Shown here: positions 1-64,000 of the stretch, one piece after another | How the letters are laid out: each line of letters opens with the position of its first letter | Position numbering within the stretch: position 1 is the first letter of the stretch | Assembly (NCBI GenBank): GCA_041674405.1 | Contig: JBAYVT010000004.1 | Coordinates: 10,599 to 74,598, forward strand | Source: Patescibacteria group bacterium | GTDB lineage: Bacteria > Patescibacteriota > UBA1384 > XYA2-FULL-43-10 | DNA: 64,000 bases | Reading direction: 5' to 3' | Notes under the pieces: model-generated | Database searches by the model: none | What the model was told of the DNA's origin: nothing | Seen by the model: the letters and a program-made list of their open reading frames with translations, nothing else | Position numbers and translations under genes: made by a program

Positions 1-3000
1 CGGCGGGTACTGAATAAAAGGTTGAGGCGGAACTCTGATTATTAAATTCAGTTTGAATCCAGGGCTGAGTACGAATAGTTGAAGAAGCGGTAAAATTTTC
101 AAACTTTGCGCCTGTTTGCGATCCTCCCCAACTATTGTGTGCCCTCTGCCCTATGCCCACGTCTATCGCTCCTGTTGCATTTGGATCTCCATTCACCGTT
201 GGATGGGCAACGTCTGAGCCATCGATATAGAACTTCATCGAATTCCCTGAAGGCGAGAAAGTGAGAGAAACAAAATGCCAACCCGTTGTAAGGACATTCC
301 CAGCACCTACCCATCCGTTAACATTGTCGTAATAAGAAATTTCAGCATTGTTATAGTCCCACTCATACGAAACGGTGGAATCATTCGAATATCGACTAAT
401 AATTTGGTGGATGCCGTCTGAAACACTTGGAAAATAAACCATTCCTTCAAAGGTTTTGTCTTGAGCGTTAAGATTAAGCGAATCACTGCTGCCGACATTA
501 ATTGTTTGACCTGCGGTATATTGCTGCGACTTTCCGTAAAGGCCGTCGGCTTGAACAGGAGTATTTGCGCCCGATTTGCTACCTGTGTTGCCGTTTCCGC
601 TTGAATCAGAAATAGTTGAAGTCGTCACATCGTTCATGTGCCAGACACCGGCATAACCGTTTGACCATACTCCCTGTTTCCAGGAGGCTGGCGGGGCAAC
701 CGCCCCAGTATTACCCCAGTAAAGCTTAAAAACAGTATCGCTATCGCTCGAAAGACCGTCAGCCTTGAACCAGAGTTCCATTTTTTTGTTACCCGTATCA
801 AGAGAAACTAGCTCGTGATTCATTAGTAAGGTATCGTCGTGGTTCATTATCCTGATATCTTTGCCATCGGCCGCGACCTGGCTCCAAAACAAAGCCGGGA
901 TATTGGCCTCGGTGACAAGAACGGGGAAGTCGGCAACTCCGCCTGTACCAACCTTCGTGTGGTCAATCGTAATCGTGGTGTTATAATCCCAACTAGTCGG
1001 AGGAATGGGTATGGCTGTAAAGTCTTTTCCTGTGAGATCAGCTCCGGAAACCGTCGCACTCAAAGTTGCCGGGGTAAATGTGTAAGCTGTCTTGGTTGGG
1101 GTCAAAGTGTAGGTTCCATCGGGTACACCTGTAATCGTATAAGCTCCATTTTCGTCAGTATCATCGGATCTGGTACCATCAGACACAGTAACGCCAGAAA
1201 TGCCAGTGCTAGACCAGTCGAGTATTGTGCCTGAGATGCTGTACGATGGCTCCTCGGCAACTGCAAAATCGGTGTCGGGCACATCTGATCCGCTCAATGC
1301 AACGTCGGTACTGGTGGGCGAGAATGTTAGCCCTTCTATGGTTGGAGTGACAGTCCATGTCATACCGCTAAGCAAAGGCGGACTCGTGTAATTACCGCCG
1401 CCATCGGCAGTAACATGAATTGTGGTTTGGCCAGAAGCGCTGAAAGCCACATCTGCCCCCGCTGCCTGGCTTGACGCTAGATATCTGACAATTACTATAC
1501 CTGAGCCACCGTGCCCGCCAGCATAACTGCCCGAGTCAGCACCTGAACCACCGCCTCCGCCGCCAGTATTTGCCGTTCCGTCGGTTCCGTTTTGAGCCGA
1601 TATGCTCCCGGCTCCGCCACCACCTTTTCCTCCAGCTTTGGCACTTCCACCACGATCTGTCCTCGCTCCTCCTCCGCCACCTCCGGCGATCCATCTTGTT
1701 CCTGAAATATCAACGCCGGCATTAGCTGCTGTGAGCAAGCTTGAATATGTTGACAAGCCATCTCCGCCAGCACCGGCAGTATCTCCAGATGCATTTCCTC
1801 CTACAGCGCCTGCGCCACCTCCTCCTGCTCCTCCCCAACCATATGCCGATGTTTCATCACCTCCATCATTACCTTGGTTTGCAGTACCAGAACCACCACT
1901 ACCATAAGTAGTACCATCACTAGCGCTTCCGCCACCGCCACTACCACCATTACTACCTGCTGTTCCAGAATACGGCCAAGTACTAGTTGTTCTTGATCCA
2001 CCACCGCCACCACCTACAGCCGTCAAGGTGTCGACGACAGAATTTTCGCCACTTTCCCCAGGAAGTCCTCCTCCCGCTTGCGCATTCCCGGCTCCTCCCA
2101 AACCGACAGTAACTGGATATGATCCAGCTGAAAATGAATGGGAGCTTTCATGCAATAATCCTCCAGCACCACCGCCACCAGCGAAATATCCGCCGCCGCC
2201 GCCGCCAGCCACTAAGAGAACCTCTGCTTCTGCGGCTTCGGAGACGACAAGCGTGTCATCGGATTTAAAGGTGCGGATAGTGTATGCACCATCATAGATA
2301 ACTGTTCCGCCACTCATAGGATCGGATCCTGCAGCAACGGTTCCGCTAATAATGTTAGCTGCTACTGCAGTGGAATCTTGCCCTGTTACATTTGCATTGG
2401 TGATAGAAATATCTGATATGGTAGCGGGGGTAAAGCCATAATTAGTCTTGCTGAAAGCGAGATTATAGGTGCCAGGAACTAATGGTGTCGTGGTAAATGT
2501 GCCGTTAGCGGCCGTAGTGGCAGTTGCGCTTGAGGTGCCAGTAACCGAAACCGTAACTCCCGACAATCCGTTGCCACCGTAGGTAACGGTTCCTGATATA
2601 GTCCATCCATCTGGATCCCCATCAGTGACAGTTGGGGCTGGGGCAGCTGCTAGTGCCCATGTGCCCTGATCTGGAGTGGCAGCATTGGCATCTTTATAAA
2701 CATCTGTCATCGTCATTGGATCTTGTATATACCAGTCGCTACCGCTCTGGTAGAGCATGCCCATATAGTCCGTTTTCATATATTGGCCAGGACCGACAGA
2801 ATCATACTGTCCGTTAAAATTTGTATTCCCTGCGCCGGCGACCAAATAGCCAGTACCACTAACTGTTACCGAAGTTGGTGCCGGGCTATCGCTTCCTGCA
2901 ATTACCCAAGTACCAAGTGGCGAAGATGAGTTATTCGTATAAGTTCCCAATGTACCAGGCCCACCCATGTTGTAATAGATCGAATATGTTCCCGTCCAGT

Positions 3001-3748
3001 TAGCATCTCCAAGTTCCCAGTAAGAATTAGAAGCATTATAATAGTACGCTATGCCATTCGAATTCATGCCTGTCATATTAGCATCAAAAACATAATTCCC
3101 ATTTGCCGCGCTAATCCCTGCGCCGCTGACGACATAAAGCGATGATTTTCTGGTAACAGTCGGCGCGCTACCGGGACTGTTGGCAGTCCAGCTACCATCT
3201 TGGGGATTTGCTGAATTTGTATAATACAGCATGTACATCCCATTAGGATCCATAACTTGCCATTGGCCGTAATTTTGAAGCACAAAGTTACTACTATTCA
3301 TGTAGTAGCCGCCTCTGTCTGTGTATGTCCCATTTACCTCCGAGTATCCCGCACCTGAAGCAACATAGTCTGATCCATTAAGAGTAAAGGTCGGTGCTGT
3401 GCCCCAATAAGAACTCCATGATCCGACAGGAGTGTCACCGGTTGTTGTGAACATTTTTAGGCCTGATTGTTCGGAAAGAACCCAGTCACTGCCTGATTTG
3501 GTTATAGTACCCTGGCCCATCATGCCAGACATTGTATAAGGACCATCGTCTGTGCCATAATAAAAACCATCCAAATTCATGGTTCCGGAAATCGAGTAAA
3601 GGTGGTTTGTCGCTGCCTTCACCGGCTTAGGCGCAATAGAATTATAGCCCCACAAGCCAATCCCAAATGAGAAAAATAACAAAAATAAATAATGAGCCCA
3701 CTTTGCCCCGCTCCACAAATGCCATCTGTAATACCATTGAAACTTCAT
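1..3748 (-). CDS. Large secreted Gly/Thr/Ser-rich surface protein, 3'-truncated by the window start (more than 1240 aa visible). The N-terminal part resembles DUF2341 with a LamG/concanavalin-like region, followed by GGxGG-rich repeats.
   Basis: Read by hand as a continuous minus-strand frame (end mod 3 = 1) that starts at ATG 3748; an in-frame ATG at about 3839 is an alternative start. A hydrophobic signal-like N-terminus (MKFQWYYRWHLW...LFLLFFSFGIGLW) is followed by long GGGGxG/AGGxG runs. The ORF track lists only short ORFs in the other two minus frames, and Pro-rich plus-strand ORFs that mirror GGN codons, consistent with one long frame that has no stop inside the window. Domain assignment is from motif memory, not a search. 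Confidence 0.6.
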   Translation of the reverse strand, partial: MKFQWYYRWHLWSGAKWAHYLFLLFFSFGIGLWGYNSIAPKPVKAATNHLYSISGTMNLDGFYYGTDDGPYTMSGMMGQGTITKSGSDWVLSEQSGLKMFTTTGDTPVGSWSSYWGTAPTFTLNGSDYVASGAGYSEVNGTYTDRGGYYMNSSNFVLQNYGQWQVMDPNGMYMLYYTNSANPQDGSWTANSPGSAPTVTRKSSLYVVSGAGISAANGNYVFDANMTGMNSNGIAYYYNASNSYWELGDANWTGTYSIYYNMGGPGTLGTYTNNSSSPLGTWVIAGSDSPAPTSVTVSGTGYLVAGAGNTNFNGQYDSVGPGQYMKTDYMGMLYQSGSDWYIQDPMTMTDVYKDANAATPDQGTWALAAAPAPTVTDGDPDGWTISGTVTYGGNGLSGVTVSVTGTSSATATTAANGTFTTTPLVPGTYNLAFSKTNYGFTPATISDISITNANVTGQDSTAVAANIISGTVAAGSDPMSGGTVIYDGAYTIRTFKSDDTLVVSEAAEAEVLLVAGGGGGGYFAGGGGAGGLLHESSHSFSAGSYPVTVGLGGAGNAQAGGGLPGESGENSVVDTLTAVGGGGGGSRTTSTWPYSGTAGSNGGSGGGGSASDGTTYGSGGSGTANQGNDGGDETSAYGWGGAGGGGAGAVGGNASGDTAGAGGDGLSTYSSLLTAANAGVDISGTRWIAGGGGGGARTDRGGSAKAGGKGGGGAGSISAQNGTDGTANTGGGGGGSGADSGSYAGGHGGSGIVIVRYLASSQAAGADVAFSASGQTTIHVTADGGGNYTSPPLLSGMTWTVTPTIEGLTFSPTSTDVALSGSDVPDTDFAVAEEPSYSISGTILDWSSTGISGVTVSDGTRSDDTDENGAYTITGVPDGTYTLTPTKTAYTFTPATLSATVSGADLTGKDFTAIPIPPTSWDYNTTITIDHTKVGTGGVADFPVLVTEANIPALFWSQVAADGKDIRIMNHDDTLLMNHELVSLDTGNKKMELWFKADGLSSDSDTVFKLYWGNTGAVAPPASWKQGVWSNGYAGVWHMNDVTTSTISDSSGNGNTGSKSGANTPVQADGLYGKSQQYTAGQTINVGSSDSLNLNAQDKTFEGMVYFPSVSDGIHQIISRYSNDSTVSYEWDYNNAEISYYDNVNGWVGAGNVLTTGWHFVSLTFSPSGNSMKFYIDGSDVAHPTVNGDPNATGAIDVGIGQRAHNSWGGSQTGAKFENFTASSTIRTQPWIQTEFNNQSSASTFYSVPA

Positions 3749-4209
3749 CCGGCAAAAATTGTGTGCAGGTTCTAAGTGCGGGATTAATGTTCTCGTACTT
3801 TTTTGAATTTTCATAATTTCATCATCCAATTCCATGATTGTCATTCCGCAACGCTTGCTCCGATATTTTAATATTTTTGATCGCAGCAAAATCTCTCATT
3901 TTATTTTGCACAACAAAATAATGGGCGTGAAATACGCTTTTCCCAAAATAAGTAAATTGTATTCGGATTTACTATCACCGCCCCTCGCAAAATTGCACTC
4001 GATAACACACAAGAAAAGTGAGAAACTCGCTTTAGAACTCGATGGACTCCCTCCATCATGTTTTCATTATATAGTATGCCCAGCTATTGGACAACCAATA
4101 TTATCAAGATTTTATTCAAAAAATTATCTGTAGCGCAACAAAATTGGCAAGAGCAATAAAAACACTTTTAAAAAGCGGAAAACAAGAAATAAGCAAATCT
4201 CTTCGAAAA

Positions 4210-4761
4210 TTATTTCAATGAAATAGACACATCGCCCGTATTGATGTTCCCGGTAGAGTTGTTAAATAAAATCGTATTTGAACCAGTGTTCACATTCACA
4301 CTGACATTCTGGTTTGAATATATTTTTTTGGTGACTTGCGTAAAAATTGCATCGGAAACATAGACAGTCGCTTTGTTTATATTGACTGAATTTGGCCCTG
4401 TTAAATCATTTTTGAATGTAAAAGTATTGCCTGGAGCATCGCGATCAATGACTATAAGTTCACGCGCATAAACCTGCGCCGGTAGGAAATCTTGGAAGTG
4501 GTGATGTTTTCTCATCAACCCCTGGTCCTGGAAAAAAACGGCGTTTGTGTCGATTACAATCAGATTTTCCAAATTTGTTTTCATTTGAATATCACAGCCG
4601 TCTCTGTGGCAATGGCTGTGAATCCGAGTTTTGACATCCGAACTGGCAGCATATGCGTTTGGCATAGCCACCACTATCAATACCAGAGTGACAAAAGTAG
4701 CCAGAACAACTCTCGCTATTTTCTGTAAATAAACCATTCGGTTCACCTCCTTCCGTAGCAA
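4210..4761 (-). CDS. Secreted hypothetical protein (N-terminal signal peptide, Asn/Thr-rich C-terminus)
   Basis: 183-aa ORF with a hydrophobic N-terminal segment ending AYAASS (signal-peptidase-like site). No recognisable catalytic motif. The real start is probably the internal Met (MVYLQKI...). Confidence 0.45.
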   Translation of the reverse strand: MLRKEVNRMVYLQKIARVVLATFVTLVLIVVAMPNAYAASSDVKTRIHSHCHRDGCDIQMKTNLENLIVIDTNAVFFQDQGLMRKHHHFQDFLPAQVYARELIVIDRDAPGNTFTFKNDLTGPNSVNINKATVYVSDAIFTQVTKKIYSNQNVSVNVNTGSNTILFNNSTGNINTGDVSISLK

Positions 4762-4917
4762 AAATAAAAAACGCCATAAGTTTACCCGACGGCGCTCAAT
4801 ATTCCTATGGATTTATTTACTATCTCAACCTTTTAATCTTGAATGCAAGTTCGAGGATTTTAAGATTTTGGGTGTATTTTTGACTTTTGTCCGCCAGCTA
4901 GCGGATTGACTTTTGAG

Positions 4918-5619
4918 CTATCCGCGCGTATACACTTCTGCGTGGTTTGATACCCCAAAAGACTTTCCGAGATATTCGTTTAGGGCAAGCATCGCTTCAT
5001 CGTATTTTTTGACTCTAAGCTGGCTTTTGTGAGAGCGCGCAGCCTCTTTTTTTATTTCGATATACTGGTCTATTGGAAAAATAATATTGGGCTTGCCAAT
5101 TCCCCACACACTGTAATACCACACTTCCGGCTTTTCCTTAAGCTTGGAATAAGCGGTAAAAAAATGTTTATGGATCACCACGTGATCCGGGTGCCAATCT
5201 GATTTATCCGGCACCAAAATTAAATCAATTGGGCGGGTTGCAATTTCCTCAAGTATCCGAACCCAAAGATCAGAATTTGCCGGGGAATCATCTTTAAGCC
5301 GAAGAAAGTTTACTTCGGAGTGCCCGAGCACCCGCACCGCTGAAACGGCTTCTTTTTCGCGGGCATCAATCAATGATTCATCTCGCGAGCCAATCTTGTT
5401 TCCTTTTGCGCCATCAAAAAAATAGAGGGTTTTAATTTTCGCCCCACCCTGTATTAGGTGTGCAAGCAACCCTCCGCAGCTAAAAACATCATCATCGGGA
5501 TGAGGAGAGAGCACAAGAACATGGCCTGCTATCACATGGTCAACTACTTTTGCAGAAAGCCATGACCTCGCAGCAGAATGAACTAGGTCTTCTTCTTTTT
5601 TATGGTGAACATGAAACAT
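4918..5619 (-). CDS. PIG-L/LmbE family N-acetylglucosaminyl deacetylase
   Basis: Carries the LVLSPHPDDDVFSCGG metal-binding motif (the HPDD signature of the LmbE/PIG-L family) and is 233 aa long. Confidence 0.8.
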   Translation of the reverse strand: MFHVHHKKEEDLVHSAARSWLSAKVVDHVIAGHVLVLSPHPDDDVFSCGGLLAHLIQGGAKIKTLYFFDGAKGNKIGSRDESLIDAREKEAVSAVRVLGHSEVNFLRLKDDSPANSDLWVRILEEIATRPIDLILVPDKSDWHPDHVVIHKHFFTAYSKLKEKPEVWYYSVWGIGKPNIIFPIDQYIEIKKEAARSHKSQLRVKKYDEAMLALNEYLGKSFGVSNHAEVYTRG

Positions 5620-5907
5620 GGCAACCCAAGAATTACGAATTAAGAATTACGAATTAAGGTTTTGGATTTTTTTATTAATCCATTTGTCATTTTACTTAAC
5701 TCGACTGTTTTTAACGCCAATCCTTTAAAGCAAATGTCAGTAATAAAATTGACATCTTTAGCAATAATTAATTGGTTTTGTACTTCAGTCAAAGATCCCA
5801 AGGAAATCGAATAAAAGTTTGCTTTATCCTTTGATTCTTAATTCTTGCTTCTTGATTCATCTTGACTGATTTATGATACTTGATTCTTAAAATATGCGGA
5901 GGAAGAT

Positions 5908-7110
5908 TTAAAATTTATCTCTAGCTAACTTTTGGTACACTTCTTCAATTTGTCCAACGACTATCCTCCAGTCATATTTTTTTGCCGTTTCCTTCCCTTC
6001 TCGAGCTAGCTTCGCAGCTAACGCCGGATGTCCGATAATTTCAATTACTGCCTGCGCAATTTGGCTTGGGCTTTCTGCTTTAATCATTATCCCGTTTTTT
6101 CGGTCGGATACGATGTCAGCAATTCCACCCACTTTTGTTGCGATGACTGGCACTCCTGTGCTCATGGCCTCCAAAACAACAATGCCAAATGTTTCTGAGA
6201 TTGACGGCAAAACAAAAACATTCCATCTTTTCATATATTTTGTTGGATTGTCGATCCTACCAAGCAAAGTCACGTGTTTTTGTAATTTGGCATTTGTAAT
6301 TTGTAATTTGAGCGCCTCACGCTCTTCGCCCTCACCAATAATTTCAAGAGTGGCAAGGGGAAATTTTTTTATTATCTCCGGCATGGCAGCAATCAAATAT
6401 TCTTGTCCTTTCTGTAAATTCAGGTTTCCGATATTGCCAATAATCGGAGGTTGATGCCCGTGCCTAGCCTGAATGTTGCAAGCTGAGAGCTGCAAGCTTT
6501 TAGTGTCGATCCCGTTTGGAACAACCATAACTCTTTTGGCTGGAGCCATCTTATTTTTTATAAGAAAATCCGCAACGGCATTTGAAACTGCAATTATGGC
6601 ATCCGTTCGATAATTTAAAATACGCAGGGCTCTTTTCTGCAGCCATTCATTGACCCTGTTTTCAAGATGGTATGATTCATTCCAAATATGTTCGGTATAT
6701 ACTTGATATACGCCTTTTGGTGCTGCTCTGCGTCCGATAAAACCCGCTCTCGGCCCGTGCGTATGAACTATCATCGGGCGAAATGGGTTATCGCGAGTCT
6801 GAATTTCCGAAAGGATTTTTTCCAACCTGGATTTCGCAGAAAAATCAAACTTTGATCTGAATTTTATTTCGAGAACATGAATGCCATCAATTTCGCGAAC
6901 CTTTCCTGAAAGAATTCCGGGCGAACATACCAAAAAAGGCTCGAACTTTTTCTGGTCGATATTTTTAAGAAGGCCAAGAACATGGGCTTCCCCGCCCCCA
7001 AAACCGCTGTCCGCGATAATCTGTACTACTTTCATGCGTTTATCAACTTCTTTCGCTTCTGTATCGGCGGCCATTTTTTTAACGCGTTCTTTCGAAGTTT
7101 CTTTTACCAC
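5908..7110 (-). CDS. Glycosyltransferase family 4 (GT-B fold); the start may be the internal Met at about 7035
   Basis: Has the GT4-type EX7E region (GEGEEREALK...FVLPSISETFGIVVLEAMSTGVPVIAT) and a C-terminal nucleotide-sugar binding domain. It lies next to the LmbE-like deacetylase. Confidence 0.8.
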   Translation of the reverse strand: MVKETSKERVKKMAADTEAKEVDKRMKVVQIIADSGFGGGEAHVLGLLKNIDQKKFEPFLVCSPGILSGKVREIDGIHVLEIKFRSKFDFSAKSRLEKILSEIQTRDNPFRPMIVHTHGPRAGFIGRRAAPKGVYQVYTEHIWNESYHLENRVNEWLQKRALRILNYRTDAIIAVSNAVADFLIKNKMAPAKRVMVVPNGIDTKSLQLSACNIQARHGHQPPIIGNIGNLNLQKGQEYLIAAMPEIIKKFPLATLEIIGEGEEREALKLQITNAKLQKHVTLLGRIDNPTKYMKRWNVFVLPSISETFGIVVLEAMSTGVPVIATKVGGIADIVSDRKNGIMIKAESPSQIAQAVIEIIGHPALAAKLAREGKETAKKYDWRIVVGQIEEVYQKLARDKF

Positions 7111-7150
7111 AATTCTCCAATGCCAAAATAATCTTTGTCTTAGAAAACTT

Positions 7151-7447
7151 TTATATTGAGATATATTTTGTCGTATACAAAATCACAAAAACCAGCACGT
7201 AAATTATTGCCAGAAACACCCCCAGCGAATGATTGAATCTCTTACTGCCAAGCATCAGGTAACCAAGCGATAACCCGAACAAAATTCCAGAAAAACCAAT
7301 CGTTAGAGTCTCTATCGGGTTTCCCCACATCTGGTTCGCCACTACGTCTAGTACCAACAATAGCAAAGCAAGCAATGACAAAGAAACCGGATTGAACAAA
7401 ACTCCTAACTCGCTTTTAGAACTAGCCTTAGCCATGTTCCCCTCCAA
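7151..7447 (-). CDS. Small integral membrane protein (three predicted TM helices), hypothetical
   Basis: 98-aa ORF that is almost entirely hydrophobic helices. It fills the gap between the GT4 gene and gltX. Confidence 0.4.
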   Translation of the reverse strand: MEGNMAKASSKSELGVLFNPVSLSLLALLLLVLDVVANQMWGNPIETLTIGFSGILFGLSLGYLMLGSKRFNHSLGVFLAIIYVLVFVILYTTKYISI

Positions 7448-7459
7448 TTATTCGATTAA

Positions 7460-8872
7460 CTATAGACTTCTAATTAATTCTACCGCTTTAGCGATTCGCT
7501 TTAAAGATTCCTCTCTTCCAAGCGCAAACATTAACTCGACGGGCGAGGGTGATTTTTCTTCTCCCGACAAAGCTACGCGAACCGGCCAGAAAACATCACC
7601 ATTGGTCAAATTATTGTCCGAAACAATTGATTCTAACACTCCCTGCAAGCTCTCTGCATCCCATTTACTTTCCGTTTTCAACTTTTCACTTGCCACTTTA
7701 AGCGCGGTAGCTGTTTTCTCTTTATCTGATTTTCTAAAAATTAGAAGAGCTGCCTTGTACTCTGGTTCCTTTCGCAATTTCAAAATATATTCCGCCGCAT
7801 CTCTCAAGGTAACATATCCCCCGCGCCCGATAAGCTCGACTTCACCCGGAATGAGTTCTGCTACACCGAAATCTGCCAAATATTTCGAAATTTGATCTGA
7901 ATTTTTGAGATTTGAAATTTGAGATTTGAGATATTGAGAATTTATTGAATTTAATTTCTCAATATTGAATATCGCCGGCGCCTTGTTCACATTCTCGATC
8001 TTAAATTCTTTTTCAAGTTCAGAAAGTGTGAATATTTCCCGCTCGTCTTTGGGGTTCCAGCCCAGAAGCACCATGAAGTTTACCAGCGCCTCCGGTAAAT
8101 ACCCTTCACCTTTGTAATCAGCGATACTGGTTGCACCGTGGCGTTTCGATAGTTTCTTTTTATCCGGACCGAGGATCATCGACAGGTGTGCGAATTCCGG
8201 CGCTTTCCAGCCCAACATTTCATACAAAATTAAATGTTTCGGCGTTGATGATAGCCACTCCTCCGCCCTGATCACATGAGAAATTTCCATTTCATGATCG
8301 TCGACAATTGAGGCCAAATGATAAGTCGGGTAGCCATCAGATTTCAAGAGAATCTGATCATCCATAAGCGATAGATCGAATTCAACTTTCCCTCGAATCA
8401 GGTCATTTACAACGACTTTTCCGCTTTGGGGCATCTTCATTCTGATCGTATAGCATCCCTCTTTCATATCTTCGAGCTTGAAATTAGCATCCCTGCAGTA
8501 TCCTTCGTACTTGGGCGGGCGTTTCTCCTTGATCTGTTTTTCATGATCTTCGGCAAGCTTCTCCTTCGAACAAGTACATATGTAGGCTTTTCCGGCCCGA
8601 ACAAGATCAAAAGCATGCTTTTTGTAGGTCTCAAGACGCTCGGATTGAATCATAATATTTTTAAGATTGTCAGGCTTGATTCCTAACCACTTCAGAGAAT
8701 CAATAATGCGCTCGGTTGCTCCTTCAACATATCTTTCTCGATCAGTATCTTCAATGCGTAGAAAAAATTCTCCATCCTGACTCTTGGCGAATAGATACTC
8801 AAAAAGAGCTGTTCTTGCAGCACCGATATGCAATTCTCCTGTCGGACTTGGGGCAAATCGAGTTCTTATCAT
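7460..8872 (-). CDS. gltX: Glutamyl-tRNA synthetase
   Basis: N-terminal RFAPSPTGELHIGAART (class I HIGH) and KLSKRHG (KMSKS) motifs, 470 aa. Confidence 0.92.
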   Translation of the reverse strand: MIRTRFAPSPTGELHIGAARTALFEYLFAKSQDGEFFLRIEDTDRERYVEGATERIIDSLKWLGIKPDNLKNIMIQSERLETYKKHAFDLVRAGKAYICTCSKEKLAEDHEKQIKEKRPPKYEGYCRDANFKLEDMKEGCYTIRMKMPQSGKVVVNDLIRGKVEFDLSLMDDQILLKSDGYPTYHLASIVDDHEMEISHVIRAEEWLSSTPKHLILYEMLGWKAPEFAHLSMILGPDKKKLSKRHGATSIADYKGEGYLPEALVNFMVLLGWNPKDEREIFTLSELEKEFKIENVNKAPAIFNIEKLNSINSQYLKSQISNLKNSDQISKYLADFGVAELIPGEVELIGRGGYVTLRDAAEYILKLRKEPEYKAALLIFRKSDKEKTATALKVASEKLKTESKWDAESLQGVLESIVSDNNLTNGDVFWPVRVALSGEEKSPSPVELMFALGREESLKRIAKAVELIRSL

Positions 8873-8995
8873 GCCTTAAGATTACCACAAATGTCTTGCC
8901 ATTGCGAGCAGTCCGCCAGCTGGCGGATGACGAAGCAGCTTTTTAGTATTCATCCTTGTCAAATTGAAGAATCCAGCAATTTGACGATGTAGAAA

Positions 8996-9364
8996 TCACC
9001 CCTCCACCGCCGAGATCAGATGCTCAATATGGGGCGGCTCAACACTTTTGTCAACTCCGATCACGTCTATCCTGATTGTGCGGCTCGGATACTTCTGCTC
9101 GAGGATTCCGGCCAAATTCCGTAGTTTTTCCTGCTTCGCACGCCTCACCAGGTCTTTAGCCGGACCATATCCTTCCCCCTTCACCGTCTTCACTTCTACA
9201 AGAACAACAACTCCGCCGGCTGGCGGATCGAACGCCAATATATCGATTTCTCCGATCGAAAGTTCAATATTCCTGCCCAATATTTTGTATCCAATAGATT
9301 CCAGATAATCACACGCCGACTGCTCCCCTTCATCCCCGGTTTGTCTTTTCTTCGATTTACTCAT
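8996..9364 (-). CDS. YraN/UPF0102 family endonuclease (start likely the internal Met MSKSKK at 9364)
   Basis: GEIDILAF...VVVLVEVKT core typical of the YraN family. Starting at the internal Met removes a 56-bp overlap with the upstream regulator gene. Confidence 0.7.
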   Translation of the reverse strand: MSKSKKRQTGDEGEQSACDYLESIGYKILGRNIELSIGEIDILAFDPPAGGVVVLVEVKTVKGEGYGPAKDLVRRAKQEKLRNLAGILEQKYPSRTIRIDVIGVDKSVEPPHIEHLISAVEG

Positions 9365-10115
9365 ATTTATCTTTCGCAGCTTCCCACAATAGCTCAAATT
9401 TTTGCCTTTCAATTTGCGCGATTGCCGGATTCTCGATCACCGTCGCGAATGGCTCCTTTTCCGAGTGAGCAATGAATACTACTTTATTCGGATAGATCTG
9501 CGTCTCTACGGCCGGATTAAATTGATCTTTCGGCAAGAATCGAGTTCTTCTCATCTCCGCCCGATCATTTCCCAAAGATTTATAATTTTGCTTATCGTCC
9601 GGAAATATCATGCGCAATGAAATTTTTTTCTTAACCCTTTCGGTTACAAAAGCGTCGTTTTCTTCTGGGTTTTGATACCAAAAACCGGGATTTGCTAACA
9701 CCAACCTTTCCCCGCCCTCAGGCCCTTGAAGTCCCTGATAATATACCTGTCTTACACCCTCTAATCCTTCATACAATGAAATGATCGGTTTAGATGGCGA
9801 TTTGCTAGTTAATGCATCAAAAAGGGGCAGAGAATCTCGAAATTGATTTTTCTTCTGTTCTAAGGCGGTTACCAAATTTTCTGGGCTGACTACCGAATAC
9901 ATGGTGTGTGTTAGTTCTGCTGTTCTTGACCCGATTCCCTTATCGATGAATCTGTCAAAAATTTGATAGCATGTTGTGCGTTTGATACAAGATTTACGAT
10001 ATATATTCCACATCGAAGATGGCCCAATCTCACAAGAGGCAAGATACACTCGTGCCTCATTTTCTTCAAATCCAAGTAGTTTTAGTTTTTTTACTAAATT
10101 CCAGTCTGTCGTCAT
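9357..10115 (-). CDS. TrmB-like HTH transcriptional regulator
   Basis: N-terminal LGFEENEARVYLASCEIGPSS winged-helix pattern like TrmB-family regulators. A paralog sits at 35711..36469. Confidence 0.6.
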   Translation of the reverse strand: MTTDWNLVKKLKLLGFEENEARVYLASCEIGPSSMWNIYRKSCIKRTTCYQIFDRFIDKGIGSRTAELTHTMYSVVSPENLVTALEQKKNQFRDSLPLFDALTSKSPSKPIISLYEGLEGVRQVYYQGLQGPEGGERLVLANPGFWYQNPEENDAFVTERVKKKISLRMIFPDDKQNYKSLGNDRAEMRRTRFLPKDQFNPAVETQIYPNKVVFIAHSEKEPFATVIENPAIAQIERQKFELLWEAAKDKYE

Positions 10116-10280
10116 GTTTTATGACATTGTACCAGCAGAATAAATTTTAATCAAATATGATTCTAAATTCGGGATGTCAAAAAATAATAAATCCCAATAT
10201 ATGTCGTTAATGTTGACAATCAATTATGCTGCTGCTAATTTCTCGACGCGAACCAAGACTGAATCGGGAGGTTGACCAAC

Positions 10281-10766
10281 ATGTCCGACCGTAATCTTCT
10301 ATGTGCCCGAGAGATTCTTGAGAAGATCTATCTTTCACGGTATATCTTTCTCTCTGGTCTTTCAGGGTACGACACCGAAGCACAATCCGCCATTGGCACC
10401 TTCGTGGTGCCTACATCCGAGCAACTTCGCTACACAGCCGAACAACTCGGCTATGTCTCCGCCACCGAGCGCCACTCGTGCGTCAATCAGCTCGCATATT
10501 CACTCACTGCTCTGCTTGTCCGCGATCATGCCGGGCAATTCGCGTGTTACGATCTCGAGTCATTTCGAGACCTCTCCTCTGGCTTCCAGATGTGGAATAC
10601 CAAGGAGCACTTCGAGCACAAGAAAGTGCTTCCCCGAGACACGGAGTTCGAGATTAGCATGCACGTGACGCGATCTCGAATCAGCCCTCACGGGCTGAGC
10701 GTCGTCGAAGTGGAACTCAACAGGGGCGTCGATGGTTATGTCCATTTCGCCGTACAGGTAGATTAG
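10281..10766 (+). CDS. Hypothetical protein encoded in a GC-rich (about 57%) island
   Basis: The ORF is 10272..10766, but GGGAGG lies 6 nt before the ATG at 10281 (MSDRNLL...). A near-consensus promoter, TTGACA-17-TAATTT, sits at about 10208-10236. The coding GC is far above its flanks. No recognised domain. Confidence 0.5.
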   Translation: MSDRNLLCAREILEKIYLSRYIFLSGLSGYDTEAQSAIGTFVVPTSEQLRYTAEQLGYVSATERHSCVNQLAYSLTALLVRDHAGQFACYDLESFRDLSSGFQMWNTKEHFEHKKVLPRDTEFEISMHVTRSRISPHGLSVVEVELNRGVDGYVHFAVQVD

Positions 10767-10780
10767 GAGGTGAGATCAGA

Positions 10781-10812
10781 AAAACGAGCCTTTAGGGGCT
10801 CGTTTTTCATAT
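10781..10812. terminator. Bidirectional rho-independent terminator between convergent genes
   Basis: Near-perfect hairpin AAAAACGAGCC-TTTAGGG-GCTCGTTTTT, with an A-run on one side and a T-run on the other. Confidence 0.8.
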
Positions 10813-10832
10813 TTAGATCACATTATTTCAAT

Positions 10833-11444
10833 TTACTCAGCTTTGGTCTCTTCGTCTTCGGCTTCGTCAGCCTTTTCCTCTGTGGGTTCGGCAGCACGCT
10901 CGTCTGTGTTTGATCCGGCTTCGACTTCCTCGGCTTCACCATCAGCTTTTCCGCTTCTGGCTGCTAGGGCGCTTTCCGCCTTCTTTGCTAGCTCGGCGTC
11001 TTTCTCCGCTTTCTTCGCAGCATCGGCTTCGGCTTGTTTGGCTTTTTCCGCCTCAATTTTGGCTAGCTCTTCCTCGGCTTCTTTCTCTTCCCACATCTTG
11101 TACTCGCGGCTTTGTTCTTTCAGGCGGGCATTCTTGCCGGTAAGCTCGCGCATGAAGTAAAGCTTGGCACGACGAACCTTCGAGTGTTTGATTCGCTCTA
11201 TCTTGATGATTCTTGGCGAATGAAGCGGGAAAACTCGCTCAACACCGATACCAAAAGACTCCTTGCGGACTGTGAAGGTGCCATCAAGGCCTTTTCCGTG
11301 CTTCACTGCAATAACAAGGCCCTCAAAGATCTGGACACGCTCTTTGGCGCCTTCTTTGACCTTGAGGTGTACTCGAATCGTGTCACCAGAGACAATGTCC
11401 GGAACATTTTTTTTCATCAATTTTTTCTCGATTGTGGTTTGCAT
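10833..11444 (-). CDS. rplS: Ribosomal protein L19 with a roughly 100-aa Lys/Glu/Ala-rich C-terminal extension
   Basis: Core [32 protein letters not shown]...[24 protein letters not shown] matches L19. The start was taken at the internal Met (MQTTIEKK). The tail is a [13 protein letters not shown]-type low-complexity region. Confidence 0.85.
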
Positions 11445-11685
11445 TTTACAATTCCGATCTAATTCAGACTTCTGCACTCAAGATTTTGAATTCAGGAGTC
11501 CGCTCTCCTCCCGCCAGTGACGGGAGGAGAGCCGGAGAGGGCGACGAGCCCGGTGGACCTTCGTCCAAACGAGCAAGTCGTGATGCTCCACTCTACCCTG
11601 CAGGAGTCGAGTGGCTTGCTGCACGAGGACAGCGCGCTGACACTAGCCCCTCGTGCAACGAGATGGAGTCTCTCGTGCGAGCGTG

Positions 11686-12030
11686 TTACCTCACCGTCGC
11701 CGAAAACTGGCTCCTCGCTAGGGGCGAGGACTCGAAGTGATAGACGAGGGCCTGCGCCCATCCCGGATCTACGGGAACCCTCGGGCTTAGCAGGATCTCC
11801 GGGGTGCTGATGAGCCGAGGCCCATCTGCCGCGACAATGTGTACTCCTTCGCCAGGCATACGGTAGACAAGCAAGTTCCCGCCCTCGGACCAGGCATAGC
11901 CGCACAGCCCCCTGACGACACTCTGGAGGGTGTGCTGCCCGAGCTTGACCAGCTCACGGACGAGGTCTTCGTACCCCGAACGCATGAGCTGTATCCACTT
12001 TGCCCTACGATTCGAACTTCTCTTAGCCAT
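11686..12030 (-). CDS. Hypothetical protein in a GC-rich (about 60%) island
   Basis: GAGGAGG lies 8 nt upstream of the ATG (ttgaGGAGGaagcacgATG). The 114-aa protein is rich in Arg/Leu/Val and has no recognised motif. A 75-aa ORF at 12023..12250 (-) directly upstream may be a second island gene. Confidence 0.45.
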   Translation of the reverse strand: MAKRSSNRRAKWIQLMRSGYEDLVRELVKLGQHTLQSVVRGLCGYAWSEGGNLLVYRMPGEGVHIVAADGPRLISTPEILLSPRVPVDPGWAQALVYHFESSPLARSQFSATVR

Positions 12031-12316
12031 CGTGCTTCCTCCTCAATGCGGAATTGGCACTAGGCATCCTGCTGTCAGGTTTATTTGGCGCATGAAGTCC
12101 AGCGCCTCCTCTCGTGTGTGATTGACCCTCTAAAGGGCCTTGCTGCGTTTCTGAAACAACCCCACTCGCACAGAAAGTTCTGCAACCACCTCCCTTGAAC
12201 ACTATGAGATTTTCGGCAGGCAGGATTCCCCGATCTATGCCTACCGACAACCATTGCTAAATTGCTGTATTGTTAAATTGCTACCAAAACAATTTAACAG
12301 TTTAACAATGTAACAA

Positions 12317-12601
12317 TTATTTTTTATCTGCCTCTACAGACACAAAAGTTCTTTTGTCTTTATTGCTGTTGAAAGCAACTACTCTTTTCTCTTGAAATTT
12401 GACCATGCCGTCTTTCAGCGCATAAAGCGTATCGTCGCAGCCAATTCCGACATTTGCTCCGGCATGAAATTTGGAACCGCGCTGGCGGACGATTATGCCT
12501 CCGGCAAGGATTTTCTGGTCACCAAAAACTTTGACGCCAAGTCTTTGCGCTCGTGAATCCCGTCCCAGTCTTGTACTACCAGCAGCCTTCTTATGTGCCA
12601 T
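12317..12601 (-). CDS. rpmA: Ribosomal protein L27
   Basis: [29 protein letters not shown]...[17 protein letters not shown] matches L27. The start was taken at MAHKK. Confidence 0.9.
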
Positions 12602-12683
12602 ATCAATTCCTTCGGAATAATGACTAAATCCAAATGTCAAATTTCAAATTTGGGAATTAAACCATTTTGTTTGTCATTTGAAA

Positions 12684-13988
12684 TTAGGATTTAGGTGCTT
12701 GTAAAAAGAGAATTTCTCTTTTTACAACCTGATAATCCCGCCCGTAAACTAAAGGCGGACGAAGTAGAGTATAACCCATTTTTTCGATCTCGTCAACACT
12801 CGCAGCGAAAAGGCTGATCTGTCCGCCATCTGATGATTCGACGAGGGGAAAGACGAGGCAAACAGCTGACAGCTGACAGCTGCTAGCTCGCAGTAAACTA
12901 GCCAAGTTTTTAAGAAAACCCAGATATATTCCTTCTAGCTTCTTAAATTCGCCAAGAACAGCATTTTTCGAGGGCTTAAATTTTTTTGGTTCACCGAGAT
13001 ACGGCTCGGCGACGATGATTACATCGCGAGTCGAAAGTTCCAAGTCCAAAGTCGAAAGCGGGGCAAGAAAATCATGCTTGGTTGCGTCAGCTTGAAAGAT
13101 TGAAAATGTTTTGCCTGTCATTGCGAGCCCGGAGGGCGCGGCAATCTTTTTAATAGATTGCTTCGTCATTTCATTCCTCGCAATGACCCATTCTATGTTT
13201 AGTTTCGTATCCATCACAGCTTTTTCCGAAATATCCGAAGCAATAATATCGTGCCCAAGCATGAGAGCTTCTATGGGAATATTGCCCGATCCGCAGAATG
13301 GATCGACGACAATAGATTTATCATTTGATTCGCCAATACTTAGATTCACCATCATTCGAGCTAGCTTCGGCGGCAACATTCCGGAATATTTATCTCCGGC
13401 TGGCTTGCCATAATCACGCTTCGACCACTCGAACGGATTCGATATTGCAATCAATCGACCCAAATACTCGTCAAAGACACCTACTTCGACTCCCTTGCCA
13501 TCTAGCTTGTTGGTTTGTGAAACAATTGTTGAGAGCTCCTGCCCCTCCTTAATCGCTACGAATCGAGACTTAATTTGAGGCTTAAGGGCAGTCTTAACTT
13601 CAATTCCAAGCTTGTTGATATTCAAAGTTCGTTTTGAAAAATTTGAGATTCCAAAGTCAATTTTCGAACCATTTTCACTTTTTTCAGCGATCACCATATC
13701 AATGATCTCTTTTTTAAGATCAGGACTTGCCTTTTTGTACAGTTCAAATATCTTTGTCGTTCCGCCCAGGCTGCTTATCAAGCTGTCAGCTGTCATCTGC
13801 AAGCTACCAGCTTCTTCAAACTTGATGATAGCGATATTGTCGGATACACTTGAAATGCAAAAACCAAAACCAAAGCGTCCTAAAACCGCCTTTACTTCAA
13901 GGAGGGCTAGCTCGGATTCTCTACCGAGTACGAAGGCGAATGTATTTTTGTTGTGATCTGTGTCCATAAATTCATCTAAATCTATCAC
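12684..13988 (-). CDS. Putative RNA (guanine-N2/adenine-N6) methyltransferase of the UPF0020/RlmL-Trm11 type
   Basis: Motif I VVDPFCGSGNIPIEALMLG (DPxCGSG) and a downstream IIASDIS motif II-like region; 434 aa with a probable THUMP-like N-terminal region. Confidence 0.6.
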   Translation of the reverse strand: MIDLDEFMDTDHNKNTFAFVLGRESELALLEVKAVLGRFGFGFCISSVSDNIAIIKFEEAGSLQMTADSLISSLGGTTKIFELYKKASPDLKKEIIDMVIAEKSENGSKIDFGISNFSKRTLNINKLGIEVKTALKPQIKSRFVAIKEGQELSTIVSQTNKLDGKGVEVGVFDEYLGRLIAISNPFEWSKRDYGKPAGDKYSGMLPPKLARMMVNLSIGESNDKSIVVDPFCGSGNIPIEALMLGHDIIASDISEKAVMDTKLNIEWVIARNEMTKQSIKKIAAPSGLAMTGKTFSIFQADATKHDFLAPLSTLDLELSTRDVIIVAEPYLGEPKKFKPSKNAVLGEFKKLEGIYLGFLKNLASLLRASSCQLSAVCLVFPLVESSDGGQISLFAASVDEIEKMGYTLLRPPLVYGRDYQVVKREILFLQAPKS

Positions 13989-14006
13989 GAATAGGAAAAA
14001 AACTCA

Positions 14007-17000
14007 ATGAGCGAGGACAAACCAAAATTCGTACATCTGCATGTCCATAGCCACTATTCTATGCTCGATGGGATGGGTAAAATCCCCGATCTGGTGGCAA
14101 AAGCAAAAAACGACGGCCAACCTGCTATCGCCCTTACCGACCATGGTGTTATGCACGGCATAATCGAATTCTATGAAGAGTGCTTGAAGCAGGAAATCAA
14201 GCCAATATTGGGCGTTGAGGCCTATATGGCACCGCGTACGATGCATGACAAGCAGCCGCGAGTCGATTCTTCAGCCTATCACCTTATACTCTTGGCAAAA
14301 AATGAAACCGGATATAAAAATCTTTTGAAATTAACATCTATTGCTCATCTTGATGGATATTATTATAAGCCAAGAATTGACAAAAAAACGCTCAAAAAGC
14401 ATGCGGATGGTTTGATCGCTTGTAGCGCCTGTGTCCAAGGTGAAATTCCAAGAAAATCGCTTGAGAGCCTAAACGAAGGCCGCAAAGCCCTAAAAGAATA
14501 TTTGGAAATATTCCCTAAGGAAGATCTGTATCTCGAGGTTCAGAAACACCCGCACACTGTTCCCGAGCAAGACTCAGCAAATAAAAATATGTTCAAGCTT
14601 GCTCAGGAATTCGGGTTGAAAGTTATTGCAACAAATGACCCTCACTATGTAAATTCGGATGACAATATAGCCCATGATGCATTGATCTGCCTTCAAACAG
14701 GAAAAGTTTTGTCTGATGAAAACAGAATGTCCATGGCTGGAGATGATTATTCACTTCTAACCACCGAGCAGATGGCGGCGAATTTTCCCGACCATCCGGA
14801 AGTTCTTCAAAACACGCTTGAGATTGTCGAAAAATGCAATGTCGAGATCGAGCTTGGCAAATTTAAATTCCCCGAATTTCCACTCCCGGAGGGTGAAACC
14901 TATGAGACGTATCTGCGCAAGTTGATCGACGAACGCCTGCCCCGCATGGTAGGCGAAGTTACGAAAGAAATGACGGATCGTATCGACTATGAGTTTGATG
15001 TGATTAAGAAAAAAGGTTACTTAGGATATTTTTTGATTGTGCAGGATTTTTTCCACTTTGCAAAAGAAAACGGCATTCCGACCAATACCAGGGGTTCAGC
15101 CGCAGGTTGTTTCATCTCCTATGCTCTCGGAATCACTGCTAAGCAGCTGAACCCGATGGAATACAATCTGCCATTTGAACGATTTTTAAATCCGTATCGC
15201 CCATCTGCGCCCGATATCGACGCTGATATTGCCGATTCCGGCCGCGATTCGATCATTCAGTATGTGTCCAAAAAATATGGAAAAGATCACGTGGCACAGA
15301 TTATCACCTTCGGAACAATGGCAGCCAGAATGGCAGTCCGTGATGTCGGGCGGGTACTCGGCATGACATATTCAGAAGTCGATATTATTGCAAAATTAAT
15401 TCCTCCCCTCAAAACAACGCTTGAAAAAGCTCTTGATTCAGTCGAGGATTTGAAAGCACTATATAATTCTGATGCTAAGGTCAAGCAGTGTATCGATATT
15501 GCTCGCAAACTCGAGGGCGTCGTCCGCCATGCTTCCGTCCATGCTGCCGGTGTGGTTATCGCACCTGAGGCAATCACAAACTTTACTCCGATCATGATGG
15601 ACGCAAAGGGCGAACGGCTCATCACCCAATACGAAATGCACACTGTAGGAGAAGATGGCGTTGGCTTGATCAAGATGGATTTTCTTGGGCTTGCTAACCT
15701 TTCAATCATTCAAAATGCCCTCCGCATTATTCGAAAAACACGAAATACCGAGATCAATCTTGAGGAAATTCCGCTCGACGACAAAAAAACTTTTCAGCTT
15801 CTATCTCGCGGAGAAACCATTGGCGTTTTTCAGCTTGAATCCGAAGGCATGCGCAAGAATATCAAAGAGCTTCGTCCTTCGACAATCCATGACATCATGG
15901 CAATGGTGGCACTCTACCGCCCCGGGCCGATGGCTTTTATTCCAGAATACATAGCCCGCAAGCACAATCCGGCAAGAATAAGTTATCTTGATCCTAGAAT
16001 GAAACAATTCCTGGATAAATCACTTGGCCTGATCGTTTATCAGGATGATGTTCTTATGATTGCCCTCGAGCTTGCCGGCTACAACTGGGAGGAAGTCGAT
16101 AAATTTCGAAAAGCTATCGGTAAAAAAATTGCCAAAGATATGGCAGCCCAGAAAGATAAGTTCTATAAACAAATCATCGAACGCGGCATGGAGAAAAATA
16201 TCGTTGATGAGCTCTGGGCGCAGATTGAAACGTTTGCCGGTTACGGCTTTAATAAAGCGCATGCTGCAAGCTACGGCCTCGTCGCCTACCAGACAGCATA
16301 TTTGAAATCGAATTATCCGCCAGAATATATGTCAGCCTTAATGACCTCAAACCGAGATGATCTTGACAAATTAGCAATGGAGATCGAGGAATGTAAACGA
16401 ATGGGCATACAGGTTTTGCCTCCATCGGTAAACGAATCCTTCGTTGATTTTGGCGTTGTGAAAGACAGCGGCAATGTCCGTTTCGGCCTTTCCGCCATCA
16501 AGAATGTTGGTGCAGCAGTTGCAGAAGAAATAGTTGAAAATCGCAAGGAAGGTGGAAAATTCAAAGATATTGAGGATTTTTTGACGCGGTTGGGTCCCAA
16601 AGTAATTAATAAAAAATCACTGGAATCGCTTGTGATGGCGGGCGCACTAGACGATCTTGGAGAGCGGGCTCTCTTTCTCTACAACATGGAAAAAATGTTG
16701 GCTTTCGCATCGAATATTCAGAAGAATCAGAATTCTGGCCAAAATTCATTATTTACAAGCGAAGAAGTCAGTATCCCCTCTATTCAATTTGAGGAAACAA
16801 AGCCGGCAGAAAAAAAACAACGGCTGGCATGGGAGCGGGAACTTCTCGGCATGTACGTGTCTGAACATCCGCTTTCTGGCATTTCGCACATGATCGAACC
16901 CCACCGAACACTCAAGATTTCCGAAGTTACATCTGAACACGAAGGTGAATTTGTCCGAATTTCCGGCATTATTACAAACATCCATTCGATCCTCACCCGT

Positions 17001-17588
17001 GCTAATCAAAAAATGGTTTTTGCCAAAATCGAAGATCTCACCAGCAATGCTGAAGTAATCGCATTCCCGAAAATCTTAGCAGAAACAACTGACCTCTGGG
17101 TTGCCGATAAAATCGTGGCGGTAGACGGATATGTAAACTACAAAGACGGATCACCAAAAATCCTGTGTGAGCAGATACAGGAGATCCACGAACAAGCCGA
17201 CATCGATCCTTTCAAACCAAGAGGCAAAAAGAAAAATGGAGATTGGCGGAAAAAAGGAAATGGGAATGGTAATGGAAATAGCTATGCCTCTACCAACGGA
17301 TACTCCAATAACGGTTCAGTGCCCGCCCCCAAAAAACAAGCTGAAGAGTATATTATCAAGCGCAAATCGATAAAAATAACGCTACCCAAAGGCTCCGACC
17401 GCTCGATTTTGAAAGAAATAAAAGAAATATTGGAGTCCGACCCGGGTGAATCTGACGTGATCCTGAATGTACCGAATAATGGCAGCGGATACAAAGAGAT
17501 CAAAACAAAAACCAAGGTAGCGATAAATCCCGTCCTTAACAAAAAATTAAAAGAGATCGTCGGCAAGGAAAATATTGCCATCACCTAA
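14007..17588 (+). CDS. dnaE: DNA polymerase III alpha subunit
   Basis: PHP domain start KFVHLHVHSHYSMLDG, with polymerase core motifs throughout the 1193 aa. The C-terminus contains a GNGNGNGN low-complexity linker. Confidence 0.92.
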   Translation: MSEDKPKFVHLHVHSHYSMLDGMGKIPDLVAKAKNDGQPAIALTDHGVMHGIIEFYEECLKQEIKPILGVEAYMAPRTMHDKQPRVDSSAYHLILLAKNETGYKNLLKLTSIAHLDGYYYKPRIDKKTLKKHADGLIACSACVQGEIPRKSLESLNEGRKALKEYLEIFPKEDLYLEVQKHPHTVPEQDSANKNMFKLAQEFGLKVIATNDPHYVNSDDNIAHDALICLQTGKVLSDENRMSMAGDDYSLLTTEQMAANFPDHPEVLQNTLEIVEKCNVEIELGKFKFPEFPLPEGETYETYLRKLIDERLPRMVGEVTKEMTDRIDYEFDVIKKKGYLGYFLIVQDFFHFAKENGIPTNTRGSAAGCFISYALGITAKQLNPMEYNLPFERFLNPYRPSAPDIDADIADSGRDSIIQYVSKKYGKDHVAQIITFGTMAARMAVRDVGRVLGMTYSEVDIIAKLIPPLKTTLEKALDSVEDLKALYNSDAKVKQCIDIARKLEGVVRHASVHAAGVVIAPEAITNFTPIMMDAKGERLITQYEMHTVGEDGVGLIKMDFLGLANLSIIQNALRIIRKTRNTEINLEEIPLDDKKTFQLLSRGETIGVFQLESEGMRKNIKELRPSTIHDIMAMVALYRPGPMAFIPEYIARKHNPARISYLDPRMKQFLDKSLGLIVYQDDVLMIALELAGYNWEEVDKFRKAIGKKIAKDMAAQKDKFYKQIIERGMEKNIVDELWAQIETFAGYGFNKAHAASYGLVAYQTAYLKSNYPPEYMSALMTSNRDDLDKLAMEIEECKRMGIQVLPPSVNESFVDFGVVKDSGNVRFGLSAIKNVGAAVAEEIVENRKEGGKFKDIEDFLTRLGPKVINKKSLESLVMAGALDDLGERALFLYNMEKMLAFASNIQKNQNSGQNSLFTSEEVSIPSIQFEETKPAEKKQRLAWERELLGMYVSEHPLSGISHMIEPHRTLKISEVTSEHEGEFVRISGIITNIHSILTRANQKMVFAKIEDLTSNAEVIAFPKILAETTDLWVADKIVAVDGYVNYKDGSPKILCEQIQEIHEQADIDPFKPRGKKKNGDWRKKGNGNGNGNSYASTNGYSNNGSVPAPKKQAEEYIIKRKSIKITLPKGSDRSILKEIKEILESDPGESDVILNVPNNGSGYKEIKTKTKVAINPVLNKKLKEIVGKENIAIT

Positions 17589-18096
17589 TAAGTTGTTTTT
17601 CAATCCTTTTTGTCACTTCTTGCTGGATTTCGAATGGATCGGAGATGTTTTTGACAATAATTTCCGTACCAATTCCGGCTCCGGCTGTGCGTATTATCAA
17701 ATCACCAAAACCGAGTGACATGCGGATTGCCCCGGAAGTATCAGATGAAATGTCAACGATATTTCTAAGCTCGGTTTCGATAATTTTGCGGCCAAAAAAT
17801 CCTCTTTGCGCCAAATACATTACTCTTTGGTTTGTGAGAATGAGAACACTCGCGGCATATTCATAATACGGCCTTGCAAATACAGCAAAAGCAGAAAGCA
17901 CAAAAATTAACGTCGCTAGGGTAAAATATGTGCTCGCACCAGTAAAGAAGAAGACACCGACTGGAATAGCAAGCAGTATAACAGCCTTGATACCCGGCCA
18001 GAACAATACAAAAGGATGATTTTTGACCACTTCCTCGACCGTTTCATCTGCGCGCTGGCCTTTGAATGTGAACTCAAGAGACATGGGTCGTTTCAC
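17581..18096 (-). CDS. Membrane protein with a bacterial PH domain (bPH_2/DUF304, YdbS-like)
   Basis: Two TM helices followed by an ILTNQRVMYL...IRTAG pattern typical of bPH_2 proteins. Confidence 0.6.
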   Translation of the reverse strand: MKRPMSLEFTFKGQRADETVEEVVKNHPFVLFWPGIKAVILLAIPVGVFFFTGASTYFTLATLIFVLSAFAVFARPYYEYAASVLILTNQRVMYLAQRGFFGRKIIETELRNIVDISSDTSGAIRMSLGFGDLIIRTAGAGIGTEIIVKNISDPFEIQQEVTKRIEKQLIR

Positions 18097-18145
18097 TCCG
18101 ATTTCTAAATTTAACTTTTAAAATTTGGTTTTTAGTCATTAGATA

Positions 18146-19243
18146 TTAAGATTCTGTCATTTGCTTCGCTCTCATGCGAAGCAAAACGATTATCCCTATT
18201 AACAATAATATCAAAATTATTGAAGCAATGATTTTGTTCATGGTTGTCGAACGCAGAGCGACCCAGGCAAAAGCAATCGCAATAACGTAAAGCGACAGGA
18301 CAGCCTCGCGAACAGAAAAGCCAGCGGCCAAAAATCTATGATGAAGATGCGTTTTATCCGGAGTCGTAAAAGGGTTTTTGCCACGTAAAATTCTTCCGCC
18401 GGCCACAAAGAGGCCATCTACTATCGGAAAACCCAATACAAGGAACGCTGTAGCCAATTTACCGCCAGAAATAAGTGGAAGCACTCCCAGTATATAACCC
18501 AAAAACATACTTCCTGCATCCCCCATAAATATTTTTGCCGGCGGAAAATTCCAAAACAGGAACCCTGCAGTTGACCCTGCCAATATTATTGCAATTAGCG
18601 CAGTCGATGGCTGATTTACAGCCAGCGAGATTGAAAGAAGAAAAATGGTAAAGGCGGCAATAGTTGAAATTCCGGAAGCCAATCCGTCGATTCCGTCCAC
18701 GAAATTGATTACGTTCATCATTCCGACAAGCCAGACCAATGTTAGAAGATCGGACCAGAGAGAAAAATGTACCATCGTTCCAGAAACGGAGAAAAGGGGA
18801 ACATAAATCGAATTCAAATTAATTTCACCACCAAACGGATTGGTTAAAGTATCAATTCCGATTCCGCCAGATATCGCAACAATTGCTGCTAAAATTTGAA
18901 AGATTGATTTCTGCCATGCTTTTAGCCCGAAAAGATCATCAAAAAACATCGATATTACAACAAGCGTACTGCCCAATATAATTCCAATAAATTTCGAGTC
19001 CAAACCAAAAACTGCCGAACCGGCAAAGCCAAAGTTGGTTTTAAATACCAGAAGAAAAATGGTCAATGTGATCAAAAATGACAAGAAAATCGCAATTCCC
19101 CCGATCCTGGGAATTGGTTTTTTGTGCACATCGCGTTCCCTAATTTCGGCAAATATTTTTTTGCGGAAACCTAGGGATCTCACAATTCCAGTCGCAAAAA
19201 TCGATAGAACCAGGCTGATAAAAAATCCAAGAAAATAAGTCAT
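18146..19243 (-). CDS. mraY: Phospho-N-acetylmuramoyl-pentapeptide transferase MraY (or a close WecA-family polyprenyl-phosphate HexNAc-1-P transferase)
   Basis: Has the DDLFGL, NVINFVDGIDGLASG and MGDAGSMFLG motifs and a His-rich loop (THLHHRF), in a 365-aa polytopic membrane protein. Confidence 0.7.
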   Translation of the reverse strand: MTYFLGFFISLVLSIFATGIVRSLGFRKKIFAEIRERDVHKKPIPRIGGIAIFLSFLITLTIFLLVFKTNFGFAGSAVFGLDSKFIGIILGSTLVVISMFFDDLFGLKAWQKSIFQILAAIVAISGGIGIDTLTNPFGGEINLNSIYVPLFSVSGTMVHFSLWSDLLTLVWLVGMMNVINFVDGIDGLASGISTIAAFTIFLLSISLAVNQPSTALIAIILAGSTAGFLFWNFPPAKIFMGDAGSMFLGYILGVLPLISGGKLATAFLVLGFPIVDGLFVAGGRILRGKNPFTTPDKTHLHHRFLAAGFSVREAVLSLYVIAIAFAWVALRSTTMNKIIASIILILLLIGIIVLLRMRAKQMTES

Positions 19244-19290
19244 ATTTTGAAATTACCCCACAGAAATGTTACACAGAATGACACAGAAAC
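19244..19290. repeat. Array of three CACAGAA heptamers, forming the downstream flank of the GxxExxY gene
   Basis: ccCCACAGAAatgttaCACAGAAtgaCACAGAAac. Confidence 0.7.
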
Positions 19291-19683
19291 TTATTTTATT
19301 AAACGCTTAACCTTGGCGCCATTCTTGGTAAAAACTATTAATAATCCGACTTGAATTTTTTCCGACGACAAATAGCTAAGGAGTTGTCTAACGTCAGTTT
19401 CATAAATTTCATTTCTGACTTTAAGCTCAACAGCTATTTTCCCTGCCACAAGGAAATCTAAATAATATTTACCGACTTTTTTACCGTTGAATGTAACAAA
19501 TCCGTATTTCTCACGCTGAAATTCAAGTTGTTTTTTTGCAAGTGACTCTGATAACGCATTCTGATAGGTTTTTTCAGACAGCCCATATCCTAGCGCCTTA
19601 TACACCTCGAAAGCACATCCAATAATATTTCTGGTCAGTTCTATCTCAGGATATTCGTCATTATCAAATCGATTTATATTCAT
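19291..19683 (-). CDS. GxxExxY family protein (PD-(D/E)XK-like)
   Basis: The N-terminal TRNIIGCAFEVYKALGYGLSEKTYQNAL pattern is the defining GxxExxY motif. Confidence 0.8.
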   Translation of the reverse strand: MNINRFDNDEYPEIELTRNIIGCAFEVYKALGYGLSEKTYQNALSESLAKKQLEFQREKYGFVTFNGKKVGKYYLDFLVAGKIAVELKVRNEIYETDVRQLLSYLSSEKIQVGLLIVFTKNGAKVKRLIK

Positions 19684-19767
19684 TTCCCCCTTCTGTGTTT
19701 TTCTGTGGACCGTTTTTCTGTGACCGTCCCTTCCGTGTTCTTCTGTGGGTTGTGCTTCTGTGACCGT
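19684..19767. repeat. Array of five TTCTGTG heptamers plus one TTCCGTG (the reverse complement of CACAGAA), forming the upstream flank of the GxxExxY gene
   Basis: tTTCTGTGtttTTCTGTGgaccgtttTTCTGTGaccgtcccTTCCGTGttcTTCTGTGggttgtgcTTCTGTGaccg. Confidence 0.7.
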
Positions 19768-20379
19768 CTACTCGTTGAACATCACGCTATGATCTGACCG
19801 CTTATATTCATCATGAATATCTTCATCAGAAAACCAATGGGTAATCTCATGCTCGGCCTCTTCTGGCGTTTCCGAAGCATGCATGATGTTCTTAATTGCC
19901 CGACCTTCTAGGTTTGCAGCCGCAGGTGAGTCTACTGAAAAATCTCCCCTCACAGTGCCAATTTCAGCCTTGGACGGAAGGGTATTACCAGCAATTTTGC
20001 GCACCATATCAATAGCGTGCACACCCTCGACAATCATTGCAACAACAGGAGCATCAAGGAGATAATCAACCAACCATTTTCGAACCATTTTTCCGGCTTC
20101 TTTCTTTGAATCGGTGCCCATCATTTCTTTTGGATCGATGCCATATTCCTCAAAGACCGTAAAACCTTTGTGCCCGAGCCTTTCTATCCAGGCTTCGTCC
20201 TTTGGGTAATGATTATCGATGTGTTCAAGTGATGGCTTGACCATTTTAAGAGCAACGATTTTCAGCCCGCGATTCTCAAGCCGTTTAATTACTTCGCCAA
20301 CCAATCCCCTCTGTACCCCGTCCGGCTTGACTAGTACGAGCGATCTTTGAATCGCAATCTTTAATTTCTTTTCCGCCAT
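19768..20379 (-). CDS. ndk: Nucleoside diphosphate kinase with a roughly 60-aa extension or insertion
   Basis: RSLVLVKPDGVQRGLVGEVIKRLENRGLKIVALKMV matches the NDK N-terminus. At 203 aa it is longer than the typical 140 aa. Confidence 0.85.
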   Translation of the reverse strand: MAEKKLKIAIQRSLVLVKPDGVQRGLVGEVIKRLENRGLKIVALKMVKPSLEHIDNHYPKDEAWIERLGHKGFTVFEEYGIDPKEMMGTDSKKEAGKMVRKWLVDYLLDAPVVAMIVEGVHAIDMVRKIAGNTLPSKAEIGTVRGDFSVDSPAAANLEGRAIKNIMHASETPEEAEHEITHWFSDEDIHDEYKRSDHSVMFNE

Positions 20380-20387
20380 AAGTTCTC

Positions 20388-21659
20388 CTATCCATTTAAA
20401 ATTTTCTTAAGCTTCTTGTCGTCAAGAAAAGGCCCGACAACAGACACCAACATTTTATCAAAGTTGATGTATTTTTTCGCCACCCGTATTACGTCTTTGG
20501 CCGTTACTTCTTCAAATTTGGCAATGACTTCCTCGGGCGCCATGAGCTTTTCATGGATTATTTCCATCCGCATCAGCGATTCTGCCAAATTTTCCGAATC
20601 TTCCATTCCGATCGATATCGCACTTTTCATAAGTTCTTTAGCGCGCTTTATTTCCTCGTCTTTTGGGCCATCTTTGACAATTTTCCGGTATTCATTGATT
20701 ATCGCCCTGGATGCTTTCTCGATATTTTCATGCGCAACATTGGCAAGGGTAACCAGCGACCCAGCATCGGAGTATGCGATGTGCTCAGTCTCAGCTGCAT
20801 ATGCCAGACCTAGTTTTTCTCTTACTTCAACAAACATTCTGGAGCTGGATGATCCGCCCAATATTTCCGCCAAGATTTTAAACGCATATCTATCTTCCAA
20901 ATCCCTGAGTCCAGGACCGGCAAAACCGATTATTAAATTCGTTTGCTCTGTTTTTCTTTGCCCGGAAACCTCTCTTGCAACATCAAGTGTACCCGATGTA
21001 ATAATTTCAGATTTTTTGCCACTTTTCGCTGTAAAATACTTTTCAGCCTCACAGACAACTTTTTCTTCTGTAAGATTGCCAAGGTTACCGCATATGACGA
21101 CCACAATATTCTCGGCAATGTAATGATCCTGCTCAAATTCCAATAGCTCTTCGTGTTTGATTTTTCGCACAGATTCAACGGTGCCTGCAATTCTTCGTCC
21201 AAGTGATTTTTCTGTAAAAATATTTTCTTCGAAAAGTTCAATCACTTCTTCCATTGGTCTATCTTTGTGCATCTTGATATCTTCGATCACAACGTTTTTT
21301 TCGCGGTTAAACTCTTCTTTGGAATTTATCGGATTGATCAAATTATCTGAGAGGTAATCAAGGACCTCAACCAAGTGATCGGAAGATATTTTGACATGAT
21401 AAGCCGTAAGCTCCTTATCGGTATAAGCGTTATAAATGCCGCCGATATCGTTGATAAAGTCGTTCACCTTAGAAGGAGTGGGGCGTTTTTTCGATCCCTT
21501 GAAGCTCATGTGCTCAATAAAATGGGAAACTCCCGACAAATTCTCCGGTTCATACCGGCTGCCGACAGCAACGCCAACCATCACCGCCACCGCATTTGTT
21601 TCTTCCCGTGGGGCAATAATCAGCCGAACTCCATTTTTGAGCGTGTATTTCTTGAACAA
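20388..21659 (-). CDS. M16 family zinc peptidase (pitrilysin/insulinase-like)
   Basis: Inverted zinc motif HFIEHMSFKGS (HxxEH) near the N-terminus; 423 aa. Confidence 0.85.
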   Translation of the reverse strand: MFKKYTLKNGVRLIIAPREETNAVAVMVGVAVGSRYEPENLSGVSHFIEHMSFKGSKKRPTPSKVNDFINDIGGIYNAYTDKELTAYHVKISSDHLVEVLDYLSDNLINPINSKEEFNREKNVVIEDIKMHKDRPMEEVIELFEENIFTEKSLGRRIAGTVESVRKIKHEELLEFEQDHYIAENIVVVICGNLGNLTEEKVVCEAEKYFTAKSGKKSEIITSGTLDVAREVSGQRKTEQTNLIIGFAGPGLRDLEDRYAFKILAEILGGSSSSRMFVEVREKLGLAYAAETEHIAYSDAGSLVTLANVAHENIEKASRAIINEYRKIVKDGPKDEEIKRAKELMKSAISIGMEDSENLAESLMRMEIIHEKLMAPEEVIAKFEEVTAKDVIRVAKKYINFDKMLVSVVGPFLDDKKLKKILNG

Positions 21660-21660
21660 T

Positions 21661-22005
21661 TTATTTCTTCGAATTATTTATGCTTGGCAGATCTGATAGA
21701 GCAATAATATCCAATGCAATTTCTTCGTAAGGATGATTTTCCTTAATGACTTCTAGCGCTTTTTCAATGTCAGATTTAGGACAGATGAATTCCAGTTTCA
21801 CCTCTTCGGCTTCCTCAATTTTTCCAACTTCACCAATCGCCGGATCTGCGCCTTTGAGGGGCCGAAAATATCCTTTGCCCTCTGATATGAATGAACAATA
21901 ATCATAATTGCCCATTTTGCCAATACCGGCTTTGCCGAGAGCAAGTCGTAATTGTTCAATGTGATTTTTTGGCACGAAAACATAGATTTTAACAAATTGA
22001 TTCAT
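21661..22005 (-). CDS. CutA/PII-like small protein
   Basis: C-terminal ALEVIKENHPYEEIALDIIAL resembles the CutA HHPYxxPE region, and the 114-aa size fits a PII-like fold. Confidence 0.45.
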   Translation of the reverse strand: MNQFVKIYVFVPKNHIEQLRLALGKAGIGKMGNYDYCSFISEGKGYFRPLKGADPAIGEVGKIEEAEEVKLEFICPKSDIEKALEVIKENHPYEEIALDIIALSDLPSINNSKK

Positions 22006-22027
22006 GACCTATCTCCTCTTACGGAAA

Positions 22028-22129
22028 GCTCCGCCCGAAAAGTCCCTACGGGGCATTTCCCGACTCCTTCCCGTTTGAATCCCATCAAAAAGTCCAACCG
22101 CATAGCCCGACGAATCGGGCGACGTGGAA
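22028..22129 (-). repeat. Conserved roughly 100-nt element directly 3' of tRNA-Ser(TGA); homologous to 33957..34045
   Basis: Starts TTCCACGTCGCCCGATTCGTCGGGCTATGCGG and continues ...AACGGGAAGGAGTCGGGAAATG.... It shares long identical blocks with the sequence that follows tRNA-Ser(CGA). Confidence 0.6.
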
Positions 22130-22220
22130 TGGCGGAGAGAGTGGGATTCGAACCCACGAGAGCCTTGCAGCCCTACCTGTTTTCAAGACAGGCGCACTAG
22201 ACCAACTATGCGATCTCTCC
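22130..22220 (-). tRNA. tRNA-Ser (anticodon TGA), class II with a long variable arm and encoded CCA
   Basis: Folded by hand: acceptor GGAGAGA/TCTCTCC, anticodon stem CCTGT/ACAGG with loop CTTGAAA, T-arm GTGGG-TTCGAAT-CCCAC. Confidence 0.85.
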
Positions 22221-22221
22221 A

Positions 22222-22314
22222 TGGCGGAAGGTGTGGGATTCGAACCCACGTGGCGGCTTTTAGACCACCGACGGTTTAGCAAACCGTTCCCTTAAGCCTC
22301 TCGGGCAACCTTCC
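22222..22314 (-). tRNA. tRNA-Ser (anticodon GCT), class II with a long variable arm and encoded CCA
   Basis: Acceptor GGAAGGT/ACCTTCC, anticodon stem ACGGT/ACCGT with loop TTGCTAA, T-arm GTGGG-TTCGAAT-CCCAC. It lies 1 nt upstream of tRNA-Ser(TGA). Confidence 0.85.
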
Positions 22315-22438
22315 ATTTACTTGACGATTCTAACAGAAAAATACTCTCGGAGCAACCGTTTTGTGCGCAAAATTCATATCTGGAGTATAATGCAATTATT
22401 GTAATTCTCTCGACTACGCTCGAGATAAAGGAGGCTAT

Positions 22439-22669
22439 ATGAGCGAAGTTAAATTAGGCAAATATAGACATTTCAAAGGCATGATTGTCGATGTCATCGG
22501 CATTGCACTCCACAGCGAAACGATCGAGGAGATGGTTGTTTACAACCACCCCGATCCGGTGAAGGGCAAAGACGCCAATACGATGTGGGTCCGCCCGAAA
22601 GCGATGTTTCTAGAAACCGTTGAGAAAGACGGCAAAACTATCCCGCGATTTGAATACATTGGGGGGTAA
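22439..22669 (+). CDS. DUF1653 family protein
   Basis: KLGKYRHFKG...VIGIALHSETIEEMVVY...WVRPKAMFLETVE matches the DUF1653 pattern. Confidence 0.7.
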   Translation: MSEVKLGKYRHFKGMIVDVIGIALHSETIEEMVVYNHPDPVKGKDANTMWVRPKAMFLETVEKDGKTIPRFEYIGG

Positions 22670-23094
22670 TGCAAACAAGATTTTATAAAAATGAAGATTA
22701 TGAATCTGTCAAATCAATTCTTTCGGAAGCAGATATGTTCGACGAGGTTTGGGATAGCAAACAACATCTCGCAAAAAAGATTCAATTAGAAGCCAAGGGC
22801 ATTCTCTTAGCCGTAGAAAATAAGGAAATCATCGGCTGCATTTATGTAAATCGTAATCCTTGGGCTTGTTTTCTGTATCGGTTAGCAGTGAGAAAACAAT
22901 ATCGCAAAAAAGGGGCAGGAACGCTTTTGATTGAGACTGCTACCAACATGCTGCAAGAGGAAGGTGTTGAAGAAGTCGCAATTTATGTTGATTCCTCGAA
23001 TGAAGATCTTCAAAATTTTTATGAAAAACGCGGATTTATCAAGGGCGGTCTTTATAGATGCATGTATAAAAAGCTTGATGGTGAAGACGAATGA
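22669..23094 (+). CDS. GNAT family N-acetyltransferase
   Basis: Motif A region LAVRKQYRKKGAGTLLIETA with a C-terminal FYEKRGF. The start overlaps the stop of the upstream gene. Confidence 0.75.
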   Translation: MQTRFYKNEDYESVKSILSEADMFDEVWDSKQHLAKKIQLEAKGILLAVENKEIIGCIYVNRNPWACFLYRLAVRKQYRKKGAGTLLIETATNMLQEEGVEEVAIYVDSSNEDLQNFYEKRGFIKGGLYRCMYKKLDGEDE

Positions 23095-23666
23095 AAGTCC
23101 TCTTAATCGACAACAATACCAAGCATTTGAAAGAGCTCCGTGATCTTATCGAAGGTTGCGGGCATACTTCGGATACGATCAAATACACCGAGGCCAGCTC
23201 CGCAATCGCAGACCGATACGATCTCTCGATAATCACCGGTGGCCATCTTCTGGCGATTCCGAACCATAAGGAAGATTTGGCCCCGCAAATTGCGATGATC
23301 AAAGACATGCAGAAGCCGCTTCTGGGAATCTGTCACGGATTTCAACTCATAGCCTACACTTTCGGCGCCAAGCTTCACTACCGCACCGAACGGCTCAAAG
23401 GAATCATCGAGGTCAATGTCTCTAAAACCGATCCTATCTTCGGTGAACTTACGAAGTTCGACGCGTTTGTGTCACACAAATATTACATCATGCGTCTGCC
23501 GAAAGAGCTTATCGAATTAGCGAGATCAAAATACAATATCGAGGCATTAAAACACAATAATCGGCCAATTTATGGCTTTCAGTTTCACCCTGAAGTAATA
23601 ACCCCGGGCAACACCAGCGGCCAAATATTGATCAATCTTTTTCGTGAAATTGAAAAACGCTCGTAA
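23091..23666 (+). CDS. Class I glutamine amidotransferase-like protein (Cys-His-Glu triad)
   Basis: GICHGFQL (nucleophile elbow) and FQFHPEV motifs. The gene overlaps the upstream GNAT gene by 4 bp. Confidence 0.75.
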   Translation: MKVLLIDNNTKHLKELRDLIEGCGHTSDTIKYTEASSAIADRYDLSIITGGHLLAIPNHKEDLAPQIAMIKDMQKPLLGICHGFQLIAYTFGAKLHYRTERLKGIIEVNVSKTDPIFGELTKFDAFVSHKYYIMRLPKELIELARSKYNIEALKHNNRPIYGFQFHPEVITPGNTSGQILINLFREIEKRS

Positions 23667-23755
23667 TTTCTATTTTTCATCAAATTTTTATTACTTTTTT
23701 GACAGAATCTTCAAAAGTTTTATAATGGAAGTAGCTATTATTTCTCGGAGGGATT

Positions 23756-24262
23756 TTGGCAAACGACCCAAAAACCACAGCTCCCAAGATTGACTTGTCC
23801 AACGAGAAGCCGCTTTTTCAGTGGAAAGCAAATGAATTTGCGGAATATTCCAAAAATTCTTCTTGGTATCTATTGGTGATCGTGGTTGCGATTGCAATTG
23901 CAGCCGTGTTTTGGTGGCTTAAGAACTGGACTGCCATCGGAGTTGTAGCGGCAGCGGCTATTGCCCTCATTGCACAAGCCAAGACCAAGCCGAAAAGTGT
24001 ATCTGTCCAGCTATTTAGGGAAGGTATTGTTGTAAATAATAAAGTCTATCCTTATGATTCCTTAAAATCTTTTTGGATTATTTCCGGAGACCATCCGGTT
24101 TTTCGGCTCGAGCAAACCGGGTTTCTAAGGCCGCACATCAATGTGCCTATTGCCGAAGAAGATCCAGCACAGATTCAGCTTTTTTTGGCAAAATTTTTAC
24201 CTGAAAACGAGAAAAAAGGCGAGGATATTGCCGATATCATCCAGAGATGGACGCGATTCTAA
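23756..24262 (+). CDS. Hypothetical membrane protein (two TM helices); probable TTG start
   Basis: Consensus promoter TTGACA-17-TATAAT at about 23697-23725 and GGAGGG before the start; a hydrophobic pair of helices. Confidence 0.5.
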   Translation: MANDPKTTAPKIDLSNEKPLFQWKANEFAEYSKNSSWYLLVIVVAIAIAAVFWWLKNWTAIGVVAAAAIALIAQAKTKPKSVSVQLFREGIVVNNKVYPYDSLKSFWIISGDHPVFRLEQTGFLRPHINVPIAEEDPAQIQLFLAKFLPENEKKGEDIADIIQRWTRF

Positions 24263-24322
24263 AGAAGTTAAAAGTGGAAAGTATAAAAAAATGCACAGGA
24301 GAGTGCTTTTTTGTTTGGTTTT

Positions 24323-24952
24323 CTAAAGAGGCTTTAATTCGTCCTTAAATCTTTCAATCATAAATTTAAGATCAGGAGTGAAAGAATCTGGATTTTTATC
24401 GATCTCGTGCAAAAGTTCGTCCATTGAGAAAACTTCTATTCCACACGATTCTCCGTCGACAAATTTCAACACACCATTATAATAGCCGATGTAATAACAA
24501 GTAATATACGGCTGAATGAATTTTTTACCATCAATTGAAGTTCTCTCTGAATCCAAATCTGCCGGCCCGAGCAATTTTTTAACGAGTCCAATAACTTCAA
24601 GATTTGTGGATTTCACAGCTTTTGAAAAATCCTCGTCGCTAATTACTGCGACTGGAATCCCAAGTTCCTCGGCACATTCACGAACGACCGTGATCTCCCA
24701 GTGTCCCCCGGAGCTAAGATGCCCCCCTACTGTCTTGTCGTATAGCCCAGGGTTTTCAGGTTTTATTCGGCTTCTCTTTTGCAAATAAATCCTGCCGTCC
24801 GTGTTCAGAAGAAGTAGTCTGATAGATTTAACCCTACTAGAGACTTTTCCCGTCTTTTCAAACTCTTCTTTGCTTTCAATAAAGTATTTCTTCCGGTCTT
24901 CAACCCTAAGTAGGTTGCCTTCGAGATCATATATATCTAATTTCTCAGCCAT
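24323..24952 (-). CDS. Nudix hydrolase (IDI-like subgroup possible)
   Basis: Nudix box GGHLSSGGHWEITVVRECAEELGI. Confidence 0.75.
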   Translation of the reverse strand: MAEKLDIYDLEGNLLRVEDRKKYFIESKEEFEKTGKVSSRVKSIRLLLLNTDGRIYLQKRSRIKPENPGLYDKTVGGHLSSGGHWEITVVRECAEELGIPVAVISDEDFSKAVKSTNLEVIGLVKKLLGPADLDSERTSIDGKKFIQPYITCYYIGYYNGVLKFVDGESCGIEVFSMDELLHEIDKNPDSFTPDLKFMIERFKDELKPL

Positions 24953-24974
24953 ATTGATTCCATAATATTAACTT

Positions 24975-25050
24975 CGGCCTCTGATTTTGAGTTATGGTAC
25001 GCCCGGCAGGAATTGAACCTGCGACCTTCTGGACCGCAACCAGACGCTCT
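24975..25050 (-). tRNA. tRNA-Arg (anticodon GCG), with encoded CCA
   Basis: Hand fold of GCGCCCGTAGCTCAGTGGATAGAGCGTCTGGTTGCGGTCCAGAAGGTCGCAGGTTCAATTCCTGCCGGGCGTACCA: anticodon loop TTGCGGT, G1-U72 pair, discriminator A. Confidence 0.7.
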
Positions 25051-25145
25051 ATCCACTGAGCTACGGGCGCAAACACGCATTATATTAGCATTATTTTAAG
25101 ATTATTTCTAGACTTTCCACTTTGCACTTTTCACTTGAAACTATT

Positions 25146-25846
25146 TTATCCGTGCGCCACTACAACGCCGTACACTTTCTTCGCCCCGGCGGCCTTTAGA
25201 ACTTTCGCACATTCGTTTAAGGTTGTTCCGGTAGTCGCAACATCATCAATCAATAAAACGTTTTTTCCGTGCACAAATTCATCGTCTTCAACGCGAAAAA
25301 CCCCTGTAAGATTAGAAAGCCTTTCGTTTCGCTTAAGGGTAGCTTGGGGTTTTTGATCTTTTATTCTTGATAGCGCATCACAGCCGGGAATTCCAAGCTT
25401 ATTTGAAACGTATTTTCCGATCAATTCTGACTGGTTGAATCCCCTTTCTGCCTTCCGTTTCAGCGAGAGTGGAACTGATACAATTACACAATTATCGGGT
25501 ATAGCTTCGAGCAATAATCGCTCTACCAACAATTCTCCGAGTATGCCGGCAAGGTCGACAAATCCTGAATATTTTAAGTGATGAATAATTTCCTTTGTCG
25601 GTCCCGCGTCATAAGTCGCAGCCGACATAATGCCATTTATCATAAAACCCAGGTTTTTTTGCAGTTGAGACAATACGAGCCAAATTTGATGATTTTACCG
25701 CATTCCGGACAAGTCGATGTGGCGATTTTTTCGATTTTACTGGCACAACCAAAACACAAATGATTGCCATATTTGCCACAAGAAATACATTTTTTCGGAT
25801 AAAATATGTCAATGATCGTATTTAGATATTGTCTGGTTAAACCCAT
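25146..25846 (-). pseudogene. comFC: ComFC-family phosphoribosyltransferase interrupted by an apparent frameshift (double zinc-ribbon N-terminus in one frame, PRTase body in another)
   Basis: ORF 25640..26074 carries the CISCGKYGNHLCFGC...CPECGKII...CLNC zinc ribbons. ORF 25146..25673 carries the ComFC middle region and the PRT motif VLLIDDVATTGTT. The two overlap by 34 nt in different frames. This could be a sequencing error rather than true decay. Confidence 0.55.
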
Positions 25847-25971
25847 ACATATATAATTAATGTTTTGCTGTTGACTAGTTTTTTTTACTGATTTACAATT
25901 ACATTGTATATTATAATTGAATATCGCAATTATTCTGGATATCCTGAGGATTTGCCGCTCAAAGGAGGGAA

Positions 25972-26340
25972 ATGACAGAGGAGGACAAAAATGACTGGGC
26001 GGATGGCGAAAGTGAAGGACAACTAGCAATAGATGTCTATCATGACGACCAAGCCGTATATATTTTGGCGCCAATAGCCGGTGTCAAGGCTTCTGATGTT
26101 GACATTTCCATCACAGATGAGGTTGTTACCATACGCGGCGAACGAAGCCCCGGTCACGATACCGGAGACGAAAAACATTTTACAAAAGAGTGCTATTGGG
26201 GGCCATTTTCCCGATCTTATGTTATGCCTATTGCGGTCGCTTCCGAAAAAGCAAAGGCAATACTTAAAGACGGCCTTCTTAAAATTGTGATTCCAAAAGA
26301 CGAAAAAGTTAAAACAAAAATAATAAAAGTTGAGGAATAG
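25972..26340 (+). CDS. Hsp20/alpha-crystallin family small heat-shock protein
   Basis: Alpha-crystallin domain ending DGLLKIVIPK; 122 aa; promoter-like TTGACT...TATATTATAAT upstream. Confidence 0.8.
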   Translation: MTEEDKNDWADGESEGQLAIDVYHDDQAVYILAPIAGVKASDVDISITDEVVTIRGERSPGHDTGDEKHFTKECYWGPFSRSYVMPIAVASEKAKAILKDGLLKIVIPKDEKVKTKIIKVEE

Positions 26341-26377
26341 TTCACAATTAGTAGTTTGTAGTCCTTGGTTTGCTAAT

Positions 26378-26416
26378 TAATTACCGCTTGGAGCTTGGCG
26401 GTAATTTGTGTTTTAA
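26378..26416 (+). terminator. Rho-independent terminator downstream of the Hsp20 gene
   Basis: Hairpin AATTACCGC-ttggagcttg-GCGGTAATT followed by TGTGTTTT. Confidence 0.7.
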
Positions 26417-26479
26417 TTAAGGTGTGATGGTTTTCCCTACTGACTACGGACTACCCCCTAATGACTAAAAGGAGTTTTT

Positions 26480-27355
26480 ATGAAAATTCGCAAAGCCGTT
26501 ATTCCGGCAGCAGGTTACGGAACAAGATTTTTGCCGGCAACCAAATCTATCCCAAAAGAAATGCTGCCGATTGTCGACAAACCAACCATTCAGTATGTGA
26601 TCGAAGAGGCTGTTGAGTCAGGAATAGAAGATATCATTATCGTCACCGGTAGTACCAAGAGAGCAATCGAGGACCACTTCGACCACAGCCTGGAACTTGA
26701 AGGACAACTACAAAAAGCGGGAAAGATAGATCAATTAGAACAAATCCAAAAAATTGCCAGGATGGCGAATTTTATTTACGTGCGCCAGAAAGGGGCTTAC
26801 GGTAATGGTACGCCTGTTCTTAACGCAGAGCACATCATAGGAAATGAGCCTTTTGCAGTTCTTTGGGGCGATGAGTTTATTGCTGGTAATCCTCCGCGAT
26901 TGAAACAGTCGATAGAAGTATTTGACGAGTTTAAGAGGCCAGTTATTTCAGCTGTTCGAGTCGAAAAAAAGGAAGATCTGTCCCGTTATGGCATTGGCGA
27001 TGTAACGCTGGTAAGAGACAATATCTTCGAAATTAACGAGATAGTCGAAAAGCCTGATCCGGACAAAGCGCCGTCAAATTTAGCCACGCATGGAGCCTAC
27101 ATCCTAACTCCAGATATTTTTGATGCTTTAAAGAGTCAGAAACCTGGAAAAGGCGGTGAAATTTGGTTAGTAGATGGAATAAATGAACTTAAAAAGAAGG
27201 GTCCGATCTATGCCTGCGAAATTAAGGGCGGCAAATATTATGACTGCGGGAATATTACAGAATATCTAAAGACCAATGTCGAGCTTGCCTTGAAGCGCCC
27301 GGATCTCCAGGAGGAATTTGGGGAATTTATAAAAGAAACTGCCTCGAAATTGTAA
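26480..27355 (+). CDS. galU: UTP--glucose-1-phosphate uridylyltransferase
   Basis: MKIRKAVIPAAGYGTRFLPATKSIPKEMLPIVDKPTIQY is the canonical GalU N-terminus. Confidence 0.9.
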   Translation: MKIRKAVIPAAGYGTRFLPATKSIPKEMLPIVDKPTIQYVIEEAVESGIEDIIIVTGSTKRAIEDHFDHSLELEGQLQKAGKIDQLEQIQKIARMANFIYVRQKGAYGNGTPVLNAEHIIGNEPFAVLWGDEFIAGNPPRLKQSIEVFDEFKRPVISAVRVEKKEDLSRYGIGDVTLVRDNIFEINEIVEKPDPDKAPSNLATHGAYILTPDIFDALKSQKPGKGGEIWLVDGINELKKKGPIYACEIKGGKYYDCGNITEYLKTNVELALKRPDLQEEFGEFIKETASKL

Positions 27356-27436
27356 AAGTGGTTGTTTTGTACAAAATGTTGTATCATGTTATCAGATACA
27401 TTGATAGATGTCCTTGTTTATAAAAGGTGAGGGGAT

Positions 27437-28816
27437 ATGGAAATTAAAGCTGGGTTTTTGAAAAAAATCAGTCTAGTTCTCTCGATTTTGCTTTTAGCCA
27501 TTCTTACATCAGGGTGCTCCATAAGATCTACGGGCACAACAGAATCAAAAGTTATAACCATATGGGGCTTTGAAGATGAGGATACTTGGAAGCCAACAAT
27601 AGACGAACTATCCCAAGGAAGCCTAAACGGATACGAAATAAACTACGTCAAAAAAACTCTCGACGCCAACTATGAGAATGATTCTTTGAATTCAATTATG
27701 TCTGGCCAAGGGCCAGATGTTTGGGCCATGCCAGCAGATTGGGTTTATCGACACAAAGACAAGCTGGCACCCATGCCAGATGATATGTTGAAAGACATTG
27801 ACCTGGATAATAAATTCGTCCCAGCCATCAAACAATCTCTTGATTTTGACGGGAAGCTTTATGGGCTTTCGCCGGTTGTTAACACCTTAATGCTGTATAT
27901 AAACAAATCAGTTACCGCCCAAGTTCTTTCCGAATTTAATCAATCCGATGCCGCGACTAATGCCGAACAAGCCGATAAGGTAAATACTCTCCTAAACTCA
28001 ACTCCGCAGACCTGGACCGAATTTGCCGACTTTGCAAATCTTGTTACCAAGAAAAATGGCGACCAAATTGTAAGAAGCGGTGTTGCCCTGGGTACAAGCC
28101 AGAACGTCACGATCTCCGAAGACCCTCTGTATGCGATGATGCTCCAAAATGGCACAGCCATGACATCTAACGACTTGCAAACCGCTACGTTTAACTTGCC
28201 TTCTTCGGGAGGATCAGACATACCGGGAAAAAGAGCTCTAGACTTCCTTGCAAGTTTTTCCAAACCGGGTTCTGCCAACTATTCCTGGAATGGAAGCATG
28301 CCGAAAGACATCGAGGCATTTGCAACCGGCAAAACTGCGATGGTATTTGCGTATGAATCTTTTGCGAATTACATGGATCAAAATTACCCAAATGTTGAAT
28401 ATTCACAGTCGGCCCTTCCTCAAATTGGCGGGGCAGATGAAAAGATTGTGGATTTTGCGCGATTTAACGCCTTGGTGGTACCAGGATTAACAAAGTTTCC
28501 ACAAGAGGCATGGGAAGTTGTTTCTGCTGTTTCTACCGAACATGCTACCGATTTTTCTAGTGCACTAAAAATTACGACTTCACAAAAAGACAATGCTATG
28601 ATCAAAGTCCTGAAAGACCGGGCGGGAAACTCTGACGTCGGCAGCTTTCAGGCCCAAACCGCTGTTACATGGAACAAGGGGAGGTACCCACTAAATATCG
28701 ATAGCATTTTTACAACAATGATCAACAATGTTTCGTCAAGCGGACAAGATACAAAAGCCGCTCTCGACACAGCAGCATCACAGGTTACGCAAATATTAAG
28801 AAAAACCACATGGTAA
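27437..28816 (+). CDS. Lipoprotein: extracellular solute-binding protein (ABC family 1, sugar type), orphan with no permease nearby
   Basis: Lipobox LTSGCS followed by a MalE-like TIWGFEDEDTWK...GKLYGLSPVVNTLMLYINKS pattern. Confidence 0.6.
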   Translation: MEIKAGFLKKISLVLSILLLAILTSGCSIRSTGTTESKVITIWGFEDEDTWKPTIDELSQGSLNGYEINYVKKTLDANYENDSLNSIMSGQGPDVWAMPADWVYRHKDKLAPMPDDMLKDIDLDNKFVPAIKQSLDFDGKLYGLSPVVNTLMLYINKSVTAQVLSEFNQSDAATNAEQADKVNTLLNSTPQTWTEFADFANLVTKKNGDQIVRSGVALGTSQNVTISEDPLYAMMLQNGTAMTSNDLQTATFNLPSSGGSDIPGKRALDFLASFSKPGSANYSWNGSMPKDIEAFATGKTAMVFAYESFANYMDQNYPNVEYSQSALPQIGGADEKIVDFARFNALVVPGLTKFPQEAWEVVSAVSTEHATDFSSALKITTSQKDNAMIKVLKDRAGNSDVGSFQAQTAVTWNKGRYPLNIDSIFTTMINNVSSSGQDTKAALDTAASQVTQILRKTTW

Positions 28817-29169
28817 AAATCAAAAAAACAAAAAAAACTGCTTTAATTTTCGCCGCCACCACATTGATCTCTGTGCTGCCCGGGTTTGCCAGCGCATTTA
28901 CCACCGGAGTTGCAATAAATGGCAAAACAACTTTCTCCAGTTATATGGACTGGATGAAATCAATTTTTGGCTTTGCCATGAAACTTGGAGCGGTTTTAAC
29001 TACCCTAATGATACTCTATGCCGCAATCAAATATATCACCTCGCAAGGCAATTCTAGTGCTACCAATGAAGCAAAGGACATAATTATCGGCAGCCTGTCC
29101 GGCTTCGCCATGCTGCTTCTCATTTATTTAATTCTTAATGTTTTGGGGCTAAAAAGCTTTGCGTTTTAG
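28810..29169 (+). CDS. VirB2/TrbC-like pilin-module protein 1 (signal peptide plus two hydrophobic helices)
   Basis: 119 aa with a signal-like N-terminus and two helices separated by a short polar loop (ITSQGNSSATNEAKD). The architecture is shared with 31374..31685, 31769..32086 and the C-terminus of 29179..31377. Confidence 0.5.
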   Translation: MVKIKKTKKTALIFAATTLISVLPGFASAFTTGVAINGKTTFSSYMDWMKSIFGFAMKLGAVLTTLMILYAAIKYITSQGNSSATNEAKDIIIGSLSGFAMLLLIYLILNVLGLKSFAF

Positions 29170-29178
29170 TTAGTTAAA

Positions 29179-31377
29179 ATGAAAAGTTATAAATTCATAA
29201 AATCCATTTCTCGATACCTCATAGTTTTTGCTGTTTTTGCAACCGCTACCTCCGCCATGGTTTTTGCTGTGCAAAATAACCAGGTGGGCGCGGACACAAC
29301 AACAGGTGTCAATTCCGCTGCCACTTCTGGAACAAGCAGCACGGGAGTCTCATCCGGAAAGGATTCCTCAGACGCTAAAAAAACTATTTCCGCTACCCCT
29401 AACTACAAAGTTGTTAAGTCATCTTCCGGTACCTCCGCCAAGATGGTCTTGGTTTCGGTCACAAATGAAGAAATTACTGGAGCTGATTATACAAACTCCA
29501 CCACCAGCTATGGCATTACAAAATCCAAAGACAGCGCTACATGCGAAAACATACTTTCCCTTGATGAATATTGTTACATTTTGACCTACAACCAAGAGTG
29601 GATCAAGCCTTCGGTCATTGATCCGATAAGCCCATCCTGGATATTTCTTGAAGAAATAAAGGGCCGCGCGACCACAGCAAGTGACTCATCTTCTCTCACC
29701 ATTATTAACAATGCCGAAGCCAGTTTTGCTTCGACTGCGCTCCAGAAATGGGACGGAGTAGATCTCTCGCAAATATCTCAGGGCGACGGGCAGATTATCA
29801 TTCGATCAGAGGCTTTTTTCGATGCACTTGACGCAGATAAATTGACCTCAACCGGGTCTTATGTCACCTATTCGGCACCACAAGACAAGAAAACCTCCAG
29901 TGGAACAACTTCGAAACAGCTCATTGTGAAACTGGCACCAGCGTATCCGGATGCAAAAGCTGAATCGCTATGGATGGACGCAATTGATTTCACTTTGGGA
30001 TCTGTAATTATCCCCTGGCAAGAAACCTTTCATGTGGATTTGTCGGACAAAAAATTAGCGCTTGAGAATCATCGAAAGGCATATGCAAACTATGCTGATG
30101 TGGCATCGTCAAAAACAGATGTGAACGGAACAGCCTTGAAAATTTCCGGCCCGCAAAAAATCATTATTGGCACCGATGGCTCGGCAAAAACAGACGGCGG
30201 TTTCAGTGTCACCATTGATCCTACCAAATTTACCAAACCCGAGAGAGGATACAAAACCCAGGTGTATATTAAGCCAACTGTCAAAAATGGGGATGCTGTT
30301 TTCACTTATTTACAATCTACCGATCCGGCCGCAACGTCATTTCCCTTTACTTGGTCTGCGATTGCCACAAATCCTTATGCCACCTCTATTCTCGCCGATG
30401 GTTCAGTAAAAACATATGACGATAGTGAGATCAAAGCTAATGGAATAATGTCTTACGAAAAAAATTATCCGCAGTCATACACCGTCACCGCCATCACATA
30501 CAATCAAGATGATTCGGAAAAAGAGAGAGTCGTTATGACTTTCGATACGATCGGCGATTCTTCATTTACCGAAGCACCGAAGGTTGGTTCGGGCAATATC
30601 ACAAATGGGCATATCTCGATTTCTGTCCCACAAAACACATTCACTAAAGCTGACAGGCAGCCAGTTCATTACACGATTCAGCTCGCAGATACAAACAATC
30701 CTAAAAAAATGAAAAAGATTGTTGTCTGGACATGCGGAGGAACAGCATCTGCAACAATAGCAGGGGATTCAAGCAACTGCGTCGGCACAGGAAATATCGA
30801 GCAAACAATCGCTGCATTTATAATGAGCGACATTCGCCCAGCCGACAAGCCAACCTGGAAAGAACTTGCATATGATGAAAACGGAGAGGCTACTCTTCAG
30901 GGCGATTGGGATATTTCGGGTACAAATGTCGGCACATTTTCCTTGATGGCCAAGGCACATAGTGCCAATTCGGATGATTCGGGCGGTATGGCTTCATATG
31001 TTCCCGGCAGCAAAGTTGCCGTCACCGTGAGCATAACCGATTCGAAACTCAATGATGGAGGTGGTTTAGATACTAAGTTTACCGACCTCCTCAAGCTCGG
31101 GAAAAAAGCATCATCAAATGCCAGAGGGTCTTCAATTACAGACTTAACAGGGGCAGCCACCAGGGTTGTAAATATAATTTTGTCTGCCCTCAGTGCGATT
31201 TGCGTGTTGGCAATAATAATCGGCGGAATACAATACATCTCATCAGGGGGAGATCCGGCCAAAGCTGAAAAGGGCAAAAAAACTGTTATCTATGCTGTTT
31301 ATGGAATCGTTTTAGCAATATTAGGATTTTTTATTGAATATGTGGTTATTGACTTAATTCACCAAATACTAAAATGA
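29179..31377 (+). CDS. Large Ser/Thr-rich surface protein with a C-terminal VirB2/TrbC-like pilin module (candidate pilus-tip or adhesin fusion)
   Basis: N-terminal signal anchor and a roughly 640-aa ectodomain. The last roughly 80 aa (VVNIILSALSAICVLAIIIGGIQYISSGGDPAKAEKGKKTVIYAVYGIVLAILGFF) align in pattern with the neighbouring small pilins. Confidence 0.55.
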   Translation: MKSYKFIKSISRYLIVFAVFATATSAMVFAVQNNQVGADTTTGVNSAATSGTSSTGVSSGKDSSDAKKTISATPNYKVVKSSSGTSAKMVLVSVTNEEITGADYTNSTTSYGITKSKDSATCENILSLDEYCYILTYNQEWIKPSVIDPISPSWIFLEEIKGRATTASDSSSLTIINNAEASFASTALQKWDGVDLSQISQGDGQIIIRSEAFFDALDADKLTSTGSYVTYSAPQDKKTSSGTTSKQLIVKLAPAYPDAKAESLWMDAIDFTLGSVIIPWQETFHVDLSDKKLALENHRKAYANYADVASSKTDVNGTALKISGPQKIIIGTDGSAKTDGGFSVTIDPTKFTKPERGYKTQVYIKPTVKNGDAVFTYLQSTDPAATSFPFTWSAIATNPYATSILADGSVKTYDDSEIKANGIMSYEKNYPQSYTVTAITYNQDDSEKERVVMTFDTIGDSSFTEAPKVGSGNITNGHISISVPQNTFTKADRQPVHYTIQLADTNNPKKMKKIVVWTCGGTASATIAGDSSNCVGTGNIEQTIAAFIMSDIRPADKPTWKELAYDENGEATLQGDWDISGTNVGTFSLMAKAHSANSDDSGGMASYVPGSKVAVTVSITDSKLNDGGGLDTKFTDLLKLGKKASSNARGSSITDLTGAATRVVNIILSALSAICVLAIIIGGIQYISSGGDPAKAEKGKKTVIYAVYGIVLAILGFFIEYVVIDLIHQILK

Positions 31378-31685
31378 TGCATAAAATTATTTCTATCGCT
31401 ATGGCTGCGGATGACCTTAAGCTGCCGGAGAAATCTGGTGGCACAGAGGCTGATCTTGGCACTGTTCTTGGCTTTCTTGAAAAAATTATTTCTATTGCCA
31501 TGGATATCGCCATAATCCTCGGTGTTATTATGATTTTTGTTTCCGCCTTTATATATGCAAGCTCTTTCGGCGAAGAATCCAAGGCAGAAACTGCCAAAAA
31601 GACTCTTTTGTGGGCAGTTATCGGAACAGGCGTAGCATTCTTGGCAAAGATTATTGTTGACAACCTTGATCTGCTTTTGGGTTAG
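31374..31685 (+). CDS. VirB2/TrbC-like pilin-module protein 2
   Basis: 103 aa with the two-helix module IILGVIMIFVSAFIYASSFGEESKAETAKKTLLWAVIGTGVAFLA. Its start overlaps the stop of the upstream gene. Confidence 0.5.
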   Translation: MMHKIISIAMAADDLKLPEKSGGTEADLGTVLGFLEKIISIAMDIAIILGVIMIFVSAFIYASSFGEESKAETAKKTLLWAVIGTGVAFLAKIIVDNLDLLLG

Positions 31686-31768
31686 CGCATCAATAATGTT
31701 ATTTGACAAGCAAAAAATATGTGCTTAAAATTGTTCTTAGTGGACTTAAATAATAAGACGGAGGGCGA

Positions 31769-32086
31769 ATGAATTTAGTAGAAAAGGCGTACGCGGTTAG
31801 CAAAAACCAGTGGACTGGTTTGCTAAACCCAACAGCCACCACTTCGGGAAACTGGCAAGATATTGTTAATAACGTTATTAACATTGTCTTGATGGTAGCT
31901 GGTGCATTAGCGGTTATTTATCTAATCTATTCTGGCATTCTCTACATTACTGCGGCAGGTAATCCGGATTCAGCCAAAAAGGGTCAGCAAGGCATTATCA
32001 ATGCTGTGATCGGTATTGTGATCATCGTTGCCGCATTCTTCATCGTCAGAGCAGCAATGGGTCTTGCTGGGCAAGCTACAAAATAA
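31769..32086 (+). CDS. VirB2/TrbC-like pilin-module protein 3
   Basis: 105 aa with VINIVLMVAGALAVIYLIYSGILYITAAGNPDSAKKGQQGIINAVIGIVIIVAAFF. It has its own TTGACA...TTAAAAT promoter and a GGAGGG Shine-Dalgarno. Confidence 0.5.
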   Translation: MNLVEKAYAVSKNQWTGLLNPTATTSGNWQDIVNNVINIVLMVAGALAVIYLIYSGILYITAAGNPDSAKKGQQGIINAVIGIVIIVAAFFIVRAAMGLAGQATK

Positions 32087-32096
32087 GATCAATTGG

Positions 32097-33761
32097 TTAA
32101 TCTTTCGTTACGCGCCAGACTTCTTCTGCAGTCGTAACGCCCGATAAAACTTTTGAAAGTCCGTCCTGTTCCATGGTAATCATGCCTGAAGACAGGGCGG
32201 CTTTTGTAAATTCCGAGAGTCCGGCTTTTTCGAATAATAGTTTATCGATTGACTCGTTTGGAACAAGCACTTCAATAATTACTTGCCGGCCAGAAAACCC
32301 GACATTTCTACATTTTCCACATCCTTTTCCGCGTTTTAGCTTGGGAGCGGCACTTGATAACAAATTTTGGGATGCAGGATCCAATAATTTTTGAATAGGC
32401 AACAAAGAGTCTTGAATTTCTTTCCAGACTTCAGGGCTGGGAGTATATTCCTCGGCACAAGCCGGGCATATTCTGCGCACGAGCCGCTGAGCCATAACCA
32501 AGTTTATTGATCCTGACAAGAGGAATGGTTTTACGCCAATATCAAGCAATCGGACAAAAACTCCGGGTGCAGAGTTGGCGTGAATAGTAGAGAGCAGCAA
32601 ATGGCCCGTCATGGCAGCCTGTATCGCAATTTCCGCCGTTTCGGTGTCTCTTACCTCCCCTACCATTAAAATGTCAGGATCTTGGCGCAGAGAGGCTCTA
32701 AGACCCAAGGCGAAGGTATATCCCTCCTCTTTTTCAACCTGGCTCTGCTCCACACCGGGAATGTGATACTCGACAGGATCCTCAAGAGTGATTATTTTTA
32801 CATTTGACTTATTGAGCTCATGTAAAATTGCATAAAGCGTAGAGGATTTACCTGAACCGGTCGGTCCAGAAGTTAGAATCATCCCATGCGGCTTCGAAAT
32901 TGCTGCCTCGATTACAGATAGCGCATCGGGCCTTATGCCCAAGTTCTTTAGGCTCAAGATTGACCCAGTTTGGCGGAGCAATCGGATTACAACGCTCTCT
33001 CCGTCAGCTGAAGGTAAGGTAGACACTCTTAAATCGATTGGCTCCTCTCCAAACTTGAAAGAAAACCTGCCGTCCTGCGGTTCGATGGCATTATCCATTT
33101 TTAGTTTCGATAAAAATTTTATTCTGGATAAAAGTGACTTATACTGGGACATCGGAAGAGACACGACGTTTTGCAAAACCCCGTCAATTCTGTATCGAAT
33201 AATGAATTCTTTTTCTGTCGGCTCAAGGTGGATATCTGATGCATTTGTTTTTGCTGCTCCGGTCATAATTACCTCGAGGAGATGGGTAGTTGATACGCTT
33301 CTGGCGACACTGGCAGCTGATTCTAAATCTTTAATCTCTTCCGTAAAGTTTTGCCCGGATTCTTTCGTTTCTTCGGCTTTCTTTTTTTCCTCTTTTTCTT
33401 TGTTTTCATAAGCCAGAATGCCGTAAAACAGGCTTGCTTTCGAAATTAATGATTTCACAAATTTCAATTTCGATGTTCTCTCAAGCTCGGCTAGATAAGA
33501 TGCCATGGCATCATCCGAAGGGTTGGCTGTGCCAATTTTTACCGTAGACCCGATCTTTAAGTAAGGAATAATTTGAAACCTCAAGGCGATTTCCTTTGAA
33601 ATCAAATTTAAAATCTCCGGCGCAATCGGATAATTTGAGAGATTTATATATGGCAAATTCAGCTTTTTTGCCAATTCTTGGGTATGTCTCTCCTCCTGCT
33701 CGCGGTTGAGGTAAAAAATTGTCTTATTAAGATCAGGCAAGTTCCCTCCGGTCAAAAACAA
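32097..33761 (-). CDS. pilB: Type IV pilus / type II secretion family assembly ATPase (PilB/GspE)
   Basis: GspE N-terminal domain, Walker A LTSGPTGSGKSS, Asp/His boxes (GEVRDTETAEIAIQAAMTGHLLLSTIHANSA) and a C-terminal tetracysteine CPAC...CGKC. Confidence 0.85.
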   Translation of the reverse strand: MFLTGGNLPDLNKTIFYLNREQEERHTQELAKKLNLPYINLSNYPIAPEILNLISKEIALRFQIIPYLKIGSTVKIGTANPSDDAMASYLAELERTSKLKFVKSLISKASLFYGILAYENKEKEEKKKAEETKESGQNFTEEIKDLESAASVARSVSTTHLLEVIMTGAAKTNASDIHLEPTEKEFIIRYRIDGVLQNVVSLPMSQYKSLLSRIKFLSKLKMDNAIEPQDGRFSFKFGEEPIDLRVSTLPSADGESVVIRLLRQTGSILSLKNLGIRPDALSVIEAAISKPHGMILTSGPTGSGKSSTLYAILHELNKSNVKIITLEDPVEYHIPGVEQSQVEKEEGYTFALGLRASLRQDPDILMVGEVRDTETAEIAIQAAMTGHLLLSTIHANSAPGVFVRLLDIGVKPFLLSGSINLVMAQRLVRRICPACAEEYTPSPEVWKEIQDSLLPIQKLLDPASQNLLSSAAPKLKRGKGCGKCRNVGFSGRQVIIEVLVPNESIDKLLFEKAGLSEFTKAALSSGMITMEQDGLSKVLSGVTTAEEVWRVTKD

Positions 33762-33866
33762 AAGTCAAAAATATGCAAATTTAGTTCAATTATAGAACAC
33801 CCGGACAAATAATACCAATGGACAATTTCGGGCAAAGATGATAATGTTTGAGTCTGAAGACCTTAC

Positions 33867-33956
33867 GGTGAGGTGCTAGAGTGGTTGAATAGGCCGGTCT
33901 CGAAAACCGGTATGCCCGCAAGGGTATCGTGGGTTCAAATCCCACCCTCACCGCCA
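33867..33956 (+). tRNA. tRNA-Ser (anticodon CGA), class II with a long variable arm and encoded CCA
   Basis: Acceptor GGTGAGG/CCTCACC, anticodon stem CCGGT/ACCGG with loop CTCGAAA, T-arm GTGGG-TTCAAAT-CCCAC. Confidence 0.85.
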
Positions 33957-34045
33957 TCCCACGTTGCCCGATTTATCGGGCTATGCGGGATGAAGAACAG
34001 AATTTGAACGGGAAGGGGTCGGGAAACGGGAGTTTCCCGCTTCGG
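33957..34045 (+). repeat. Conserved element directly 3' of tRNA-Ser(CGA); homologous to 22028..22129
   Basis: TCCCACGTTGCCCGATTTATCGGGCTATGCGGG...AACGGGAAGGGGTCGGGAAACGGGAGTTTCCCG. The first 32 nt are nearly identical to the element after tRNA-Ser(TGA). Confidence 0.6.
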
Positions 34046-34108
34046 AAAAAACTAAAAACCGAGGGTTTTTAGAAGCTTGTCTCGAGGAACCGAGAGGCGA
34101 AGCGCTCG

Positions 34109-34129
34109 AAATCCCACCCTCACCGCCAT
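34109..34129 (+). repeat. Perfect 21-nt duplicate of the 3' end of tRNA-Ser(CGA) (T-loop through CCA)
   Basis: AAATCCCACCCTCACCGCCAT occurs at 33937..33957 inside the tRNA and again here, 150 bp downstream, at the edge of a GC-rich island. Confidence 0.7.
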
Positions 34130-34199
34130 TTGACGAGTTTATATCTCCAACTGAAAAAGCCGGCGCAAACTTCACGCCGACTTTTTAGTTCCTCACCTC

Positions 34200-34919
34200 C
34201 TATTTCACCGCGCAGATTATGTCGTAGTTGGGCTCTGCCGCAAGGTTTGGTCTCAAGACTCTCTTCACCCCTAGCCCCCGAACAAGCCCTTCCATTTCGT
34301 TTGGCGCAAGCAAATACGAAAGTGAGCGGTTCTGGAACTGCTGCCCGCGAACGATACCCTTCCCCTCTATCACCCGCGTTCGCCGAAACCAATCGTGGGT
34401 GATGTCAACCGCCATGCTGTAGCCGAGGAAGGAAAGGTTCAGGTGACCACCACCCTGATCAATCTCGTGCTGTGAGATCGTGTCGAGGTAGAGAAGTCCG
34501 CCGCTTTTTAAGGCAGCGAGCATTTCTTTTAGGCTTCTTCCGATCTCCATGCGACACCGACCAGGATCGAAGATATCGCCCTTCCCCCAGCCCCCCACGT
34601 TTGTTAAGCTGTTACCTCTGCATATCACAGCGTCGAAAGTCCTGGCCAGCTCGCGAGCCTTCCGCCAATCCAGTTTGCGAAACTCAATCGCCGGATGGCT
34701 GTGGCGAGCAGTGGCGATGTCGATCATCTCTTCGTCCGCATCGATCCCGACCCCTGTAAAGCCGCGCTCTGCTAAACCGTGCAGCACATGCCCACCGCCG
34801 CATCCACACTCGATGATTGTTCTGACGCCGAGTTCCCGCAGTAAATCCGCTAGTTCTTTGATGAACTCCGAGCCATACATCAGCTCGGACAAGATTACCC
34901 ACTGCTGTGACAGAGTCAC
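34200..34919 (-). CDS. Class I SAM-dependent methyltransferase in a GC-rich (about 57%) island
   Basis: Motif I IIECGCGGGHVLHGLAE and motif II GVGIDADEEM. A terminator hairpin lies downstream, and the gene overlaps the upstream gene by 4 bp. Confidence 0.75.
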   Translation of the reverse strand: MTLSQQWVILSELMYGSEFIKELADLLRELGVRTIIECGCGGGHVLHGLAERGFTGVGIDADEEMIDIATARHSHPAIEFRKLDWRKARELARTFDAVICRGNSLTNVGGWGKGDIFDPGRCRMEIGRSLKEMLAALKSGGLLYLDTISQHEIDQGGGHLNLSFLGYSMAVDITHDWFRRTRVIEGKGIVRGQQFQNRSLSYLLAPNEMEGLVRGLGVKRVLRPNLAAEPNYDIICAVK

Positions 34920-35560
34920 GTGCCTTCAACCTCCTTCATCATGATCACTCGCAGGCCTCCTGTTGCTGCGTCCTCCGGAATAAAATCCGGAGCTATCCAG
35001 AGAAACTTACCCCCAAGCCGGTAGTAGAAGGCCAAGAGCGGGTCGAGGCAAAGTTCGCGATCAGTAGGAAAGGGCCCTCCCGCGAGATGTCGATCTATCG
35101 CCTCCTTGAACGCGGGCCTTTGTCTAATCCCTTCTCTTGGGCTTCCATTGTAGGAGGCCGGCCTCCCGTCAGCTATTCCAAGGATGCAACCATCCGACTT
35201 AATTCGACCAAGCATAGCTTGCGCCAGTAATACTGCTGTGCGGGCATTGCGATACTTATCCTGCACGTTGAGGTTGTAGACGAAGGCACAATCATGGCTG
35301 GTCTCCATCGGCATCGTCGAGAACTCCCCAAAGTTTCTGGAAAATGCTTTGGGATCACTCGGATAAAACCGGGAGTAGGAAAAGCAGATTTTCCCAACCA
35401 GCTCCCCGTCCAGTCTGGCCCCAAGCATGATGTGTCCAAGGCGCAGCCGCTGCTCGATCAGCTCACGGCTGGCGCGCAGATAGGGCGGGAACGACAGGTT
35501 CTCGTCTTCGAGGATTTCGTCCAAATCCTCGAAAGACAACTCGACTATCATCGTGTCCAT
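34916..35560 (-). CDS. Putative GNAT-like acyltransferase in the GC-rich island (start at MDTM, with AGGAGG 7 nt upstream)
   Basis: GC-rich coding begins at the internal Met; upstream of it, the 45 codons of the longer ORF are AT-rich and unlikely to be coding. AFVYNLNVQDKYRNARTAVLLAQAM resembles a GNAT motif A region. Confidence 0.45.
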   Translation of the reverse strand: MDTMIVELSFEDLDEILEDENLSFPPYLRASRELIEQRLRLGHIMLGARLDGELVGKICFSYSRFYPSDPKAFSRNFGEFSTMPMETSHDCAFVYNLNVQDKYRNARTAVLLAQAMLGRIKSDGCILGIADGRPASYNGSPREGIRQRPAFKEAIDRHLAGGPFPTDRELCLDPLLAFYYRLGGKFLWIAPDFIPEDAATGGLRVIMMKEVEGT

Positions 35561-35710
35561 AATGTCTCGCCTCCTTTGGATTCTTCGAAACAAAAAATTA
35601 TCCCTCCGTCTTGGCAGGATGTCAATAATTTGCACAGGGATTTTGTTAGTGATATCCTTTAATCGAGATTGTTTTATTAAAATGTTGTCAAAGTTTTTCA
35701 CAAATAAGTT

Positions 35711-36469
35711 ATGAACTTACAGGCAATTTTAGAGGAATTCGGGCTTTCCAAACGCCAGGCCAGCGTCTATCTGGCAAATTTGGAGTTGGGAGAGGCGAGT
35801 GTTGCTCAAATTGCCGAAAAAGCTCAAATCGAGCGTACTGGCACCTACTACGTTATAGAATCGCTGTGCGGCAAAGGCCTTATCGTCGAGATTGAGCGAG
35901 GCAAAAAAGATTTTTTTGTCGCCATCGAGCCAAAAGAGCTGCTATCAATTGCAAAAAGAAGAGAAAAGTTGATATTAGAACACCTGCAGGAATTTGAGGC
36001 CTTTTCGAATATCTCCTCGGAGAAACCTCATGTCCGCCTTTACACCGGAATCAACGGAATAAAAACGGTTTTTTTAAAAACAATTGAGAAACCAAAAATA
36101 CAGATGCTGGGCTTTTCACCCTACAGAACAGCCGAGAAAACCGCCTGGTACAACGGCAAAGAGTATGTGGAATGGGGTTTGGACTATATCAGGAAACGAG
36201 CCTCCAGAAGGATTTTCGCTCGCACCATCGCTGAAGATACACCGGAATCACAAGCGCGCAAGGGGAGAGACGCTGAAGAACTGCGGGAAACACGTCTGGT
36301 TCCACACGATAAATTCCTGTTCACCAACGAAATAGCCATCCTCGACGATTGGGTCGCGGTAATTTCATACAAAGAGATGGCTGCGCTTGTAATTGAATCA
36401 AAAGAATTTACTAAAACAATGAGATCAATTTTTGAACTAGCATGGGATGGAGCGGAAAAATATTTGTAG
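35711..36469 (+). CDS. TrmB-like HTH transcriptional regulator (paralog of 9357..10115)
   Basis: EEFGLSKRQASVYLANLELGEASVAQIAEKAQIERTGTYYVIESL at the N-terminus, and about 252 aa like its paralog. Confidence 0.6.
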   Translation: MNLQAILEEFGLSKRQASVYLANLELGEASVAQIAEKAQIERTGTYYVIESLCGKGLIVEIERGKKDFFVAIEPKELLSIAKRREKLILEHLQEFEAFSNISSEKPHVRLYTGINGIKTVFLKTIEKPKIQMLGFSPYRTAEKTAWYNGKEYVEWGLDYIRKRASRRIFARTIAEDTPESQARKGRDAEELRETRLVPHDKFLFTNEIAILDDWVAVISYKEMAALVIESKEFTKTMRSIFELAWDGAEKYL

Positions 36470-36521
36470 CCCAACGGATATTTCAGTTAATAATTTTTGA
36501 CTTGCAATTTTGATTTTTGAG

Positions 36522-37001
36522 CTATTTAAGTTGGAGCGCGTCTCCAATTTTTATATTATTTTGAGAAACTATACCCGCCTTAAGTTCCAGAACCTCATTT
36601 ATATCCGAATCCGGAACATAATTCGTAAGCTTATCTTCTGGCTCAACCGGAACATTTTCAACGATGCCTTTTACAATCCAGTCCTTCATCCAGACAATAT
36701 CGATTGGAAATTTCATCCCCTTCATCCAGAATGAGGGTTTGCCATAATTGTCAAAATAAAACAGCATCCCCTCATTGTCTTTTATATGATCGAATGCGGA
36801 CAATCCCATTTCGCGTTCAATTTGAGTCCTTGCCTCATAAACACTAAGCTCATGCCCCGAGATCACGATATCACGTTTGTTTAATTCGGTTTCGGCAATA
36901 TTTTTAGGAGTCCTGATTTTCAAAAGAACAAAAGCAACGATCGATAACATAATTACGATCCATAAAATTCCTGAGGTTTTTGTATGTGTTGGGCGAGACA
37001 A
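36522..37001 (-). CDS. DUF192 domain protein (COG1430)
   Basis: GMLFYFDNYGKPSFWMKGMKFPIDIVWMKD matches the DUF192 core; it has an N-terminal TM anchor. Confidence 0.75.
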   Translation of the reverse strand: MSRPTHTKTSGILWIVIMLSIVAFVLLKIRTPKNIAETELNKRDIVISGHELSVYEARTQIEREMGLSAFDHIKDNEGMLFYFDNYGKPSFWMKGMKFPIDIVWMKDWIVKGIVENVPVEPEDKLTNYVPDSDINEVLELKAGIVSQNNIKIGDALQLK

Positions 37002-37116
37002 AGGTCGCTACGCTCCAAATTACAATGATAAATTACAAACAAATTGTAAATCAAAAAATCACAATGCTCAAATTGTGATTTTCCATGTCTAATTCGTGTG
37101 TTTAATCTTGTAGTTC

Positions 37117-37629
37117 CTACTGCTTGTTTGATTTTTTCGGTTTAATTACAATTCTTCTGTCTTGGCCGGTACCGATTGATTCTGATTCTACATCGGCAAT
37201 ATTGGAAACAACCATGTGCACAATCCTTCTTTCGTATGAAGACATTGGGCTTAGCTCTTCGGATATTCCCGTGGCAAGCACTTGAAATGCTTTTTCCCGT
37301 GCATGTTTTTTGGTGCCTTCAATCCTTTTGTCGCGATATCCGTCTATGTCAATAACCAGAGATTTGTTGTGCTGAGCGATTTCCTTTCCCATTATTGAGC
37401 GCAGAATATGCTGAAAAGACTCCAAGCCCTCCCCCCCTTTGCCAATTAGCAGAGCCGGCGATTCTAGGTTGAAGTTCATAAAAACTATATTGTCTTTAAA
37501 TGTAACAATGGGATCAGCATCAAAGCCCATTAGGTCTAGGAGATTTTTTGAGTTGTCTTTAATTTTTAGGATCAATTCTTCCATTCTTGTCCTTCGATTT
37601 AAGTCTGCTGCAAAAGAATAATACCGCAC
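37117..37629 (-). CDS. khpB: Jag/KhpB RNA-binding protein (KH plus R3H domains)
   Basis: KH-like IGKGGEGLESFQ and R3H ELSPMSSYERRIVHMVV. It sits in the conserved position after yidC. Confidence 0.8.
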   Translation of the reverse strand: MRYYSFAADLNRRTRMEELILKIKDNSKNLLDLMGFDADPIVTFKDNIVFMNFNLESPALLIGKGGEGLESFQHILRSIMGKEIAQHNKSLVIDIDGYRDKRIEGTKKHAREKAFQVLATGISEELSPMSSYERRIVHMVVSNIADVESESIGTGQDRRIVIKPKKSNKQ

Positions 37630-37658
37630 CCACCCAATTGAATCAATGCCCGTGCCGG

Positions 37659-38543
37659 CTATTTCTTTTCGCGTATGGTAATCGACACGCCTTTTTTCTT
37701 GTCCTGTTTATCAAGCCGGCCCTGCATTACCTTTGTCATTAAGTCTTTTTTTGCTGGTTTTTCGGCTTTATTTTCTTTGGGTTCATCAATCTGTACAGGA
37801 CTTAATTCAGCCGAATTTTCGTTTTTAGTTTTTAGTTTTTCGTTCCGGATGTTTGTATTCACGTAATACTGCTGGCCGATGCTAAAAATTGTAGTGATAA
37901 TCCAGTAAATCACCAAAGCCGCGGGAACAGACCGGGCGATGAAAATGGTGATTAGGGGAAAAAGAAATATCATCTGTTTGTTCATCATTGCCATCGGATC
38001 ATTCTTTTGTGTAGGAGAAGCCTTTGGAAGAGTCATCCACGAAAGTAACATCTGCGTGGCACCGGCAATAATCGGCAGAATCCACAAATCGTGCAGTGCC
38101 AGATTAAACCCTAAAAATACCGTGTGCAAGGCTTCTGGGCGCGGCGTAAAGGAGTACAAAAGGTCATACCGAGAAGTATCAAGGCCGATTTGGAATACTT
38201 GATATAGAATAATGATGATTGGAAGCTGAATTAAGAGAGGCAAACACGAGCCCCAAGGGGACGTCCCCTCTTCTTTGTAGAGCCTCATCATTTCCTCATT
38301 CATTTTTTTCGGATCATCTTTGTGTTTCGTCCTGATTTCATTCATCTTTGGCTGAACCGCTTGCAGCTTTACACTCGCTTTTGCCGCCTTAAGGGAGCTT
38401 GGCAACAGAATCAAACGGATAATGATCGTTAAAATGACAATAGACCAACCCACAGAACCGCCCGTTGCCCATGCGAAAAAGATTAGAAGATTATAAAACG
38501 GAATATAGAGCACTGCTCTAAAAATTTCTTTAATAAAACTCAT
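37659..38543 (-). CDS. yidC: Membrane protein insertase YidC (short Gram-positive-like form)
   Basis: ILTIIIRLILLPSSLKAAKASVKLQAVQPKMNEI...GSCLPLLIQLPIIIILYQVF is the YidC/Oxa1 core. Confidence 0.88.
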   Translation of the reverse strand: MSFIKEIFRAVLYIPFYNLLIFFAWATGGSVGWSIVILTIIIRLILLPSSLKAAKASVKLQAVQPKMNEIRTKHKDDPKKMNEEMMRLYKEEGTSPWGSCLPLLIQLPIIIILYQVFQIGLDTSRYDLLYSFTPRPEALHTVFLGFNLALHDLWILPIIAGATQMLLSWMTLPKASPTQKNDPMAMMNKQMIFLFPLITIFIARSVPAALVIYWIITTIFSIGQQYYVNTNIRNEKLKTKNENSAELSPVQIDEPKENKAEKPAKKDLMTKVMQGRLDKQDKKKGVSITIREKK

Positions 38544-38681
38544 TAAGTTCCTTATTGTTACATTGCTAAATGGTTAAATTGTTATTTTTCAAGTTTGTCA
38601 TTTGTATATTTTATCAAGTAATTTATTGATCGCGGAAGCTTTTGTAAGTGCTCCAAAAATAAAACAATTTAACAATGCGGG

Positions 38682-38915
38682 CTATTTGACTTCGTCAATT
38701 CCGCCACCACTCCATGGATTACATCTTAAAACGCGCCAAAACGCAAGTGCAAGGCCCTTTCCGGCCCCGTATTTCATCACCGCTTGGCGGCCATATTCCG
38801 AACAATGCGGAGTATATTTGCAATATCCGCCTGAAAATCTTGCCGAAAACCAACCGGTGTCAGGAGACAATGTCCGCTGATATAATTCAATAATTTTTAT
38901 AACAATCTTTTTCAT
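38682..38915 (-). CDS. yidD: Membrane protein insertion efficiency factor YidD
   Basis: YQRTLSPDTGWFSARFSGGYCKYTPHCSEYGRQAV...RVLRCNPWSGGGID matches the YidD pattern. Confidence 0.88.
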   Translation of the reverse strand: MKKIVIKIIELYQRTLSPDTGWFSARFSGGYCKYTPHCSEYGRQAVMKYGAGKGLALAFWRVLRCNPWSGGGIDEVK

Positions 38916-39253
38916 TTAATTACATTTGCTCTTTTTAAGCCCTCTATTATCTGTAGTTTAATTTTTCCGTAATTATATGGCAGGGGAAAGTCTTGTTTAA
39001 CCATAATCGCTACATCAAAGCCTTGGTTTATCTGTGGCCAAGTTTCTTGCACAATGGCTCTCAGGCGTCTTCGAAGGGCATTGCGGCGGCTTGCCCTTTT
39101 ATCAATCTTGTTTGAAACAACAAATCCAAACCGGGATTTGTCCCGCCCCTTTGCAACACGAAAAACGAGGTTTTCTGTATAAATCGGTTTGGATGATTTA
39201 AAAATCTTCTGAAAATCTTTATTGGTTCGAAGTCTGTTTTGTTTTGGAAGCAT
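38912..39253 (-). CDS. rnpA: RNase P protein component
   Basis: MLPKQNRLRTNKDFQKIFKSSKPIYTENLVFRV...SRRNALRRRLR matches the RnpA pattern. It overlaps yidD by 4 bp. Confidence 0.88.
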   Translation of the reverse strand: MLPKQNRLRTNKDFQKIFKSSKPIYTENLVFRVAKGRDKSRFGFVVSNKIDKRASRRNALRRRLRAIVQETWPQINQGFDVAIMVKQDFPLPYNYGKIKLQIIEGLKRANVIK

Positions 39254-39355
39254 GAGCCGATTTTAGCACAAATATGAGCTTAATACGAATAAACACAGAG
39301 ACAGCCACCTCGATGCGAGATGGCTGCCCTGAAAGTCCCTCCAGGTTGTTGGTCG

Positions 39356-39868
39356 CTAGAAGCGGCCGATGTTGTACTGGGCGCAGACGCTGTCGTCCTG
39401 CCCATCCACGCAGAGCCGGTATAGCCCTGATGCGCGGCCGGACTTCCAACAGAACTGGATGGTCTGGTAGGGCTTGCACCCCGCCTGGTATTTCACATAC
39501 CCCATCGCATCCAGGCCCCTCACGATCTTGACCGGCGGCGTCGTAACGTCCGCCCGCCACGGGTCGTATCCCCACACACGAAGACACGAATTCCAGGGGT
39601 TGACCTCGGCGCCGAGCCTCAGCCGCTCATTGTCCGTCCTGGCAAGCCAGAGGACATCGGCCGGCTTGTACCCTGCCATCAGCAGAGTGTAGGGCCCGTC
39701 CACCTGCTGTTCGGCGTAGAACCACGCCGAACCGCGAGCAACGGTCACGGTTGCAGCCGTGTACTCGCCTTGGACGAACACACCCGGAGACACCGACACC
39801 TCGTCCGCGAAAGCGACCGAGACGGACAAAGCCAACATTGCGATCAGAACAGCGGTAATAGCGCGCAT
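39356..39868 (-). CDS. Secreted Cys-containing hypothetical protein encoded by a GC-rich (about 62%) single-gene insert between rnpA and rpmH
   Basis: Signal peptide MRAITAVLIAMLALSVSVAFA. AGGAGG lies 7 nt before the ATG, with a TTGACA-15-TATATA promoter upstream and a GC hairpin terminator downstream. Confidence 0.55.
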   Translation of the reverse strand: MRAITAVLIAMLALSVSVAFADEVSVSPGVFVQGEYTAATVTVARGSAWFYAEQQVDGPYTLLMAGYKPADVLWLARTDNERLRLGAEVNPWNSCLRVWGYDPWRADVTTPPVKIVRGLDAMGYVKYQAGCKPYQTIQFCWKSGRASGLYRLCVDGQDDSVCAQYNIGRF

Positions 39869-40048
39869 GTTTGCGCCTCCTGTACCCGAAATTGTACGCC
39901 TGATACCGACAATTCAATATATACTATTTCTCATCAATTGTCAATCTTCTCGAGCACAAAAAAAGAACCCGTGGGGCTCCCAAATACATGATTAAATGGT
40001 TATATTATTATTCTCAACAATTTAGCAATACAGCAATTTAGCAATTTA

Positions 40049-40186
40049 TTAGGCTGAAAGTTTCGCTCTGCCTTTCGCTCGGCGGTTTGCAAGAACATTT
40101 CTGCCGGCACGAGAAGCCATGCGCGAGAAAAACCCGTGTTTCTTTGCCCTTCTTCTTTTGTTTGGTTGGTATGTGCCTTTTTTCAT
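40049..40186 (-). CDS. rpmH: Ribosomal protein L34
   Basis: [45 protein letters not shown] matches L34. The listed 97-aa ORF extends far upstream of the true Met. Confidence 0.85.
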
Positions 40187-40342
40187 AAGATCATTCTTCA
40201 AAAATAAAAACACCGAAATCGTGTTTGACTTAAGTAAAGTACCATAATTAATAGTTAAAGTCAACGATTTAGAGATAGTGGCTTTGCCCAGTGAAGAGCC
40301 CGAAACTGAACGAAGTGAATTTTGGAGTGTCTTCACGGACAA

Positions 40343-40695
40343 AGCAATACAATATATGCGTGCAGGAGTAAGGGTCTTAGGGGGCTAGAGGGCTGCCCCG
40401 CAATTAAGCCCTCTGCCCCCTAATATAATGGCTATTTTATTTGTAGGTTTCTCGGCAAGCTCGAAATGACAAGTGTATTTGAGATTGTCTGCCGTACTAC
40501 GTCAGACAAGGCATTAATCCCGAGCTTGTCGAGGGATTGACTCATTCGACTGTGCTCAGAGTCAATCCAAAAACTTTGAGTAATTTATCACCATTATAGC
40601 CACAGCAATTTATCCCGAGCTTGTCGAGGGATTGACACACCCTGTGGATAACTTGATATAGTTTTTACATAAGATTAATTGCCTTAAGGAACTGA
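40343..40695. promoter_or_regulatory. oriC-associated region upstream of dnaA
   Basis: Near-perfect 14-bp inverted repeat GGGGGCTAGAGGGC ... GCCCTCTGCCCCC. Two copies of ATCCCGAGCTTGTCGAGGGATTGAC (each internally palindromic). DnaA box CTGTGGATAA about 40 bp before the dnaA start. Confidence 0.7.
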
Positions 40696-42084
40696 ATGGA
40701 CCTGGTCGAAATTTGGCGAAATTCATTAGGTGAACTCGAAGTGTCCATATCACGGGCCAATTTCACGACGTGGTTTAAAAATACTTTTATTCTCGACTTC
40801 AAAAAGGGCATTTTAACAATCGGGGTGCCAACTTTTTTTGTTGAGGATTGGCTCAAGAAAAAATATTTGTCCGAAATTGAAAAGGCACTAGCTCACCAGA
40901 TCAGCGAGGAAATAAAACAAATAAAGTTTAAGGTTGCCACCCCTTCCACAGAGCAAGTAGTCAGGTTTGAAAAAGACAAAGTTGTCCACACCCCTGTGGA
41001 TAACAAGGAGGCTATTAAACCGACTCACATCGTTCAGACTTTAACAGAAAATTCGACACTAAATGACTATTATAGATTCGACAATTTTGTTGTAGGCTCA
41101 TCCAACCAATTGGCATACGCTGCTGCCGACGCGGTTTCAAAAACCCCTGGAATTGTTTACAATCCTTTATTCATTTATGGCGATTCAGGTCTCGGCAAAA
41201 CTCACCTAATGCAAGCCATCGGGCATCACGTCCTTTCAAAAAATCCAAACAAACGCATCCTTTATGTTAGTTCGGAAACTTTTGTTAATGATTATATTTC
41301 GGCTGTTGAGTCTGGTTCTGGAAAAGCAAAAGATTTCAAAAACCGTTATCGCAACGTCGATGTCCTTTTAATTGACGATATTCAATTTTTATCAGGCAAA
41401 GAGGGGACACAAGAAGAATTTTTTCACACCTTTAATCATTTACACCAAAACAAGAAACAAGTTGTCCTTACCGCTGACCGCACCCCGAAAGCAATTAAAG
41501 GGCTTGAGAGGCGCTTACAAACGCGTTTTGAGGGTGGAATGGTAGCTGACATCGGATTACCGGATTTAGAAACAAGAGCGGCAATTCTGCGACAGAAAGC
41601 CAAAGTTCAAAACTTTGAAGTGCCGGATGATGTCATCAACCATATTGCAGAAAATATTAAATCATCGGTCCGCGAGCTCGAAGGAGCATTGACTAAAATT
41701 TTTGCATTTTGCAATCTAAAACAATGCGAACCAAATATGTCGGTGGCTTCAGAAATATTAGGTAATATTATTGAAGACAGAAGAACCACTATTACTCCAG
41801 ATCTAATCATCCGAGAAATATGCAAATATTTTCATGTCCCTGTTGAGGATTTACTTGGCAGAAAAAGAAATAAAGAGATTGTGCGGCCAAGGCAGGTTGC
41901 AATGTATCTTTTGCGCCACGAGGCATCACTTTCTTTTCCGGAAATTGGGCGGGAAATGGGAGGAAAAGACCACACTACTATTATGCATGGATGCACGAAG
42001 GTAGAGAGTGAAATATCACAAGACTTAAGGTTAAAAGATGAAATATCAAATATTAAAAACAAAGTTCATCTGGTAGTTTCTTAA
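40696..42084 (+). CDS. dnaA: Chromosomal replication initiator DnaA
   Basis: N-terminus WRNSLGELEVSISRANFTTWFKN, Walker A GDSGLGKTHL, Walker B LLIDDIQFL and the C-terminal DNA-binding helix. Confidence 0.95.
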   Translation: MDLVEIWRNSLGELEVSISRANFTTWFKNTFILDFKKGILTIGVPTFFVEDWLKKKYLSEIEKALAHQISEEIKQIKFKVATPSTEQVVRFEKDKVVHTPVDNKEAIKPTHIVQTLTENSTLNDYYRFDNFVVGSSNQLAYAAADAVSKTPGIVYNPLFIYGDSGLGKTHLMQAIGHHVLSKNPNKRILYVSSETFVNDYISAVESGSGKAKDFKNRYRNVDVLLIDDIQFLSGKEGTQEEFFHTFNHLHQNKKQVVLTADRTPKAIKGLERRLQTRFEGGMVADIGLPDLETRAAILRQKAKVQNFEVPDDVINHIAENIKSSVRELEGALTKIFAFCNLKQCEPNMSVASEILGNIIEDRRTTITPDLIIREICKYFHVPVEDLLGRKRNKEIVRPRQVAMYLLRHEASLSFPEIGREMGGKDHTTIMHGCTKVESEISQDLRLKDEISNIKNKVHLVVS

Positions 42085-42520
42085 TTTTCCACATCGGTTT
42101 GGAAATAAAAACAGATATTTATTGTAATAACATTAATAATAAGGCCTGTGGATAGTGTGGAAATCTTTAAAAAATGTTTATCACTTTAACAATTTCAATA
42201 AATATCCTGTGAATTAATTAGTGCACAAGCTGTGTCTTTCCTGTGAAAAAAGCTTTGTAAGTTGTTTATAACTTTTTCAATAAATTTTATCTTTGGAATA
42301 ATTCACATAAATATCCACAATTTTCCACAAGAAAAATCTCAGTTATCCACATATCACAAACAAGAAATAAGAAATAAGAAATGTGGTACTACAAAATTAG
42401 CCATTAACCAAAACCAAAATTATCCACCACCCTGTGGAAAACATCAAAAGTAAATATCAAGCAAAAACCAATACATTATCTAATTAACCAGCCAATCAAT
42501 TAACTAAGAATAGAGGAAAA
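42085..42520. promoter_or_regulatory. oriC: dnaA-dnaN intergenic region with multiple DnaA boxes and an AT-rich unwinding element
   Basis: Boxes TGTGGATAG, TTATCCACA (tcagTTATCCACAtat), ATATCCACA, TTATCCACC/CTGTGGAAA. A 3x AAGAAAT tandem within an AT-rich stretch. Confidence 0.8.
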
Positions 42521-43624
42521 ATGAAAGCGACAATATTACAATCGAATTTTTCAAAAGCAATTAATGTGGTTTCTCGTGTGGTTGGAACCCGCACAACGTT
42601 GCCAGTTTTAAACAATATTCTGCTTTCGATAGATAAAGGAAAAATCAAACTATCGGCAACCGATTTGGAGGTTGCTATCACAACCCAGGTTATCGGAAAA
42701 ATTGATGATTCGGGAAAGGTTACAATTCCAGCGAGACTCTTGTCCGATTTTGTCCACAATAACAGCGATGAGCAGATTTCTATTGAAACAAAAGATCTTT
42801 CCGTAAATTTGAGATCAGACAGATTTGAGGCAACAATCCAAGGTATTGATGCCGATGAATTCCCTACAATCCCCGATATGGACAAAGATGCTTTCTGTGA
42901 ACTTGCCGGGAAAGACTTAATTGATGTACTTAAAAAGGTCACTATATCCGCTGCAAATGATGAAACACGGCCGGTGCTAGCTGGTGTTTATATGAAATTT
43001 GAGGGAAAATCAGCAATTTTTGCTGCCACGGATTCATACAGACTGTCAGAAAAAAAGATTGCCCTTTCCAAGGAAGTAGAAAAAAAAGAAATCATTGTGC
43101 CGGCCCGAACCATGAATGAGCTACTTCGAATTCTTTCCGGTGAAATGGTGGAGAAAGTTAAATTAATCGCAGAAGAAAACCAAATTTCATTTGTGGTTGC
43201 CGATACCCAGATCGTGTCGAGACTGATTGAGGGCAATTTCCCAAATTACGAACAGATTATTCCGAAGAGCTCGAAAATTAATGTTAAAGCCCCGACAAGC
43301 GAAACTCTTTCTGCTATTAAAATGTCGGCTCTTTTTGCCAAAGACATGGCAAACAACATCAAAATCATATGCAACAAAGATGGTATGACCGTAAAATCGG
43401 CAACAACCGGCGCCGGATCGACAACATCACATGTGAAGGCAAATGTTTCCGGAGGTGAAATCGAGGTATCATTCAACGCCAGGTATCTTTTGGATGTGAT
43501 AAATATTCTTCCCGATGAAGACATTGTCCTAAGCTTTAATGATGAGGCGTCAGCCGGGGTTATTAAATCGGAAAAAGACAAAGAATTTGTCTATCTCGTC
43601 ATGCCACTAAGGACAGAACAATAA
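42521..43624 (+). CDS. dnaN: DNA polymerase III beta sliding clamp
   Basis: MKATILQSNFSKAINVVSRVVGTRTTLPVLNNILL matches the DnaN N-terminus; 367 aa. Confidence 0.95.
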   Translation: MKATILQSNFSKAINVVSRVVGTRTTLPVLNNILLSIDKGKIKLSATDLEVAITTQVIGKIDDSGKVTIPARLLSDFVHNNSDEQISIETKDLSVNLRSDRFEATIQGIDADEFPTIPDMDKDAFCELAGKDLIDVLKKVTISAANDETRPVLAGVYMKFEGKSAIFAATDSYRLSEKKIALSKEVEKKEIIVPARTMNELLRILSGEMVEKVKLIAEENQISFVVADTQIVSRLIEGNFPNYEQIIPKSSKINVKAPTSETLSAIKMSALFAKDMANNIKIICNKDGMTVKSATTGAGSTTSHVKANVSGGEIEVSFNARYLLDVINILPDEDIVLSFNDEASAGVIKSEKDKEFVYLVMPLRTEQ

Positions 43625-43760
43625 TAGGAAATTTCATCCACAGAAACTTCACGCAGAAAAGCACAGAAAAACATTCCCGGTAGCCTGTTTCTCCGGAGAG
43701 ATTGGGGTTAAAGGTTCCGTGTGATTCTGTGTAATAATTCTGTGAGGTAAATACATTGCA
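43625..43760. repeat. dnaN-recF spacer carrying inverted CACAGAA / TTCTGTG heptamer arrays
   Basis: catCCACAGAAacttcacGCAGAAaagCACAGAAaaac ... ccgtgtgaTTCTGTGtaataaTTCTGTGagg. Confidence 0.65.
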
Positions 43761-44822
43761 ATGATATCTCGCTTGAAACTTGAAAACTATCGAAACTACG
43801 GCAAATTTGAGCTTGTCCTCGATAAATCCACTGTTCTTGTCGGCTTGAATGGCGTGGGGAAGACCAACATCCTCGAGGCTGTTGGTCTTTTATCATTTGG
43901 CAGGTCGTTTCGCGAAGAAGACAAGAAAAACTTAGTCAAATTCGATGCAGATTACGCTCGCATTACAGGTGACGAACTTACGCTGTATTTGCAGAAAAAT
44001 CCACGACTTTTAGCCGCGGCCAAGGAGCGCGGAGTCAAAAAAAAGATGTCCGAATTTATCGGCACACTCTTAACAGTCGTGTTTTCGCCCGAAACTATAG
44101 AGATAATTACCGGCTCGCCGGCCGAGAGGCGCCGCTTTCTTGATGTCATGATCTCTCAGGTTGAGCGGGAATATCTTCTGGCGCTTTCCGTCTACAACAA
44201 AGTCCGTAAACAGCGGAACCACTTATTGCAGCGGATCGGGGCGGGTGAGGCGTCCGAAACCGAGCTAAAATTCTGGGACGGAGAGCTTGTCAAGAGCGCC
44301 GAAATTATCAACGCGAGTAGGCGGGAGGCGGTAGTGTTTATCAATAAAATTTTGCCCGATTTTTACGCCAATATTTCCGGAGAGAAAGGGGAGCAGCCTA
44401 AGGTTGTTTATCACTGCAAATCGGGTGACGATTTGGCTGCGAAACTCGCTGAAAATTGGCGCCGCGAGGTGGCGTATGGAGCGACAATTTACGGCCCACA
44501 CAGGGATGATCTCGAGTTCTATCTAGACACGCGCAATATGGCAAATTTTGCCTCGAGAGGCGAGATAAGATCGGCGATTCTGGCGCTCAAAGTCGCCGAA
44601 CTCGAATTTTTAGAAAAGCATGTGAACGATCGGGCTGATCGGGAAGAGAAATATGCCTCCCCGATCCTCCTCCTAGACGATATTTTTTCCGAATTTGACC
44701 CGATTCGCCGCGAGCATTTAGGAGCCCTTATTTTGAAGTATCAATCGCTGATAACAACGACAGAAAAAGCGCACCTATCAGCCGAGCTTCTAAAAAATTC
44801 TAAAATAATTGAGTTAAAATAA
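43761..44822 (+). CDS. recF: DNA replication and repair protein RecF
   Basis: MISRLKLENYRNYGKFELVL...GLNGVGKTNILEA Walker A and a C-terminal signature region. Confidence 0.9.
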   Translation: MISRLKLENYRNYGKFELVLDKSTVLVGLNGVGKTNILEAVGLLSFGRSFREEDKKNLVKFDADYARITGDELTLYLQKNPRLLAAAKERGVKKKMSEFIGTLLTVVFSPETIEIITGSPAERRRFLDVMISQVEREYLLALSVYNKVRKQRNHLLQRIGAGEASETELKFWDGELVKSAEIINASRREAVVFINKILPDFYANISGEKGEQPKVVYHCKSGDDLAAKLAENWRREVAYGATIYGPHRDDLEFYLDTRNMANFASRGEIRSAILALKVAELEFLEKHVNDRADREEKYASPILLLDDIFSEFDPIRREHLGALILKYQSLITTTEKAHLSAELLKNSKIIELK

Positions 44823-44826
44823 TATT

Positions 44827-45099
44827 ATGGACAAGATTGAGAAGTTATTGATGGGTGCTCTCAACAAGAAGGGGCTTGCTGGAGCGGCTACAAGCTCGCA
44901 TGCCTGTTTTTTGGCCGAAAAATGGGGAAAGGGGCGGCTCAAAGCCATATCCTGCTCTCGGGGGATTCTGAAGGTCTCTGTGAGCTCATCCGCTGCTGCC
45001 CAGGAACTCTCTATGGACGAAGAAGAATTGCTCTCTCATATCAATGTTAAGATGGGTCGAGAATGCGTTAAGCGTTTACGTATAATCAACTCTGATTAA
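44827..45099 (+). CDS. DUF721 domain protein (DciA/YaaB-like)
   Basis: 90 aa directly after recF with GILKVSVSSSAAAQELSMDEEELL, typical of DUF721. Confidence 0.7.
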   Translation: MDKIEKLLMGALNKKGLAGAATSSHACFLAEKWGKGRLKAISCSRGILKVSVSSSAAAQELSMDEEELLSHINVKMGRECVKRLRIINSD

Positions 45100-45263
45100 A
45101 CGCGAAAGAGCCGCGTTGATCTTGAAGCCCCGCGATTTCCAATCGCGAGGCGTATTCAGCCAAAAAAGATTGGCTGATTTTTGGTACCGCAGGGCGAGTG
45201 GGAGAGTGATTTAAGGATATCAAAATTCTAATTGTAAATGTCAAATAATTATCCACAGAACCT

Positions 45264-45291
45264 TGACTTTGGGGCAGTATTGTGGTATATT
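45264..45291 (+). promoter_or_regulatory. Near-consensus sigma70 promoter (TTGACT, 16-17 nt spacer, TATATT) for the GC-rich gene; a perfect DnaA box TTATCCACA lies just upstream at about 45249-45257
   Basis: ccTTGACTttggggcagtattgtggTATATTgg, then a roughly 80-nt leader and AGGAGG 7 nt before the ATG. Confidence 0.6.
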
Positions 45292-45374
45292 GGAGCGTTC
45301 GATAATAATCCTTAGGGCGCACAGCTGCGATTAGCGCAGGCGTCCAAGGTACTGATTGTCAGGAGGTGGCAGAC

Positions 45375-46295
45375 ATGCGTCTGTCCACGATAATTGGGTT
45401 AGCTATGATGTTGGTGTCGGGGGCGTTCGCGGGAGAGATCGCAGTCTGCCCGCAGCCTACCCCTCAGAGACTGGCGATCGCGCCGGTCTCTGCCTCGTCC
45501 CTTGGCCAGTTCGAGTGGTGGGTGGACGAAGAGGAGGCGGCCGGCCTGGTCGAGGAGCGAGCCTATGAGGTCGCTCCCTGCATTCTGGCCGCCTACAACA
45601 TGGAGCTGGTAGAGCGGAAGATGCTCGGGATCGCAGAGGCCGAGCAGGCCTTGGCAGAGGATCCGTACATGGACCCCACTACCTTCGAGCAGCCTGGCCA
45701 GGGCGTCGGCGCCAACTGGCTCCTGGTGGTTACGGTCACCAGGATGAGCGTGGAGGATAAGTCCGTGGACGTTGAGATCCGCGGCAACTCCTATCACGCT
45801 GAGAAGTCCATGATAACGGTCTGGCTGCAGGCGCGGATCGTCAATGTGGGGACGAAAGTCGTGTCACCCGCGCTATCGATTCGCAAGAACTGCACGATCA
45901 CGACTGACCAGCAGCTCAGCCTGCAGAGCGGCGAGTGGGATCTGGGCGGTGATCAGCGGACGGACATCGTGACCGATGCCGTCTATAAGATCACCGACTC
46001 TGGTCTTGCCGAGCTCTTGGGGCAGCTGCTGCCCAAGCTTGGCATCAGGACTGGGGCGCAAGCCGGATTCCGGTACGACCCGCAGACGGGCGAACGCATT
46101 TCGGTGATTGAGCAGACATACATCTGCCCGAACCCGAGATGCAACCGGATCTCGCCGAAAGGAGCGAACTTTTGCCCCTACTGCGGCGCCAGGTTGGACC
46201 GGCCCTGCGAACCCGCACCGGCAATCGAAAGGGCGCGGCCCTGTGAGCCGCCACCAGCCGCTAACCGCGACAAGGTGAACCACGCCGGCGGATAG
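45375..46295 (+). CDS. Secreted protein with a C-terminal zinc ribbon, encoded in a GC-rich (about 60%) island
   Basis: Signal peptide MRLSTIIGLAMMLVSGAFAG. C-terminal CPNPRCNRISPKGANFCPYCGARL Cys4 ribbon. A GC-rich hairpin terminator at 46321-46357. Confidence 0.55.
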   Translation: MRLSTIIGLAMMLVSGAFAGEIAVCPQPTPQRLAIAPVSASSLGQFEWWVDEEEAAGLVEERAYEVAPCILAAYNMELVERKMLGIAEAEQALAEDPYMDPTTFEQPGQGVGANWLLVVTVTRMSVEDKSVDVEIRGNSYHAEKSMITVWLQARIVNVGTKVVSPALSIRKNCTITTDQQLSLQSGEWDLGGDQRTDIVTDAVYKITDSGLAELLGQLLPKLGIRTGAQAGFRYDPQTGERISVIEQTYICPNPRCNRISPKGANFCPYCGARLDRPCEPAPAIERARPCEPPPAANRDKVNHAGG

Positions 46296-46377
46296 CCGGC
46301 ACCAAGGAGGAGAAGTACCAAAGGAGCGCCCTTAACCGGGCGCTTCCTTTGTGTTTAAATAGGTTATTAGTTTTTAG

Positions 46378-49300
46378 TTAAAATCCGACATGTGTATACG
46401 CGGTAGTCTGTGGATTTGCCCACATGCCAGCCTTGGTGCCGTTACACAAGCCGTTTGTTTGCCCGCCGCCAGTGACATTTTTACATATGGTATCTGATGT
46501 AAGTGCTGACCAAGCATTTACATCTTCCCAACGGCCGGTCATGACCTGGGTTGGGACGAGCTTTTGATCATCTGTACTTGATGGCATGTCGTATAAGTTT
46601 TGGATGAATTTATTGGCCTTGTATTGTGCAGCCTCAATTATCTTTCTCTCTCTGGTTTTACTGTCTATACCATTCCATACCCCGAGATTTCCGTTGTCCA
46701 CTATATCGGGTGATGGTGGTGATTCGATGCTAGGATAATAACCATCAGCTGTACACAAGTATTCAACTTTGTAAACACCAAAGAGGTTATTGTAAAGGAT
46801 AATTGCCACATCAATTGCTGCTTGTATCCAGTTGCCATACAGAAAGCTGATAGTGGCATCCAGAAGAAGCGATAAGGTGCCAGGAGCAAGTCCGAGCTGC
46901 TCGTCCCATTTTGCCAATGTGTCGCCCAGAACAAGCCTTGCCGCATAAGAGATTGCCGCAGCCTTGGCATTTGCAAGATTGGCACCAGAAGCCCCGCTTC
47001 CGCCGGACGCAGCAAATGCCTGCTCTGCCTGTTTAAAGTTCTGGTACAAATTATAAAGATTTTGGCTTGTGCCTGGCGGCAGACCAAATGTCTTGTCAAC
47101 AAATCCGCCAACAAAGTTTAGGGCAAACGATGGGCCCCCATAAATGTCTGCTAGAGATTGAAGCTTATTTCCAGCTATTGATAGTGCCCCTTCTAAGCTT
47201 CCAGTCTGAAGAAATCCAAGAATACCACCGAATGTGCCTTGGCCGAAATCGACCCCAAAAATCGAGGCTGCCTTACCTGTAATGTAATTATCTATTGTGT
47301 TAACGAGAGTTCCGTCGGCAGTGGCTGATCCCAAAAGGCCATTCAAAGCGCTCTTAAAGTCAAAGCTGTTCGGATCAGAAATAAAATTTTGTAGTGTTCC
47401 CAAGAATCCGCCCGGAAGAAAATCTATTCCGAGGTCATTCCGGATTAAGCCCTCGGCATATTCAAGTAGGGTAGTTGTCCGCGTCCAATCATTCCCCTGA
47501 AACATGCTGCGGGCAAAATCGGCAGGAATATTCGGATCCAGCCTGTGCAAGGCTAAATCAATTGATTTATACTCCACTCCCTGGCTCCAAATATTTGTAG
47601 CAAAGTCGATTGCTGCTTGCCCAGCGTTTAAGACATCAAGCGCTCGAGTATTGCCAATTCGAACATTTAGAAGGCTGTCAATTGCCGCCCCTGTATCAAT
47701 CCCAGCAGTAATGCGCAATCCATTGTCAACTTGAAGATTTAGAATCGGCGCACTTGAAGTATCCGATGCACCCGGGAAATTAAGGCCAATGTTAATAATC
47801 CCGTTTGGAGGCCCAAGGTTAGATGATGTAGTAGAATCGGACAATATCCCGGTTGAAACGTTGAAGGTGGCGTTACCGGCGGCGATCGTCCAGTTGTAAC
47901 TAGAATTAGTCAGCTGGTTCCATCTTTGTTGCTCTGCTGCCAGGCGAACGGCAATTTCCTGTGTTAAATCTCCATATACCAATCGCGTTAGATCGCTAAA
48001 ATTAAACTTGAATGAATTTAGGGCATTTATTGCGTTGTCGTATGTTTCAAATATTCCCAAATTGAAGGGCAATCCGTCTTTGCCGGAATACATTTGGGGG
48101 ATATTCATGACTGCACCTAGGAGCTGAATCGGCCTAAAATCCCCATAGAGAATTTGCTGGAAAGTTGAAGAGTCAAACCCGTCCATGTTTAGGAGATTTT
48201 TGAGAGAATATTCCAGGTTGCCGGCAATATCTTTGATCGTGAAATTAACTTGCAAATCTTTAAAAGCGTCCCCGACAAGTGTGTTTAACTGTCCCCCGAT
48301 CGTGGACTTGAGGCAAGATTCCGTATCTCCACTGCCGCCAAATATCGAGAGCCCGCATCTTATGTCCGGATTGCCCAAGATCAATGTCTTGAATACTGAA
48401 GTCAATCCTAAACTGCTGTCAAATGCCTCGGCACCAAAGGATATTAATCTGTTAAAAGTTGTCTGAGGGTCTTGCAGAATTGTGGCCATGGTGCCTTCCG
48501 GCAAACCGGCTTTTTTATCCAGATTCCAAGAGAAAATATTGTTTAATGTACCATAAAGATCACCCATGTTATCGCCGGGATCTTTGATCCAGGTGATGAG
48601 ATTGTTTATGTCGCCATCTGTTATTTGCCTGTCGCTGCCGTCTTGTAGCCCGAGTCCTTTTATCAAACCCGAAATCAAATTGTTCTGAGTTGCGGCATCA
48701 GTAACCTGGCGTACGTATTGGTTTATCGGGAAAATCTCACCCAGGCTTCCCGCGGTTGGCGAGGCAAGAAGCTTGACTGTTGTGCCATCCGGCAGCCCGA
48801 GATTGCGATCCAGAAAAGATAATCTGCCAACGAAGTTGTTCCACGAAGGTTCGTTCTGGCTAAATAAGGTGGCAATTGTATCCGAATTAAATCCACCGGT
48901 GCTTCCTTTTGAGACCAGGGAATCAATTGTCTTTTGTAATGCATCATTCACTCCGGTCCAGTTAGTGCCTAAGGCCTGGTAATAAGTTACAACGGAGTTT
49001 AGTTTTTGATAAAAGCTGTTTCCTGCATTCACATTAAAGAAATTTTCACCCATAGACTTTAATTCTGCATTTACAACACTGATCTCTTCTTGGCTTACCG
49101 GAATTTGGAACGCTTCGGCAAATTTAACAACCCCGACATTCTTTGCAACACCCAAAATATTTCCGCTTTTTAGCGACCCAGCCGGTAATCCGAGCAGTGA
49201 CTCTGCTTTATTTGACCCAACACTGCTACCGGTGAACAAAGAAGCCAAGTCAAGGTTGCCTGTGCCAATAGAGTTACCGATAAGATTAGTTGATATTTGA

Positions 49301-52300
49301 GTGGCTGCGCACTTTCTTGCGCTTGCATTATCATTGTTTAGGAGCCCCGAAGCGGTACCTTTTTGCAGATTGAGGCTAGAATCTAGAATTGAGCTGCCGA
49401 TTTTTGCGAATACGCTCTTTGAATTGCCGTTAAATATATTGAAGATATCGTCAGCGGTCAATCTTCCGGATCCTATTTGTGTTCCGATAGATTGGTTTAC
49501 AGAAGATGCGGCAAGCTTGTCGACTATGTTGTAGCCAGAAACCTTTAGGTAGTCGAGCGGGACTTGCCCACCGGAGCTATTTTTATTCTGCCTTGAAAAT
49601 ACCGCTTCGCTTTCTTCAGTCGAGATATTTAGCCCGAAGTCCAAAATCTTTTCAAATTGGATAAGATTAGCATCGCTAAATGGCTTGGACGATGTATTAT
49701 CAGAAACAAATGTGTCTAGGGCAGCTTTTATTTTATCAGCACTTCCATAATCCTTTAGGAAGTCTTTTGCCGCGGCAATTCCTTCGGCAGAAAATTGTGG
49801 CGGGAATGACCTAAAATAATTTTCGAGGTAAGAAGGAACTCCGCTGCCTGTTTGTGAAGCTCCTTTAGATATGTCCAAAGATAACAAATAAACTGCGTTT
49901 GCAATTTCGTCAGTATAATTTATTTTTTTATCATCGTTTGCGCTCTTGTATTCACTAGCAGCAGAATATGTGCTAAATATATGTTCGCCGGCTTTGTCGA
50001 AATACACGTAGCTATTGTCTGGTATGGTCGTGCCTGCGATATCGACATTTTGTATGGGCTGGCAGGGATTGTCAGGCGTTGCTGCTGCCATTAAGTAATT
50101 GTTGTGGTCGACGAAGTAAATTTGGTTAACCCCAGGATTGTCATTTCCTCCCTTGTGTGTCATAAACGCCTTAATCGCTGCTTCGGAAACATGCATTTTT
50201 GTTGCCAAAAGCCTGATAGTATCGCTGTCAGCTTCCGATTGGTCATATCCACCGATTTGTTGTCCGGTGATAAATTTCTCGGTCGTCCCGGCCGGCAGCT
50301 TGCTTTTCACGTCATTCGCAATCGCCTTGGAGCGAGCCGAAGACCACGCGCTGAAGCTGTTGTTCATAAGGTCATCAAGATCAAATCCCTTTAGTCCCAT
50401 GCCCGATGCAAGAATATTGTTTGCTTTGCTCCGGCTTATTTTCAATTTGTTTACCATGCCGTCACGAAGGTCTGCCAAAGATTTTGGTGACGACAGATCA
50501 GATCCTGTTAAAATTGAGCTTCCGGCAACTCCAGCTTGCTCCTCAAGAGCTGCTGAACCGATGGCACGGAAAAAAATGTCTTTGAAACTTTGGCTGTTCT
50601 TTGCTTGGTCATTGTTTTTTGCCAGAGCCAGTGCGTCCGAAGCATATTTTAGGGCCTTTGAAGAGATCCCCAAGCTGCCGCTTAGTTTAGCTGAGGCAGC
50701 GCCAGATACTAAATCTTGCAAAGTAGTTTTTCCGGACAGGAACGAAACCAGGTCTCCCAATCCAAGCTTGGAGCCACCCAGATCGATGGAGGAAAACTTA
50801 ATATCACTCAAGTGCAAATCTTCAATCTTAAAATCCGCCTGCTCGTTTCCAGTGGTGATCTCATATGCAGATTTTGTGATATCTTGTACATTCTGCATTA
50901 CGCCATTGAGCTGGTGCAGATAATCGGAAAATGTTCCGTCATTGCTTGAAAGGCCTTCGGAGAGATCTGTAGATCCGGAAAATACCGGGGAGCTTGCTTC
51001 GTTAATGATACTGCCAATCGCGATTGCGGCTGTTGTTGTGTCTCCGCCTCCCGGGTTTGCATCAGCCTTTTCGGCAGCGGTCGCGAACACAGACAAAGCC
51101 TGTTTTAGAGCGTCATCCTTTGCTTTTATTGTGCTATTTAATTTGTCTGATACTGCGCTTGAAGCAGACGTATAACTTTGTATTCGTTGATTTAGAGTGT
51201 TCAGTGTGGACTTAATGCCGTTGATTCGGTCGGTATAATATGCCTGATCGCGAACATTTTTATTTTCTAATACATTTGAATTGTTTGCTTCTTGTGTTTT
51301 TTTATCGTCATAGCCCGAAGTCTCAAGTGCTTGCCTTAAGTTTTTTTGCCCTATTTTTTTGAAAGTACCGGCCGGGTCTGATCCTATGCCAAATAAATTT
51401 GCGAAATCGATCTGGTTTATGCCAAGCCTTGAGGCATAGGTTTGCACCTGGATTTGTGCGGTCTGCAAAGACGGCTCCTCTGCTGTATTGGTGGGAACAT
51501 CTGTTGTAAATGTTGCATTTGGATTTTTAAACCAGTTGCTCAAATTTGTTCTTGATTGCTCGCCGTTTTCAAGAGCGCTCGATAGAGCAAAGATGCCAGC
51601 GTTCAATAACTGGTCCTGAGAAATTGTCCCCCCAAGAAAACTGGCCAGAGTGCCGGCAGGCAGATTAAAAATACTATCATTTTGGCCATATGAACCATTA
51701 AAGTTTTTGTATACATCCGCTCTTTTTGTGATGTAGCTTTCTGCAATTTGCTGTAGATAATTTGGAAGAGAAAGAACCCCGGCCTTAAGAGACGCTGTTG
51801 TTCCCGATCCCAAGCCGAAATCGGTATCGAGGGCACTTGGAAATGCGATTATGGTTGAAAGCTGGTTTTTTCCAATTGTAGAAAGCACATCATTAAGTCC
51901 GGATTTATTGAATGATCCCGAGGCAAGGCCAAATTGATTTTCAATTAATCTTGCTCCGATTTGGCTATATAGGCTTGGCTGATTCATTGACTGAACGTCG
52001 AAAACTCCCTCTGGCAGTGAAAGTTCTTGAATTATTCTCTCTCTTCCGATTTGGGCGAGAATATCGGCCCTGTTCTCGCCGGTGAGTGAGCCGTAGGGGA
52101 GGCCAAGGGCTTGTTCTATCCCGGCCCTACCCAGAGATTCTTCGAGGCCATCAATATTTAAGACCGAACCATCCATAAATGGGCCAGAAGGCAACGATAA
52201 GGCTTCTGCAATTATCGAGCCGCCGATTTGTTGTAACGTACCGGAAAGGTCAAGGTTCCAAAAATCTGAATCAGTTCCAGAGTTGATGGTATTGGCAAGA

Positions 52301-53667
52301 AATTGTTGGCCAACCAAGGTTAATACATCACTGAAACTATCTATGTTCATATTCTGTATATCAGAGAAATTCAGCCCGAGGCCAGATAGCATTTCAGTTA
52401 TCGAGTCCTGGGACATTCTCTGTATTGCCGTATTGAAACTGGAATCAATCGCTGCCTTGTCTTTATTGTATCCTTCGGATGTTTGCCACAAGAGCTTAAT
52501 GTTCATTGGAGGCTGGGGGATCTTGGTATCGCTGCCAATGCGGCGTTTTTTGATCAAGGTGCAGCGTATATCATCGATTTGCGAAATATCAAAAGCCTGC
52601 CCTGCATTATGCGCTGAAACTATCCGCGGGCTTTCATTGGTAATAATAAAATCTGAGATCGATTTCCCGTTATCATCAACGAGTTGCCCGCTTAAGAGGC
52701 TATCCTTTTGCTGAATTCCTGCTTCCGCTGCTAGTTCCCCAACGCCAGAATTGTCTTCCTGTGCCTTGTATTCCTCAATTGTTTGTTCTGATTCGGCTTT
52801 TTTCTCACTGTCTTTTTGTTCGGCCACCTCAGATTCCCTGGAGAATTTGGTTACATCGTTTGTATAACTATTTCTAATCTTATCAACCTGAATTCGCCAG
52901 TGCCCGGCACCTCCAATGGGGCTATTTTTTGGACGGACCAGATAATTGAGGGTATCAATAATCCGTTTATCAATTTTGGTATTTATAATACCTTCGACAG
53001 CGGAAACCACATATTGTTTTCCTGAATCATCCTGCATTTGTTGAATCATTGATTCTTGGTCAGTTTCAAATATCTGTGCAAGAATATTTGGGCTTGCGAG
53101 AAGACGCTGTGTTAGATATCCCTGCGTGAAATATTTTGCGGATGCGTTGTCAGCAAATTTTGAAAAGCCTTCCCAGTCACTTTCGCGCATTTGGTTTAGG
53201 CTGCTTATGTCTTTGCCGGTTAAGCGTGAAAGCTCAGACGCATCGCTTTTAAGGTCTGGGAGAACAGAATTGACCAAAGCAATATTTTCCAGATCTTTCT
53301 TGTCGCTTGGGTTTAGAATTATTTTGTCCGACAAAATCAAACCGGTTGAGCTCGCATTTTTATTAAGTGGTGCAGGCGCAACGTATTGGGTGACTGGGGC
53401 TGCATCAGTGTCTGGGGTGGCAATCAACTCATCGGCAGGGAGCGAATCATCAAAATTATCTGTTGCCGGTCCGCTTGCGGGAACTGTATCTTTAGCAGAT
53501 TCTCCGGAGTAATCAGCATCTGACCCAACCTGGTCATTTCCTGAATTAGCATATTGATCCTCTTCGAGTGCCTGCACAATCATGGGTTGGTATGGCAACA
53601 TTACCGAAGTTATGATTACAATCGGTATTACTAGAAAAGAAAACAATTTTATAAATTTATTTGTCAT
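46378..53667 (-). CDS. Giant secreted or surface protein (2429 aa) with no recognised catalytic domain and a recurrent G-[LF]-P-x-G-[TS] motif
   Basis: N-terminal signal/TM MTNKFIKLFSFLVIPIVIITSV. A single uninterrupted frame. Motifs LGLPYGSLTG, LSLPEGVF, LSLPSGPF, LGLPAGSLKSG, LGLPDGTTV, AGLPEGTMA, GLAPGTLS and FGLPPGTSQ recur along the length. Confidence 0.7.
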   Translation of the reverse strand: MTNKFIKLFSFLVIPIVIITSVMLPYQPMIVQALEEDQYANSGNDQVGSDADYSGESAKDTVPASGPATDNFDDSLPADELIATPDTDAAPVTQYVAPAPLNKNASSTGLILSDKIILNPSDKKDLENIALVNSVLPDLKSDASELSRLTGKDISSLNQMRESDWEGFSKFADNASAKYFTQGYLTQRLLASPNILAQIFETDQESMIQQMQDDSGKQYVVSAVEGIINTKIDKRIIDTLNYLVRPKNSPIGGAGHWRIQVDKIRNSYTNDVTKFSRESEVAEQKDSEKKAESEQTIEEYKAQEDNSGVGELAAEAGIQQKDSLLSGQLVDDNGKSISDFIITNESPRIVSAHNAGQAFDISQIDDIRCTLIKKRRIGSDTKIPQPPMNIKLLWQTSEGYNKDKAAIDSSFNTAIQRMSQDSITEMLSGLGLNFSDIQNMNIDSFSDVLTLVGQQFLANTINSGTDSDFWNLDLSGTLQQIGGSIIAEALSLPSGPFMDGSVLNIDGLEESLGRAGIEQALGLPYGSLTGENRADILAQIGRERIIQELSLPEGVFDVQSMNQPSLYSQIGARLIENQFGLASGSFNKSGLNDVLSTIGKNQLSTIIAFPSALDTDFGLGSGTTASLKAGVLSLPNYLQQIAESYITKRADVYKNFNGSYGQNDSIFNLPAGTLASFLGGTISQDQLLNAGIFALSSALENGEQSRTNLSNWFKNPNATFTTDVPTNTAEEPSLQTAQIQVQTYASRLGINQIDFANLFGIGSDPAGTFKKIGQKNLRQALETSGYDDKKTQEANNSNVLENKNVRDQAYYTDRINGIKSTLNTLNQRIQSYTSASSAVSDKLNSTIKAKDDALKQALSVFATAAEKADANPGGGDTTTAAIAIGSIINEASSPVFSGSTDLSEGLSSNDGTFSDYLHQLNGVMQNVQDITKSAYEITTGNEQADFKIEDLHLSDIKFSSIDLGGSKLGLGDLVSFLSGKTTLQDLVSGAASAKLSGSLGISSKALKYASDALALAKNNDQAKNSQSFKDIFFRAIGSAALEEQAGVAGSSILTGSDLSSPKSLADLRDGMVNKLKISRSKANNILASGMGLKGFDLDDLMNNSFSAWSSARSKAIANDVKSKLPAGTTEKFITGQQIGGYDQSEADSDTIRLLATKMHVSEAAIKAFMTHKGGNDNPGVNQIYFVDHNNYLMAAATPDNPCQPIQNVDIAGTTIPDNSYVYFDKAGEHIFSTYSAASEYKSANDDKKINYTDEIANAVYLLSLDISKGASQTGSGVPSYLENYFRSFPPQFSAEGIAAAKDFLKDYGSADKIKAALDTFVSDNTSSKPFSDANLIQFEKILDFGLNISTEESEAVFSRQNKNSSGGQVPLDYLKVSGYNIVDKLAASSVNQSIGTQIGSGRLTADDIFNIFNGNSKSVFAKIGSSILDSSLNLQKGTASGLLNNDNASARKCAATQISTNLIGNSIGTGNLDLASLFTGSSVGSNKAESLLGLPAGSLKSGNILGVAKNVGVVKFAEAFQIPVSQEEISVVNAELKSMGENFFNVNAGNSFYQKLNSVVTYYQALGTNWTGVNDALQKTIDSLVSKGSTGGFNSDTIATLFSQNEPSWNNFVGRLSFLDRNLGLPDGTTVKLLASPTAGSLGEIFPINQYVRQVTDAATQNNLISGLIKGLGLQDGSDRQITDGDINNLITWIKDPGDNMGDLYGTLNNIFSWNLDKKAGLPEGTMATILQDPQTTFNRLISFGAEAFDSSLGLTSVFKTLILGNPDIRCGLSIFGGSGDTESCLKSTIGGQLNTLVGDAFKDLQVNFTIKDIAGNLEYSLKNLLNMDGFDSSTFQQILYGDFRPIQLLGAVMNIPQMYSGKDGLPFNLGIFETYDNAINALNSFKFNFSDLTRLVYGDLTQEIAVRLAAEQQRWNQLTNSSYNWTIAAGNATFNVSTGILSDSTTSSNLGPPNGIINIGLNFPGASDTSSAPILNLQVDNGLRITAGIDTGAAIDSLLNVRIGNTRALDVLNAGQAAIDFATNIWSQGVEYKSIDLALHRLDPNIPADFARSMFQGNDWTRTTTLLEYAEGLIRNDLGIDFLPGGFLGTLQNFISDPNSFDFKSALNGLLGSATADGTLVNTIDNYITGKAASIFGVDFGQGTFGGILGFLQTGSLEGALSIAGNKLQSLADIYGGPSFALNFVGGFVDKTFGLPPGTSQNLYNLYQNFKQAEQAFAASGGSGASGANLANAKAAAISYAARLVLGDTLAKWDEQLGLAPGTLSLLLDATISFLYGNWIQAAIDVAIILYNNLFGVYKVEYLCTADGYYPSIESPPSPDIVDNGNLGVWNGIDSKTRERKIIEAAQYKANKFIQNLYDMPSSTDDQKLVPTQVMTGRWEDVNAWSALTSDTICKNVTGGGQTNGLCNGTKAGMWANPQTTAYTHVGF

Positions 53668-54670
53668 GAAGGGCCCATAGTCCTTTTATAAGTCCGCTAT
53701 TTAATTCGCTGGCAGGCGAATATCTGGCCGGCCGGCCGCGCGACGCTTCGGCTGAAGGATCGTTCAGTACTAAGAATTTGTCGTCTTTGCTCACTCCGAT
53801 AATTACAACCCAGTGTTGGCCGGTAGCCCGAAAGGCTGTAATACCTTGTGCTAAAATTGGATTTCCAGCGGCAATCTCTTTTTTGACCGAGTCTAAATTT
53901 CGAGGGACCTGTGCGAGCTCTTTGTTTAACCCTTTACTGTTTATGTAGCTGACCCAAGTAGCCTTGTCGAGCGCCATGCTGTGGTTTGTGTCAGCCAAAT
54001 ACTGGCCTAAAATATAGGGGGTTATTCCGGAAACTCCATAATAATTTGCAATCATTGCGGATGATGTAATTGCACACGCAGCACCTGCATACGAATTACG
54101 TTTACTGCTCCATCCTGCTGCTTGGCCAGGTTTGTCTCCCCATCTGGGATCGCCTTGATTGAAATACCATTTTGTCGGATCTCCAGGAACCGTTATTGAG
54201 TTGCCAAGAACTTGTTTTATATCGGCGGCATCAGCCTCGCTATAAACCGAAGCATCGATTGGCTGAGATTTTCCATCCATTCCACGATTTGATCCTGACA
54301 TTCTGCCAAAGGCAGGGACGGTTATGAAAAATATTAGGAGAATGACAATGGCAATTGTGGTTAATGTCGGCCAGTTTGCGATCAAAAATGTTTTCAAAAA
54401 ATTTTTGGTCGCGAATTTTAGTGCTTTGTTCGATAAATTATCCAGCGCTTTGCCAATAACCGGTAGTCTCTTTGCTGCCTCCCACGCTCCGCCAGTTGCT
54501 GCATCAAGCGCCTTGTCTTTGCCTGCATCGATTGCTTTATTAAGGACCTTGTTGCCGGTAACGCCGGAACCAGAACCGGATTTTGCCGCCGTTATGGCCG
54601 AGCCTCTCTCGTTTGGGCGCGGAGCCTCTGATTGTCCATCTAAATTTTCGTTATTAAATTCTTCTGGCAT
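53657..54670 (-). CDS. Membrane-anchored papain-like cysteine peptidase (Peptidase_C39_2-like), candidate cell-wall hydrolase
   Basis: Cytoplasmic N-terminus, one TM (WPTLTTIAIVILLIFFITVPAF), then YFNQGDPRWGDKPG...YAGAACAITSSAMIANYYG with a candidate catalytic Cys. Start taken at MPEEF. Confidence 0.55.
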   Translation of the reverse strand: MPEEFNNENLDGQSEAPRPNERGSAITAAKSGSGSGVTGNKVLNKAIDAGKDKALDAATGGAWEAAKRLPVIGKALDNLSNKALKFATKNFLKTFLIANWPTLTTIAIVILLIFFITVPAFGRMSGSNRGMDGKSQPIDASVYSEADAADIKQVLGNSITVPGDPTKWYFNQGDPRWGDKPGQAAGWSSKRNSYAGAACAITSSAMIANYYGVSGITPYILGQYLADTNHSMALDKATWVSYINSKGLNKELAQVPRNLDSVKKEIAAGNPILAQGITAFRATGQHWVVIIGVSKDDKFLVLNDPSAEASRGRPARYSPASELNSGLIKGLWALHDK

Positions 54671-54672
54671 AT

Positions 54673-55821
54673 TTAGCTCCAATTTCCTCCATATTGAAAA
54701 TGCATTGCGTCGCATACTCCCTTAAATTTTGCTCCCCAAAAAAACCCGTTTTTTTCAAAAGCATCTGAAACAGCTTTGGGAATATCATGGGGGCACCCTG
54801 CTGGGTCACGAGGCCTTCCGGATCGTCTTCCATTGGGATTTTGGCCTGGATTAATATCACATGCTGCGCCAGTTGAGTGTGGGCTAAGAAGGCTGGGGCT
54901 ATTCACATTGTGCCTCCAGTTATAACATCCAATATCTTTGATCTTGTATGTTGATCCACTACTTTTGATATCATTTACAACATTTTGGAGGGCAGGAACT
55001 ATATACTTATTTACTCGAATTGAGTGGCCGAGAAAATTGAAATTAACTAGCTGCTTTTCTACTTCATTTTGTGTTTTTGAATGAAGAGCAGACTGAGCCT
55101 GTGATAATGACTTCCAGATTCCCACCTGTCCACTGCTTCCCGGACCATAACCACGAAAGTCTAAAGATCCGGAGACAAAATTATTAACTGGATTGGGGCT
55201 GGAACATTGTATTTGCCCAGGAACCAATTGTTTTAGAAAAGTGAAAAATATTTCCCTGTCTTCCGAGACATTATTTCTTGAATCAGATTCCGGCGTATAT
55301 GCATCGATCCACCAAGTTTGAATCGCGGTTCCGGCAGGGCGATTTCCATAAGGCGCAACATTATCTCGTGCTTTTGTCAGGGTTTTTACATGTTTTGTGA
55401 GCTGGTCCTCGAAGGATGTGCTACCAGGAGCGACGCCAAACGCATAGCTTGGTTTGCCAAAGTTTTGCTCCTTGCCCCATGTGGCGATTGCTACAGCCGG
55501 ATTTACACCAGCGGCCCTTGTGGCCTGAAGGATCTGATCAATACGCTCCTTGGAAGGCATGATACTTCTTCCGCCGAGTTTGGAGATTACAGAAGCAGAA
55601 TCTGGAATTTCAGATGTGGAAGGACTTGTCCAGTTCTGATCTGGCATAACACATTCACCACCACCCCCCATAGCCAAGGGGGTTTCACCGGTGTTTTTGC
55701 GCATTGTTGCAAATGTCATGCCAGCAGCTGTGCCGGCGACGAGGAATGTCAAAACTGCGCTGATTCCAATTGCAATCACCACATTTCCTCCGGATCGTGA
55801 ATTTAATTTGGCTCCCTCCAT
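54673..55821 (-). CDS. Membrane-anchored peptidoglycan hydrolase with a C-terminal M15 (VanY-like) zinc peptidase domain
   Basis: N-terminal TM. SPHSTGAACDI (SxHxxGxAxD) and FFWGAKFKGVCDAMHFQY at the C-terminus are typical of M15 D,D-peptidases. Confidence 0.6.
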   Translation of the reverse strand: MEGAKLNSRSGGNVVIAIGISAVLTFLVAGTAAGMTFATMRKNTGETPLAMGGGGECVMPDQNWTSPSTSEIPDSASVISKLGGRSIMPSKERIDQILQATRAAGVNPAVAIATWGKEQNFGKPSYAFGVAPGSTSFEDQLTKHVKTLTKARDNVAPYGNRPAGTAIQTWWIDAYTPESDSRNNVSEDREIFFTFLKQLVPGQIQCSSPNPVNNFVSGSLDFRGYGPGSSGQVGIWKSLSQAQSALHSKTQNEVEKQLVNFNFLGHSIRVNKYIVPALQNVVNDIKSSGSTYKIKDIGCYNWRHNVNSPSLLSPHSTGAACDINPGQNPNGRRSGRPRDPAGCPHDIPKAVSDAFEKNGFFWGAKFKGVCDAMHFQYGGNWS

Positions 55822-55832
55822 TTATCCCTCGC

Positions 55833-57104
55833 CTACAAACCTGTTTGATACAAATGGTTATTCGAAACAAAGTATAGAGTTTTGTTGTCCTTCGAAATCG
55901 AAAGTTCTGTAATATATACGCCCGAAAGTGGAATCGAGAAACCGATTTTTTGTTTAGAATCTACATTAAATTTAAACAAACTTTCTTGCTGTGTCTCCGG
56001 GTCATAGGTAGCGACGGCGATATTGGAATTATCAATCCAAACAATTTTGGAGATTATCGCTTTTATTCCAAGATCTCTGGCGTTTGATCCGTCGCTATTC
56101 ATAACGGATACCTCTGATTTAACTGGATTTGAAGGGTCATCCGAGGTGGTTGTGTAGATAATTTTATTACCATCTGGCGAATATAAGGCTTCTTGGTTGT
56201 TGCCAGTGTCGGTAATATTTTTTACAGCCATCGTGTAAGCATTCAAAAGATAAATTTTGTTGCCGCTTGCATCGGTATTGCGTGGGATAATAAGCAGCCA
56301 TTCTGACGAAGGCGACCATCTAAGATATGGGTTTGTAATGCCGTAATCTTTTAGGTTGAGGGCACGTTTGATGTTTGTGTTTGCCTTGTCCGCGAAAATG
56401 ATTGATTGTTCGCCCGAAGATGGGGCATATGAATAAGCAATCTTGGAATCGTCTGGTGCCCAGGCGACATTACCGATATCGTCCCCAAATTTAACTTCCT
56501 GTTGGCTGACAAAATTATATTTTTGAAAATCAAAAAAGTATGCGGCGCTTCCTTTCTGAAAGAGGGCAGCATCTTTCTTGGGTCCCCAGACAATATTCGT
56601 AATTCCGGAAAAACCAGGATTTGATATCTGTCTTACATAGTCTACACTGCGGTCAGATTTGAACTGGATTTTGTAAAGTGCTGATTTGCCGCTTCCTAGA
56701 AACATAAGCGAGTCATCTTCATCACCGGTTGTGATATTATCTACCGGCAAATCTTTAATGTTACCAAGTGGCAGGACAATCGGTTTTGGTACCTCGACAA
56801 GATCAACTTGCACAGATTTACTGCGCCCGCCACTCAGAGTCAAATTCATAATTTGCGTTACGTATCCGTTTTTCTTGACAGTCAGAACATGATCGCCGGG
56901 TTTTGTGGTAATCTTGGCCGTGCCGTCAGGCAGGGTGCTTACAGGGGCGCTGTCAAGCAAAATGTTGGCGTCTTGCGGGGTAAATTTGACCGACAGAGTA
57001 GATCGGTTCAGGAGAATTATTAGGACCACCGCTGCAACCACTAAAATTCCCAAAAGCAGATACGCTTTTGATCTTAAAAAATTCATTTCGTCTGTGATTT
57101 TCAT
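55833..57104 (-). CDS. Membrane-anchored TolB-like beta-propeller protein with a PEGA-like domain
   Basis: A TM helix, then LTVKKNGYVTQIMNLTLSGG (PEGA-like) and repeated ...SPDG/KIAY... propeller blades. The start, taken at MKITDE, abuts the VirB4 stop. Confidence 0.5.
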   Translation of the reverse strand: MKITDEMNFLRSKAYLLLGILVVAAVVLIILLNRSTLSVKFTPQDANILLDSAPVSTLPDGTAKITTKPGDHVLTVKKNGYVTQIMNLTLSGGRSKSVQVDLVEVPKPIVLPLGNIKDLPVDNITTGDEDDSLMFLGSGKSALYKIQFKSDRSVDYVRQISNPGFSGITNIVWGPKKDAALFQKGSAAYFFDFQKYNFVSQQEVKFGDDIGNVAWAPDDSKIAYSYAPSSGEQSIIFADKANTNIKRALNLKDYGITNPYLRWSPSSEWLLIIPRNTDASGNKIYLLNAYTMAVKNITDTGNNQEALYSPDGNKIIYTTTSDDPSNPVKSEVSVMNSDGSNARDLGIKAIISKIVWIDNSNIAVATYDPETQQESLFKFNVDSKQKIGFSIPLSGVYITELSISKDNKTLYFVSNNHLYQTGL

Positions 57105-57105
57105 A

Positions 57106-58965
57106 TTATTCTCCCAATAATTGTTTCGGATCCGTGGTGATGATTTGATCTTCGGCATATGATGCAACAATTTTTATGGCGACATGGTTTAAACCGGCGA
57201 AAAACAATCCTTCGCCTACATCCGATTGCAATAGAATATATTTTTCCCCCTCCGTAAGGCCGAAAGTCTCTGCGATTACATCGATTGACGAAGTGGATTG
57301 CTTCATGAGCATCTGCATAGAAGAGTTGGCAACCACTGCTTTTCCATATCTTGAACCTAAGAAATCTTCCACATCTTGGCTGATCACGGTAACTCCAAGG
57401 TAGTATTTGCGCGCCCGTTTTACTAAGCCGTGTAAGAATTTGGCAGAATCTTCGTATTGCATCATCCACCAAGCTTCATCAATAACCATCAAGCGGCGGC
57501 GCATATCCATGCGGATTTTGGTCCAGATATAATTTAATATCAGATACATCGCGATCGGCCGAAGTTGCTCTTCGAGATCGCGGACCGAAAACACCACAAA
57601 ACCAGGCTTGAGTTCAAAGTTGGTAGTCTGGTTGAACATGCCAGCAAACGTGCCTTCGGTATATTTAGACAACCGCGCCCTCAAAGACTCGCTGCTGCCC
57701 ATATTGGACAGAACATTGTAGAAATCTTGCATCACTGGCGGCTCATTTTTTTGGCTCTCTGGGTCGGTAGTAATGTCTTTGATCGCATATGTCTCATACA
57801 AACCCTTATCTACCAGAGCGTCTTCTTCTGGGGAAAGTCCACCAACCATAAGATTGATGAGTCCGTGCAACGAAGAGATGGTTGACCTTAGAACATCATC
57901 TCCCGATTCTTCTCCTGATTCGGAATGGGGAAGATCAAAAGGGTTAATGCGATGCTCGGCATTTAAAGAAATGCTTAGATAACTGCCCCCGACGGCCTCA
58001 CAGAGCGACTTATATTCATTTTCTGGGTCAACTACGACCACATCTGTTCCCGACATCAAATAGCGCAAAATTTCAAGCTTAACTGCGTAAGATTTACCAG
58101 AGCCGGACTTTGCAAAAACCACTGAATTGGCATTTTCCAGATCAAATCTGTCAAAAATTATCAAAGAATTATTGTGGCGATTGATCCCGTACAATATTCC
58201 GTCATCCTGGGTAAGCTCAGTAGATGTAAACGGGAAGGTTGATGAGAGTGATCCAGTATCAAGGTTGCGAAGAACACCGATTTCATCAGTCATCAGAGGA
58301 AGGGTGGTGTTGAAACCCTGTTCCATCTGCAGGAGTGTTTGTTTGGAGTAAACTAGCATGCCGCCGAGAGTAGATTCAAGCTGTTCTGTCAGGGTGTTGA
58401 GATCGTCTGGGGTTTTTCCATAAATTGTGAAATATAATCCGAACTGGAACAACCTCATCTCACCTCGTTGTAACACGTCACGCAAGGACTCAACATCTCC
58501 TAGTGCTGTTTCCATTTCCGGATCTCTTGGGGCACCCTTCTCTTGCTCGATCATCATCGTTGACTCAAGTTTTCCGACTTGTTTTTTAAGGTCATACATG
58601 ACATCTTTTGACTCGAGCGGGTGAATATACATCCCAATATCCATCGTAAGATCATAATCAATGATTGGGGAAAGCCAATTTGTATCTAGGTAACGCGGAT
58701 AGGTAAATACGAATAAAGTTTTGATAAAATACTCACCCAGTTGCAGATAATTCGGTGTCACAACAAAAGCTGCCGGAGCGATGAGGTCACGCACCGAAGA
58801 TAATCCCTGCGATACGGCATCGATTGTTTGGTCGGTTGCCTTATCGGCCCAGAATTTAGGATCCGAAGCTTGTTTTTCTCGCTTTGCAATGTTTTTTTGG
58901 GCAAGAGCTCTTGGGTCCTGGGTTGCTATTTGTTTTTGATCGTTATCAGCCATTTTACCAGCCAA
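57106..58965 (-). CDS. VirB4/TraE/PrgJ-family type IV secretion ATPase (body and ATPase domain)
   Basis: VVFAKSGSGKSYAV Walker A, LMVIDEAWWMM Walker B, and the upstream VTPNYLQLGEYFIKTLFVFTYPRYLDTNWLSPII region typical of Gram-positive VirB4 homologs. Confidence 0.8.
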   Translation of the reverse strand: MAGKMADNDQKQIATQDPRALAQKNIAKREKQASDPKFWADKATDQTIDAVSQGLSSVRDLIAPAAFVVTPNYLQLGEYFIKTLFVFTYPRYLDTNWLSPIIDYDLTMDIGMYIHPLESKDVMYDLKKQVGKLESTMMIEQEKGAPRDPEMETALGDVESLRDVLQRGEMRLFQFGLYFTIYGKTPDDLNTLTEQLESTLGGMLVYSKQTLLQMEQGFNTTLPLMTDEIGVLRNLDTGSLSSTFPFTSTELTQDDGILYGINRHNNSLIIFDRFDLENANSVVFAKSGSGKSYAVKLEILRYLMSGTDVVVVDPENEYKSLCEAVGGSYLSISLNAEHRINPFDLPHSESGEESGDDVLRSTISSLHGLINLMVGGLSPEEDALVDKGLYETYAIKDITTDPESQKNEPPVMQDFYNVLSNMGSSESLRARLSKYTEGTFAGMFNQTTNFELKPGFVVFSVRDLEEQLRPIAMYLILNYIWTKIRMDMRRRLMVIDEAWWMMQYEDSAKFLHGLVKRARKYYLGVTVISQDVEDFLGSRYGKAVVANSSMQMLMKQSTSSIDVIAETFGLTEGEKYILLQSDVGEGLFFAGLNHVAIKIVASYAEDQIITTDPKQLLGE

Positions 58966-60064
58966 AATCTTTATTTAATGCAGGATCGCTATCTGGATCA
59001 TTTGTGGCTTTCGGGTTCACTGGTGGATTGTTAGGTTGGGGAGGTGTTTGCCTGTTCTGTGGCGGTTCATTAATACTTGTGCCGGATTCTTGTGATTGCG
59101 CTTTAGTTTGGGTTTCCGCAGTCTGGCTTTGTGGTGTGGCCGGCTTCTCTTGCGCCTCTGCTGCCGGTGGAGCCGGTGCGGTGCTCGGTGCGTTGGAAGA
59201 ATTTGTGTTTGCGGATACCGTATTGTTTGAAGTCGTCGGCGCTTTCATGTCTCTTTCTGCGTTTTTTTCTATCGCCTGTTGTCTTTCTTCCTGTTCCTTT
59301 TTCTGCTGGGCATTAACTATTTCTGTGTTATCGATTGTAGATTCATCTTCAATCTGGCTGGGCTCGAGAGCCTCGTCTTCTTTGTCTTTTGTGTGTGTAA
59401 CAAAAGCTGAGGCGAAAGTATTTGCTTCTTCTGCAAGCCTTTCCTTGCCGGCAACCTCGGGATTGTACGTGCTGTAAAGAAGCTCAATCACTTCTTGTGT
59501 ATTTAGTTGCTTGCAATGTAATCCGATCGAGCCGAGGCCCTGGGCGACGGTAGTAGCGCGCTGCTTTAATTCGGTTGTGTATCGGGCATAGTCTTCTTCG
59601 GAAACCCTGAGCTGGGCAGTTTCATTATTCTTTTTGAAAAGCTTATCCAATATTCCGCCGTTATTTGTGACCAATGGCTGATAACCGACGGTTACGTAAA
59701 AAGTTTTTTTCATAATATTGGCTAGGTTGATAAGCTGAGAGACGAAGTCGACATAATCTTCTGTTTGCAACTTCAAAAGCTCGTTTTTCTGTTTTTCCGC
59801 CAATTTCTTAATCTTGTTTAAATATGGGGTCAAATCCAGTTTTTTTGATGAAATCAAAATCTCAATCGGAAAATGAAGCGAATTTAAGAAGCTTTGGTAA
59901 TTAAAAATAATGCTATTTTGCTCTTGCTCGCTCTTTAAGTCGAAATTTATAGCAGCAACAGACATGACAATGCGGTATTGCCCGTTTCTCAGAATAACTA
60001 TCCCGTCGCGAATGCCTGCGACCAAAACGTTTTCTTGGGTTGTGGGAGCTTTGACGGTAGCCAT
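58955..60064 (-). CDS. T4SS-associated protein resembling the N-terminal domain of VirB4 (about 230 aa) followed by a Pro/Gln/Thr-rich disordered tail; possibly the 5' part of a split or frameshifted virB4
   Basis: GIRDGIVILRNGQYRIVMSVAAINFDLKSEQEQNSIIFNYQSFLNSLHFPIEILISSKKLDLTPYL fits the VirB4 N-terminal pattern. It overlaps the ATPase ORF by 11 nt in another frame. Confidence 0.45.
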   Translation of the reverse strand: MATVKAPTTQENVLVAGIRDGIVILRNGQYRIVMSVAAINFDLKSEQEQNSIIFNYQSFLNSLHFPIEILISSKKLDLTPYLNKIKKLAEKQKNELLKLQTEDYVDFVSQLINLANIMKKTFYVTVGYQPLVTNNGGILDKLFKKNNETAQLRVSEEDYARYTTELKQRATTVAQGLGSIGLHCKQLNTQEVIELLYSTYNPEVAGKERLAEEANTFASAFVTHTKDKEDEALEPSQIEDESTIDNTEIVNAQQKKEQEERQQAIEKNAERDMKAPTTSNNTVSANTNSSNAPSTAPAPPAAEAQEKPATPQSQTAETQTKAQSQESGTSINEPPQNRQTPPQPNNPPVNPKATNDPDSDPALNKDFGW

Positions 60065-60066
60065 GC

Positions 60067-60516
60067 TTACCTCGTTGCAATATTATTATTTGAAGAATCC
60101 AGCGATTTTGCCATTCTTTCCATCTGCTCGCGGGTTATGTGTTTGGATTCGACATGCGTAGCCGATTCCTTTTCTGGATTTTTGTAAACTTCCACGTCAA
60201 ACCCTGATTCTTCTCTTTGCCAAACGCGCATCCTTGGTTTGCCCATAAAAACAAACAAAGAAGCAAGAAAATGCAAAAAAGGCCGTTCGTTAATTTTAAG
60301 AAATATCAGAGCCAATGTAAAAAGTGCAACCATTATAGCTAAAAACAAGCCAAACATGTTTGGTATCGACATATAGCAGACATACGCCAATCCGCCGCCA
60401 ACGACAGCATAGACAAACTGAAGCATTGTCAGCGGTCCCAAAATGCGATCCTGCATATCTATATTTTGCGGAACCTTGTAACGCAATTTCCCTCGCTCCC
60501 TCCTTTTGGAGTTCAA
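60067..60516 (-). CDS. PrgI-family (VirB3-like) small membrane protein
   Basis: YKVPQNIDMQDRILGPLTMLQFVYAVVGGGLAYVCY followed by a second TM helix, the defining PrgI pattern. It sits directly upstream of virB4, as in Gram-positive conjugation loci. Confidence 0.65.
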   Translation of the reverse strand: MNSKRRERGKLRYKVPQNIDMQDRILGPLTMLQFVYAVVGGGLAYVCYMSIPNMFGLFLAIMVALFTLALIFLKINERPFLHFLASLFVFMGKPRMRVWQREESGFDVEVYKNPEKESATHVESKHITREQMERMAKSLDSSNNNIATR

Positions 60517-60586
60517 AGGATCGCTAAAAATCTCAAATCAATTGTAACACAATTGATTTGGAAAAAATAGGAAAAATTTTGACCAG

Positions 60587-62077
60587 TTATTCTATCGGTG
60601 AAAGAATGTTCGTTTCATTGGCAAGAGCGCCGAGAAATGCACCGCCAACTGCTAGCAGGCCCGTGCTAGATGCCTGGGATTCCGGAGTTGGATTTTGTTT
60701 GTCGAAACCGCCCCAGCCATCATAATATCCCATTGAATCCAAATCCAGCCCATCAAAATCTTCGCCTAAATGGCCTTTTTCTGATTGGACGATTCTCTTT
60801 ATGGTGTTATAAAAAACTAAGTACGATTCGATTGCGCGGGAGATCCCGGGATGTTCCGTCCTTAACTTTTCTATTGAAAAATTTCCGCCGGCGATACCTT
60901 CGGCAATTTCGGCATATTTTGTACTAATTTCTCCTGATTGATCTGTATCCGATTCACTAATGCCGAGTTCTGAACTGGAGAAACGGCTGAAACTGCCGGG
61001 ATCGAGCTTTTTAAGGCATACCTCTAAAAAGCTCAAGAAGCTTCCATCGCTCTGGAGATAAATGGCAGTGTAATCGGTTACAATTTCTTCTGCTGCCATG
61101 ATTTCGCGCGACTTTGTGAACTTTTCTTCCGACCCCCATTTTGCTTTTTCTGTCGGTGAGAGTGAATTATATTCCGATTTTTCCAAGCTCTTAATCACGT
61201 TTCTGACGTGTTGCGGCTGAAAATCAATATAATCTTTTGCATTTCGAATGATTTCTTTTGCCTCTCTAAGCGAAATCTCGATCGGAGAATTGGCATTTTC
61301 TTCATCTGCTTCGGATTCTTTGTGTTTTGCGACAGCGACTATTCCGTGGGATATCTCGTGGTCGATCATTTGAACAAAATCCAAGCTCAGGATTTTTCCT
61401 TCGGAAGTTGCAAAATTATCTTTCAGGGCAGATCTCGAGAGTTTGATAACCCCTCCCCCAAAAGACATAATCCCTTCATAACCAGCCGAGGCTCGAGATT
61501 CGTCCTCTAAACTATCGGATATTTCAACATTTTGAACGAGTGTACAGACATCATTAGCGGTAAGGTGCCCATTGATTATCGGGAGAGATAGGGCATAAAG
61601 GATCTCTGTTTTTTTACTCAATACTCCCGAATACTCAGGGTTTTTTGATAACTCGGAAATAGCGGCATCTGAATCTTGAAACAGCGCTTCTGAACGTGCG
61701 ATAAAAATCGCCGTCTCAGTGAGAGCGCTACTAGATGGCGCAGACTCTCCGTATCGCTCTTTTAATATCGCATAAATTTTTTCAATCAGGTAAGAATTCA
61801 GATTTTCGTCCGATATATGATTGAGGAGAATTGCAAAAACTTCTCTCTTGTCCAGGGAGTGGCTTTTATTTTCGTGAGTCATTCTTTTCGTTGCTTCGAG
61901 AATAGAGGGACGATTCTGCTCGGTAATTTCAACTTCACCGGAATGATCTATCTCCGGTTCTGCCCCTTCCTGGCCTTCGTTGCCCCCTTCTGGTTGTTCT
62001 CTTGTTTGATCCGCTTCCGAAATTTCTGGCGATTGTCCAGGTGGGCCAGCAGAAGGGTTTGGGGCGTCAGTGGCCAT
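60587..62077 (-). CDS. Hypothetical protein with an HExxH motif (candidate zinc metallopeptidase), an acidic low-complexity N-terminus and a hydrophobic C-terminal segment
   Basis: MIDHEISHGIV contains HEISH; no signal peptide; the C-terminus TGLLAVGGAFLGALA is hydrophobic. Confidence 0.45.
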   Translation of the reverse strand: MATDAPNPSAGPPGQSPEISEADQTREQPEGGNEGQEGAEPEIDHSGEVEITEQNRPSILEATKRMTHENKSHSLDKREVFAILLNHISDENLNSYLIEKIYAILKERYGESAPSSSALTETAIFIARSEALFQDSDAAISELSKNPEYSGVLSKKTEILYALSLPIINGHLTANDVCTLVQNVEISDSLEDESRASAGYEGIMSFGGGVIKLSRSALKDNFATSEGKILSLDFVQMIDHEISHGIVAVAKHKESEADEENANSPIEISLREAKEIIRNAKDYIDFQPQHVRNVIKSLEKSEYNSLSPTEKAKWGSEEKFTKSREIMAAEEIVTDYTAIYLQSDGSFLSFLEVCLKKLDPGSFSRFSSSELGISESDTDQSGEISTKYAEIAEGIAGGNFSIEKLRTEHPGISRAIESYLVFYNTIKRIVQSEKGHLGEDFDGLDLDSMGYYDGWGGFDKQNPTPESQASSTGLLAVGGAFLGALANETNILSPIE

Positions 62078-62108
62078 GACAGCCTTTCTTTTTTATCGTC
62101 AAATTATC

Positions 62109-63992
62109 TTATTCGGGATTTGCGCTTGGTGGTTCTGCGGGGGGAGTCGGAGGGGGAGTCGGTGTTGAATGGGTCTCAGGGCGTGGGGTAGACGGCGCCT
62201 CTACGGTAGTATTGTTGTTGATCACAGTTGTGTTCTGAACTGGGTTTGGCCGAACCGCATCAACGGCCCTTGCAGGTGATACGCGTGAAGATGCTTTTGC
62301 TGTGGCGCTGCCGATTTCGCGAGCAAGAGATTTTTGGAATCTTTCACTCATTAGTGTTGATGCGAGCGAATCCCCGCCGGAAACCCCCGAAGCAGCGGCA
62401 ACGCTTCCCAGGATGGAACTTGCCTGCATCGGTGAGTACGAAACAGCTGCTCCTCCTCGAGCTGCAGCGGTGGCTTGTGCAACCTGGTTCACATGTTGGG
62501 TCAACGCTTCGATATGATCGGAACCTTCGGCAAAGCCATCGCCAACCGAAATATTCTCAAATTGAGAAGCTAATTGCTTGGTTTGGTCGGCCATGCTCTG
62601 CATCGATAATCTGGCGGAGGCAGTAGCTTCGGCAGCAGTTCTTAGTTCGGTCTGTTTGGAAGTCTGAAATTGTTTAAGAGAGTCTGACCAGGCTCGCCCT
62701 TCTGTTGAAGTCAGTTGTCCGGAAGCAGCCATTGATCTTGCGTTTACGGCTGCCTGCTGAACCTGTTGAAACGTTGAAGCTAACTTTTGTTTGGCGGCGG
62801 GATCGCTCGTGCTAATTTTGGGTACTCCCATCTTACTAGCAATTTTGGCCGCCTCTTCAATATCACCAGCCTGAAGCTTGCTTGCGCCTGCGGCAGCATC
62901 CTGAGAAATCAATGCCAGCTTAGACCCTAGACCTTGTGGGGAAACACCGCTCATTTGGCCACGGATTAGCCTCAAACCTGCAATTTGGTCTTCGATTTGT
63001 TGGGCTCCTGCTTCAACCTCTTCGTTAACCATGGAATCACGAGCCTTCCTAACATCTTCAAAGTGTTTTCGGAGTTCTTGTTGCGCTCCAGGACTCATTG
63101 CAGCAACATCACCACCCAATCTTTGAGCCAGTTGGTCAAAATTTTCATTGCTGTGCATTGCGGCACGAGAGACCTGATCAGCCTGTGCACCAGCAAGAGC
63201 CCTAATTCCCTGGCTTGCACCGCTGATAGATGCAGCTTCTGTAGTAGCTTGGGCAGCTGCCTCAATTTCTTCACCAACAGGAGAAGAAAATCCGGAAGCA
63301 TCCATGTTTCTGTTTCTTTTTCGCAAAGCTCCGGTTGTAGGATCTCTGGACTCGTCGGTTCGGAATCTCCCTTTTTCTTTACTTACAGCATCAATACTTT
63401 CCCCATTAAAAAATTTCAAGGCTTCATCATGTCCGTCGGCACTGGAATTTCCAGCCCTTCTGGTAAGTTCCTTATACTTCGCCATATATTCCCTTGATTG
63501 CGCCCAACTCATCTTTTTGTCTCTAAATAATTTTCCGTTTTTTCCTGGAGTTGCAACTTCGCCTGTTTCAGGATCGATCTCCATCGCTCCGGCCAACTTA
63601 GAAACTTCTTCATATTGCCAGGTTTTTTGTTCATCGAGAGAATCAGCCCTTAATGCGGCCCTTACTCGACCCTGGGCTCCCTTTGGCAATTTTCCGCTCA
63701 TCATAAGATCAAAGTACCTCTGGTTGAGTGCCTCTTTCTCGTACTTAGCTCTCACGTCCTGCGGAATTTGCTTAGCGGCTTTTCTATTCATCATCATCTT
63801 ACCCAAACGAGTCAGCTGAAAATCTCCTTTTTTATCATGATATCCGATCATCCTGTTCTGGGCTCTGGTTTTGACATTGTCATATTTTTCCTTCGCAAAA
63901 TCACCGGCGTATTTGGCAGCCCGACCGCCTGTCTTATTCCATCCCCATTTGCCAAGGTTGTTCCATGCTGTCATCACGCCTTTACCCATCAT
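62109..63992 (-). CDS. Ala/Gln-rich predicted coiled-coil protein with a Pro/Thr-rich C-terminal tail; the N-terminus may extend beyond the window
   Basis: 627 aa of AQ-rich heptad-like sequence, with no TM and no catalytic motifs. The first Met lies 8 nt from the window end. Confidence 0.45.
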   Translation of the reverse strand: MMGKGVMTAWNNLGKWGWNKTGGRAAKYAGDFAKEKYDNVKTRAQNRMIGYHDKKGDFQLTRLGKMMMNRKAAKQIPQDVRAKYEKEALNQRYFDLMMSGKLPKGAQGRVRAALRADSLDEQKTWQYEEVSKLAGAMEIDPETGEVATPGKNGKLFRDKKMSWAQSREYMAKYKELTRRAGNSSADGHDEALKFFNGESIDAVSKEKGRFRTDESRDPTTGALRKRNRNMDASGFSSPVGEEIEAAAQATTEAASISGASQGIRALAGAQADQVSRAAMHSNENFDQLAQRLGGDVAAMSPGAQQELRKHFEDVRKARDSMVNEEVEAGAQQIEDQIAGLRLIRGQMSGVSPQGLGSKLALISQDAAAGASKLQAGDIEEAAKIASKMGVPKISTSDPAAKQKLASTFQQVQQAAVNARSMAASGQLTSTEGRAWSDSLKQFQTSKQTELRTAAEATASARLSMQSMADQTKQLASQFENISVGDGFAEGSDHIEALTQHVNQVAQATAAARGGAAVSYSPMQASSILGSVAAASGVSGGDSLASTLMSERFQKSLAREIGSATAKASSRVSPARAVDAVRPNPVQNTTVINNNTTVEAPSTPRPETHSTPTPPPTPPAEPPSANPE

Positions 63993-64000
63993 TTGTGGAG

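Follow-up and report, generated by a model that had tools for sequence, protein, structure and literature searches.

Two GC-rich blocks flank rplS in the window, the whole 64,000-nucleotide stretch of Patescibacteria DNA analysed here, and our analysis indicates that they are best explained as two different things. With a probability that we place at roughly 0.55, island 2 (11445-12316, minus strand), located between rpmA and rplS, is a module of one Patescibacteria clade that carries a leader RNA of rplS, whereas island 1 (10281..10766, plus strand) is a separate accessory gene. Conserved structured RNA, and not coding sequence, makes up roughly one quarter of island 2. On the minus strand its parts follow one another in a fixed order: an inverted repeat with a hairpin, short ORFs, a gene for a 114-aa protein (orf114) and a five-hairpin RNA, after which rplS begins.

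A structured RNA directly upstream of rplS

The five-hairpin RNA (11462-11689, minus strand; ca. 225 nt) lies between the stop codon of orf114 and rplS, and both covariation and folding energy point to it. It is composed of the hairpins P1 (11617-11660), P2 (11591-11612), P3, which is variable (11530-11590), P4 (11505-11529) and P5 (11464-11502), all on the minus strand, and its 3' end falls about 17-20 nt upstream of the ATG of rplS (11444). The MFE z-score is -5.1 in the window and -7.7 in the related locus L085, and none of 200 dinucleotide shuffles folded as well. A covariance model, R1, scored 156.5 bits in the window and 165-196 bits in L085, L118, L119, L120, L121 and L124. These are seven strong matches, one of them outside the training set; the six further contigs represent five other genomes, and two of the examples are near-identical. 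In all six the RNA holds the same place directly upstream of rplS, and P5 lies ~10 to ~115 nt from the start of rplS, depending on the genome.

In an alignment of six sequences, from which the consensus structure that was later scored had itself been derived, 90.6% of the cells were paired and compensatory changes were found in 21 of 48 pairs, compared with 8.7 +/- 2.1 in shuffled alignments (0/500 reached 21) and 3-5 in slid controls. The paired fraction was lower, 84.6%, for the antisense strand. The islands gave no Rfam match when the whole window was searched at gathering thresholds, positions 10100-12400 at E <=5 and four relatives at E <=0.1, and ARAGORN found no tRNA or tmRNA in the islands or in the relatives. 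A coding origin of the conservation in this region was considered and rejected, since different genomes have different open frames here and the changes in the stems are compensatory. Comparative sequence evidence indicates that 11462-11689 is a selected structured RNA that is absent from Rfam. The idea that one RNA is common to all island-bearing relatives was discarded as well, because L005, L006, L012 and L014 share only a P5-like hairpin with the window.

A second, mutually exclusive pairing can be drawn at the 5' end of the RNA. The segment CUCGCACGA (11673..11681, minus strand), which starts 4 nt past the stop codon of orf114, is able to pair with the 3' strand of P1 (11621-11628). This alternative helix is 90.7% paired and shows compensatory changes in 4/9 pairs, a number that was reached by 5/500 shuffles, while slid controls gave 0-1. 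A stop codon is located 0-5 nt ahead of the switch segment in 6/6 genomes, even where, as in L118, the upstream ORF is unrelated. The presence beside a stop codon of a segment that competes for a strand of P1 suggests a translation-sensitive leader of rplS. No terminator-like site came out of a scan of 9900-12800, U runs are missing downstream of both P4 and P5, and the RNA does not obviously sequester the start of rplS.

In the mechanism that we propose, the RNA would be a cis-acting leader of rplS, in which the 9-nt segment by the upstream stop codon vies with the 5' strand of P1 for a single 3' strand. Termination of translation on the upstream ORF would leave a ribosome covering the 9-nt segment, so that one fold is fixed, and expression of rplS would thereby be coupled to translation of the island 2 module. 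It may be that L19 or the small basic proteins bind the RNA as well. We put forward only as a tentative proposal, and one that is rather speculative, the most specific form of this model, namely that the RNA belongs to an undescribed Patescibacteria class, a translation-sensing rplS leader read by ribosomes ending on a cassette of small genes, the zinc-ribbon, Arg-rich and roughly 100-aa products of which may bind the RNA or the ribosome.

Small genes and conserved elements in the rpmA-rplS slot

Island 2 is bordered by rpmA (L27; 12317..12601, minus strand; gene calls with PF01016), 92% identical to its copy in L085 over the tblastn segment, and by rplS (L19; 10833..11444, minus strand; Pfam PF01245, E 1.5e-42), which has a clade-specific C-terminal tail rich in Glu, Lys and Ala. 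The gene order dnaE/MTase/rpmA/rplS/yraN/gltX is conserved in the relatives. In the distant relatives L007-L011 and L013 the site is empty, with rpmA and rplS 20-58 nt apart or overlapping as TAATG, and in L125 the gap is nearly empty (130 nt), whereas GC-rich DNA of 720-1530 nt fills it in L005, L006, L012, L014, L085, L119 and L121-L124. All members of the nearer clade have the slot filled, and it is empty only in more distant relatives. Moreover, synteny of orf114 and the RNA beside it extends to genomes in which the four-fold sites of the backbone approach saturation (0.33-0.47 identical between the window and L085). These comparisons indicate that island 2 is a clade-specific Patescibacteria module that came to separate rpmA and rplS, a tightly coupled pair in the ancestor. 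No homologs of the island genes were found outside the syntenic clade, including viral contigs and phage and plasmid records, and two protein sets, of 5.8 billion and 1.84 billion sequences, gave no donor-like homolog of the island 2 protein. Both islands lack an integrase, and no direct repeats flank them.

The initial annotation had placed in this block a 114-aa ORF preceded by a GAGGAGG Shine-Dalgarno, and this is borne out: orf114 occupies 11686..12030 (minus strand), and the site was read at 12038..12044 (minus strand), 7 nt upstream of the ATG. The GC content at the three codon positions is 0.62/0.48/0.73. Its homolog P0003, also of 114 aa and encoded between rpmA and rplS in L085, aligns without gaps (E 1.4e-14) at 37% identity, as against 75-90% for L19 and L27, and nucleotide identity between both genes is 0.54/0.63/0.36 by codon position. 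A 95-aa ORF of L119 was matched by hhalign with a probability of 69% (E 4e-5). The protein has a basic N-terminus and no match in Pfam, NCBIfam, PHROG, PADLOC or PDB sequences, and an AF2 model built from the two-sequence alignment (pLDDT 48) was too poor for a fold search. Scans of metagenomes with peptide patterns from the family yielded no confirmed locus, and the 31 metagenome matches of the DNA motif CATAGATNGGGGAATNCTG were all chance occurrences inside unrelated genes. The coding pattern together with the syntenic homolog argues that orf114 is genuinely coding and rapidly evolving; since a coding-type substitution pattern has been kept, it would be more than a passive 'leader peptide'.

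Conservation of the 5' noncoding stretch of island 2 far exceeds that of neutral sites. The stop codon of rpmA is immediately followed by an AT-rich inverted repeat of octamer units (12251..12316, on neither strand in particular), which is also present in L085 and L005; similar repeats recur in the window at 38555-38675 and 40017-40045. We considered that it might be an integron attC, a reading of our own that was rejected given the absence of an integrase, the wrong order of the core-like motifs and the occurrence of the octamers at intergenic sites free of islands. Next to the repeat is a conserved hairpin with a GGGGAAUCC loop (12215..12245, minus strand), whose stem changes are compensatory in L085, L119, L121 and L124. 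Over the 111 nt around it the window and L085 share 83% identity, and the folding z-score for 12167-12316 is -5.3.

A 34-codon ORF with the Shine-Dalgarno AAGGGAGG and a TTG start (12081..12185, minus strand) takes the position of the zinc-ribbon or Arg-rich mini-ORFs of L085, L119, L121, L122, L123 and L124. It is probably degenerate in the window, while the mini-ORFs of the relatives are intact; the zinc-ribbon matches of their peptides in Pfam are all below threshold. A covarying hairpin with a CAAUCACA motif (12117-12139, minus strand) is located inside this region. It is followed by a 16-codon upstream ORF (MRQINLTAGCLVPIPH; 12043..12093, minus strand), which starts within the hairpin GGCGC...AUGCGCC (12087-12106) and whose stop codon overlaps the GAGGAGG of orf114. 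The motif GGAGGCGC..AUGCGCC is kept in L085, L121 and L124, and in L121 it forms the start of the main ORF; we infer that the 16-codon ORF is translated. On the other hand, the 75-aa ORF (12023-12250) that had been suggested as a possible second gene of the block was dropped, as it lacks a coding-type GC pattern (0.57/0.54/0.46 by codon position) and is not conserved in the relatives.

Island 1, base composition and alternative explanations

Island 1 is a single gene for a 161-aa protein (10281..10766, plus strand; ATG at 10281, stop at 10764-10766), with GC1/2/3 of 0.60/0.38/0.61, located head-to-head with a gene for a TrmB-family regulator. A TTGACA-17-TAATTT promoter had been ascribed to it. 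The two hexamers and their 17-nt spacer are indeed present (10213..10241, plus strand; TTGACA at 10213-10218 and TAATTT at 10236-10241), in the AT-rich divergent region (0.29-0.31 GC) shared with trmB, but the -10 hexamer fits the consensus at only 3/6 positions, for which reason this promoter-like site is absent from the promoter scan list. The GGGAGG Shine-Dalgarno was found as annotated (10266..10271, plus strand), 9 nt upstream of the ATG. The same is true of the perfect bidirectional terminator that would be common to this gene and rplS (10779..10808): it has a perfect 12-bp stem and a 6-nt loop, and the palindrome, GAAAAACGAGCC/GGCTCGTTTTTC, has an A run before it and a T run after it and lies between convergent genes, with stop codons at 10766 and 10833. 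The terminator scan missed it because the T run is part of the stem.

Neither main product had been credited with a recognisable domain, which holds for orf114 but not entirely for the 161-aa protein. The latter matches the Pfam family FcoT (PF10862) with E 2.2e-5 and 24.5 bits, under the gathering cut-off of 27 bits, over residues 32-139 against profile positions 27-129 of 156, and the precomputed annotation of the sequence collection lists the FcoT family for it as 'faint'. FcoT-like proteins (PF10862) are type III thioesterases with the hotdog fold, such as Mycobacterium tuberculosis Rv0098. The partial profile match and the roughly right size are the points of likeness; on the side of difference are the score below the gathering threshold, the lack of database homologs (in a search of 5.8 billion proteins the only match was the protein itself, and no PDB sequence matched below E 0.5) and that of a confident structure model (AF2 from the single sequence gave pLDDT 44, too poor for a fold search). 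The FcoT assignment is, on this sequence similarity, only a lead. The gene is missing from every related locus fetched, and its slot is variable, with different GC-rich genes in each relative. Island 1 is probably a one-off accessory gene, found only in this genome and perhaps coding for a hotdog-fold protein.

That the two blocks are discrete GC-rich islands, as first described, is seen as steps in the sliding GC profile (100-nt windows) over a background of ~0.44 (mean of the 64 kb, 0.442). Around island 1 the values are 0.29-0.31 at 10100-10200, 0.53-0.58 at 10350-10700 and 0.39 at 10750, and this island is the less distinct one because the neighbouring rplS itself has 0.50-0.57. The edges of island 2 are sharp, with 0.33 at 11400, 0.60-0.66 at 11500-11900, 0.50-0.54 at 12000-12150 and 0.28 at 12250. 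Overall, the raised GC extends over 10350-10750 and 11480-11950. Three further islands that had been listed (34200..35560, 39356..39868 and 45375..46295) are likewise GC-rich, and their ORFs have a GC3 of 0.59-0.80 vs 0.31-0.55 in backbone genes. An att-like tRNA-Ser repeat, a duplicated tRNA 3' end, adjoins another island of the window.

Composition and codon usage of the islands deviate from those of the host. All six GC-rich ORFs share a codon-usage signature, a point that had been put forward for checking, their island-vs-backbone log-likelihood being positive and that of 37/37 backbone genes negative. The main ORFs of the blocks also proved to be real genes, and their Shine-Dalgarno sites are strong: 5/6 of the GC-rich ORFs, but only a few of the 42 genes of the backbone, are preceded by a match to AAGGAGGTG over at least 6 nt. 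A single donor lineage, to which such a signature had been thought to point, is nevertheless unlikely because GC3 spans 0.59 to 0.80. From the view of the blocks as patchy foreign insertions, what remains is that they are compositionally discrete and that island 2 is inserted relative to distant relatives; recent import of island 2 from a GC-rich donor does not. RNA helices and small genes with a high GC3 account for the high GC of island 2, which persists across the clade and is no mark of recent import.

Recent horizontal transfer, with both blocks as unameliorated DNA of a GC-rich donor in a low-GC genome, would be in line with the high GC3, the long Shine-Dalgarno sites, unlike those of most backbone genes, the codon signature common to the island ORFs and their ORFan status. 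The sites empty in more distant relatives, the att-like tRNA-Ser repeat beside another island and the confinement of island 1 to this genome count in the same direction. It is unlikely, however, in view of an island 2 that is syntenic and GC-rich in each member of a clade with near-saturated neutral sites, of RNA covariation that implies long-term selection in place, and of the lack of donor-like homologs (in both protein sets and in phage or plasmid collections), of an integrase and of flanking direct repeats. Quite unlikely, in our judgement, is a trans-acting RNP or ribosome-associated module, in which the zinc-ribbon, Arg-rich and 114-aa proteins would bind a stand-alone ncRNA or the ribosome and the location would reflect co-expression. 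Basic and zinc-ribbon mini-ORFs with strong Shine-Dalgarno sites recur in relatives, the N-terminus of orf114 is basic, the RNA is large and multi-domain for a ribosomal-protein leader, and its variable distance to rplS speaks against direct masking of the start site. But the window's own mini-ORFs look degenerate, the module's proteins change much faster than the ribosomal proteins do (37% vs 75-90% for L19/L27), the scan found no promoter or terminator bounding a separate RNA, and the RNA is always directly upstream of rplS.

The slot is also hypervariable, with contents unrelated between sub-lineages, its ORFs evolve fast, and the AT-rich imperfect inverted repeat at one border recurs elsewhere in the genome, all of which could be expected of a decayed selfish or mobile element, or of a defence or toxin-antitoxin cassette at a hot spot, with the hairpins as attC- or MITE-like remnants and the ORFs as cargo. 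Such an origin is nonetheless very unlikely, since there are no integrase, transposase or relaxase nearby, no PADLOC/PHROG matches and no target-site duplications, the order of the parts and the stop-codon/RNA junction are conserved, and the octamer repeats are found at intergenic sites without an island too. That an assembly or binning error put GC-rich reads from a different organism into a Patescibacteria contig is scarcely credible: the genome is metagenome-assembled, and nothing else favours the artefact, while the window agrees with two assemblies and with the NCBI locus tags of a Patescibacteria MAG, the same structure was obtained from two different assemblers, low-GC genes lie on both sides of the islands within one 158-kb contig, and homologous islands are located at the same site in independent samples.

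Significance and comparison with known systems

The Patescibacteria have tiny genomes and unusual ribosomes, and to our knowledge almost none of their regulation has been characterised. A covarying RNA 5' of rplS that Rfam models do not recognise would add a class of ribosomal-protein leader for the phylum, and its junction with a translated ORF makes it a concrete switch candidate. If the proposed mechanism is true in its most specific form, a lineage of ultra-small bacteria has reorganised the regulation of a core ribosomal-protein operon, with a new RNA-protein module at its centre. Our reading of the GC-rich patches implies as well that short patches of this kind in these genomes can mark selected RNA and long-resident small genes and not recent imports, which bears on automated calls of islands and HGT. 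The lasting high GC3 of resident genes in a low-GC genome is in itself a compositional puzzle.

Compositionally atypical genomic islands acquired by HGT do occur in Patescibacteria (PMC12455944). The islands described here resemble them in the deviation of GC and codon usage, in their ORFans, in their position between conserved genes and in that one lies beside a tRNA. They differ in that each measures 0.5-1.5 kb and is without mobility genes, and in that the position and architecture of island 2 are conserved in the clade and part of it is a selected RNA structure. With the leader-peptide attenuators (trp, his, pheST) the region upstream of rplS has in common an ORF that ends beside mutually exclusive helices, where the position of the ribosome could pick the fold. 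Those attenuators, however, encode a peptide of 14-30 codons rich in one amino acid, in contrast to 67-116 codons under protein-level selection here; they follow a 1:2/2:3/3:4 scheme, whereas the competing segments are here 1:3 vs 2:3, and a terminator hairpin with its U run is lacking downstream.

Autoregulation through a structured leader is common among ribosomal-protein operons. For L19, such a leader has been described in Firmicutes and Fusobacteria (Rfam RF00556; Yao et al. 2007, PMC1913097), and alternative pairings have been proposed as a regulatory principle for ribosomal-protein leaders (PMC1913097). Like RF00556, the RNA described here is structured, lies directly 5' of rplS in what would be a transcription unit apart from the preceding gene, and has near the rplS start a bulged hairpin, the terminal P5. 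RF00556 gave no match to it (whole window at gathering thresholds; 10100-12400 at E <=5; four relatives at E <=0.1) and is a single small bulged hairpin, in contrast to the ~225 nt and five hairpins found here. The RNA described here, moreover, belongs to Patescibacteria and is preceded by ORFs whose stop codon abuts the putative switch segment.

GC-rich islands and their signals

In a Patescibacteria metagenome-assembled genome, the window (GC 0.442) has its match on a contig of 158 kb (NCBI locus tags WC080_03025 and WC080_03035), and its gene order is identical in an independent Logan assembly. The GC-rich blocks described in the initial annotation were recovered as discrete steps when GC was measured in 100-nt windows: from about 0.30 at 10100-10200, GC reaches 0.53-0.58 at 10350-10700 (island 1) and falls to 0.39 at 10750, and from 0.33 at 11400 it reaches 0.60-0.66 at 11500-11900, followed by 0.50-0.54 at 12000-12150 and 0.28 at 12250. 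The edges of island 2 (11445-12316, minus strand) are therefore sharp, and island 1 is less distinct because the adjacent rplS is itself about 0.50 GC. Within rplS, the C-terminal extension of about 85 aa, rich in Glu, Lys and Ala, that L19 carries in this clade gives rise at 10833-11090 (minus strand) to a strong skew in AT (-0.53) and to direct repeats inside the gene. Three further islands are likewise GC-rich, their ORFs showing a GC3 of 0.59-0.80 versus 0.31-0.55 in backbone genes. The stretch at 1600-2300 is also GC-rich (0.54-0.56); its GC skew is very strong (-0.41), and its plus strand has open frames rich in Pro and Ala.

By codon usage, each of the six GC-rich ORFs in the window scored as island-like and each of the 37 backbone genes as backbone-like, and a long Shine-Dalgarno site (at least 6 nt) precedes five of the six ORFs and very few backbone genes. 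Many backbone genes of the window lack a recognisable Shine-Dalgarno site. The GC-rich ORFs thus share codon usage and long Shine-Dalgarno sites, but the single donor that such a signature had been proposed to indicate is not upheld, given the spread of GC3 (0.59-0.80) and the lack of donor homologs in searches that included 5.8 billion proteins and, with HMMER, 1.84 billion representatives.

The 161-aa ORF of island 1 (10281-10766, plus strand) has coding-type GC1/2/3 values of 0.60/0.38/0.61. That neither island product has a recognisable domain was slightly too strong a statement for this ORF, which matches FcoT-like thioesterases in Pfam (E 2.2e-5, 24.5 bits, under the 27-bit cut-off); it stands for the 114-aa ORF of island 2 (orf114), for which no family or PDB match was found in Pfam, NCBIfam, PHROG, PADLOC or PDB sequences. 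The expression signals lie where they had been noted, namely TTGACA-17-TAATTT and GGGAGG at island 1, GAGGAGG before orf114, and, at 10779-10808, a terminator-like palindrome that is perfect over 12 bp and flanked by an A run and a T run; the TAATTT -10 hexamer is weak, and both the promoter and the terminator of island 1 went unlisted in an automatic scan. No homologs of the 161-aa ORF were found among the 5.8 billion proteins, plasmid records or any related locus fetched, and the GC-rich genes that occupy its slot, downstream of rplS, differ from relative to relative. Being unique to this genome, in a slot whose content differs between relatives, island 1 may yet represent a lineage-specific acquisition.

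Genes of TrmB-family regulators stand head-to-head with GC-rich genes at four places, which suggests regulator-plus-cargo modules: 9357-10115 with the FcoT-like ORF (10281-10766), 35711-36469 with a GNAT-like/methyltransferase pair (34916-35701), and, with radical-SAM genes, 9086-11635 of the related locus L005 and 9013-11127 of L014. The GC-rich block at 34200-35701 (methyltransferase and GNAT-like gene) adjoins an exact 21-nt direct repeat (33937-33957 and 34109-34129) that duplicates the 3' terminus of tRNA-Ser(cga), whose gene lies at 33867-33956; the repeat looks like the att scar of an integrative element, and no integrase was seen. A GC-rich 170-aa ORF (39356-39868, minus strand; GC3 0.80) lies between rpmH and rnpA (region 39270-40048), which are usually adjacent. 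It has a signal-peptide-like N-terminus, no family match and its own TTGACA-17-TATATT promoter, and is preceded by a stem-plus-T7 terminator.

An old block between rpmA and rplS

In relatives found via L19, the order dnaE / methyltransferase / rpmA / rplS / ... / yraN / gltX is kept. The rpmA-rplS gap is 20-58 nt, or an overlap as TAATG, in L007-L011 and L013, and an AT-rich spacer of 130 nt in L125. In ten loci (L005, L006, L012, L014, L085, L119 and L121-L124) the slot measures 720-1530 nt and is GC-rich (windows of 0.55-0.70 versus backbones of 0.41-0.50). Since the gap is minimal in the former group and filled in these ten relatives, island 2 is an insertion that splits an ancestrally coupled gene pair, as had been proposed, but an old and clade-wide one. 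A recent foreign insertion does not fit such a block, for which no donor homolog was found. Nor does recent transfer without amelioration explain it, because orf114 is GC3-rich both in the window (GC1/2/3 of 0.62/0.48/0.73) and in L085 (GC3 0.67) although neutral divergence is near-saturated; a parallel is the GC-rich radical-SAM gene found beside trmB in L005 and also in L014. In the structured-RNA part of island 2, high GC is accounted for by helix stability.

By blastn and tblastx, the slot interior is unrelated between sub-lineages, and its architecture is kept within the window's own. A different GC-rich, ORF-poor segment occupies the slot in L006 (5200-5979), L014 (5264-5982) and L012 (4911-6000). 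All along this segment the sense strand is more stably folded than shuffled controls (z -2.6 to -4.6 in L006 and L012), and a covarying hairpin, CCGGnnnnnnCGCGAAAGCCnnnnnnCCGG, lies within it; the segment has no Rfam match and may be another unnamed large RNA. In some relatives hairpin repeats, GTCATTCCCG...CGGGAATC and GGATCCCCGA...TCGGGGAT, sit between RNA and rplS or at the island start (L121 3925-3990, L124 about 1080-1170, L012 about 5050-5085); they look like small dispersed palindromic repeats.

Read on the minus strand, island 2 consists of a repeat and hairpin, short ORFs, orf114 and a structured RNA. The rpmA stop directly precedes an AT-rich inverted repeat made up of octamer units (12251-12316), and next comes a hairpin (12215-12245) whose loop is GGGGAAUCC. 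Over 111 nt, the identity of this stretch to L085 is 83%, versus 0.33-0.47 at backbone four-fold sites, and the stem shows compensatory changes in L085, L119, L121 and L124. Similar octamer repeats (TTGTTAAA / TTTAGCAA) occur at 38555-38675 and 40017-40045 and in L005, L006, L007, L011 and L085; in this lineage they are intergenic, often right after ribosomal-protein genes, and are possibly terminators, operators or repeat elements.

The relatives' islands carry, 3' of the hairpin, short ORFs with long Shine-Dalgarno sites (L085 1225-1434, L119 753-830, L121 3291-3404; also L122, L123 and L124). One type encodes a 25-35-aa zinc ribbon (CxxC...CxxC; MPYVCTTCG...CPHCSG in L085; also L119, L122, L123 and L124), the other an Arg-rich peptide of 33-37 aa (RGRGPNRxCT in L085 and L121, variant RGRTRACT in L124); Pfam gave only sub-threshold zinc-ribbon matches for these peptides. 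What seems to be left of them in the window, after decay, is a single ORF of 34 codons (12081-12185, minus strand). A conserved GGAGGCGC...AUGCGCC motif begins a 16-codon ORF (12043-12093, minus strand); the stop of this ORF and the orf114 Shine-Dalgarno site overlap.

That orf114 (11686-12030, minus strand) is a gene is supported by its coding GC pattern and its syntenic homolog P0003, also of 114 aa and encoded between rpmA and rplS in the Patescibacteria contig L085. When 1.84 billion representatives were searched exhaustively with HMMER, this was the sole real relative (E 1.4e-14); the two proteins align gap-free and are 37% identical. At the three codon positions, nucleotide identity between the two genes is 0.54/0.63/0.36, the signature of a protein under purifying selection, and this protein evolves much faster than its neighbours, whose identities between window and L085 are 90% (L27), 75% (L19), 77% (YraN) and 78% (GltX). 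L119 has, in the corresponding position, a 95-aa ORF that is probably a further family member (hhalign probability 69%, E 4e-5); for L121 there is only a weak candidate ORF. The 75-aa ORF proposed initially shows no coding pattern and is not conserved.

A structured RNA upstream of rplS

The conserved module of small ORF and structured RNA upstream of rplS is absent from current RNA and protein libraries and is the most informative content of the region. The RNA, of 225 nt, begins on the minus strand at the orf114 stop codon and ends about 20 nt short of rplS (hairpins P1-P5, 11462-11689). Its fold z-score is -5.1 (11445-11690), and -7.7 for the L085 counterpart; no excess of folding is seen in the coding part of orf114. 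Hairpins P1, P2, a variable P3, P4 and P5 align in six sequences (window, L085, L118, L119, L121 and L124), and a covariance model built from them gave 156-196 bits on each, found L120, outside the training set, at 165 bits, and gave only marginal matches to L005, L006 and L122 (E 0.18-0.35) and nothing else in 48 sources. Of the cells in the MAFFT alignment, 90.6% are paired on the sense strand versus 84.6% on the antisense strand, a difference due to 29 G-U cells. Compensatory changes on both sides affect 21 of the 48 pairs, versus 8.7 +/- 2.1 in shuffled alignments (0/500 reach 21) and 3-5 with slid partners, in a sample of six sequences, two of them near-identical, whose structure was derived from the same alignment and then scored. 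Rfam gave no family match for the RNA in the window or relatives, and ARAGORN no tmRNA in the window islands or relatives.

In translation-sensitive leaders, the classic logic is that of two mutually exclusive helices, one of them covered by a terminating ribosome. Here, a 9-nt segment (CUCGCACGA, 11673-11681, minus strand, in the window) nearly repeats the 5' strand of P1 and is able to pair with its 3' strand; this alternative helix is 90.7% paired, with compensatory changes in 4 of its 9 pairs (reached by 5/500 shuffles; 0-1 in slid controls). In all six genomes the upstream ORF reaches its stop codon 0-5 nt ahead of the segment, a spacing kept even in L118, whose upstream ORF is an unrelated one of 116 aa. 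We infer that the RNA is a cis-acting rplS leader responsive to upstream translation: a terminating ribosome would cover one of the two mutually exclusive helices, which would couple expression of rplS with translation of the cassette upstream, and L19 or the small basic proteins might bind the RNA too. The output element of such a switch is missing, no terminator following the RNA in a terminator scan, and P5 lies at varying distances from the rplS start. Of the whole RNA, P5 alone can also be recognised in L005, L006, L012 and L014. Although, unlike the L19 leader of Firmicutes, it has no match to RF00556, P5 is the element of this RNA that most resembles that small bulged hairpin (PMC1913097).

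Follow-up and report, generated by a model that had tools for sequence, protein, structure and literature searches.

Why should a small gene for a nuclease-like protein lie between inverted arrays of a heptamer, and why should similar arrays face each other in a spacer that holds no gene? The window, i.e., the whole 64-kb stretch of Patescibacteria DNA that was analysed, contains 18 exact copies of CACAGAA against 7.7 expected (sd 2.7), a number attained by none of 100 shuffles of the window. Twelve of these copies are confined to two sites, the GxxExxY locus (19259–19767; site 1) and the dnaN–recF spacer (43639–43744; site 2). A cluster scan of the whole window, allowing up to one mismatch, found no further array, so the heptamer does not occur at similar density elsewhere in the window, and the arrays are as distinctive as an earlier note on this DNA had claimed.

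At site 1, heptamer arrays bracket the GxxExxY gene (19291..19683, minus strand, 130 aa), the sole copy of its family within the window. On the plus strand, CACAGAA starts at 19259, 19272, and 19282; on the minus strand, it occurs at 19691, 19701, 19716, 19741, and 19756, with CACGGAA at 19731, which agrees with the earlier count of three CACAGAA facing five TTCTGTG and one TTCCGTG. Read from outside to inside, every arm has the form heptamer-N6/8-heptamer-N3-heptamer, and the building block of the arrays is a 30-nt module of three heptamers spaced at about one helical turn. The arm downstream of the gene (19259..19288, plus strand) consists of three exact CACAGAA with gaps of N6 and N3; 2 nt separate it from the stop codon of the GxxExxY gene, and 15 nt from the start codon of the host gene that follows, a GT4/MraY-like gene (18146..19243, minus strand). 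Homology with a Parcubacteria copy (L013) starts exactly at the first base of this arm, 19259. The upstream arm is a tandem duplication of a 40-nt module, the inner copy (19688..19727, minus strand; heptamers at 19716, 19701, and 19691) and the outer copy (19728..19767, minus strand; heptamers at 19756, 19741, and 19731, the last being the CACGGAA) sharing 83% identity. The innermost heptamer of the inner module adjoins the ribosome-binding site of the gene, GGGGGAA, and the outer module stops 1 nt short of the stop codon of ndk at 19768. Each of the two sites has protein-coding genes on either side; within the arrays, signals for promoters or terminators did not exceed shuffled expectation, and neither site matched Rfam, even at E up to 10.

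Site 2 repeats this architecture without the gene. Its left module (43639..43668, plus strand) reads CACAGAA-N6-CGCAGAA-N3-CACAGAA, with CACAGAA at 43639 and 43662 and CGCAGAA at 43652. The right module (43715..43744, minus strand) is the mirror of the left, TTCCGTG-N3-TTCTGTG-N6-TTCTGTG, with TTCCGTG at 43715 and TTCTGTG at 43725 and 43738, and leaves 16 nt before the recF start codon. Where three plus two copies around about 60 bp had been noted before, there are three plus three when one mismatch is allowed, and the spacer between the arms (43669..43714) measures 46 nt and contains neither an ORF nor anything that resembles the GxxExxY gene. The dnaN–recF structure is thus a gene-less copy of the element and not the empty site it had been taken for; junctions that are unoccupied lie elsewhere in the window, between PrgI and TraC (60064–60067) and in the yidD/yidC spacer. 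In three relatives whose DnaN is 62–78% identical (L220, L222, and L224), the dnaN–recF spacer has no CRCNGAW array, and in L224 gene-less elements are found elsewhere near oriC. Relatives do have, in this same spacer, inverted arrays made of other words, which hints at a word-independent structural role of the spacer.

The DnaA-box-like word TCATCCACA is present at 43633–43641, as had been reported, and overlaps one heptamer copy, matching the DnaA box at 8 of 9 positions. The array is nonetheless no DnaA-box cluster or oriC: this single 8/9 match to TTATCCACA is what overlaps it, the heptamer is a different word, and the canonical boxes cluster in the dnaA–dnaN spacer (42085–42520), so the overlap looks incidental and the DnaA-box reading was rejected. 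More broadly, the overlap, together with the finding that some scan matches elsewhere are coding Thr-Glu repeats, might suggest that the arrays reflect chance or low-complexity sequence, or a DnaA-box variant tied to the nearby origin. This reading is refuted by the shuffles, by the absence of any other cluster in the window scan, by the positions of the DnaA boxes, and by the recurrence of the motif beside the same gene family across phyla, and we give it next to no credence.

The recognition of the bracketed ORF as a GxxExxY, PD-(D/E)XK-like gene holds good. It gives full-length family-profile matches above the curated cut-offs to Pfam PF13366 (PDDEXK_3; 8.5e-31, 107.2 bits, cut-off 22) and TIGR04256 (3.2e-31, 108.1 bits, cut-off 35). 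The D...ExK catalytic residues D76, E86, and K88 are invariant among homologues in two alignments, as are E37, Y40, and Q100. The AlphaFold2 model (pLDDT 90.5) has as its top Foldseek PDB folds Cas4 SSO0001, LHK-Exo, MGME1, and lambda exonuclease (E-values 2e-4 to 5e-3). From profiles and modelled fold, the product is predicted to be a minimal PD-(D/E)XK nuclease. Many family members are tandem fusions of two domains (~265 aa), which suggests a dimeric working unit. A profile search at E up to 1e-3 put the family at 27,498 cluster representatives at 50% identity. PADLOC returned no defence-system match for the gene, and the single PHROG that matched carries no functional annotation. In a 2012 survey of the PD-(D/E)XK superfamily, the family was entered as 'Unknown' with 'multiple transfers' (PMC3424549). 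Our full-text literature searches found nothing on GxxExxY/PDDEXK_3 biology and no description of its association with the heptamer.

The association of gene and heptamer extends across phyla. At least 120 stretches of reference genomes contain the triple heptamer, where about 16 would be expected by chance (an estimate that assumes uniform base composition). Among the matches listed, these fall in Acidobacteriota, Elusimicrobia, several Patescibacteria lineages, Bacteroidota, Verrucomicrobiota, and Lentisphaerota; of the pairs of neighbouring arrays, 24 converge and 7 diverge, 19 of the 24 convergent pairs are gene-less with arms 2–177 bp apart, and at all seven loci that contain a GxxExxY homologue, it lies directly against or between the arrays. 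No remnant of a GxxExxY gene was found in the longer 'empty' spacers (L047, L059, L015, L103, L105, and L014). One Elusimicrobia MAG holds gene-less elements of 60–96 bp on three contigs, 90–96% identical to one another. Several scan matches were set aside as unrelated, namely coding Thr-Glu repeats (L006 2231–2340, L063, and L111), a TTCTGTGCC 9-mer tandem repeat inside an ORF (L108), and isolated triples in Serratia, Streptomyces, and others.

Metagenomic loci, searched for with a three-sequence GxxExxY alignment, gave the same picture from unbiased counts. Upstream of 80 independent GxxExxY genes, the top 7-mers are CACGGAT, CGCAGAT, CGCTGAT, and CACAGAT, and the top 7-mers downstream are their reverse complements; the family motif recovered in this way is aCRCDGAt upstream and its reverse complement downstream, and takes the form CACAGAA in this genome. 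At least two oriented heptamers lie on one side or more in 57 of the 75 loci with both flanks and on both sides in 38, and the mean number per flank is 2.3 and 2.1 vs 0.39 in the background. Sequence information is limited to the heptamer itself, and consecutive heptamers are spaced by 10 bp in 75 cases and by 9 bp in 39 (in this clade, by 10 and 13 bp). This 9–10 bp phasing speaks for the heptamers being sites at which a protein binds. The heptamer core is kept across proteins that are only 35–40% identical, which a conserved host factor could explain equally well.

Phasing of this kind raises the question of which protein binds. The earlier note had offered a binding-site array for one regulator as its alternative; the protein-binding part of that proposal is favoured by the phasing, and the part that implies a host regulon is not. 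Under such a scheme, the heptamers would be operators of a host transcription factor or nucleoid protein that recognises phased direct repeats, resembling OmpR/PhoB-type, CtsR, and MraZ sites (7-mers with a 10–11 bp period), and the GxxExxY gene and recF would be members of its regulon. Groups of three at 9–10 bp phasing, a core kept across distantly related proteins, and arrays immediately 5′ of start codons would all be in keeping with operators. However, the arrays flank the gene on both sides, even 3′ of the stop codon, and are dispersed as near-identical repeats of 60–96 bp. They are also missing from the relatives' dnaN–recF spacers described above and accompany the GxxExxY gene across phyla to unrelated junctions, which argues against a host regulon. 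We consider the operator explanation improbable.

An effect at the RNA level was also weighed. The arrays may pair as a stem around the ORF, or as a hairpin where the gene is lacking, and in this form lead to cutting (e.g., by RNase III), stabilisation, or insulation of the message, with the selfish small gene tolerated inside host operons like the ORF-bearing 23S rRNA intervening sequences. Predicted folds do pair the arms: for the whole dnaN–recF spacer, a single hairpin with interruptions is predicted (−40.9 kcal/mol, z = −3.7), and for the transcript of site 1 a closing stem of its 5′ and 3′ arrays (z = −2.3). Without exception, the cassettes point in the same direction as the host gene upstream of them and lack promoter or terminator consensus, and the other-word inverted arrays in the relatives' dnaN–recF spacer and around their 23S_rRNA_IVP genes are likewise compatible with a structural role in RNA, as is the Coxiella intervening sequence (IVS), a selfish element with an ORF that is excised by way of RNase III (PMC4990558). 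Yet, across phyla and at different GC contents, it is the heptamer sequence itself that is conserved and not complementarity alone, the two arms usually lack complementarity in the stretches that separate their heptamers, and the strict 9–10 bp period suits B-DNA binding better than 7-bp stems with 3x3 loops. Heptamers in mirrored positions resemble each other no more closely (36%) than those in non-mirrored positions (40%) or within one arm (39%), and register-specific pairing of the arms is therefore unsupported. A role in RNA thus appears unlikely to be the explanation of the arrays.

A comparison of GxxExxY gene locations in relatives, as the earlier note had proposed, placed homologues of 50–69% identity at seven different junctions between host genes, in every case oriented like the gene upstream. 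Two of the seven are unoccupied in the window and serve as comparators outside the element. The PrgI-like/TraC-like junction (60064..60067, minus strand) consists of a stop codon, 2 nt, and a start codon, and in four relatives (L204–L207) it holds a GxxExxY gene with arrays, ~600 bp in total. The yidD/yidC spacer (38544..38684, minus strand) has no heptamer array, and in another relative (L219) the junction carries the gene with arrays. The gene downstream of the L006 array is not orthologous to the GT4 gene of the window, so the two are not a shared site. Target-site duplications were found neither at the window sites nor in L224, in L204 vs the window, or in the Elusimicrobia copies, and no defined cleavage points were seen at any junction examined. 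A classical cut-and-paste MITE is therefore not supported; what stands of the mobile cassette or MITE first suggested for this locus is the cassette, one unit found at different host junctions with widespread gene-less companions.

Syntenic orthologues have pN of 0.09–0.30 vs pS of 0.72–0.89, with dN/dS of ~0.04 where measurable, and are under strong purifying selection; in the same copies, the heptamers are intact while the adjoining intergenic bases have diverged and synonymous sites are saturated. Occupied sites are often conserved across deep divergence, so movement would be rare, and some cases of presence and absence could be explained by differential loss. These patterns bear on a further explanation, in which GxxExxY would act as a free-standing homing endonuclease directed at gene-less inverted arrays. 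The enzyme would cut where the two arms are close together, repair from a gene-carrying copy would install the gene, with the arrays supplying short homology, and occupied copies would be immune because their arms then lie ~400 bp apart. A small nuclease gene between conserved host genes, present in some relatives and absent from others, intact catalytic residues, an arm architecture identical in gene-less and gene-carrying forms, and the precedent of the PD-(D/E)XK enzyme I-Ssp6803I all accord with homing. The arm distance of 2–177 bp in gene-less forms (among the matches listed) is, however, awkward for a fixed cleavage geometry, the arrival of gene-less arrays at new sites is left unexplained, and long syntenic retention at dN/dS of ~0.04 is unlike the usual gain, decay, and loss of homing genes. 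Homing therefore seems rather improbable to us.

Bracketing of the gene in many phyla, together with gene-less copies of the arrays, looks like a selfish or mobile gene-plus-repeat unit that is apparently undescribed. We give about an even chance to the explanation that the nuclease gene, its cognate heptamer repeats, and their gene-less derivatives form one such unit. Site 1 would be one copy of a widespread two-part unit, a ~125-aa GxxExxY nuclease gene with convergent heptamer arrays, and site 2 a gene-less derivative of two mirrored modules and a 46-nt spacer. The nuclease, probably a dimer or higher oligomer, would bind both arms at their phased heptamers, along one face of the DNA, bring the arms together, and cut or recombine at or beside them. 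The unit, and in trans its gene-less derivatives, would in this way be copied into new intergenic sites, most copies then being inherited vertically for long under purifying selection, as with RAYT/REPIN. Our analysis established the anatomy of both sites, the gene–heptamer association across phyla, the dispersed gene-less forms, the differences in occupancy, and the selection on gene and heptamers; recognition of the heptamers and catalysis of movement by the GxxExxY protein are what we infer. Only tentatively do we propose that a phylum-spanning class of mobile DNA, unrecognised until now, has GxxExxY proteins as its enzymes, which would mobilise a ~0.5-kb cassette and gene-less doublets via phased heptamers.

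Tying GxxExxY to a conserved, phased DNA motif gives the family a concrete, testable candidate substrate, and the association accounts for one class of palindromic repeats between genes in Acidobacteriota, Elusimicrobia, Patescibacteria, and Bacteroidota. Should the nuclease indeed mobilise the arrays, a new enzyme class would join the few systems that seed bacterial miniature repeats, and a third mechanistic type of gene-plus-miniature-repeat system would stand beside the DDE transposon/MITE and Y1 RAYT/REPIN types, with consequences for annotation, for our picture of operons in small genomes, and possibly for sequence-specific DNA tools.

The proposed unit shares features with several known systems. 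Free-standing homing endonuclease genes, such as the seg and mob genes of phage T4 and the gene for the PD-(D/E)XK homing enzyme I-Ssp6803I, are likewise small, co-directional nuclease genes inserted between conserved genes at junctions that are occupied in some relatives and empty in others, as at PrgI/TraC and yidD/yidC. Homing genes tend to decay, strong purifying selection at one site is not usual for them, and to our knowledge they have no bracketing repeat arrays and no gene-less repeat derivatives; GxxExxY genes differ on each count. Ends with several transposase-binding repeats are familiar from the TnsB sites of Tn7, Mu (L1–3/R1–3), IS21, and the subterminal repeats of plant CACTA/En-Spm elements. 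The present arms resemble them in being inverted ends that each carry several direct copies of a short motif, and, as with transposons and MITEs, gene-less derivatives retain the ends only. It differs from these systems in that there is no DDE transposase and no target-site duplication was seen; the element is only ~0.5 kb with a single 130-aa gene, and its ends read 5′-CAC...GTG-3′ where TG...CA is typical of Mu and Tn7.

The 23S rRNA IVS offers another likeness, a small ORF within stem-closing inverted repeats that is viewed as a selfish insertion which the host tolerates. 23S_rRNA_IVP and GxxExxY genes co-occur as small inserts in these Patescibacteria genomes, and the 23S_rRNA_IVP genes of relatives are likewise bracketed by inverted word arrays. 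The IVS of Coxiella and Leptospira, which bears an ORF for an S23p/four-helix-bundle protein (PMC4990558), lies inside rRNA and has a unique stem, whereas both sites here lie between protein-coding genes, the arms are phased repeats of a conserved heptamer, and the product has a nuclease fold. Further parallels are found in the REPIN-RAYT systems, in which REP doublets are paired with REP-associated tyrosine transposases (PMC3116915, PMC3337134, bioRxiv 10.1101/2022.05.22.493013). As in those systems, the gene is small and of nuclease type and has inverted copies of a repeat on its two sides, and the same repeat is scattered through intergenic DNA as inverted doublets that can fold into hairpins. 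Inheritance is again mostly vertical, and the gene is under purifying selection. Unlike the RAYTs, which are HUH/Y1 transposases of IS200/IS605-like type and typically single-copy, the only domain found here is PD-(D/E)XK and GxxExxY genes are usually multi-copy. A REP is one palindrome of 20–40 nt with a GTAG or CGTC tag, whereas each arm here holds at least three phased heptamers, and, unlike in REPIN-RAYT systems, the core of the heptamer motif is common to several phyla.

The CACAGAA heptamer is concentrated at two places in the window. Eighteen exact copies occur in 64 kb against 7.7 expected, a count reached in none of 100 shuffles, and 12 of the 18 are confined to the surroundings of the GxxExxY gene and the dnaN-recF spacer. 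The gene (19291..19683, minus strand), encoding a GxxExxY / PDDEXK_3 protein, is flanked by ndk (19768..20379) and a GT4/MraY-like gene (18146..19243) on the same strand. Its downstream arm holds CACAGAA at 19259, 19272, and 19282 on the plus strand, and its upstream arm holds six minus-strand heptamers (19691-19762), including one CACGGAA. In the dnaN-recF spacer, a left arm of CACAGAA-N6-CGCAGAA-N3-CACAGAA (43639-43668) is mirrored by a right arm of TTCCGTG-N3-TTCTGTG-N6-TTCTGTG (43715-43744). Each arm is a 30-nt module with the long gap outermost and the short gap innermost, and the upstream arm of the gene consists of two tandem copies of a 40-nt module (83% identity). The arrays are distinctive rather than a sample of evenly dense intergenic CACAGAA, as a scan allowing one mismatch found no further heptamer cluster in the 64-kb window. 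The inverted arrays that the earlier note reported at both sites are confirmed with small corrections: the dnaN-recF spacer has 3 + 3 copies instead of 3 + 2, and its arms lie 46 nt apart instead of about 60. No second GxxExxY gene was found in the window, which comes from a 158-kb Patescibacteria contig.

Oriented heptamers flank GxxExxY genes across the family. In 80 metagenomic loci with flanks, whose GxxExxY proteins are 37-53% identical to the query, every 7-mer was counted with no prior motif; the top upstream words were CACGGAT, ACACGGA, CGCAGAT, ACGCAGA, CGCTGAT, CGCGGAT, and CACAGAT, and the top downstream words were their reverse complements. At least two oriented C[AG]C.GA[ATC] heptamers were present on at least one side in 57 of the 75 loci having both flanks and on both sides in 38, with means of 2.3 and 2.1 per flank compared with 0.39 in distant sequence. 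Loci outside these counts carry other word variants. The heptamer logo is aCRCDGAt, with positions 1, 3, 5, and 6 preset by the search anchor; 97% of units have a purine at position 2, and C is hardly ever seen at position 4. The three spacer bases between heptamers hold almost no information, and start-to-start spacing is 10 bp (n = 75) or 9 bp (n = 39). With such family-wide flanking, the CACAGAA arrays in the window represent the local version of a general feature of GxxExxY genes.

The arrays are also widespread in bacterial genomes. The pattern CACAGAA-N5-9-CRCAGAA-N2-4-CACRGAA, searched in one genome per species, matched at least 120 stretches, against a chance expectation of ~16 estimated for uniform base composition. 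The matches listed include Acidobacteriota (with Vicinamibacterales), Elusimicrobia, Berkel-, Parcu-, Uhr-, Woese-, and Saccharibacteria, Bacteroidota, Opitutaceae/Puniceicoccaceae, and Victivallales/Lentisphaeria, with many array loci in each of several genomes. Among these listed matches, adjacent arrays were convergent (CACAGAA then TTCTGTG) in 24 cases versus divergent in 7, and the convergent arms lay 2-177 bp apart in 19 pairs and 319-723 bp apart in 5. A profile search of every ORF in the listed loci found GxxExxY homologues in seven, all directly against or between arrays (L046, L047, L074, L078, L091, L123, and L013; L-numbers denote loci from other genomes or metagenomes); the L013 copy is frameshifted. 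Part of the matches were set aside as coding repeats. Heptamer-like arrays within long ORFs of Parcubacteria and Moranbacteria (L006:2231-2340, L063:1468-1553, L111:3427-4429) appear to be Thr-Glu-rich coding repeats (ACAGAA = Thr-Glu), probably unrelated to the heptamer arrays, and any array census by pattern matching would pick up such repeats as false positives.

The GxxExxY unit occupies different host junctions in different genomes. The closest homologues, which are all from Patescibacteria and share 50-69% identity, are found between genes for PrgI and a TraC-like protein (L204-L207), YbaB and Pth (L208), signal peptidase and S20 (L211), LytR and a hypothetical protein (L212-L215), UDG and RNase J (L216), and YidD and YidC (L219), and the window copy lies between ndk and GT4. 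All seven junctions have arrays, and at each the GxxExxY gene points in the same direction as the host gene upstream of it. In the window, the yidD-yidC junction is unoccupied and its spacer has no array; the PrgI-like/TraC-like junction is also unoccupied, with the genes 2 nt apart (60064-60067) and their products 79% and 59% identical to the L204 counterparts. In L204, the last codons and stop codon of the PrgI-like gene (2835-2862; ACC ACA GAA AGA TTA CAC AGA TAG) come from the first heptamers of the upstream array, which argues that the insertion remodelled the C-terminus of this host protein relative to the window copy. The window cassette is homologous to the L013 copy (Parcubacteria) from exactly the outermost heptamer onward. 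An identical GxxExxY protein (P0021) is accompanied by different numbers of tandem upstream modules, in an array of ~126 bp in L212 (1829-1954) and of ~288 bp, including an assembly gap, in L213 (2713-3000), a difference matching the 40-nt module duplication at 19688-19767 of the window. The arrays grow and shrink rapidly.

Gene-less elements occur elsewhere. L224 carries two, at rnpA-dnaA and just upstream of dnaN, whose modules are arranged in the same way as in the window, and three contigs of one Elusimicrobia MAG carry 60-96 bp elements whose 90-96% identity indicates recent copying. The dnaN-recF structure, previously suggested to be an empty target site, is instead a gene-less copy of the element. 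The proposed mobile cassette or MITE is partly supported, as a unit with gene-less derivatives, but target-site duplications were found at none of the junctions examined. In relatives whose DnaN is 62-78% identical, no CRCNGAW arrays were found between dnaN and recF. Their dnaN-recF spacers (L220:9105-9222, L222:2922-3021, L224:5105-5259) each carry inverted arrays of another word (CAATTTT; CAATAACCAA; AACTAAAG / CTTAAGTT), and this position either attracts such elements as a hot spot or requires a structure resembling a hairpin.

The heptamer is not a DnaA box, because canonical DnaA boxes fill the dnaA-dnaN spacer; the overlap of the array with TCATCCACA looks incidental. The order dnaA, dnaN, recF, dciA is the usual one. 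The dnaA-dnaN spacer (42085-42520), with at least eight canonical or near-canonical boxes (TTTTCCACA, TGTGGATAG, TGTGGAAAT, TATCCACA, TTATCCACA, TTATCCACC, TGTGGAAAA), is likely oriC, and cumulative GC skew is lowest at around 39-42 kb. Upstream of dnaA, a ~26-nt direct repeat, (A)ATCCCGAGCTTGTCGAGGGATTGAC, occurs at 40516-40541 and 40612-40637, the second copy followed by a TGTGGATAA DnaA box at ~40644. A second short-word family, CAATTTARCAAT, forms an inverted pair at 12253-12318 and a direct pair upstream of dnaA (40018-40045), with a single copy in the yidD-yidC spacer (38665-38676).

The array arms may alternatively pair in the transcript and serve a structural role in RNA. The dnaN-recF element has a predicted RNA fold of -40.9 kcal/mol (z = -3.7), a stem closed by the 5' and 3' arrays is predicted for the GxxExxY transcript (z = -2.3), and pairing would also suit the inverted arrays of other words in the same spacer of relatives and the nearby 23S_rRNA_IVP genes bracketed by their own word arrays. 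However, the heptamer word itself is kept across phyla and GC contents, and the inter-heptamer spacers are mostly without complementarity. Moreover, mirrored heptamers (36% alike) resemble each other no more than non-mirrored (40%) or same-arm ones (39%), compared with 9.6% between loci, which points to tolerated variants forming a locus-specific mixture homogenised over both arms. Combined with the 9-10 bp period, such a mixture agrees with a protein recognising the heptamers from one face of the DNA duplex. The four-helix-bundle genes of PF05635 (23S_rRNA_IVP) in relatives have inverted short-word arrays on both sides (L207:4560-5090, L211:1870-2390), whose words are unlike the heptamer (AAATCACAA / TTGTGATTT in L207, TATCGT / ACGATA in L211); in these genomes, it may be common for small gene inserts to be flanked by word arrays of their own.

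The protein has the features of a conserved nuclease. Catalytic D76, E86, and K88 are invariant across homologues, and the AlphaFold2 model (pLDDT 90.5) is a minimal PD-(D/E)XK core with Cas4, LHK-Exo, MGME1, and lambda exonuclease as the nearest structures. Among syntenic orthologues, synonymous sites are saturated (pS 0.72-0.89) but replacements few (pN 0.09-0.30), and dN/dS, where measurable, is ~0.04; divergence has affected the intergenic bases next to their heptamers but left the heptamers intact. These patterns argue that the gene and the heptamers are both under selection. The family is large: at an E-value of 1e-3 or below, it has 27,498 representatives. Of the best 150 of these, about one-third have a length of 250-295 aa and match in two stretches; they are tandem fusions of two GxxExxY domains and suggest that the working unit is a dimer. 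A few domains sit inside ~900-aa proteins.

Literature searches found no description of an association between GxxExxY genes and heptamers. The most likely account, to which we give an even chance, is a PD-(D/E)XK nuclease with cognate phased-heptamer arrays and RAYT/REPIN-like behaviour, in which the nuclease would recognise the heptamers and cleave. The unit resembles free-standing homing endonuclease genes, but it has repeat arrays, which to our knowledge those genes do not. It is also like transposons with multi-site ends and their MITEs, but without a DDE enzyme and target-site duplication, and like ORF-bearing rRNA intervening sequences (PMC4990558), but outside rRNA. The nearest analogue is RAYT/REPIN, in which a gene is flanked by inverted repeat copies, the repeat is also dispersed as inverted doublets, and inheritance is largely vertical (PMC3116915, PMC3337134). 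The GxxExxY unit likewise combines flanking inverted repeats, dispersed doublets, and largely vertical inheritance, although it lacks the defining Y1 transposase and its arms are phased heptamer arrays.

Follow-up and report, generated by a model that had tools for sequence, protein, structure and literature searches.

A hairpin-forming sequence one base past the CCA of two tRNA-Ser genes in a Patescibacteria contig recurs behind tRNA-Ala and tRNA-Pro genes of other CPR contigs

The window, a stretch of 64,000 nucleotides from a Patescibacteria group bacterium, was found to contain two tRNA-Ser genes with a related trailer. The first locus (S1) was present on the minus strand as a tRNA-tRNA-trailer-yqfO unit. 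The unit was opened by tRNA-Ser(GCT) (22222..22314; ARAGORN, and Rfam tRNA with 53.6 bits), with a promoter-like site 5′ of it on the same strand (22413-22384), and was followed after a gap of 1 nt by tRNA-Ser(TGA) (22130..22220; ARAGORN and Rfam), the encoded CCA of which lies at 22130-22132. The trailer contained block 1 (22098..22128), an imperfect-palindrome hairpin of the form UCCACGUC-GCCCGA-UUCG-UCGGGC-UAUGCGG with its onset 1 nt past the CCA, followed by a spacer (22081..22097), block 2 (AUUCAAACGGGAAGGAGUCGGGAAA, 22056..22080) and a distal part (22006..22055), which is the yqfO leader and ended in the RBS AGAGGAG. The yqfO gene (21661..22005) was found in the same orientation as the tRNAs and encodes a YqfO/NIF3-C-terminal-like protein of 114 aa, for which one source names the YqfO family. 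No terminator was found in the distal trailer or in a scan of 21600-22700, and neither a promoter nor a terminator was found in the interval between tRNA-Ser(TGA) and yqfO. Judging by the sequence, yqfO is probably co-transcribed with the upstream tRNAs.

The second locus (S2) was present on the plus strand and contained tRNA-Ser(CGA) (33867..33956; ARAGORN and Rfam), the CCA of which is also encoded. The last 20 nt of this gene, from the T-loop to the CCA, together with 1 further nt formed a direct repeat (AAATCCCACCCTCACCGCCAT, 33937..33957; family D2), and a second copy with 100% identity was found on the same strand at 34109..34129. The duplicated tRNA 3′ end recorded in the first-pass annotation was therefore exact. 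The two copies bracket an insert of 151 nt (33958-34108) that contained no ORF. The first copy stops at CCA+1, and block 1 begins there (33958..33988; CCCACGUU-GCCCGA-UUUA-UCGGGC-UAUGCGG(G)), followed by block 2 (AUUUGAACGGGAAGGGGUCGGGAAA, 34002..34026) and by an S2-specific hairpin, seen on folding, that overlaps the end of block 2 (CGGGAAAC-GGGA-GUUUCCCG, 34020..34039). Near S2, the sole terminator-like site was an A/U-rich hairpin (CUAAAAACCGAGGGUUUUUAG, 34052..34072) separate from block 1. The scan assigned it to the methyltransferase operon that converges on the minus strand, and, going by this prediction, it probably also stops the tRNA-Ser(CGA) transcript. In the right flank, TTGACGAG would be the partner of the CCA+T of tRNA-Ser(CGA) in an insert-free allele. 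No strain lacking the insert was found, and the contigs with the neighbouring proteins were of the same strain and broken at the repeat. An anticodon-arm-like stretch 5′ of the second repeat was considered as a pseudo-tRNA and rejected, as 236 of 2000 shuffles equalled its score.

Pairwise alignment of the two trailers showed that the common sequence begins directly past the CCA. Block 1 of both loci followed the pattern (T/C)CCACGT(C/T)GCCCGATTNNTCGGGCTATGCGG, and block 2 the pattern ATTYRAACGGGAAGGNGTCGGGAAA. Each pattern was found two times in the window, where dinucleotide shuffles expect 0.00-0.01 matches. Covariance model R1 scored block 1 of S1 with 55.7 bits (E = 2e-12) and that of S2 with 58.7 bits (E = 4e-13), and with filters off it found no further copy of block 1 in the 64 kb. 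Block 2, which was common to these two loci only, was also recovered as an inverted pair (I2; 25 nt, 88%) in a repeat analysis of the window. The identity between the two trailers was 48/55 in the blocks and 6/19 in the diverged spacer (Fisher p ~1e-5, for block limits set post hoc, after inspection of the data). As the blocks are alike and the spacer is not, the blocks are constrained rather than parts of a decaying duplicate. The near-identical sequence claimed earlier behind tRNA-Ser(TGA) and tRNA-Ser(CGA), with its GCCCGA/TCGGGC hairpin in block 1, was thus real, with two common blocks. Its length was overstated at 90-100 nt, since the trailers are unrelated 3′ of block 2, the distal trailer of S1 having no likeness to S2, and the common part is ~75 nt.

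It is very improbable that this likeness was left over, without selection, from an old duplication that took in a tRNA-Ser gene and its flank, or that two GC-rich terminator hairpins are alike by chance. The two Ser tRNAs are paralogous and have nearly identical T-arms, as suits a relic, but the shuffles expect no matches, the contrast between blocks and spacer is unlike neutral decay, and other lineages have this hairpin behind Ala and Pro tRNAs; both explanations were rejected. A small peptide read from the AUG inside block 1 was also rejected, as block 2 falls in different frames at the two loci and each of the five copies of block 1 described below has a different ORF.

The first-pass annotation had framed the element as one of tRNA-Ser genes. 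This did not hold, as the same hairpin was found at the same distance of 1 base from the CCA behind tRNA-Ala(TGC), tRNA-Pro(TGG) and tRNA-Ala(GGC) of other CPR contigs, recovered as three exact-core copies in a T-loop-anchored metagenome scan of 241 million records. Block 1 was therefore present in near-identical form after five tRNA genes; the spacing between the CCA and (C/T)CCACG was exactly 1 base in 5/5 copies, and the sequence 5′ of the palindrome was RCCA and one base throughout. Because the pattern that gave three of the five copies demanded an upstream tRNA T-loop and the exact 5′ arm, the size and variability of the family and its exclusivity to tRNAs outside the window are thinly sampled. 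The copies found without this forcing were all linked to tRNAs (2/2 in the window), and no unforced copy was found elsewhere in ~120 kb of carrier-genome sequence. Of the copies that model R1 found with filters off, two were in the 64 kb, each at the 3′ end of a tRNA, and one was in 18 kb of L058.

The window was Berkelbacteria-like, and two of the three other contigs could be placed, L046, which bears the tRNA-Ala(TGC) copy, as Microgenomates-like and L048 as Parcubacteria/Paceibacteria-like. The LUD protein of L046 had relatives with 93% (P0214) and 83% (P0215) identity. The GC content of the carriers ranged from 0.41 to 0.54, and one or two tRNAs bore the module at each carrier locus. A co-oriented gene was present 30-150 nt downstream in four of the five copies; the copies of S1 and L048 were 124 and 77 nt from the housekeeping genes yqfO and leuS, respectively. 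In L048, tRNA-Ala(GGC) was followed by block 1 and a second hairpin (77 nt) and then by leuS. The second part of the module was lineage-specific, being block 2 in the window and hairpin 2 in L046-L048. Hairpin 2 of L046 (GCCACCC...GGGUGGCUUUUU) has the stem-loop and U-tract of an intrinsic terminator, and that of L047 reads as one in part. A first metagenome scan demanding both blocks gave 0 matches. Exact-pattern scans of a genome collection gave 0 and later 27 chance matches in high-GC genomes, none of them beside tRNA-Ser. Five scans of a viral collection gave chance matches in coding regions only, BLAST against phages and plasmids matched nothing, and the viral, phage and plasmid collections thus yielded no intact parent element.

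Block 1 is a hairpin of 28-37 nt with a fold energy of -11 to -27 kcal/mol. Folding was about as good for the antisense as for the sense strand, so that folding energy was uninformative for strand assignment, and the whole S1 trailer had no advantage in folding over its shuffles (z = -0.4). Covariation, put forward as a check of the predicted hairpins, was found in 0/13 pairs of the block 1 stem, in a biased sample with the 5′ arm pre-fixed by the search pattern. Ten of the 13 pairs were invariant and the other three varied by unpaired cells only, with no two-sided change. Hints of compensatory change only were seen, in the shift of A.C to A-U in L046 and in hairpin 2, with GUCCC/GGGAC in L047 versus GUCCA/UGGAC in L048. 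The U of a G.U pair, the U opposite a C/U mismatch and a UG 2-3 nt past the helix were conserved though unforced by the pattern.

In Rfam 15, only tRNAs passed the gathering threshold, and no family was found for the trailers. At E up to 10, weak tRNA-driven matches appeared, namely sX4 (25.9 and 18.5 bits; threshold 70) and Yfr1 (18.7 and 17.3 bits; threshold 38), and plastid matches were rejected as being tRNA-driven in the same way. A divergent SRP RNA (GGAAGG motif) was also rejected, with no Rfam SRP match even at this E-value. Pairing of the 3′ arm of block 1 with the tRNA 3′ end, judged by eye, was weak for Ser and absent for Ala and Pro, and was rejected. Block 1 does not qualify as an intrinsic terminator, there being no U-tract after its stem; a processing or terminator role of block 1 as a trailer is plausible. 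Among the traits of mobile DNA, the imperfect palindrome of REPs was present and the terminal inverted repeats of MITEs were not; the two tRNA-linked copies in 64 kb do not amount to the many dispersed copies of REP/BIME or MITE families. Two adjacent hairpins were seen in L046-L048, where a PATE would have subterminal hairpins at its two ends and a cognate TnpA or RAYT in the genome; no HUH transposase was found in the window. The 21-nt duplication is too long to be the target-site duplication of a transposase. No recombinase, transposase, integrase or GIY-YIG gene was found in the window, where the integrase/recombinase search by Pfam covered most of the ORFs of at least 100 aa.

The distribution of the module among relatives was patchy. 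Block 1 was absent from the orthologous yqfO locus of relatives, also behind the tRNA-Ser genes of that locus. At the leuS locus, L053, with a LeuS 80% identical and an identical tRNA, contained a different trailer of 104 nt, and in L055 and L056 the tRNA end was 9 nt from leuS. The linkage of the tRNA to yqfO (S1) and to leuS (L048) is ancestral. The absence from related genomes that had been held to count against the element was true of the nearest relatives, but the element was present in distant CPR lineages, and this combination points to horizontal spread. As the hairpin is shared with Ala and Pro tRNAs of distant CPR bacteria and is lacking from the corresponding loci of close relatives, it resembles a small inserted or exchanged tRNA-flank module more than a serine-specific signal.

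We tentatively propose, with somewhat less than even confidence, that the shared trailer is a small tRNA-3′-flank module, brought in through insertion or exchange of DNA and used from then on as the tRNA trailer. Such a module would spread horizontally among CPR/Patescibacteria, with block 1 as its invariant core, starting one base past the encoded CCA, and with a lineage-specific part after it. A tRNA gene would gain it by insertion or replacement at its 3′ end and not by descent with the tRNA; S2 would keep the mark of the insertion, 151 nt and a 21-bp duplicate, the inner edge of which falls exactly where block 1 starts. After its arrival, the module would be transcribed as the trailer, and its stable hairpin abutting the CCA may force an endonucleolytic cut right at the CCA; the hairpin would give the downstream RNA (yqfO here, leuS elsewhere) a structured boundary and make up its 5′ end. 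Such a role would account for an intact hairpin beside a decaying spacer. The spread may have used a trans-acting recombinase, a cassette of the homing type, or transformation followed by recombination; a role at the RNA level is suggested. Should the module be mobile, it would constitute a miniature element with site specificity for the one feature common to all tRNA genes, and would trace gene flow among deeply diverged CPR lineages that share the same samples. Should it be an RNA signal, it would open a way into tRNA 3′-end maturation and the separation of tRNA and co-transcribed mRNA (yqfO, leuS) in reduced-genome bacteria.

A more specific form of this proposal, which we regard as possible but doubtful, is that block 1 is an unrecognised miniature mobile DNA of CPR that inserts one base past the CCA of any tRNA, is moved by a trans recombinase or a GIY-YIG cassette, and keeps the tRNA functional by its own trailer hairpin. 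REP/BIME sequences and the IS200/IS605-derived PATEs are noncoding imperfect palindromes, ~30-35 nt long, that keep their mismatches and lie downstream of genes. Block 1 is a palindrome of similar size, in which a conserved core is likewise bordered by variable sequence; unlike them, it was present in two copies in 64 kb, both tRNA-linked, with no RAYT or TnpA seen, and the strict CCA+1 position is, to our knowledge, not a property of REP/BIME/PATE sequences. The distal repeats of E. coli tyrT each hold the last ~19 nt of tRNA-Tyr. The unit at S2 resembles them in running for ~170-180 bp past a tRNA gene and closing with a duplicate of the tRNA 3′ end, but at tyrT a whole unit is repeated in tandem at one locus, whereas S2 has one insert only, the hairpin of which recurs in unrelated tRNA loci and genomes.

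It is also conceivable, though rather unlikely, that block 1 is a host RNA motif with no mobility, a trailer stem-loop read sequence-specifically by a processing enzyme or RNA-binding protein and gained and lost among tRNA genes via mutation and gene conversion. Its possible roles would be tRNA 3′-end maturation, a 5′ stabiliser of the cut-off mRNA, or a stable trailer sRNA. The fixed distance to the CCA, the always complete hairpin, the conservation of the blocks and not of the spacer, the conserved unpaired and G.U positions and the co-oriented downstream genes, with no intervening promoter or terminator at S1, agree with such a motif, as do analogies in E. coli. One of these is 3′ETS-leuZ, an sRNA from a tRNA 3′ external transcribed spacer; the module resembles it as a conserved trailer and a candidate small RNA from a tRNA co-transcript, for which no candidate pairing target was found. 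Another is given by proK/proL/proM and leuX, where RNase E, RNase P or PNPase strips off the Rho-independent terminator hairpins that abut the CCA, and where the trailing hairpin can be lost through endonucleolytic cleavage exactly at the CCA (PMC5291269; PMC2811032). The RNase P gene rnpA is present in the window at 38912-39253. The module is like these trailers in its GC-rich stem-loop a few bases past the encoded CCA, a stable hairpin that needs an endonucleolytic cut, and in the second terminator-like hairpin with a U-run in L046 and L047. It is unlike them in that block 1 has no U-tract, keeps its sequence across tRNAs and CPR lineages and has two conserved internal mismatches; we know of no terminators shared between unrelated genes as block 1 is. 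Constrained vertical descent does not predict patchy, near-identical copies, and block 1 was missing from the orthologous trailers of the nearest relatives yet near-identical in three CPR lineages and behind different tRNAs. A general processing signal should also be commoner, so that the rarity of three exact-core copies per 241 million records, with one or two tRNAs per carrier locus, counts against a host motif, as do the lack of covariation and the 21-nt repeat of S2, which it leaves unexplained.

That repeat fits another suggestion of the first-pass annotation, remnant attachment arms. The trailers would be attL-side remnants of larger integrase-driven elements (prophages or islands) that aimed at tRNA genes and were lost later by deletion, with block 1 as the element terminator or a protein-binding palindrome by the att core. 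The exact 21 nt from the T-loop to CCA+1 at S2 are as in a T-loop-type att core; mycobacteriophage Ms6 integrates into the T-loop of tRNA-Ala and can be retargeted via its attP core (PMC1762012), and integration commonly leaves tRNA fragments (PMC9897764). The T-loop-starting repeat, the foreign sequence past the tRNA end and the varying presence among relatives are shared with such scars, and the GC content at 34-36 kb (0.51, versus 0.44 for the window) also agrees. We nevertheless consider remnant arms unlikely, as the bracketed segment is only 151 nt with no integrase in it or anywhere in the 64 kb and no cargo, and the same flank was present on five tRNA species. No flanking repeat was found within 4 kb at S1, L046, L047 and L048, leaving one of the five copies with any. 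Random deletion should truncate hairpins, and all five were complete, those of S1 and L048 being 124 and 77 nt from housekeeping genes with ancestral tRNA linkage; the viral, phage and plasmid collections matched nothing.

Finally, a small GIY-YIG nuclease cassette homing to the 3′ sides of tRNA genes may have the module as its 5′ leader, the window copies having lost the ORF; we regard this as improbable. The phage T4 protein SegB is a GIY-YIG homing endonuclease that acts in a tRNA gene cluster. In L047, block 1 and hairpin 2 lie directly 5′ of a GIY-YIG ORF, with the ATG 9 nt past the hairpin, and such ORFs were present beside tRNA-Ser and yqfO in the relatives L031, L049 and L050. The modules upstream of these three bear CCGCCATTCGAC, which is the tRNA-Ser 3′ end and 6 nt, even in L031, where there is no tRNA gene, but their leaders contained no block 1. 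Only L047 among the five copies adjoins such an ORF, the proteins of 80-85 aa consist of the catalytic domain only and are putatively mobile, and tblastn with five GIY-YIG proteins found no remnant in the window (no match at E < 0.3).

Short downstream repeats of the tRNA's own 3′ end were found at other CPR tRNAs, namely the tRNA-Leu of L058 and the tRNA-Ser(GGA) of L050, which would suit remnant att arms. Contigs of three other assemblies were found to break at the tRNA-linked element, L002 and L003 in the tRNA T-arm and L042 in block 2. With such contig ends within or beside the elements, the repeat fragments CPR assemblies at tRNA genes.

The window was found to contain four tRNA genes, tRNA-Ser(TGA) (22130-22220), tRNA-Ser(GCT) (22222-22314), and tRNA-Arg(GCG) (24995-25070) on the minus strand and tRNA-Ser(CGA) (33867-33956) on the plus strand. 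Alignment of the trailer of tRNA-Ser(TGA) (S1, minus strand) with that of tRNA-Ser(CGA) (S2, plus strand) showed common sequence from directly 3' of the encoded CCA. Block 1, (T/C)CCACGT(C/T)GCCCGATTNNTCGGGCTATGCGG, was found at 22098-22128 (minus) in S1 and 33958-33988 (plus) in S2, and block 2, ATTYRAACGGGAAGGNGTCGGGAAA, at 22056-22080 (minus) and 34002-34026 (plus), respectively. The blocks were separated by a spacer of about 20 nt with low identity, and the two trailers were dissimilar 3' of block 2. S1 and S2 were identical at 48/55 positions in the blocks and 6/19 in the spacer (Fisher p ~1e-5, with block limits set after viewing the data). Each block pattern occurred exactly twice in the 64 kb versus 0.00-0.01 expected from shuffles, and the near-identical sequence that the first-pass annotation had described 3' of the two CCA ends was thereby confirmed. 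The similarity does begin at the CCA as claimed there; the length of 90-100 nt was too generous, the common stretch being about 75 nt long. Together, the two tRNA-Ser genes and their common trailers form a 107-nt inverted repeat (I1; 81%) with copies 11.7 kb apart. A neutral relic or chance resemblance was excluded by the shuffles, by the contrast of blocks and spacer, and by the same hairpin at three other loci (L046-L048). Contigs of the same strain in other assemblies (Logan SRR6484325, JGI 3300037067) terminate within or beside these tRNA-Ser and trailer repeats; two (L002, L003) begin inside the T-arm of the tRNA and another (L042) ends near window position 34010, inside block 2, which is consistent with repeat-induced assembly breaks.

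Block 1 was predicted to fold as a single extended hairpin. The outer stem pairs CC(C)-A-CGU with AUG-C-GG(G), in which the A.C mismatch and the G.U pair are both conserved, followed by a conserved C/U.U mismatch, the inner stem GCCCGA/UCGGGC, and a loop of 4 nt in the window copies (UUCG vs UUUA). The sense and antisense strands of the hairpin fold equally well. The check for covariation of the stem across relatives found none, as 10 of the 13 pairs were invariant and 0 had changed on both sides. In the predicted folds the pairing partners of block 2 differ between S1 and S2, so block 2 is conserved as sequence and not within a common helix. Compared with shuffled sequence, the S1 trailer as a whole showed no gain in stability (z = -0.4); S2 did show one (z = -3.2), mainly through hairpins private to S2. 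No Rfam family matched the trailers, and the weak sX4 and Yfr1 matches ride on the tRNA part.

Scans of 185,579 reference genomes with the exact patterns, the loop being set at 4 nt, gave no genuine match (27 chance matches in high-GC genomes, 0 beside tRNA-Ser), and the same was true of viral contigs, phages, and plasmids. A metagenome scan anchored on the tRNA T-loop and the block 1 5' arm found three loci. The hairpin follows tRNA-Ala(TGC) in L046 (C-CCCACGTCGCCCGAC-GCAT-GTCGGGCTATGTGGGG), tRNA-Pro(TGG) in L047 (A-CCCACGTCGCCCGA-ATAAA-TCGGGCTATGCGGG), and tRNA-Ala(GGC) in L048 (T-CCCACGTCGCCC-GAA-GGGCTATGCGG); the element is therefore not specific to tRNA-Ser, the genes at which it had first been noticed. 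The number of known copies is five, and the main sampling caveat is that three of them came from a pattern in which both tRNA context and 5' arm were fixed. In all five the hairpin was complete and the CCA lay exactly 1 base from (C/T)CCACG, with loops of 3 to 5 nt. Conservation extended to positions that the pattern left free, namely the U in the G.U pair, the mismatched U, and a UG located 2-3 nt past the helix. L046 contained an A-U pair in place of the A.C mismatch and an inner stem of 7 bp, which lengthens its stem-loop insert by 6 nt. A second hairpin (hairpin 2) was present immediately 3' of block 1 in L046-L048; that of L046 is a canonical terminator, and those of L047 and L048 are one compensatory pair apart (GUCCC/GGGAC vs GUCCA/UGGAC). 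L046 is Microgenomates-like and L048 Parcubacteria/Paceibacteria-like, and with the window they represent three different CPR lineages with a GC of 0.41 to 0.54. Not every tRNA of a carrier genome has the module, the counts being 2/4 in the window, 1/4 in L047, and 1/3 in L058.

The element was absent from related genomes at the corresponding loci. The yqfO gene of relatives (YqfO 61-76% identical) again lies 3' of tRNA-Ser in several lineages, with the anticodon TGA in the window and L033, GGA in L032 and L050, and CGA in L036-L039; the trailers there were unrelated and the block 1 model found no match. Recombination between tRNA-Ser paralogues, or between their trailers, could have reshuffled the yqfO neighbourhood. 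In L048, 77 nt (block 1 and hairpin 2) separate tRNA-Ala(GGC) from leuS. L053, whose LeuS is 80% identical and whose tRNA is identical, contained another trailer of 104 nt, hairpin-2-like in its 3' part and with a different first hairpin; in L055 and L056 (67% and 64%) leuS starts 9 nt past the tRNA end. A near-invariant 30-nt sequence in distant lineages that is missing from the same locus of close relatives is what one expects of horizontal spread or insertion and not of constrained vertical inheritance. The L053 trailer (1397-1500) opens with a hairpin GCCAC-AATAAATC-GTGGC, whose loop sequence equals the block 1 loop region of L047 (GAATAAATCG) and which overlaps an alternative hairpin GTGGCTT...AAGCCAC. 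This hairpin may be a divergent member of the family, but the covariance model of block 1 (R1) gave no score on it at E up to 1.

The duplicated tRNA 3' end noted in the first-pass annotation at 34109-34129 proved to be an exact 21-nt direct repeat, AAATCCCACCCTCACCGCCAT, with its other copy at 33937-33957, extending from the T-loop to CCA+1. Its end coincides exactly with the start of block 1, and the segment 33958-34108 (151 nt) therefore behaves like an insertion whose edge is the first block 1 base. Flanking repeats were seen at S2 only (1/5 copies), and a suspected continuation of the second repeat copy into an anticodon-arm-like pseudo-tRNA was not significant. Other CPR loci contained similar small inserts of different sequence, again delimited by a duplicate of the tRNA 3' end. 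In L058 (3400-3532, minus strand) a terminator-like hairpin lies 3' of tRNA-Leu(CAA), and after it come the T-arm and 3' end of this tRNA once more, inverted and with slight deletions. The tRNA 3' end recurs as a direct repeat of 12 nt (CCTTGCCCACCA) about 125 nt downstream; the sequence of this insert is unrelated to block 1. Trailer modules of the tRNA-Ser(GGA) type were present in L050 (925-1252), L049 (148-317), L031 (2888-3057), and L032 (2361-2460). In L050, L032, and L031 these were repeated CCGCCATTCGAC modules beside small GIY-YIG ORFs, in which CCGCCATTCGAC at each start is the tRNA 3' end plus 6 nt; GCTCATGGTCTTCGACCA hairpins lie within the modules, and ...ATCGAAGGGC closes them immediately 5' of the ORFs. 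L031 contained such a module with its tRNA-end fragment and without any tRNA gene. An MNT (NTP_transf_2)/HepT toxin-antitoxin pair was found directly upstream of yqfO in L033 (1849-2479), L034, L035, L051, and L052, preceded by tRNA-Ser in L033 and L034 only; this interval is the one that holds S1 in the window. Small selfish DNA evidently uses the 3' flank of CPR tRNA genes as a landing zone.

The explanation that we find to fit best, though at somewhat short of an even chance, is a small module of the tRNA 3' flank that would arrive at the tRNA end by DNA insertion or exchange and thereafter serve as the trailer, its hairpin being retained because it adjoins the CCA. With a stable stem one base past the CCA, 3' exonucleases alone would be insufficient, which implies an endonucleolytic cut at the CCA. 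Such a cut would remove the trailer hairpin and would leave the downstream RNA (yqfO, leuS) with a hairpin at its 5' terminus. In E. coli, RNase E cuts proK, proL, and proM immediately downstream of the CCA and the terminator is removed (PMC5291269), and leuX offers a further precedent, with PNPase or RNase P (PMC2811032). Candidate vehicles of spread would be a site-specific recombinase acting in trans, a homing-type cassette with GIY-YIG, or transformation with recombination through the conserved T-arm; att cores in the T-loop and retargeting through a change of core are known from Ms6 (PMC1762012).

A purely host-encoded RNA motif, to which the constant hairpin at a fixed distance from the CCA might be assigned, is unlikely given the apparent pattern of horizontal spread. 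That the copies are attL scars of larger islands is quite improbable: S2 has its direct repeat, but no integrase or cargo accompanies it. The hairpins might also be leaders of lost GIY-YIG genes, for which we see only a slim chance; in L047 a GIY-YIG ORF lies directly downstream of block 1 and hairpin 2, and no integrase, transposase, or GIY-YIG gene was found among the scanned window ORFs, which included most of those of 100 aa or longer. The module is similar to tRNA-abutting terminators, but block 1 is without a U-tract; it resembles att scars at tRNA genes but lacks their integrase and cargo, and REP/PATE-type palindromes but is not, in the window and L058, a dispersed multi-copy repeat. 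It was filed as an undescribed variant, which resembles known kinds yet is without one testable defining feature of each and has no Rfam family.

The window belongs to a metagenome contig of 158 kb (ENA ERZ27247358 k141_1092591) from a Patescibacteria (CPR) bacterium, and the YqfO-family protein of this bacterium is 71% identical to one of a Candidatus Berkelbacteria MAG. S1 sits between tRNA-Ser(TGA) and the co-oriented YqfO/NIF3-like gene (114 aa, 21661-22005), whose RBS is directly 3' of the trailer. A promoter-like site was found 5' of tRNA-Ser(GCT), and the interval from the tRNAs to yqfO contained no promoter and no terminator on scanning; therefore a transcript tRNA-tRNA-trailer-yqfO-peptidase M16-ndk is likely. 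The AUG of block 1 in S1 begins a 36-codon ORF (22098-22005, minus strand), with its stop codon overlapping that of the yqfO start (ATGA). This ORF is probably non-coding, because neither length nor frame is kept by its equivalents in the four remaining copies. A methyltransferase gene (34200-34919) converges on S2, and the A/U-rich hairpin at 34052-34072 scored as a terminator for this gene. The segment 34001-36000, starting just past S2, has a GC of 0.51 (mean of the window, 0.44). Besides the methyltransferase it contains a TrmB-type regulator and a weak GNAT-like ORF, and the segment may be of foreign origin, adjoining the tRNA. At 37117-44822 the minus strand carries jag(R3H)-yidC-rnpA and the plus strand dnaA-dnaN-recF, and the window therefore likely spans the replication origin region. 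Four ORFs with T4SS-pilin (TrbC/VirB2-like) domains (28810-33761) adjoin a T2SS/T4P-type ATPase (32097-33761), and a TraG/VirB4-like P-loop ATPase is present at 57106-58965; by their predicted domains these are typical CPR surface or DNA-transfer machinery. A single ORF of 2429 aa occupies 46378-53667 on the minus strand.
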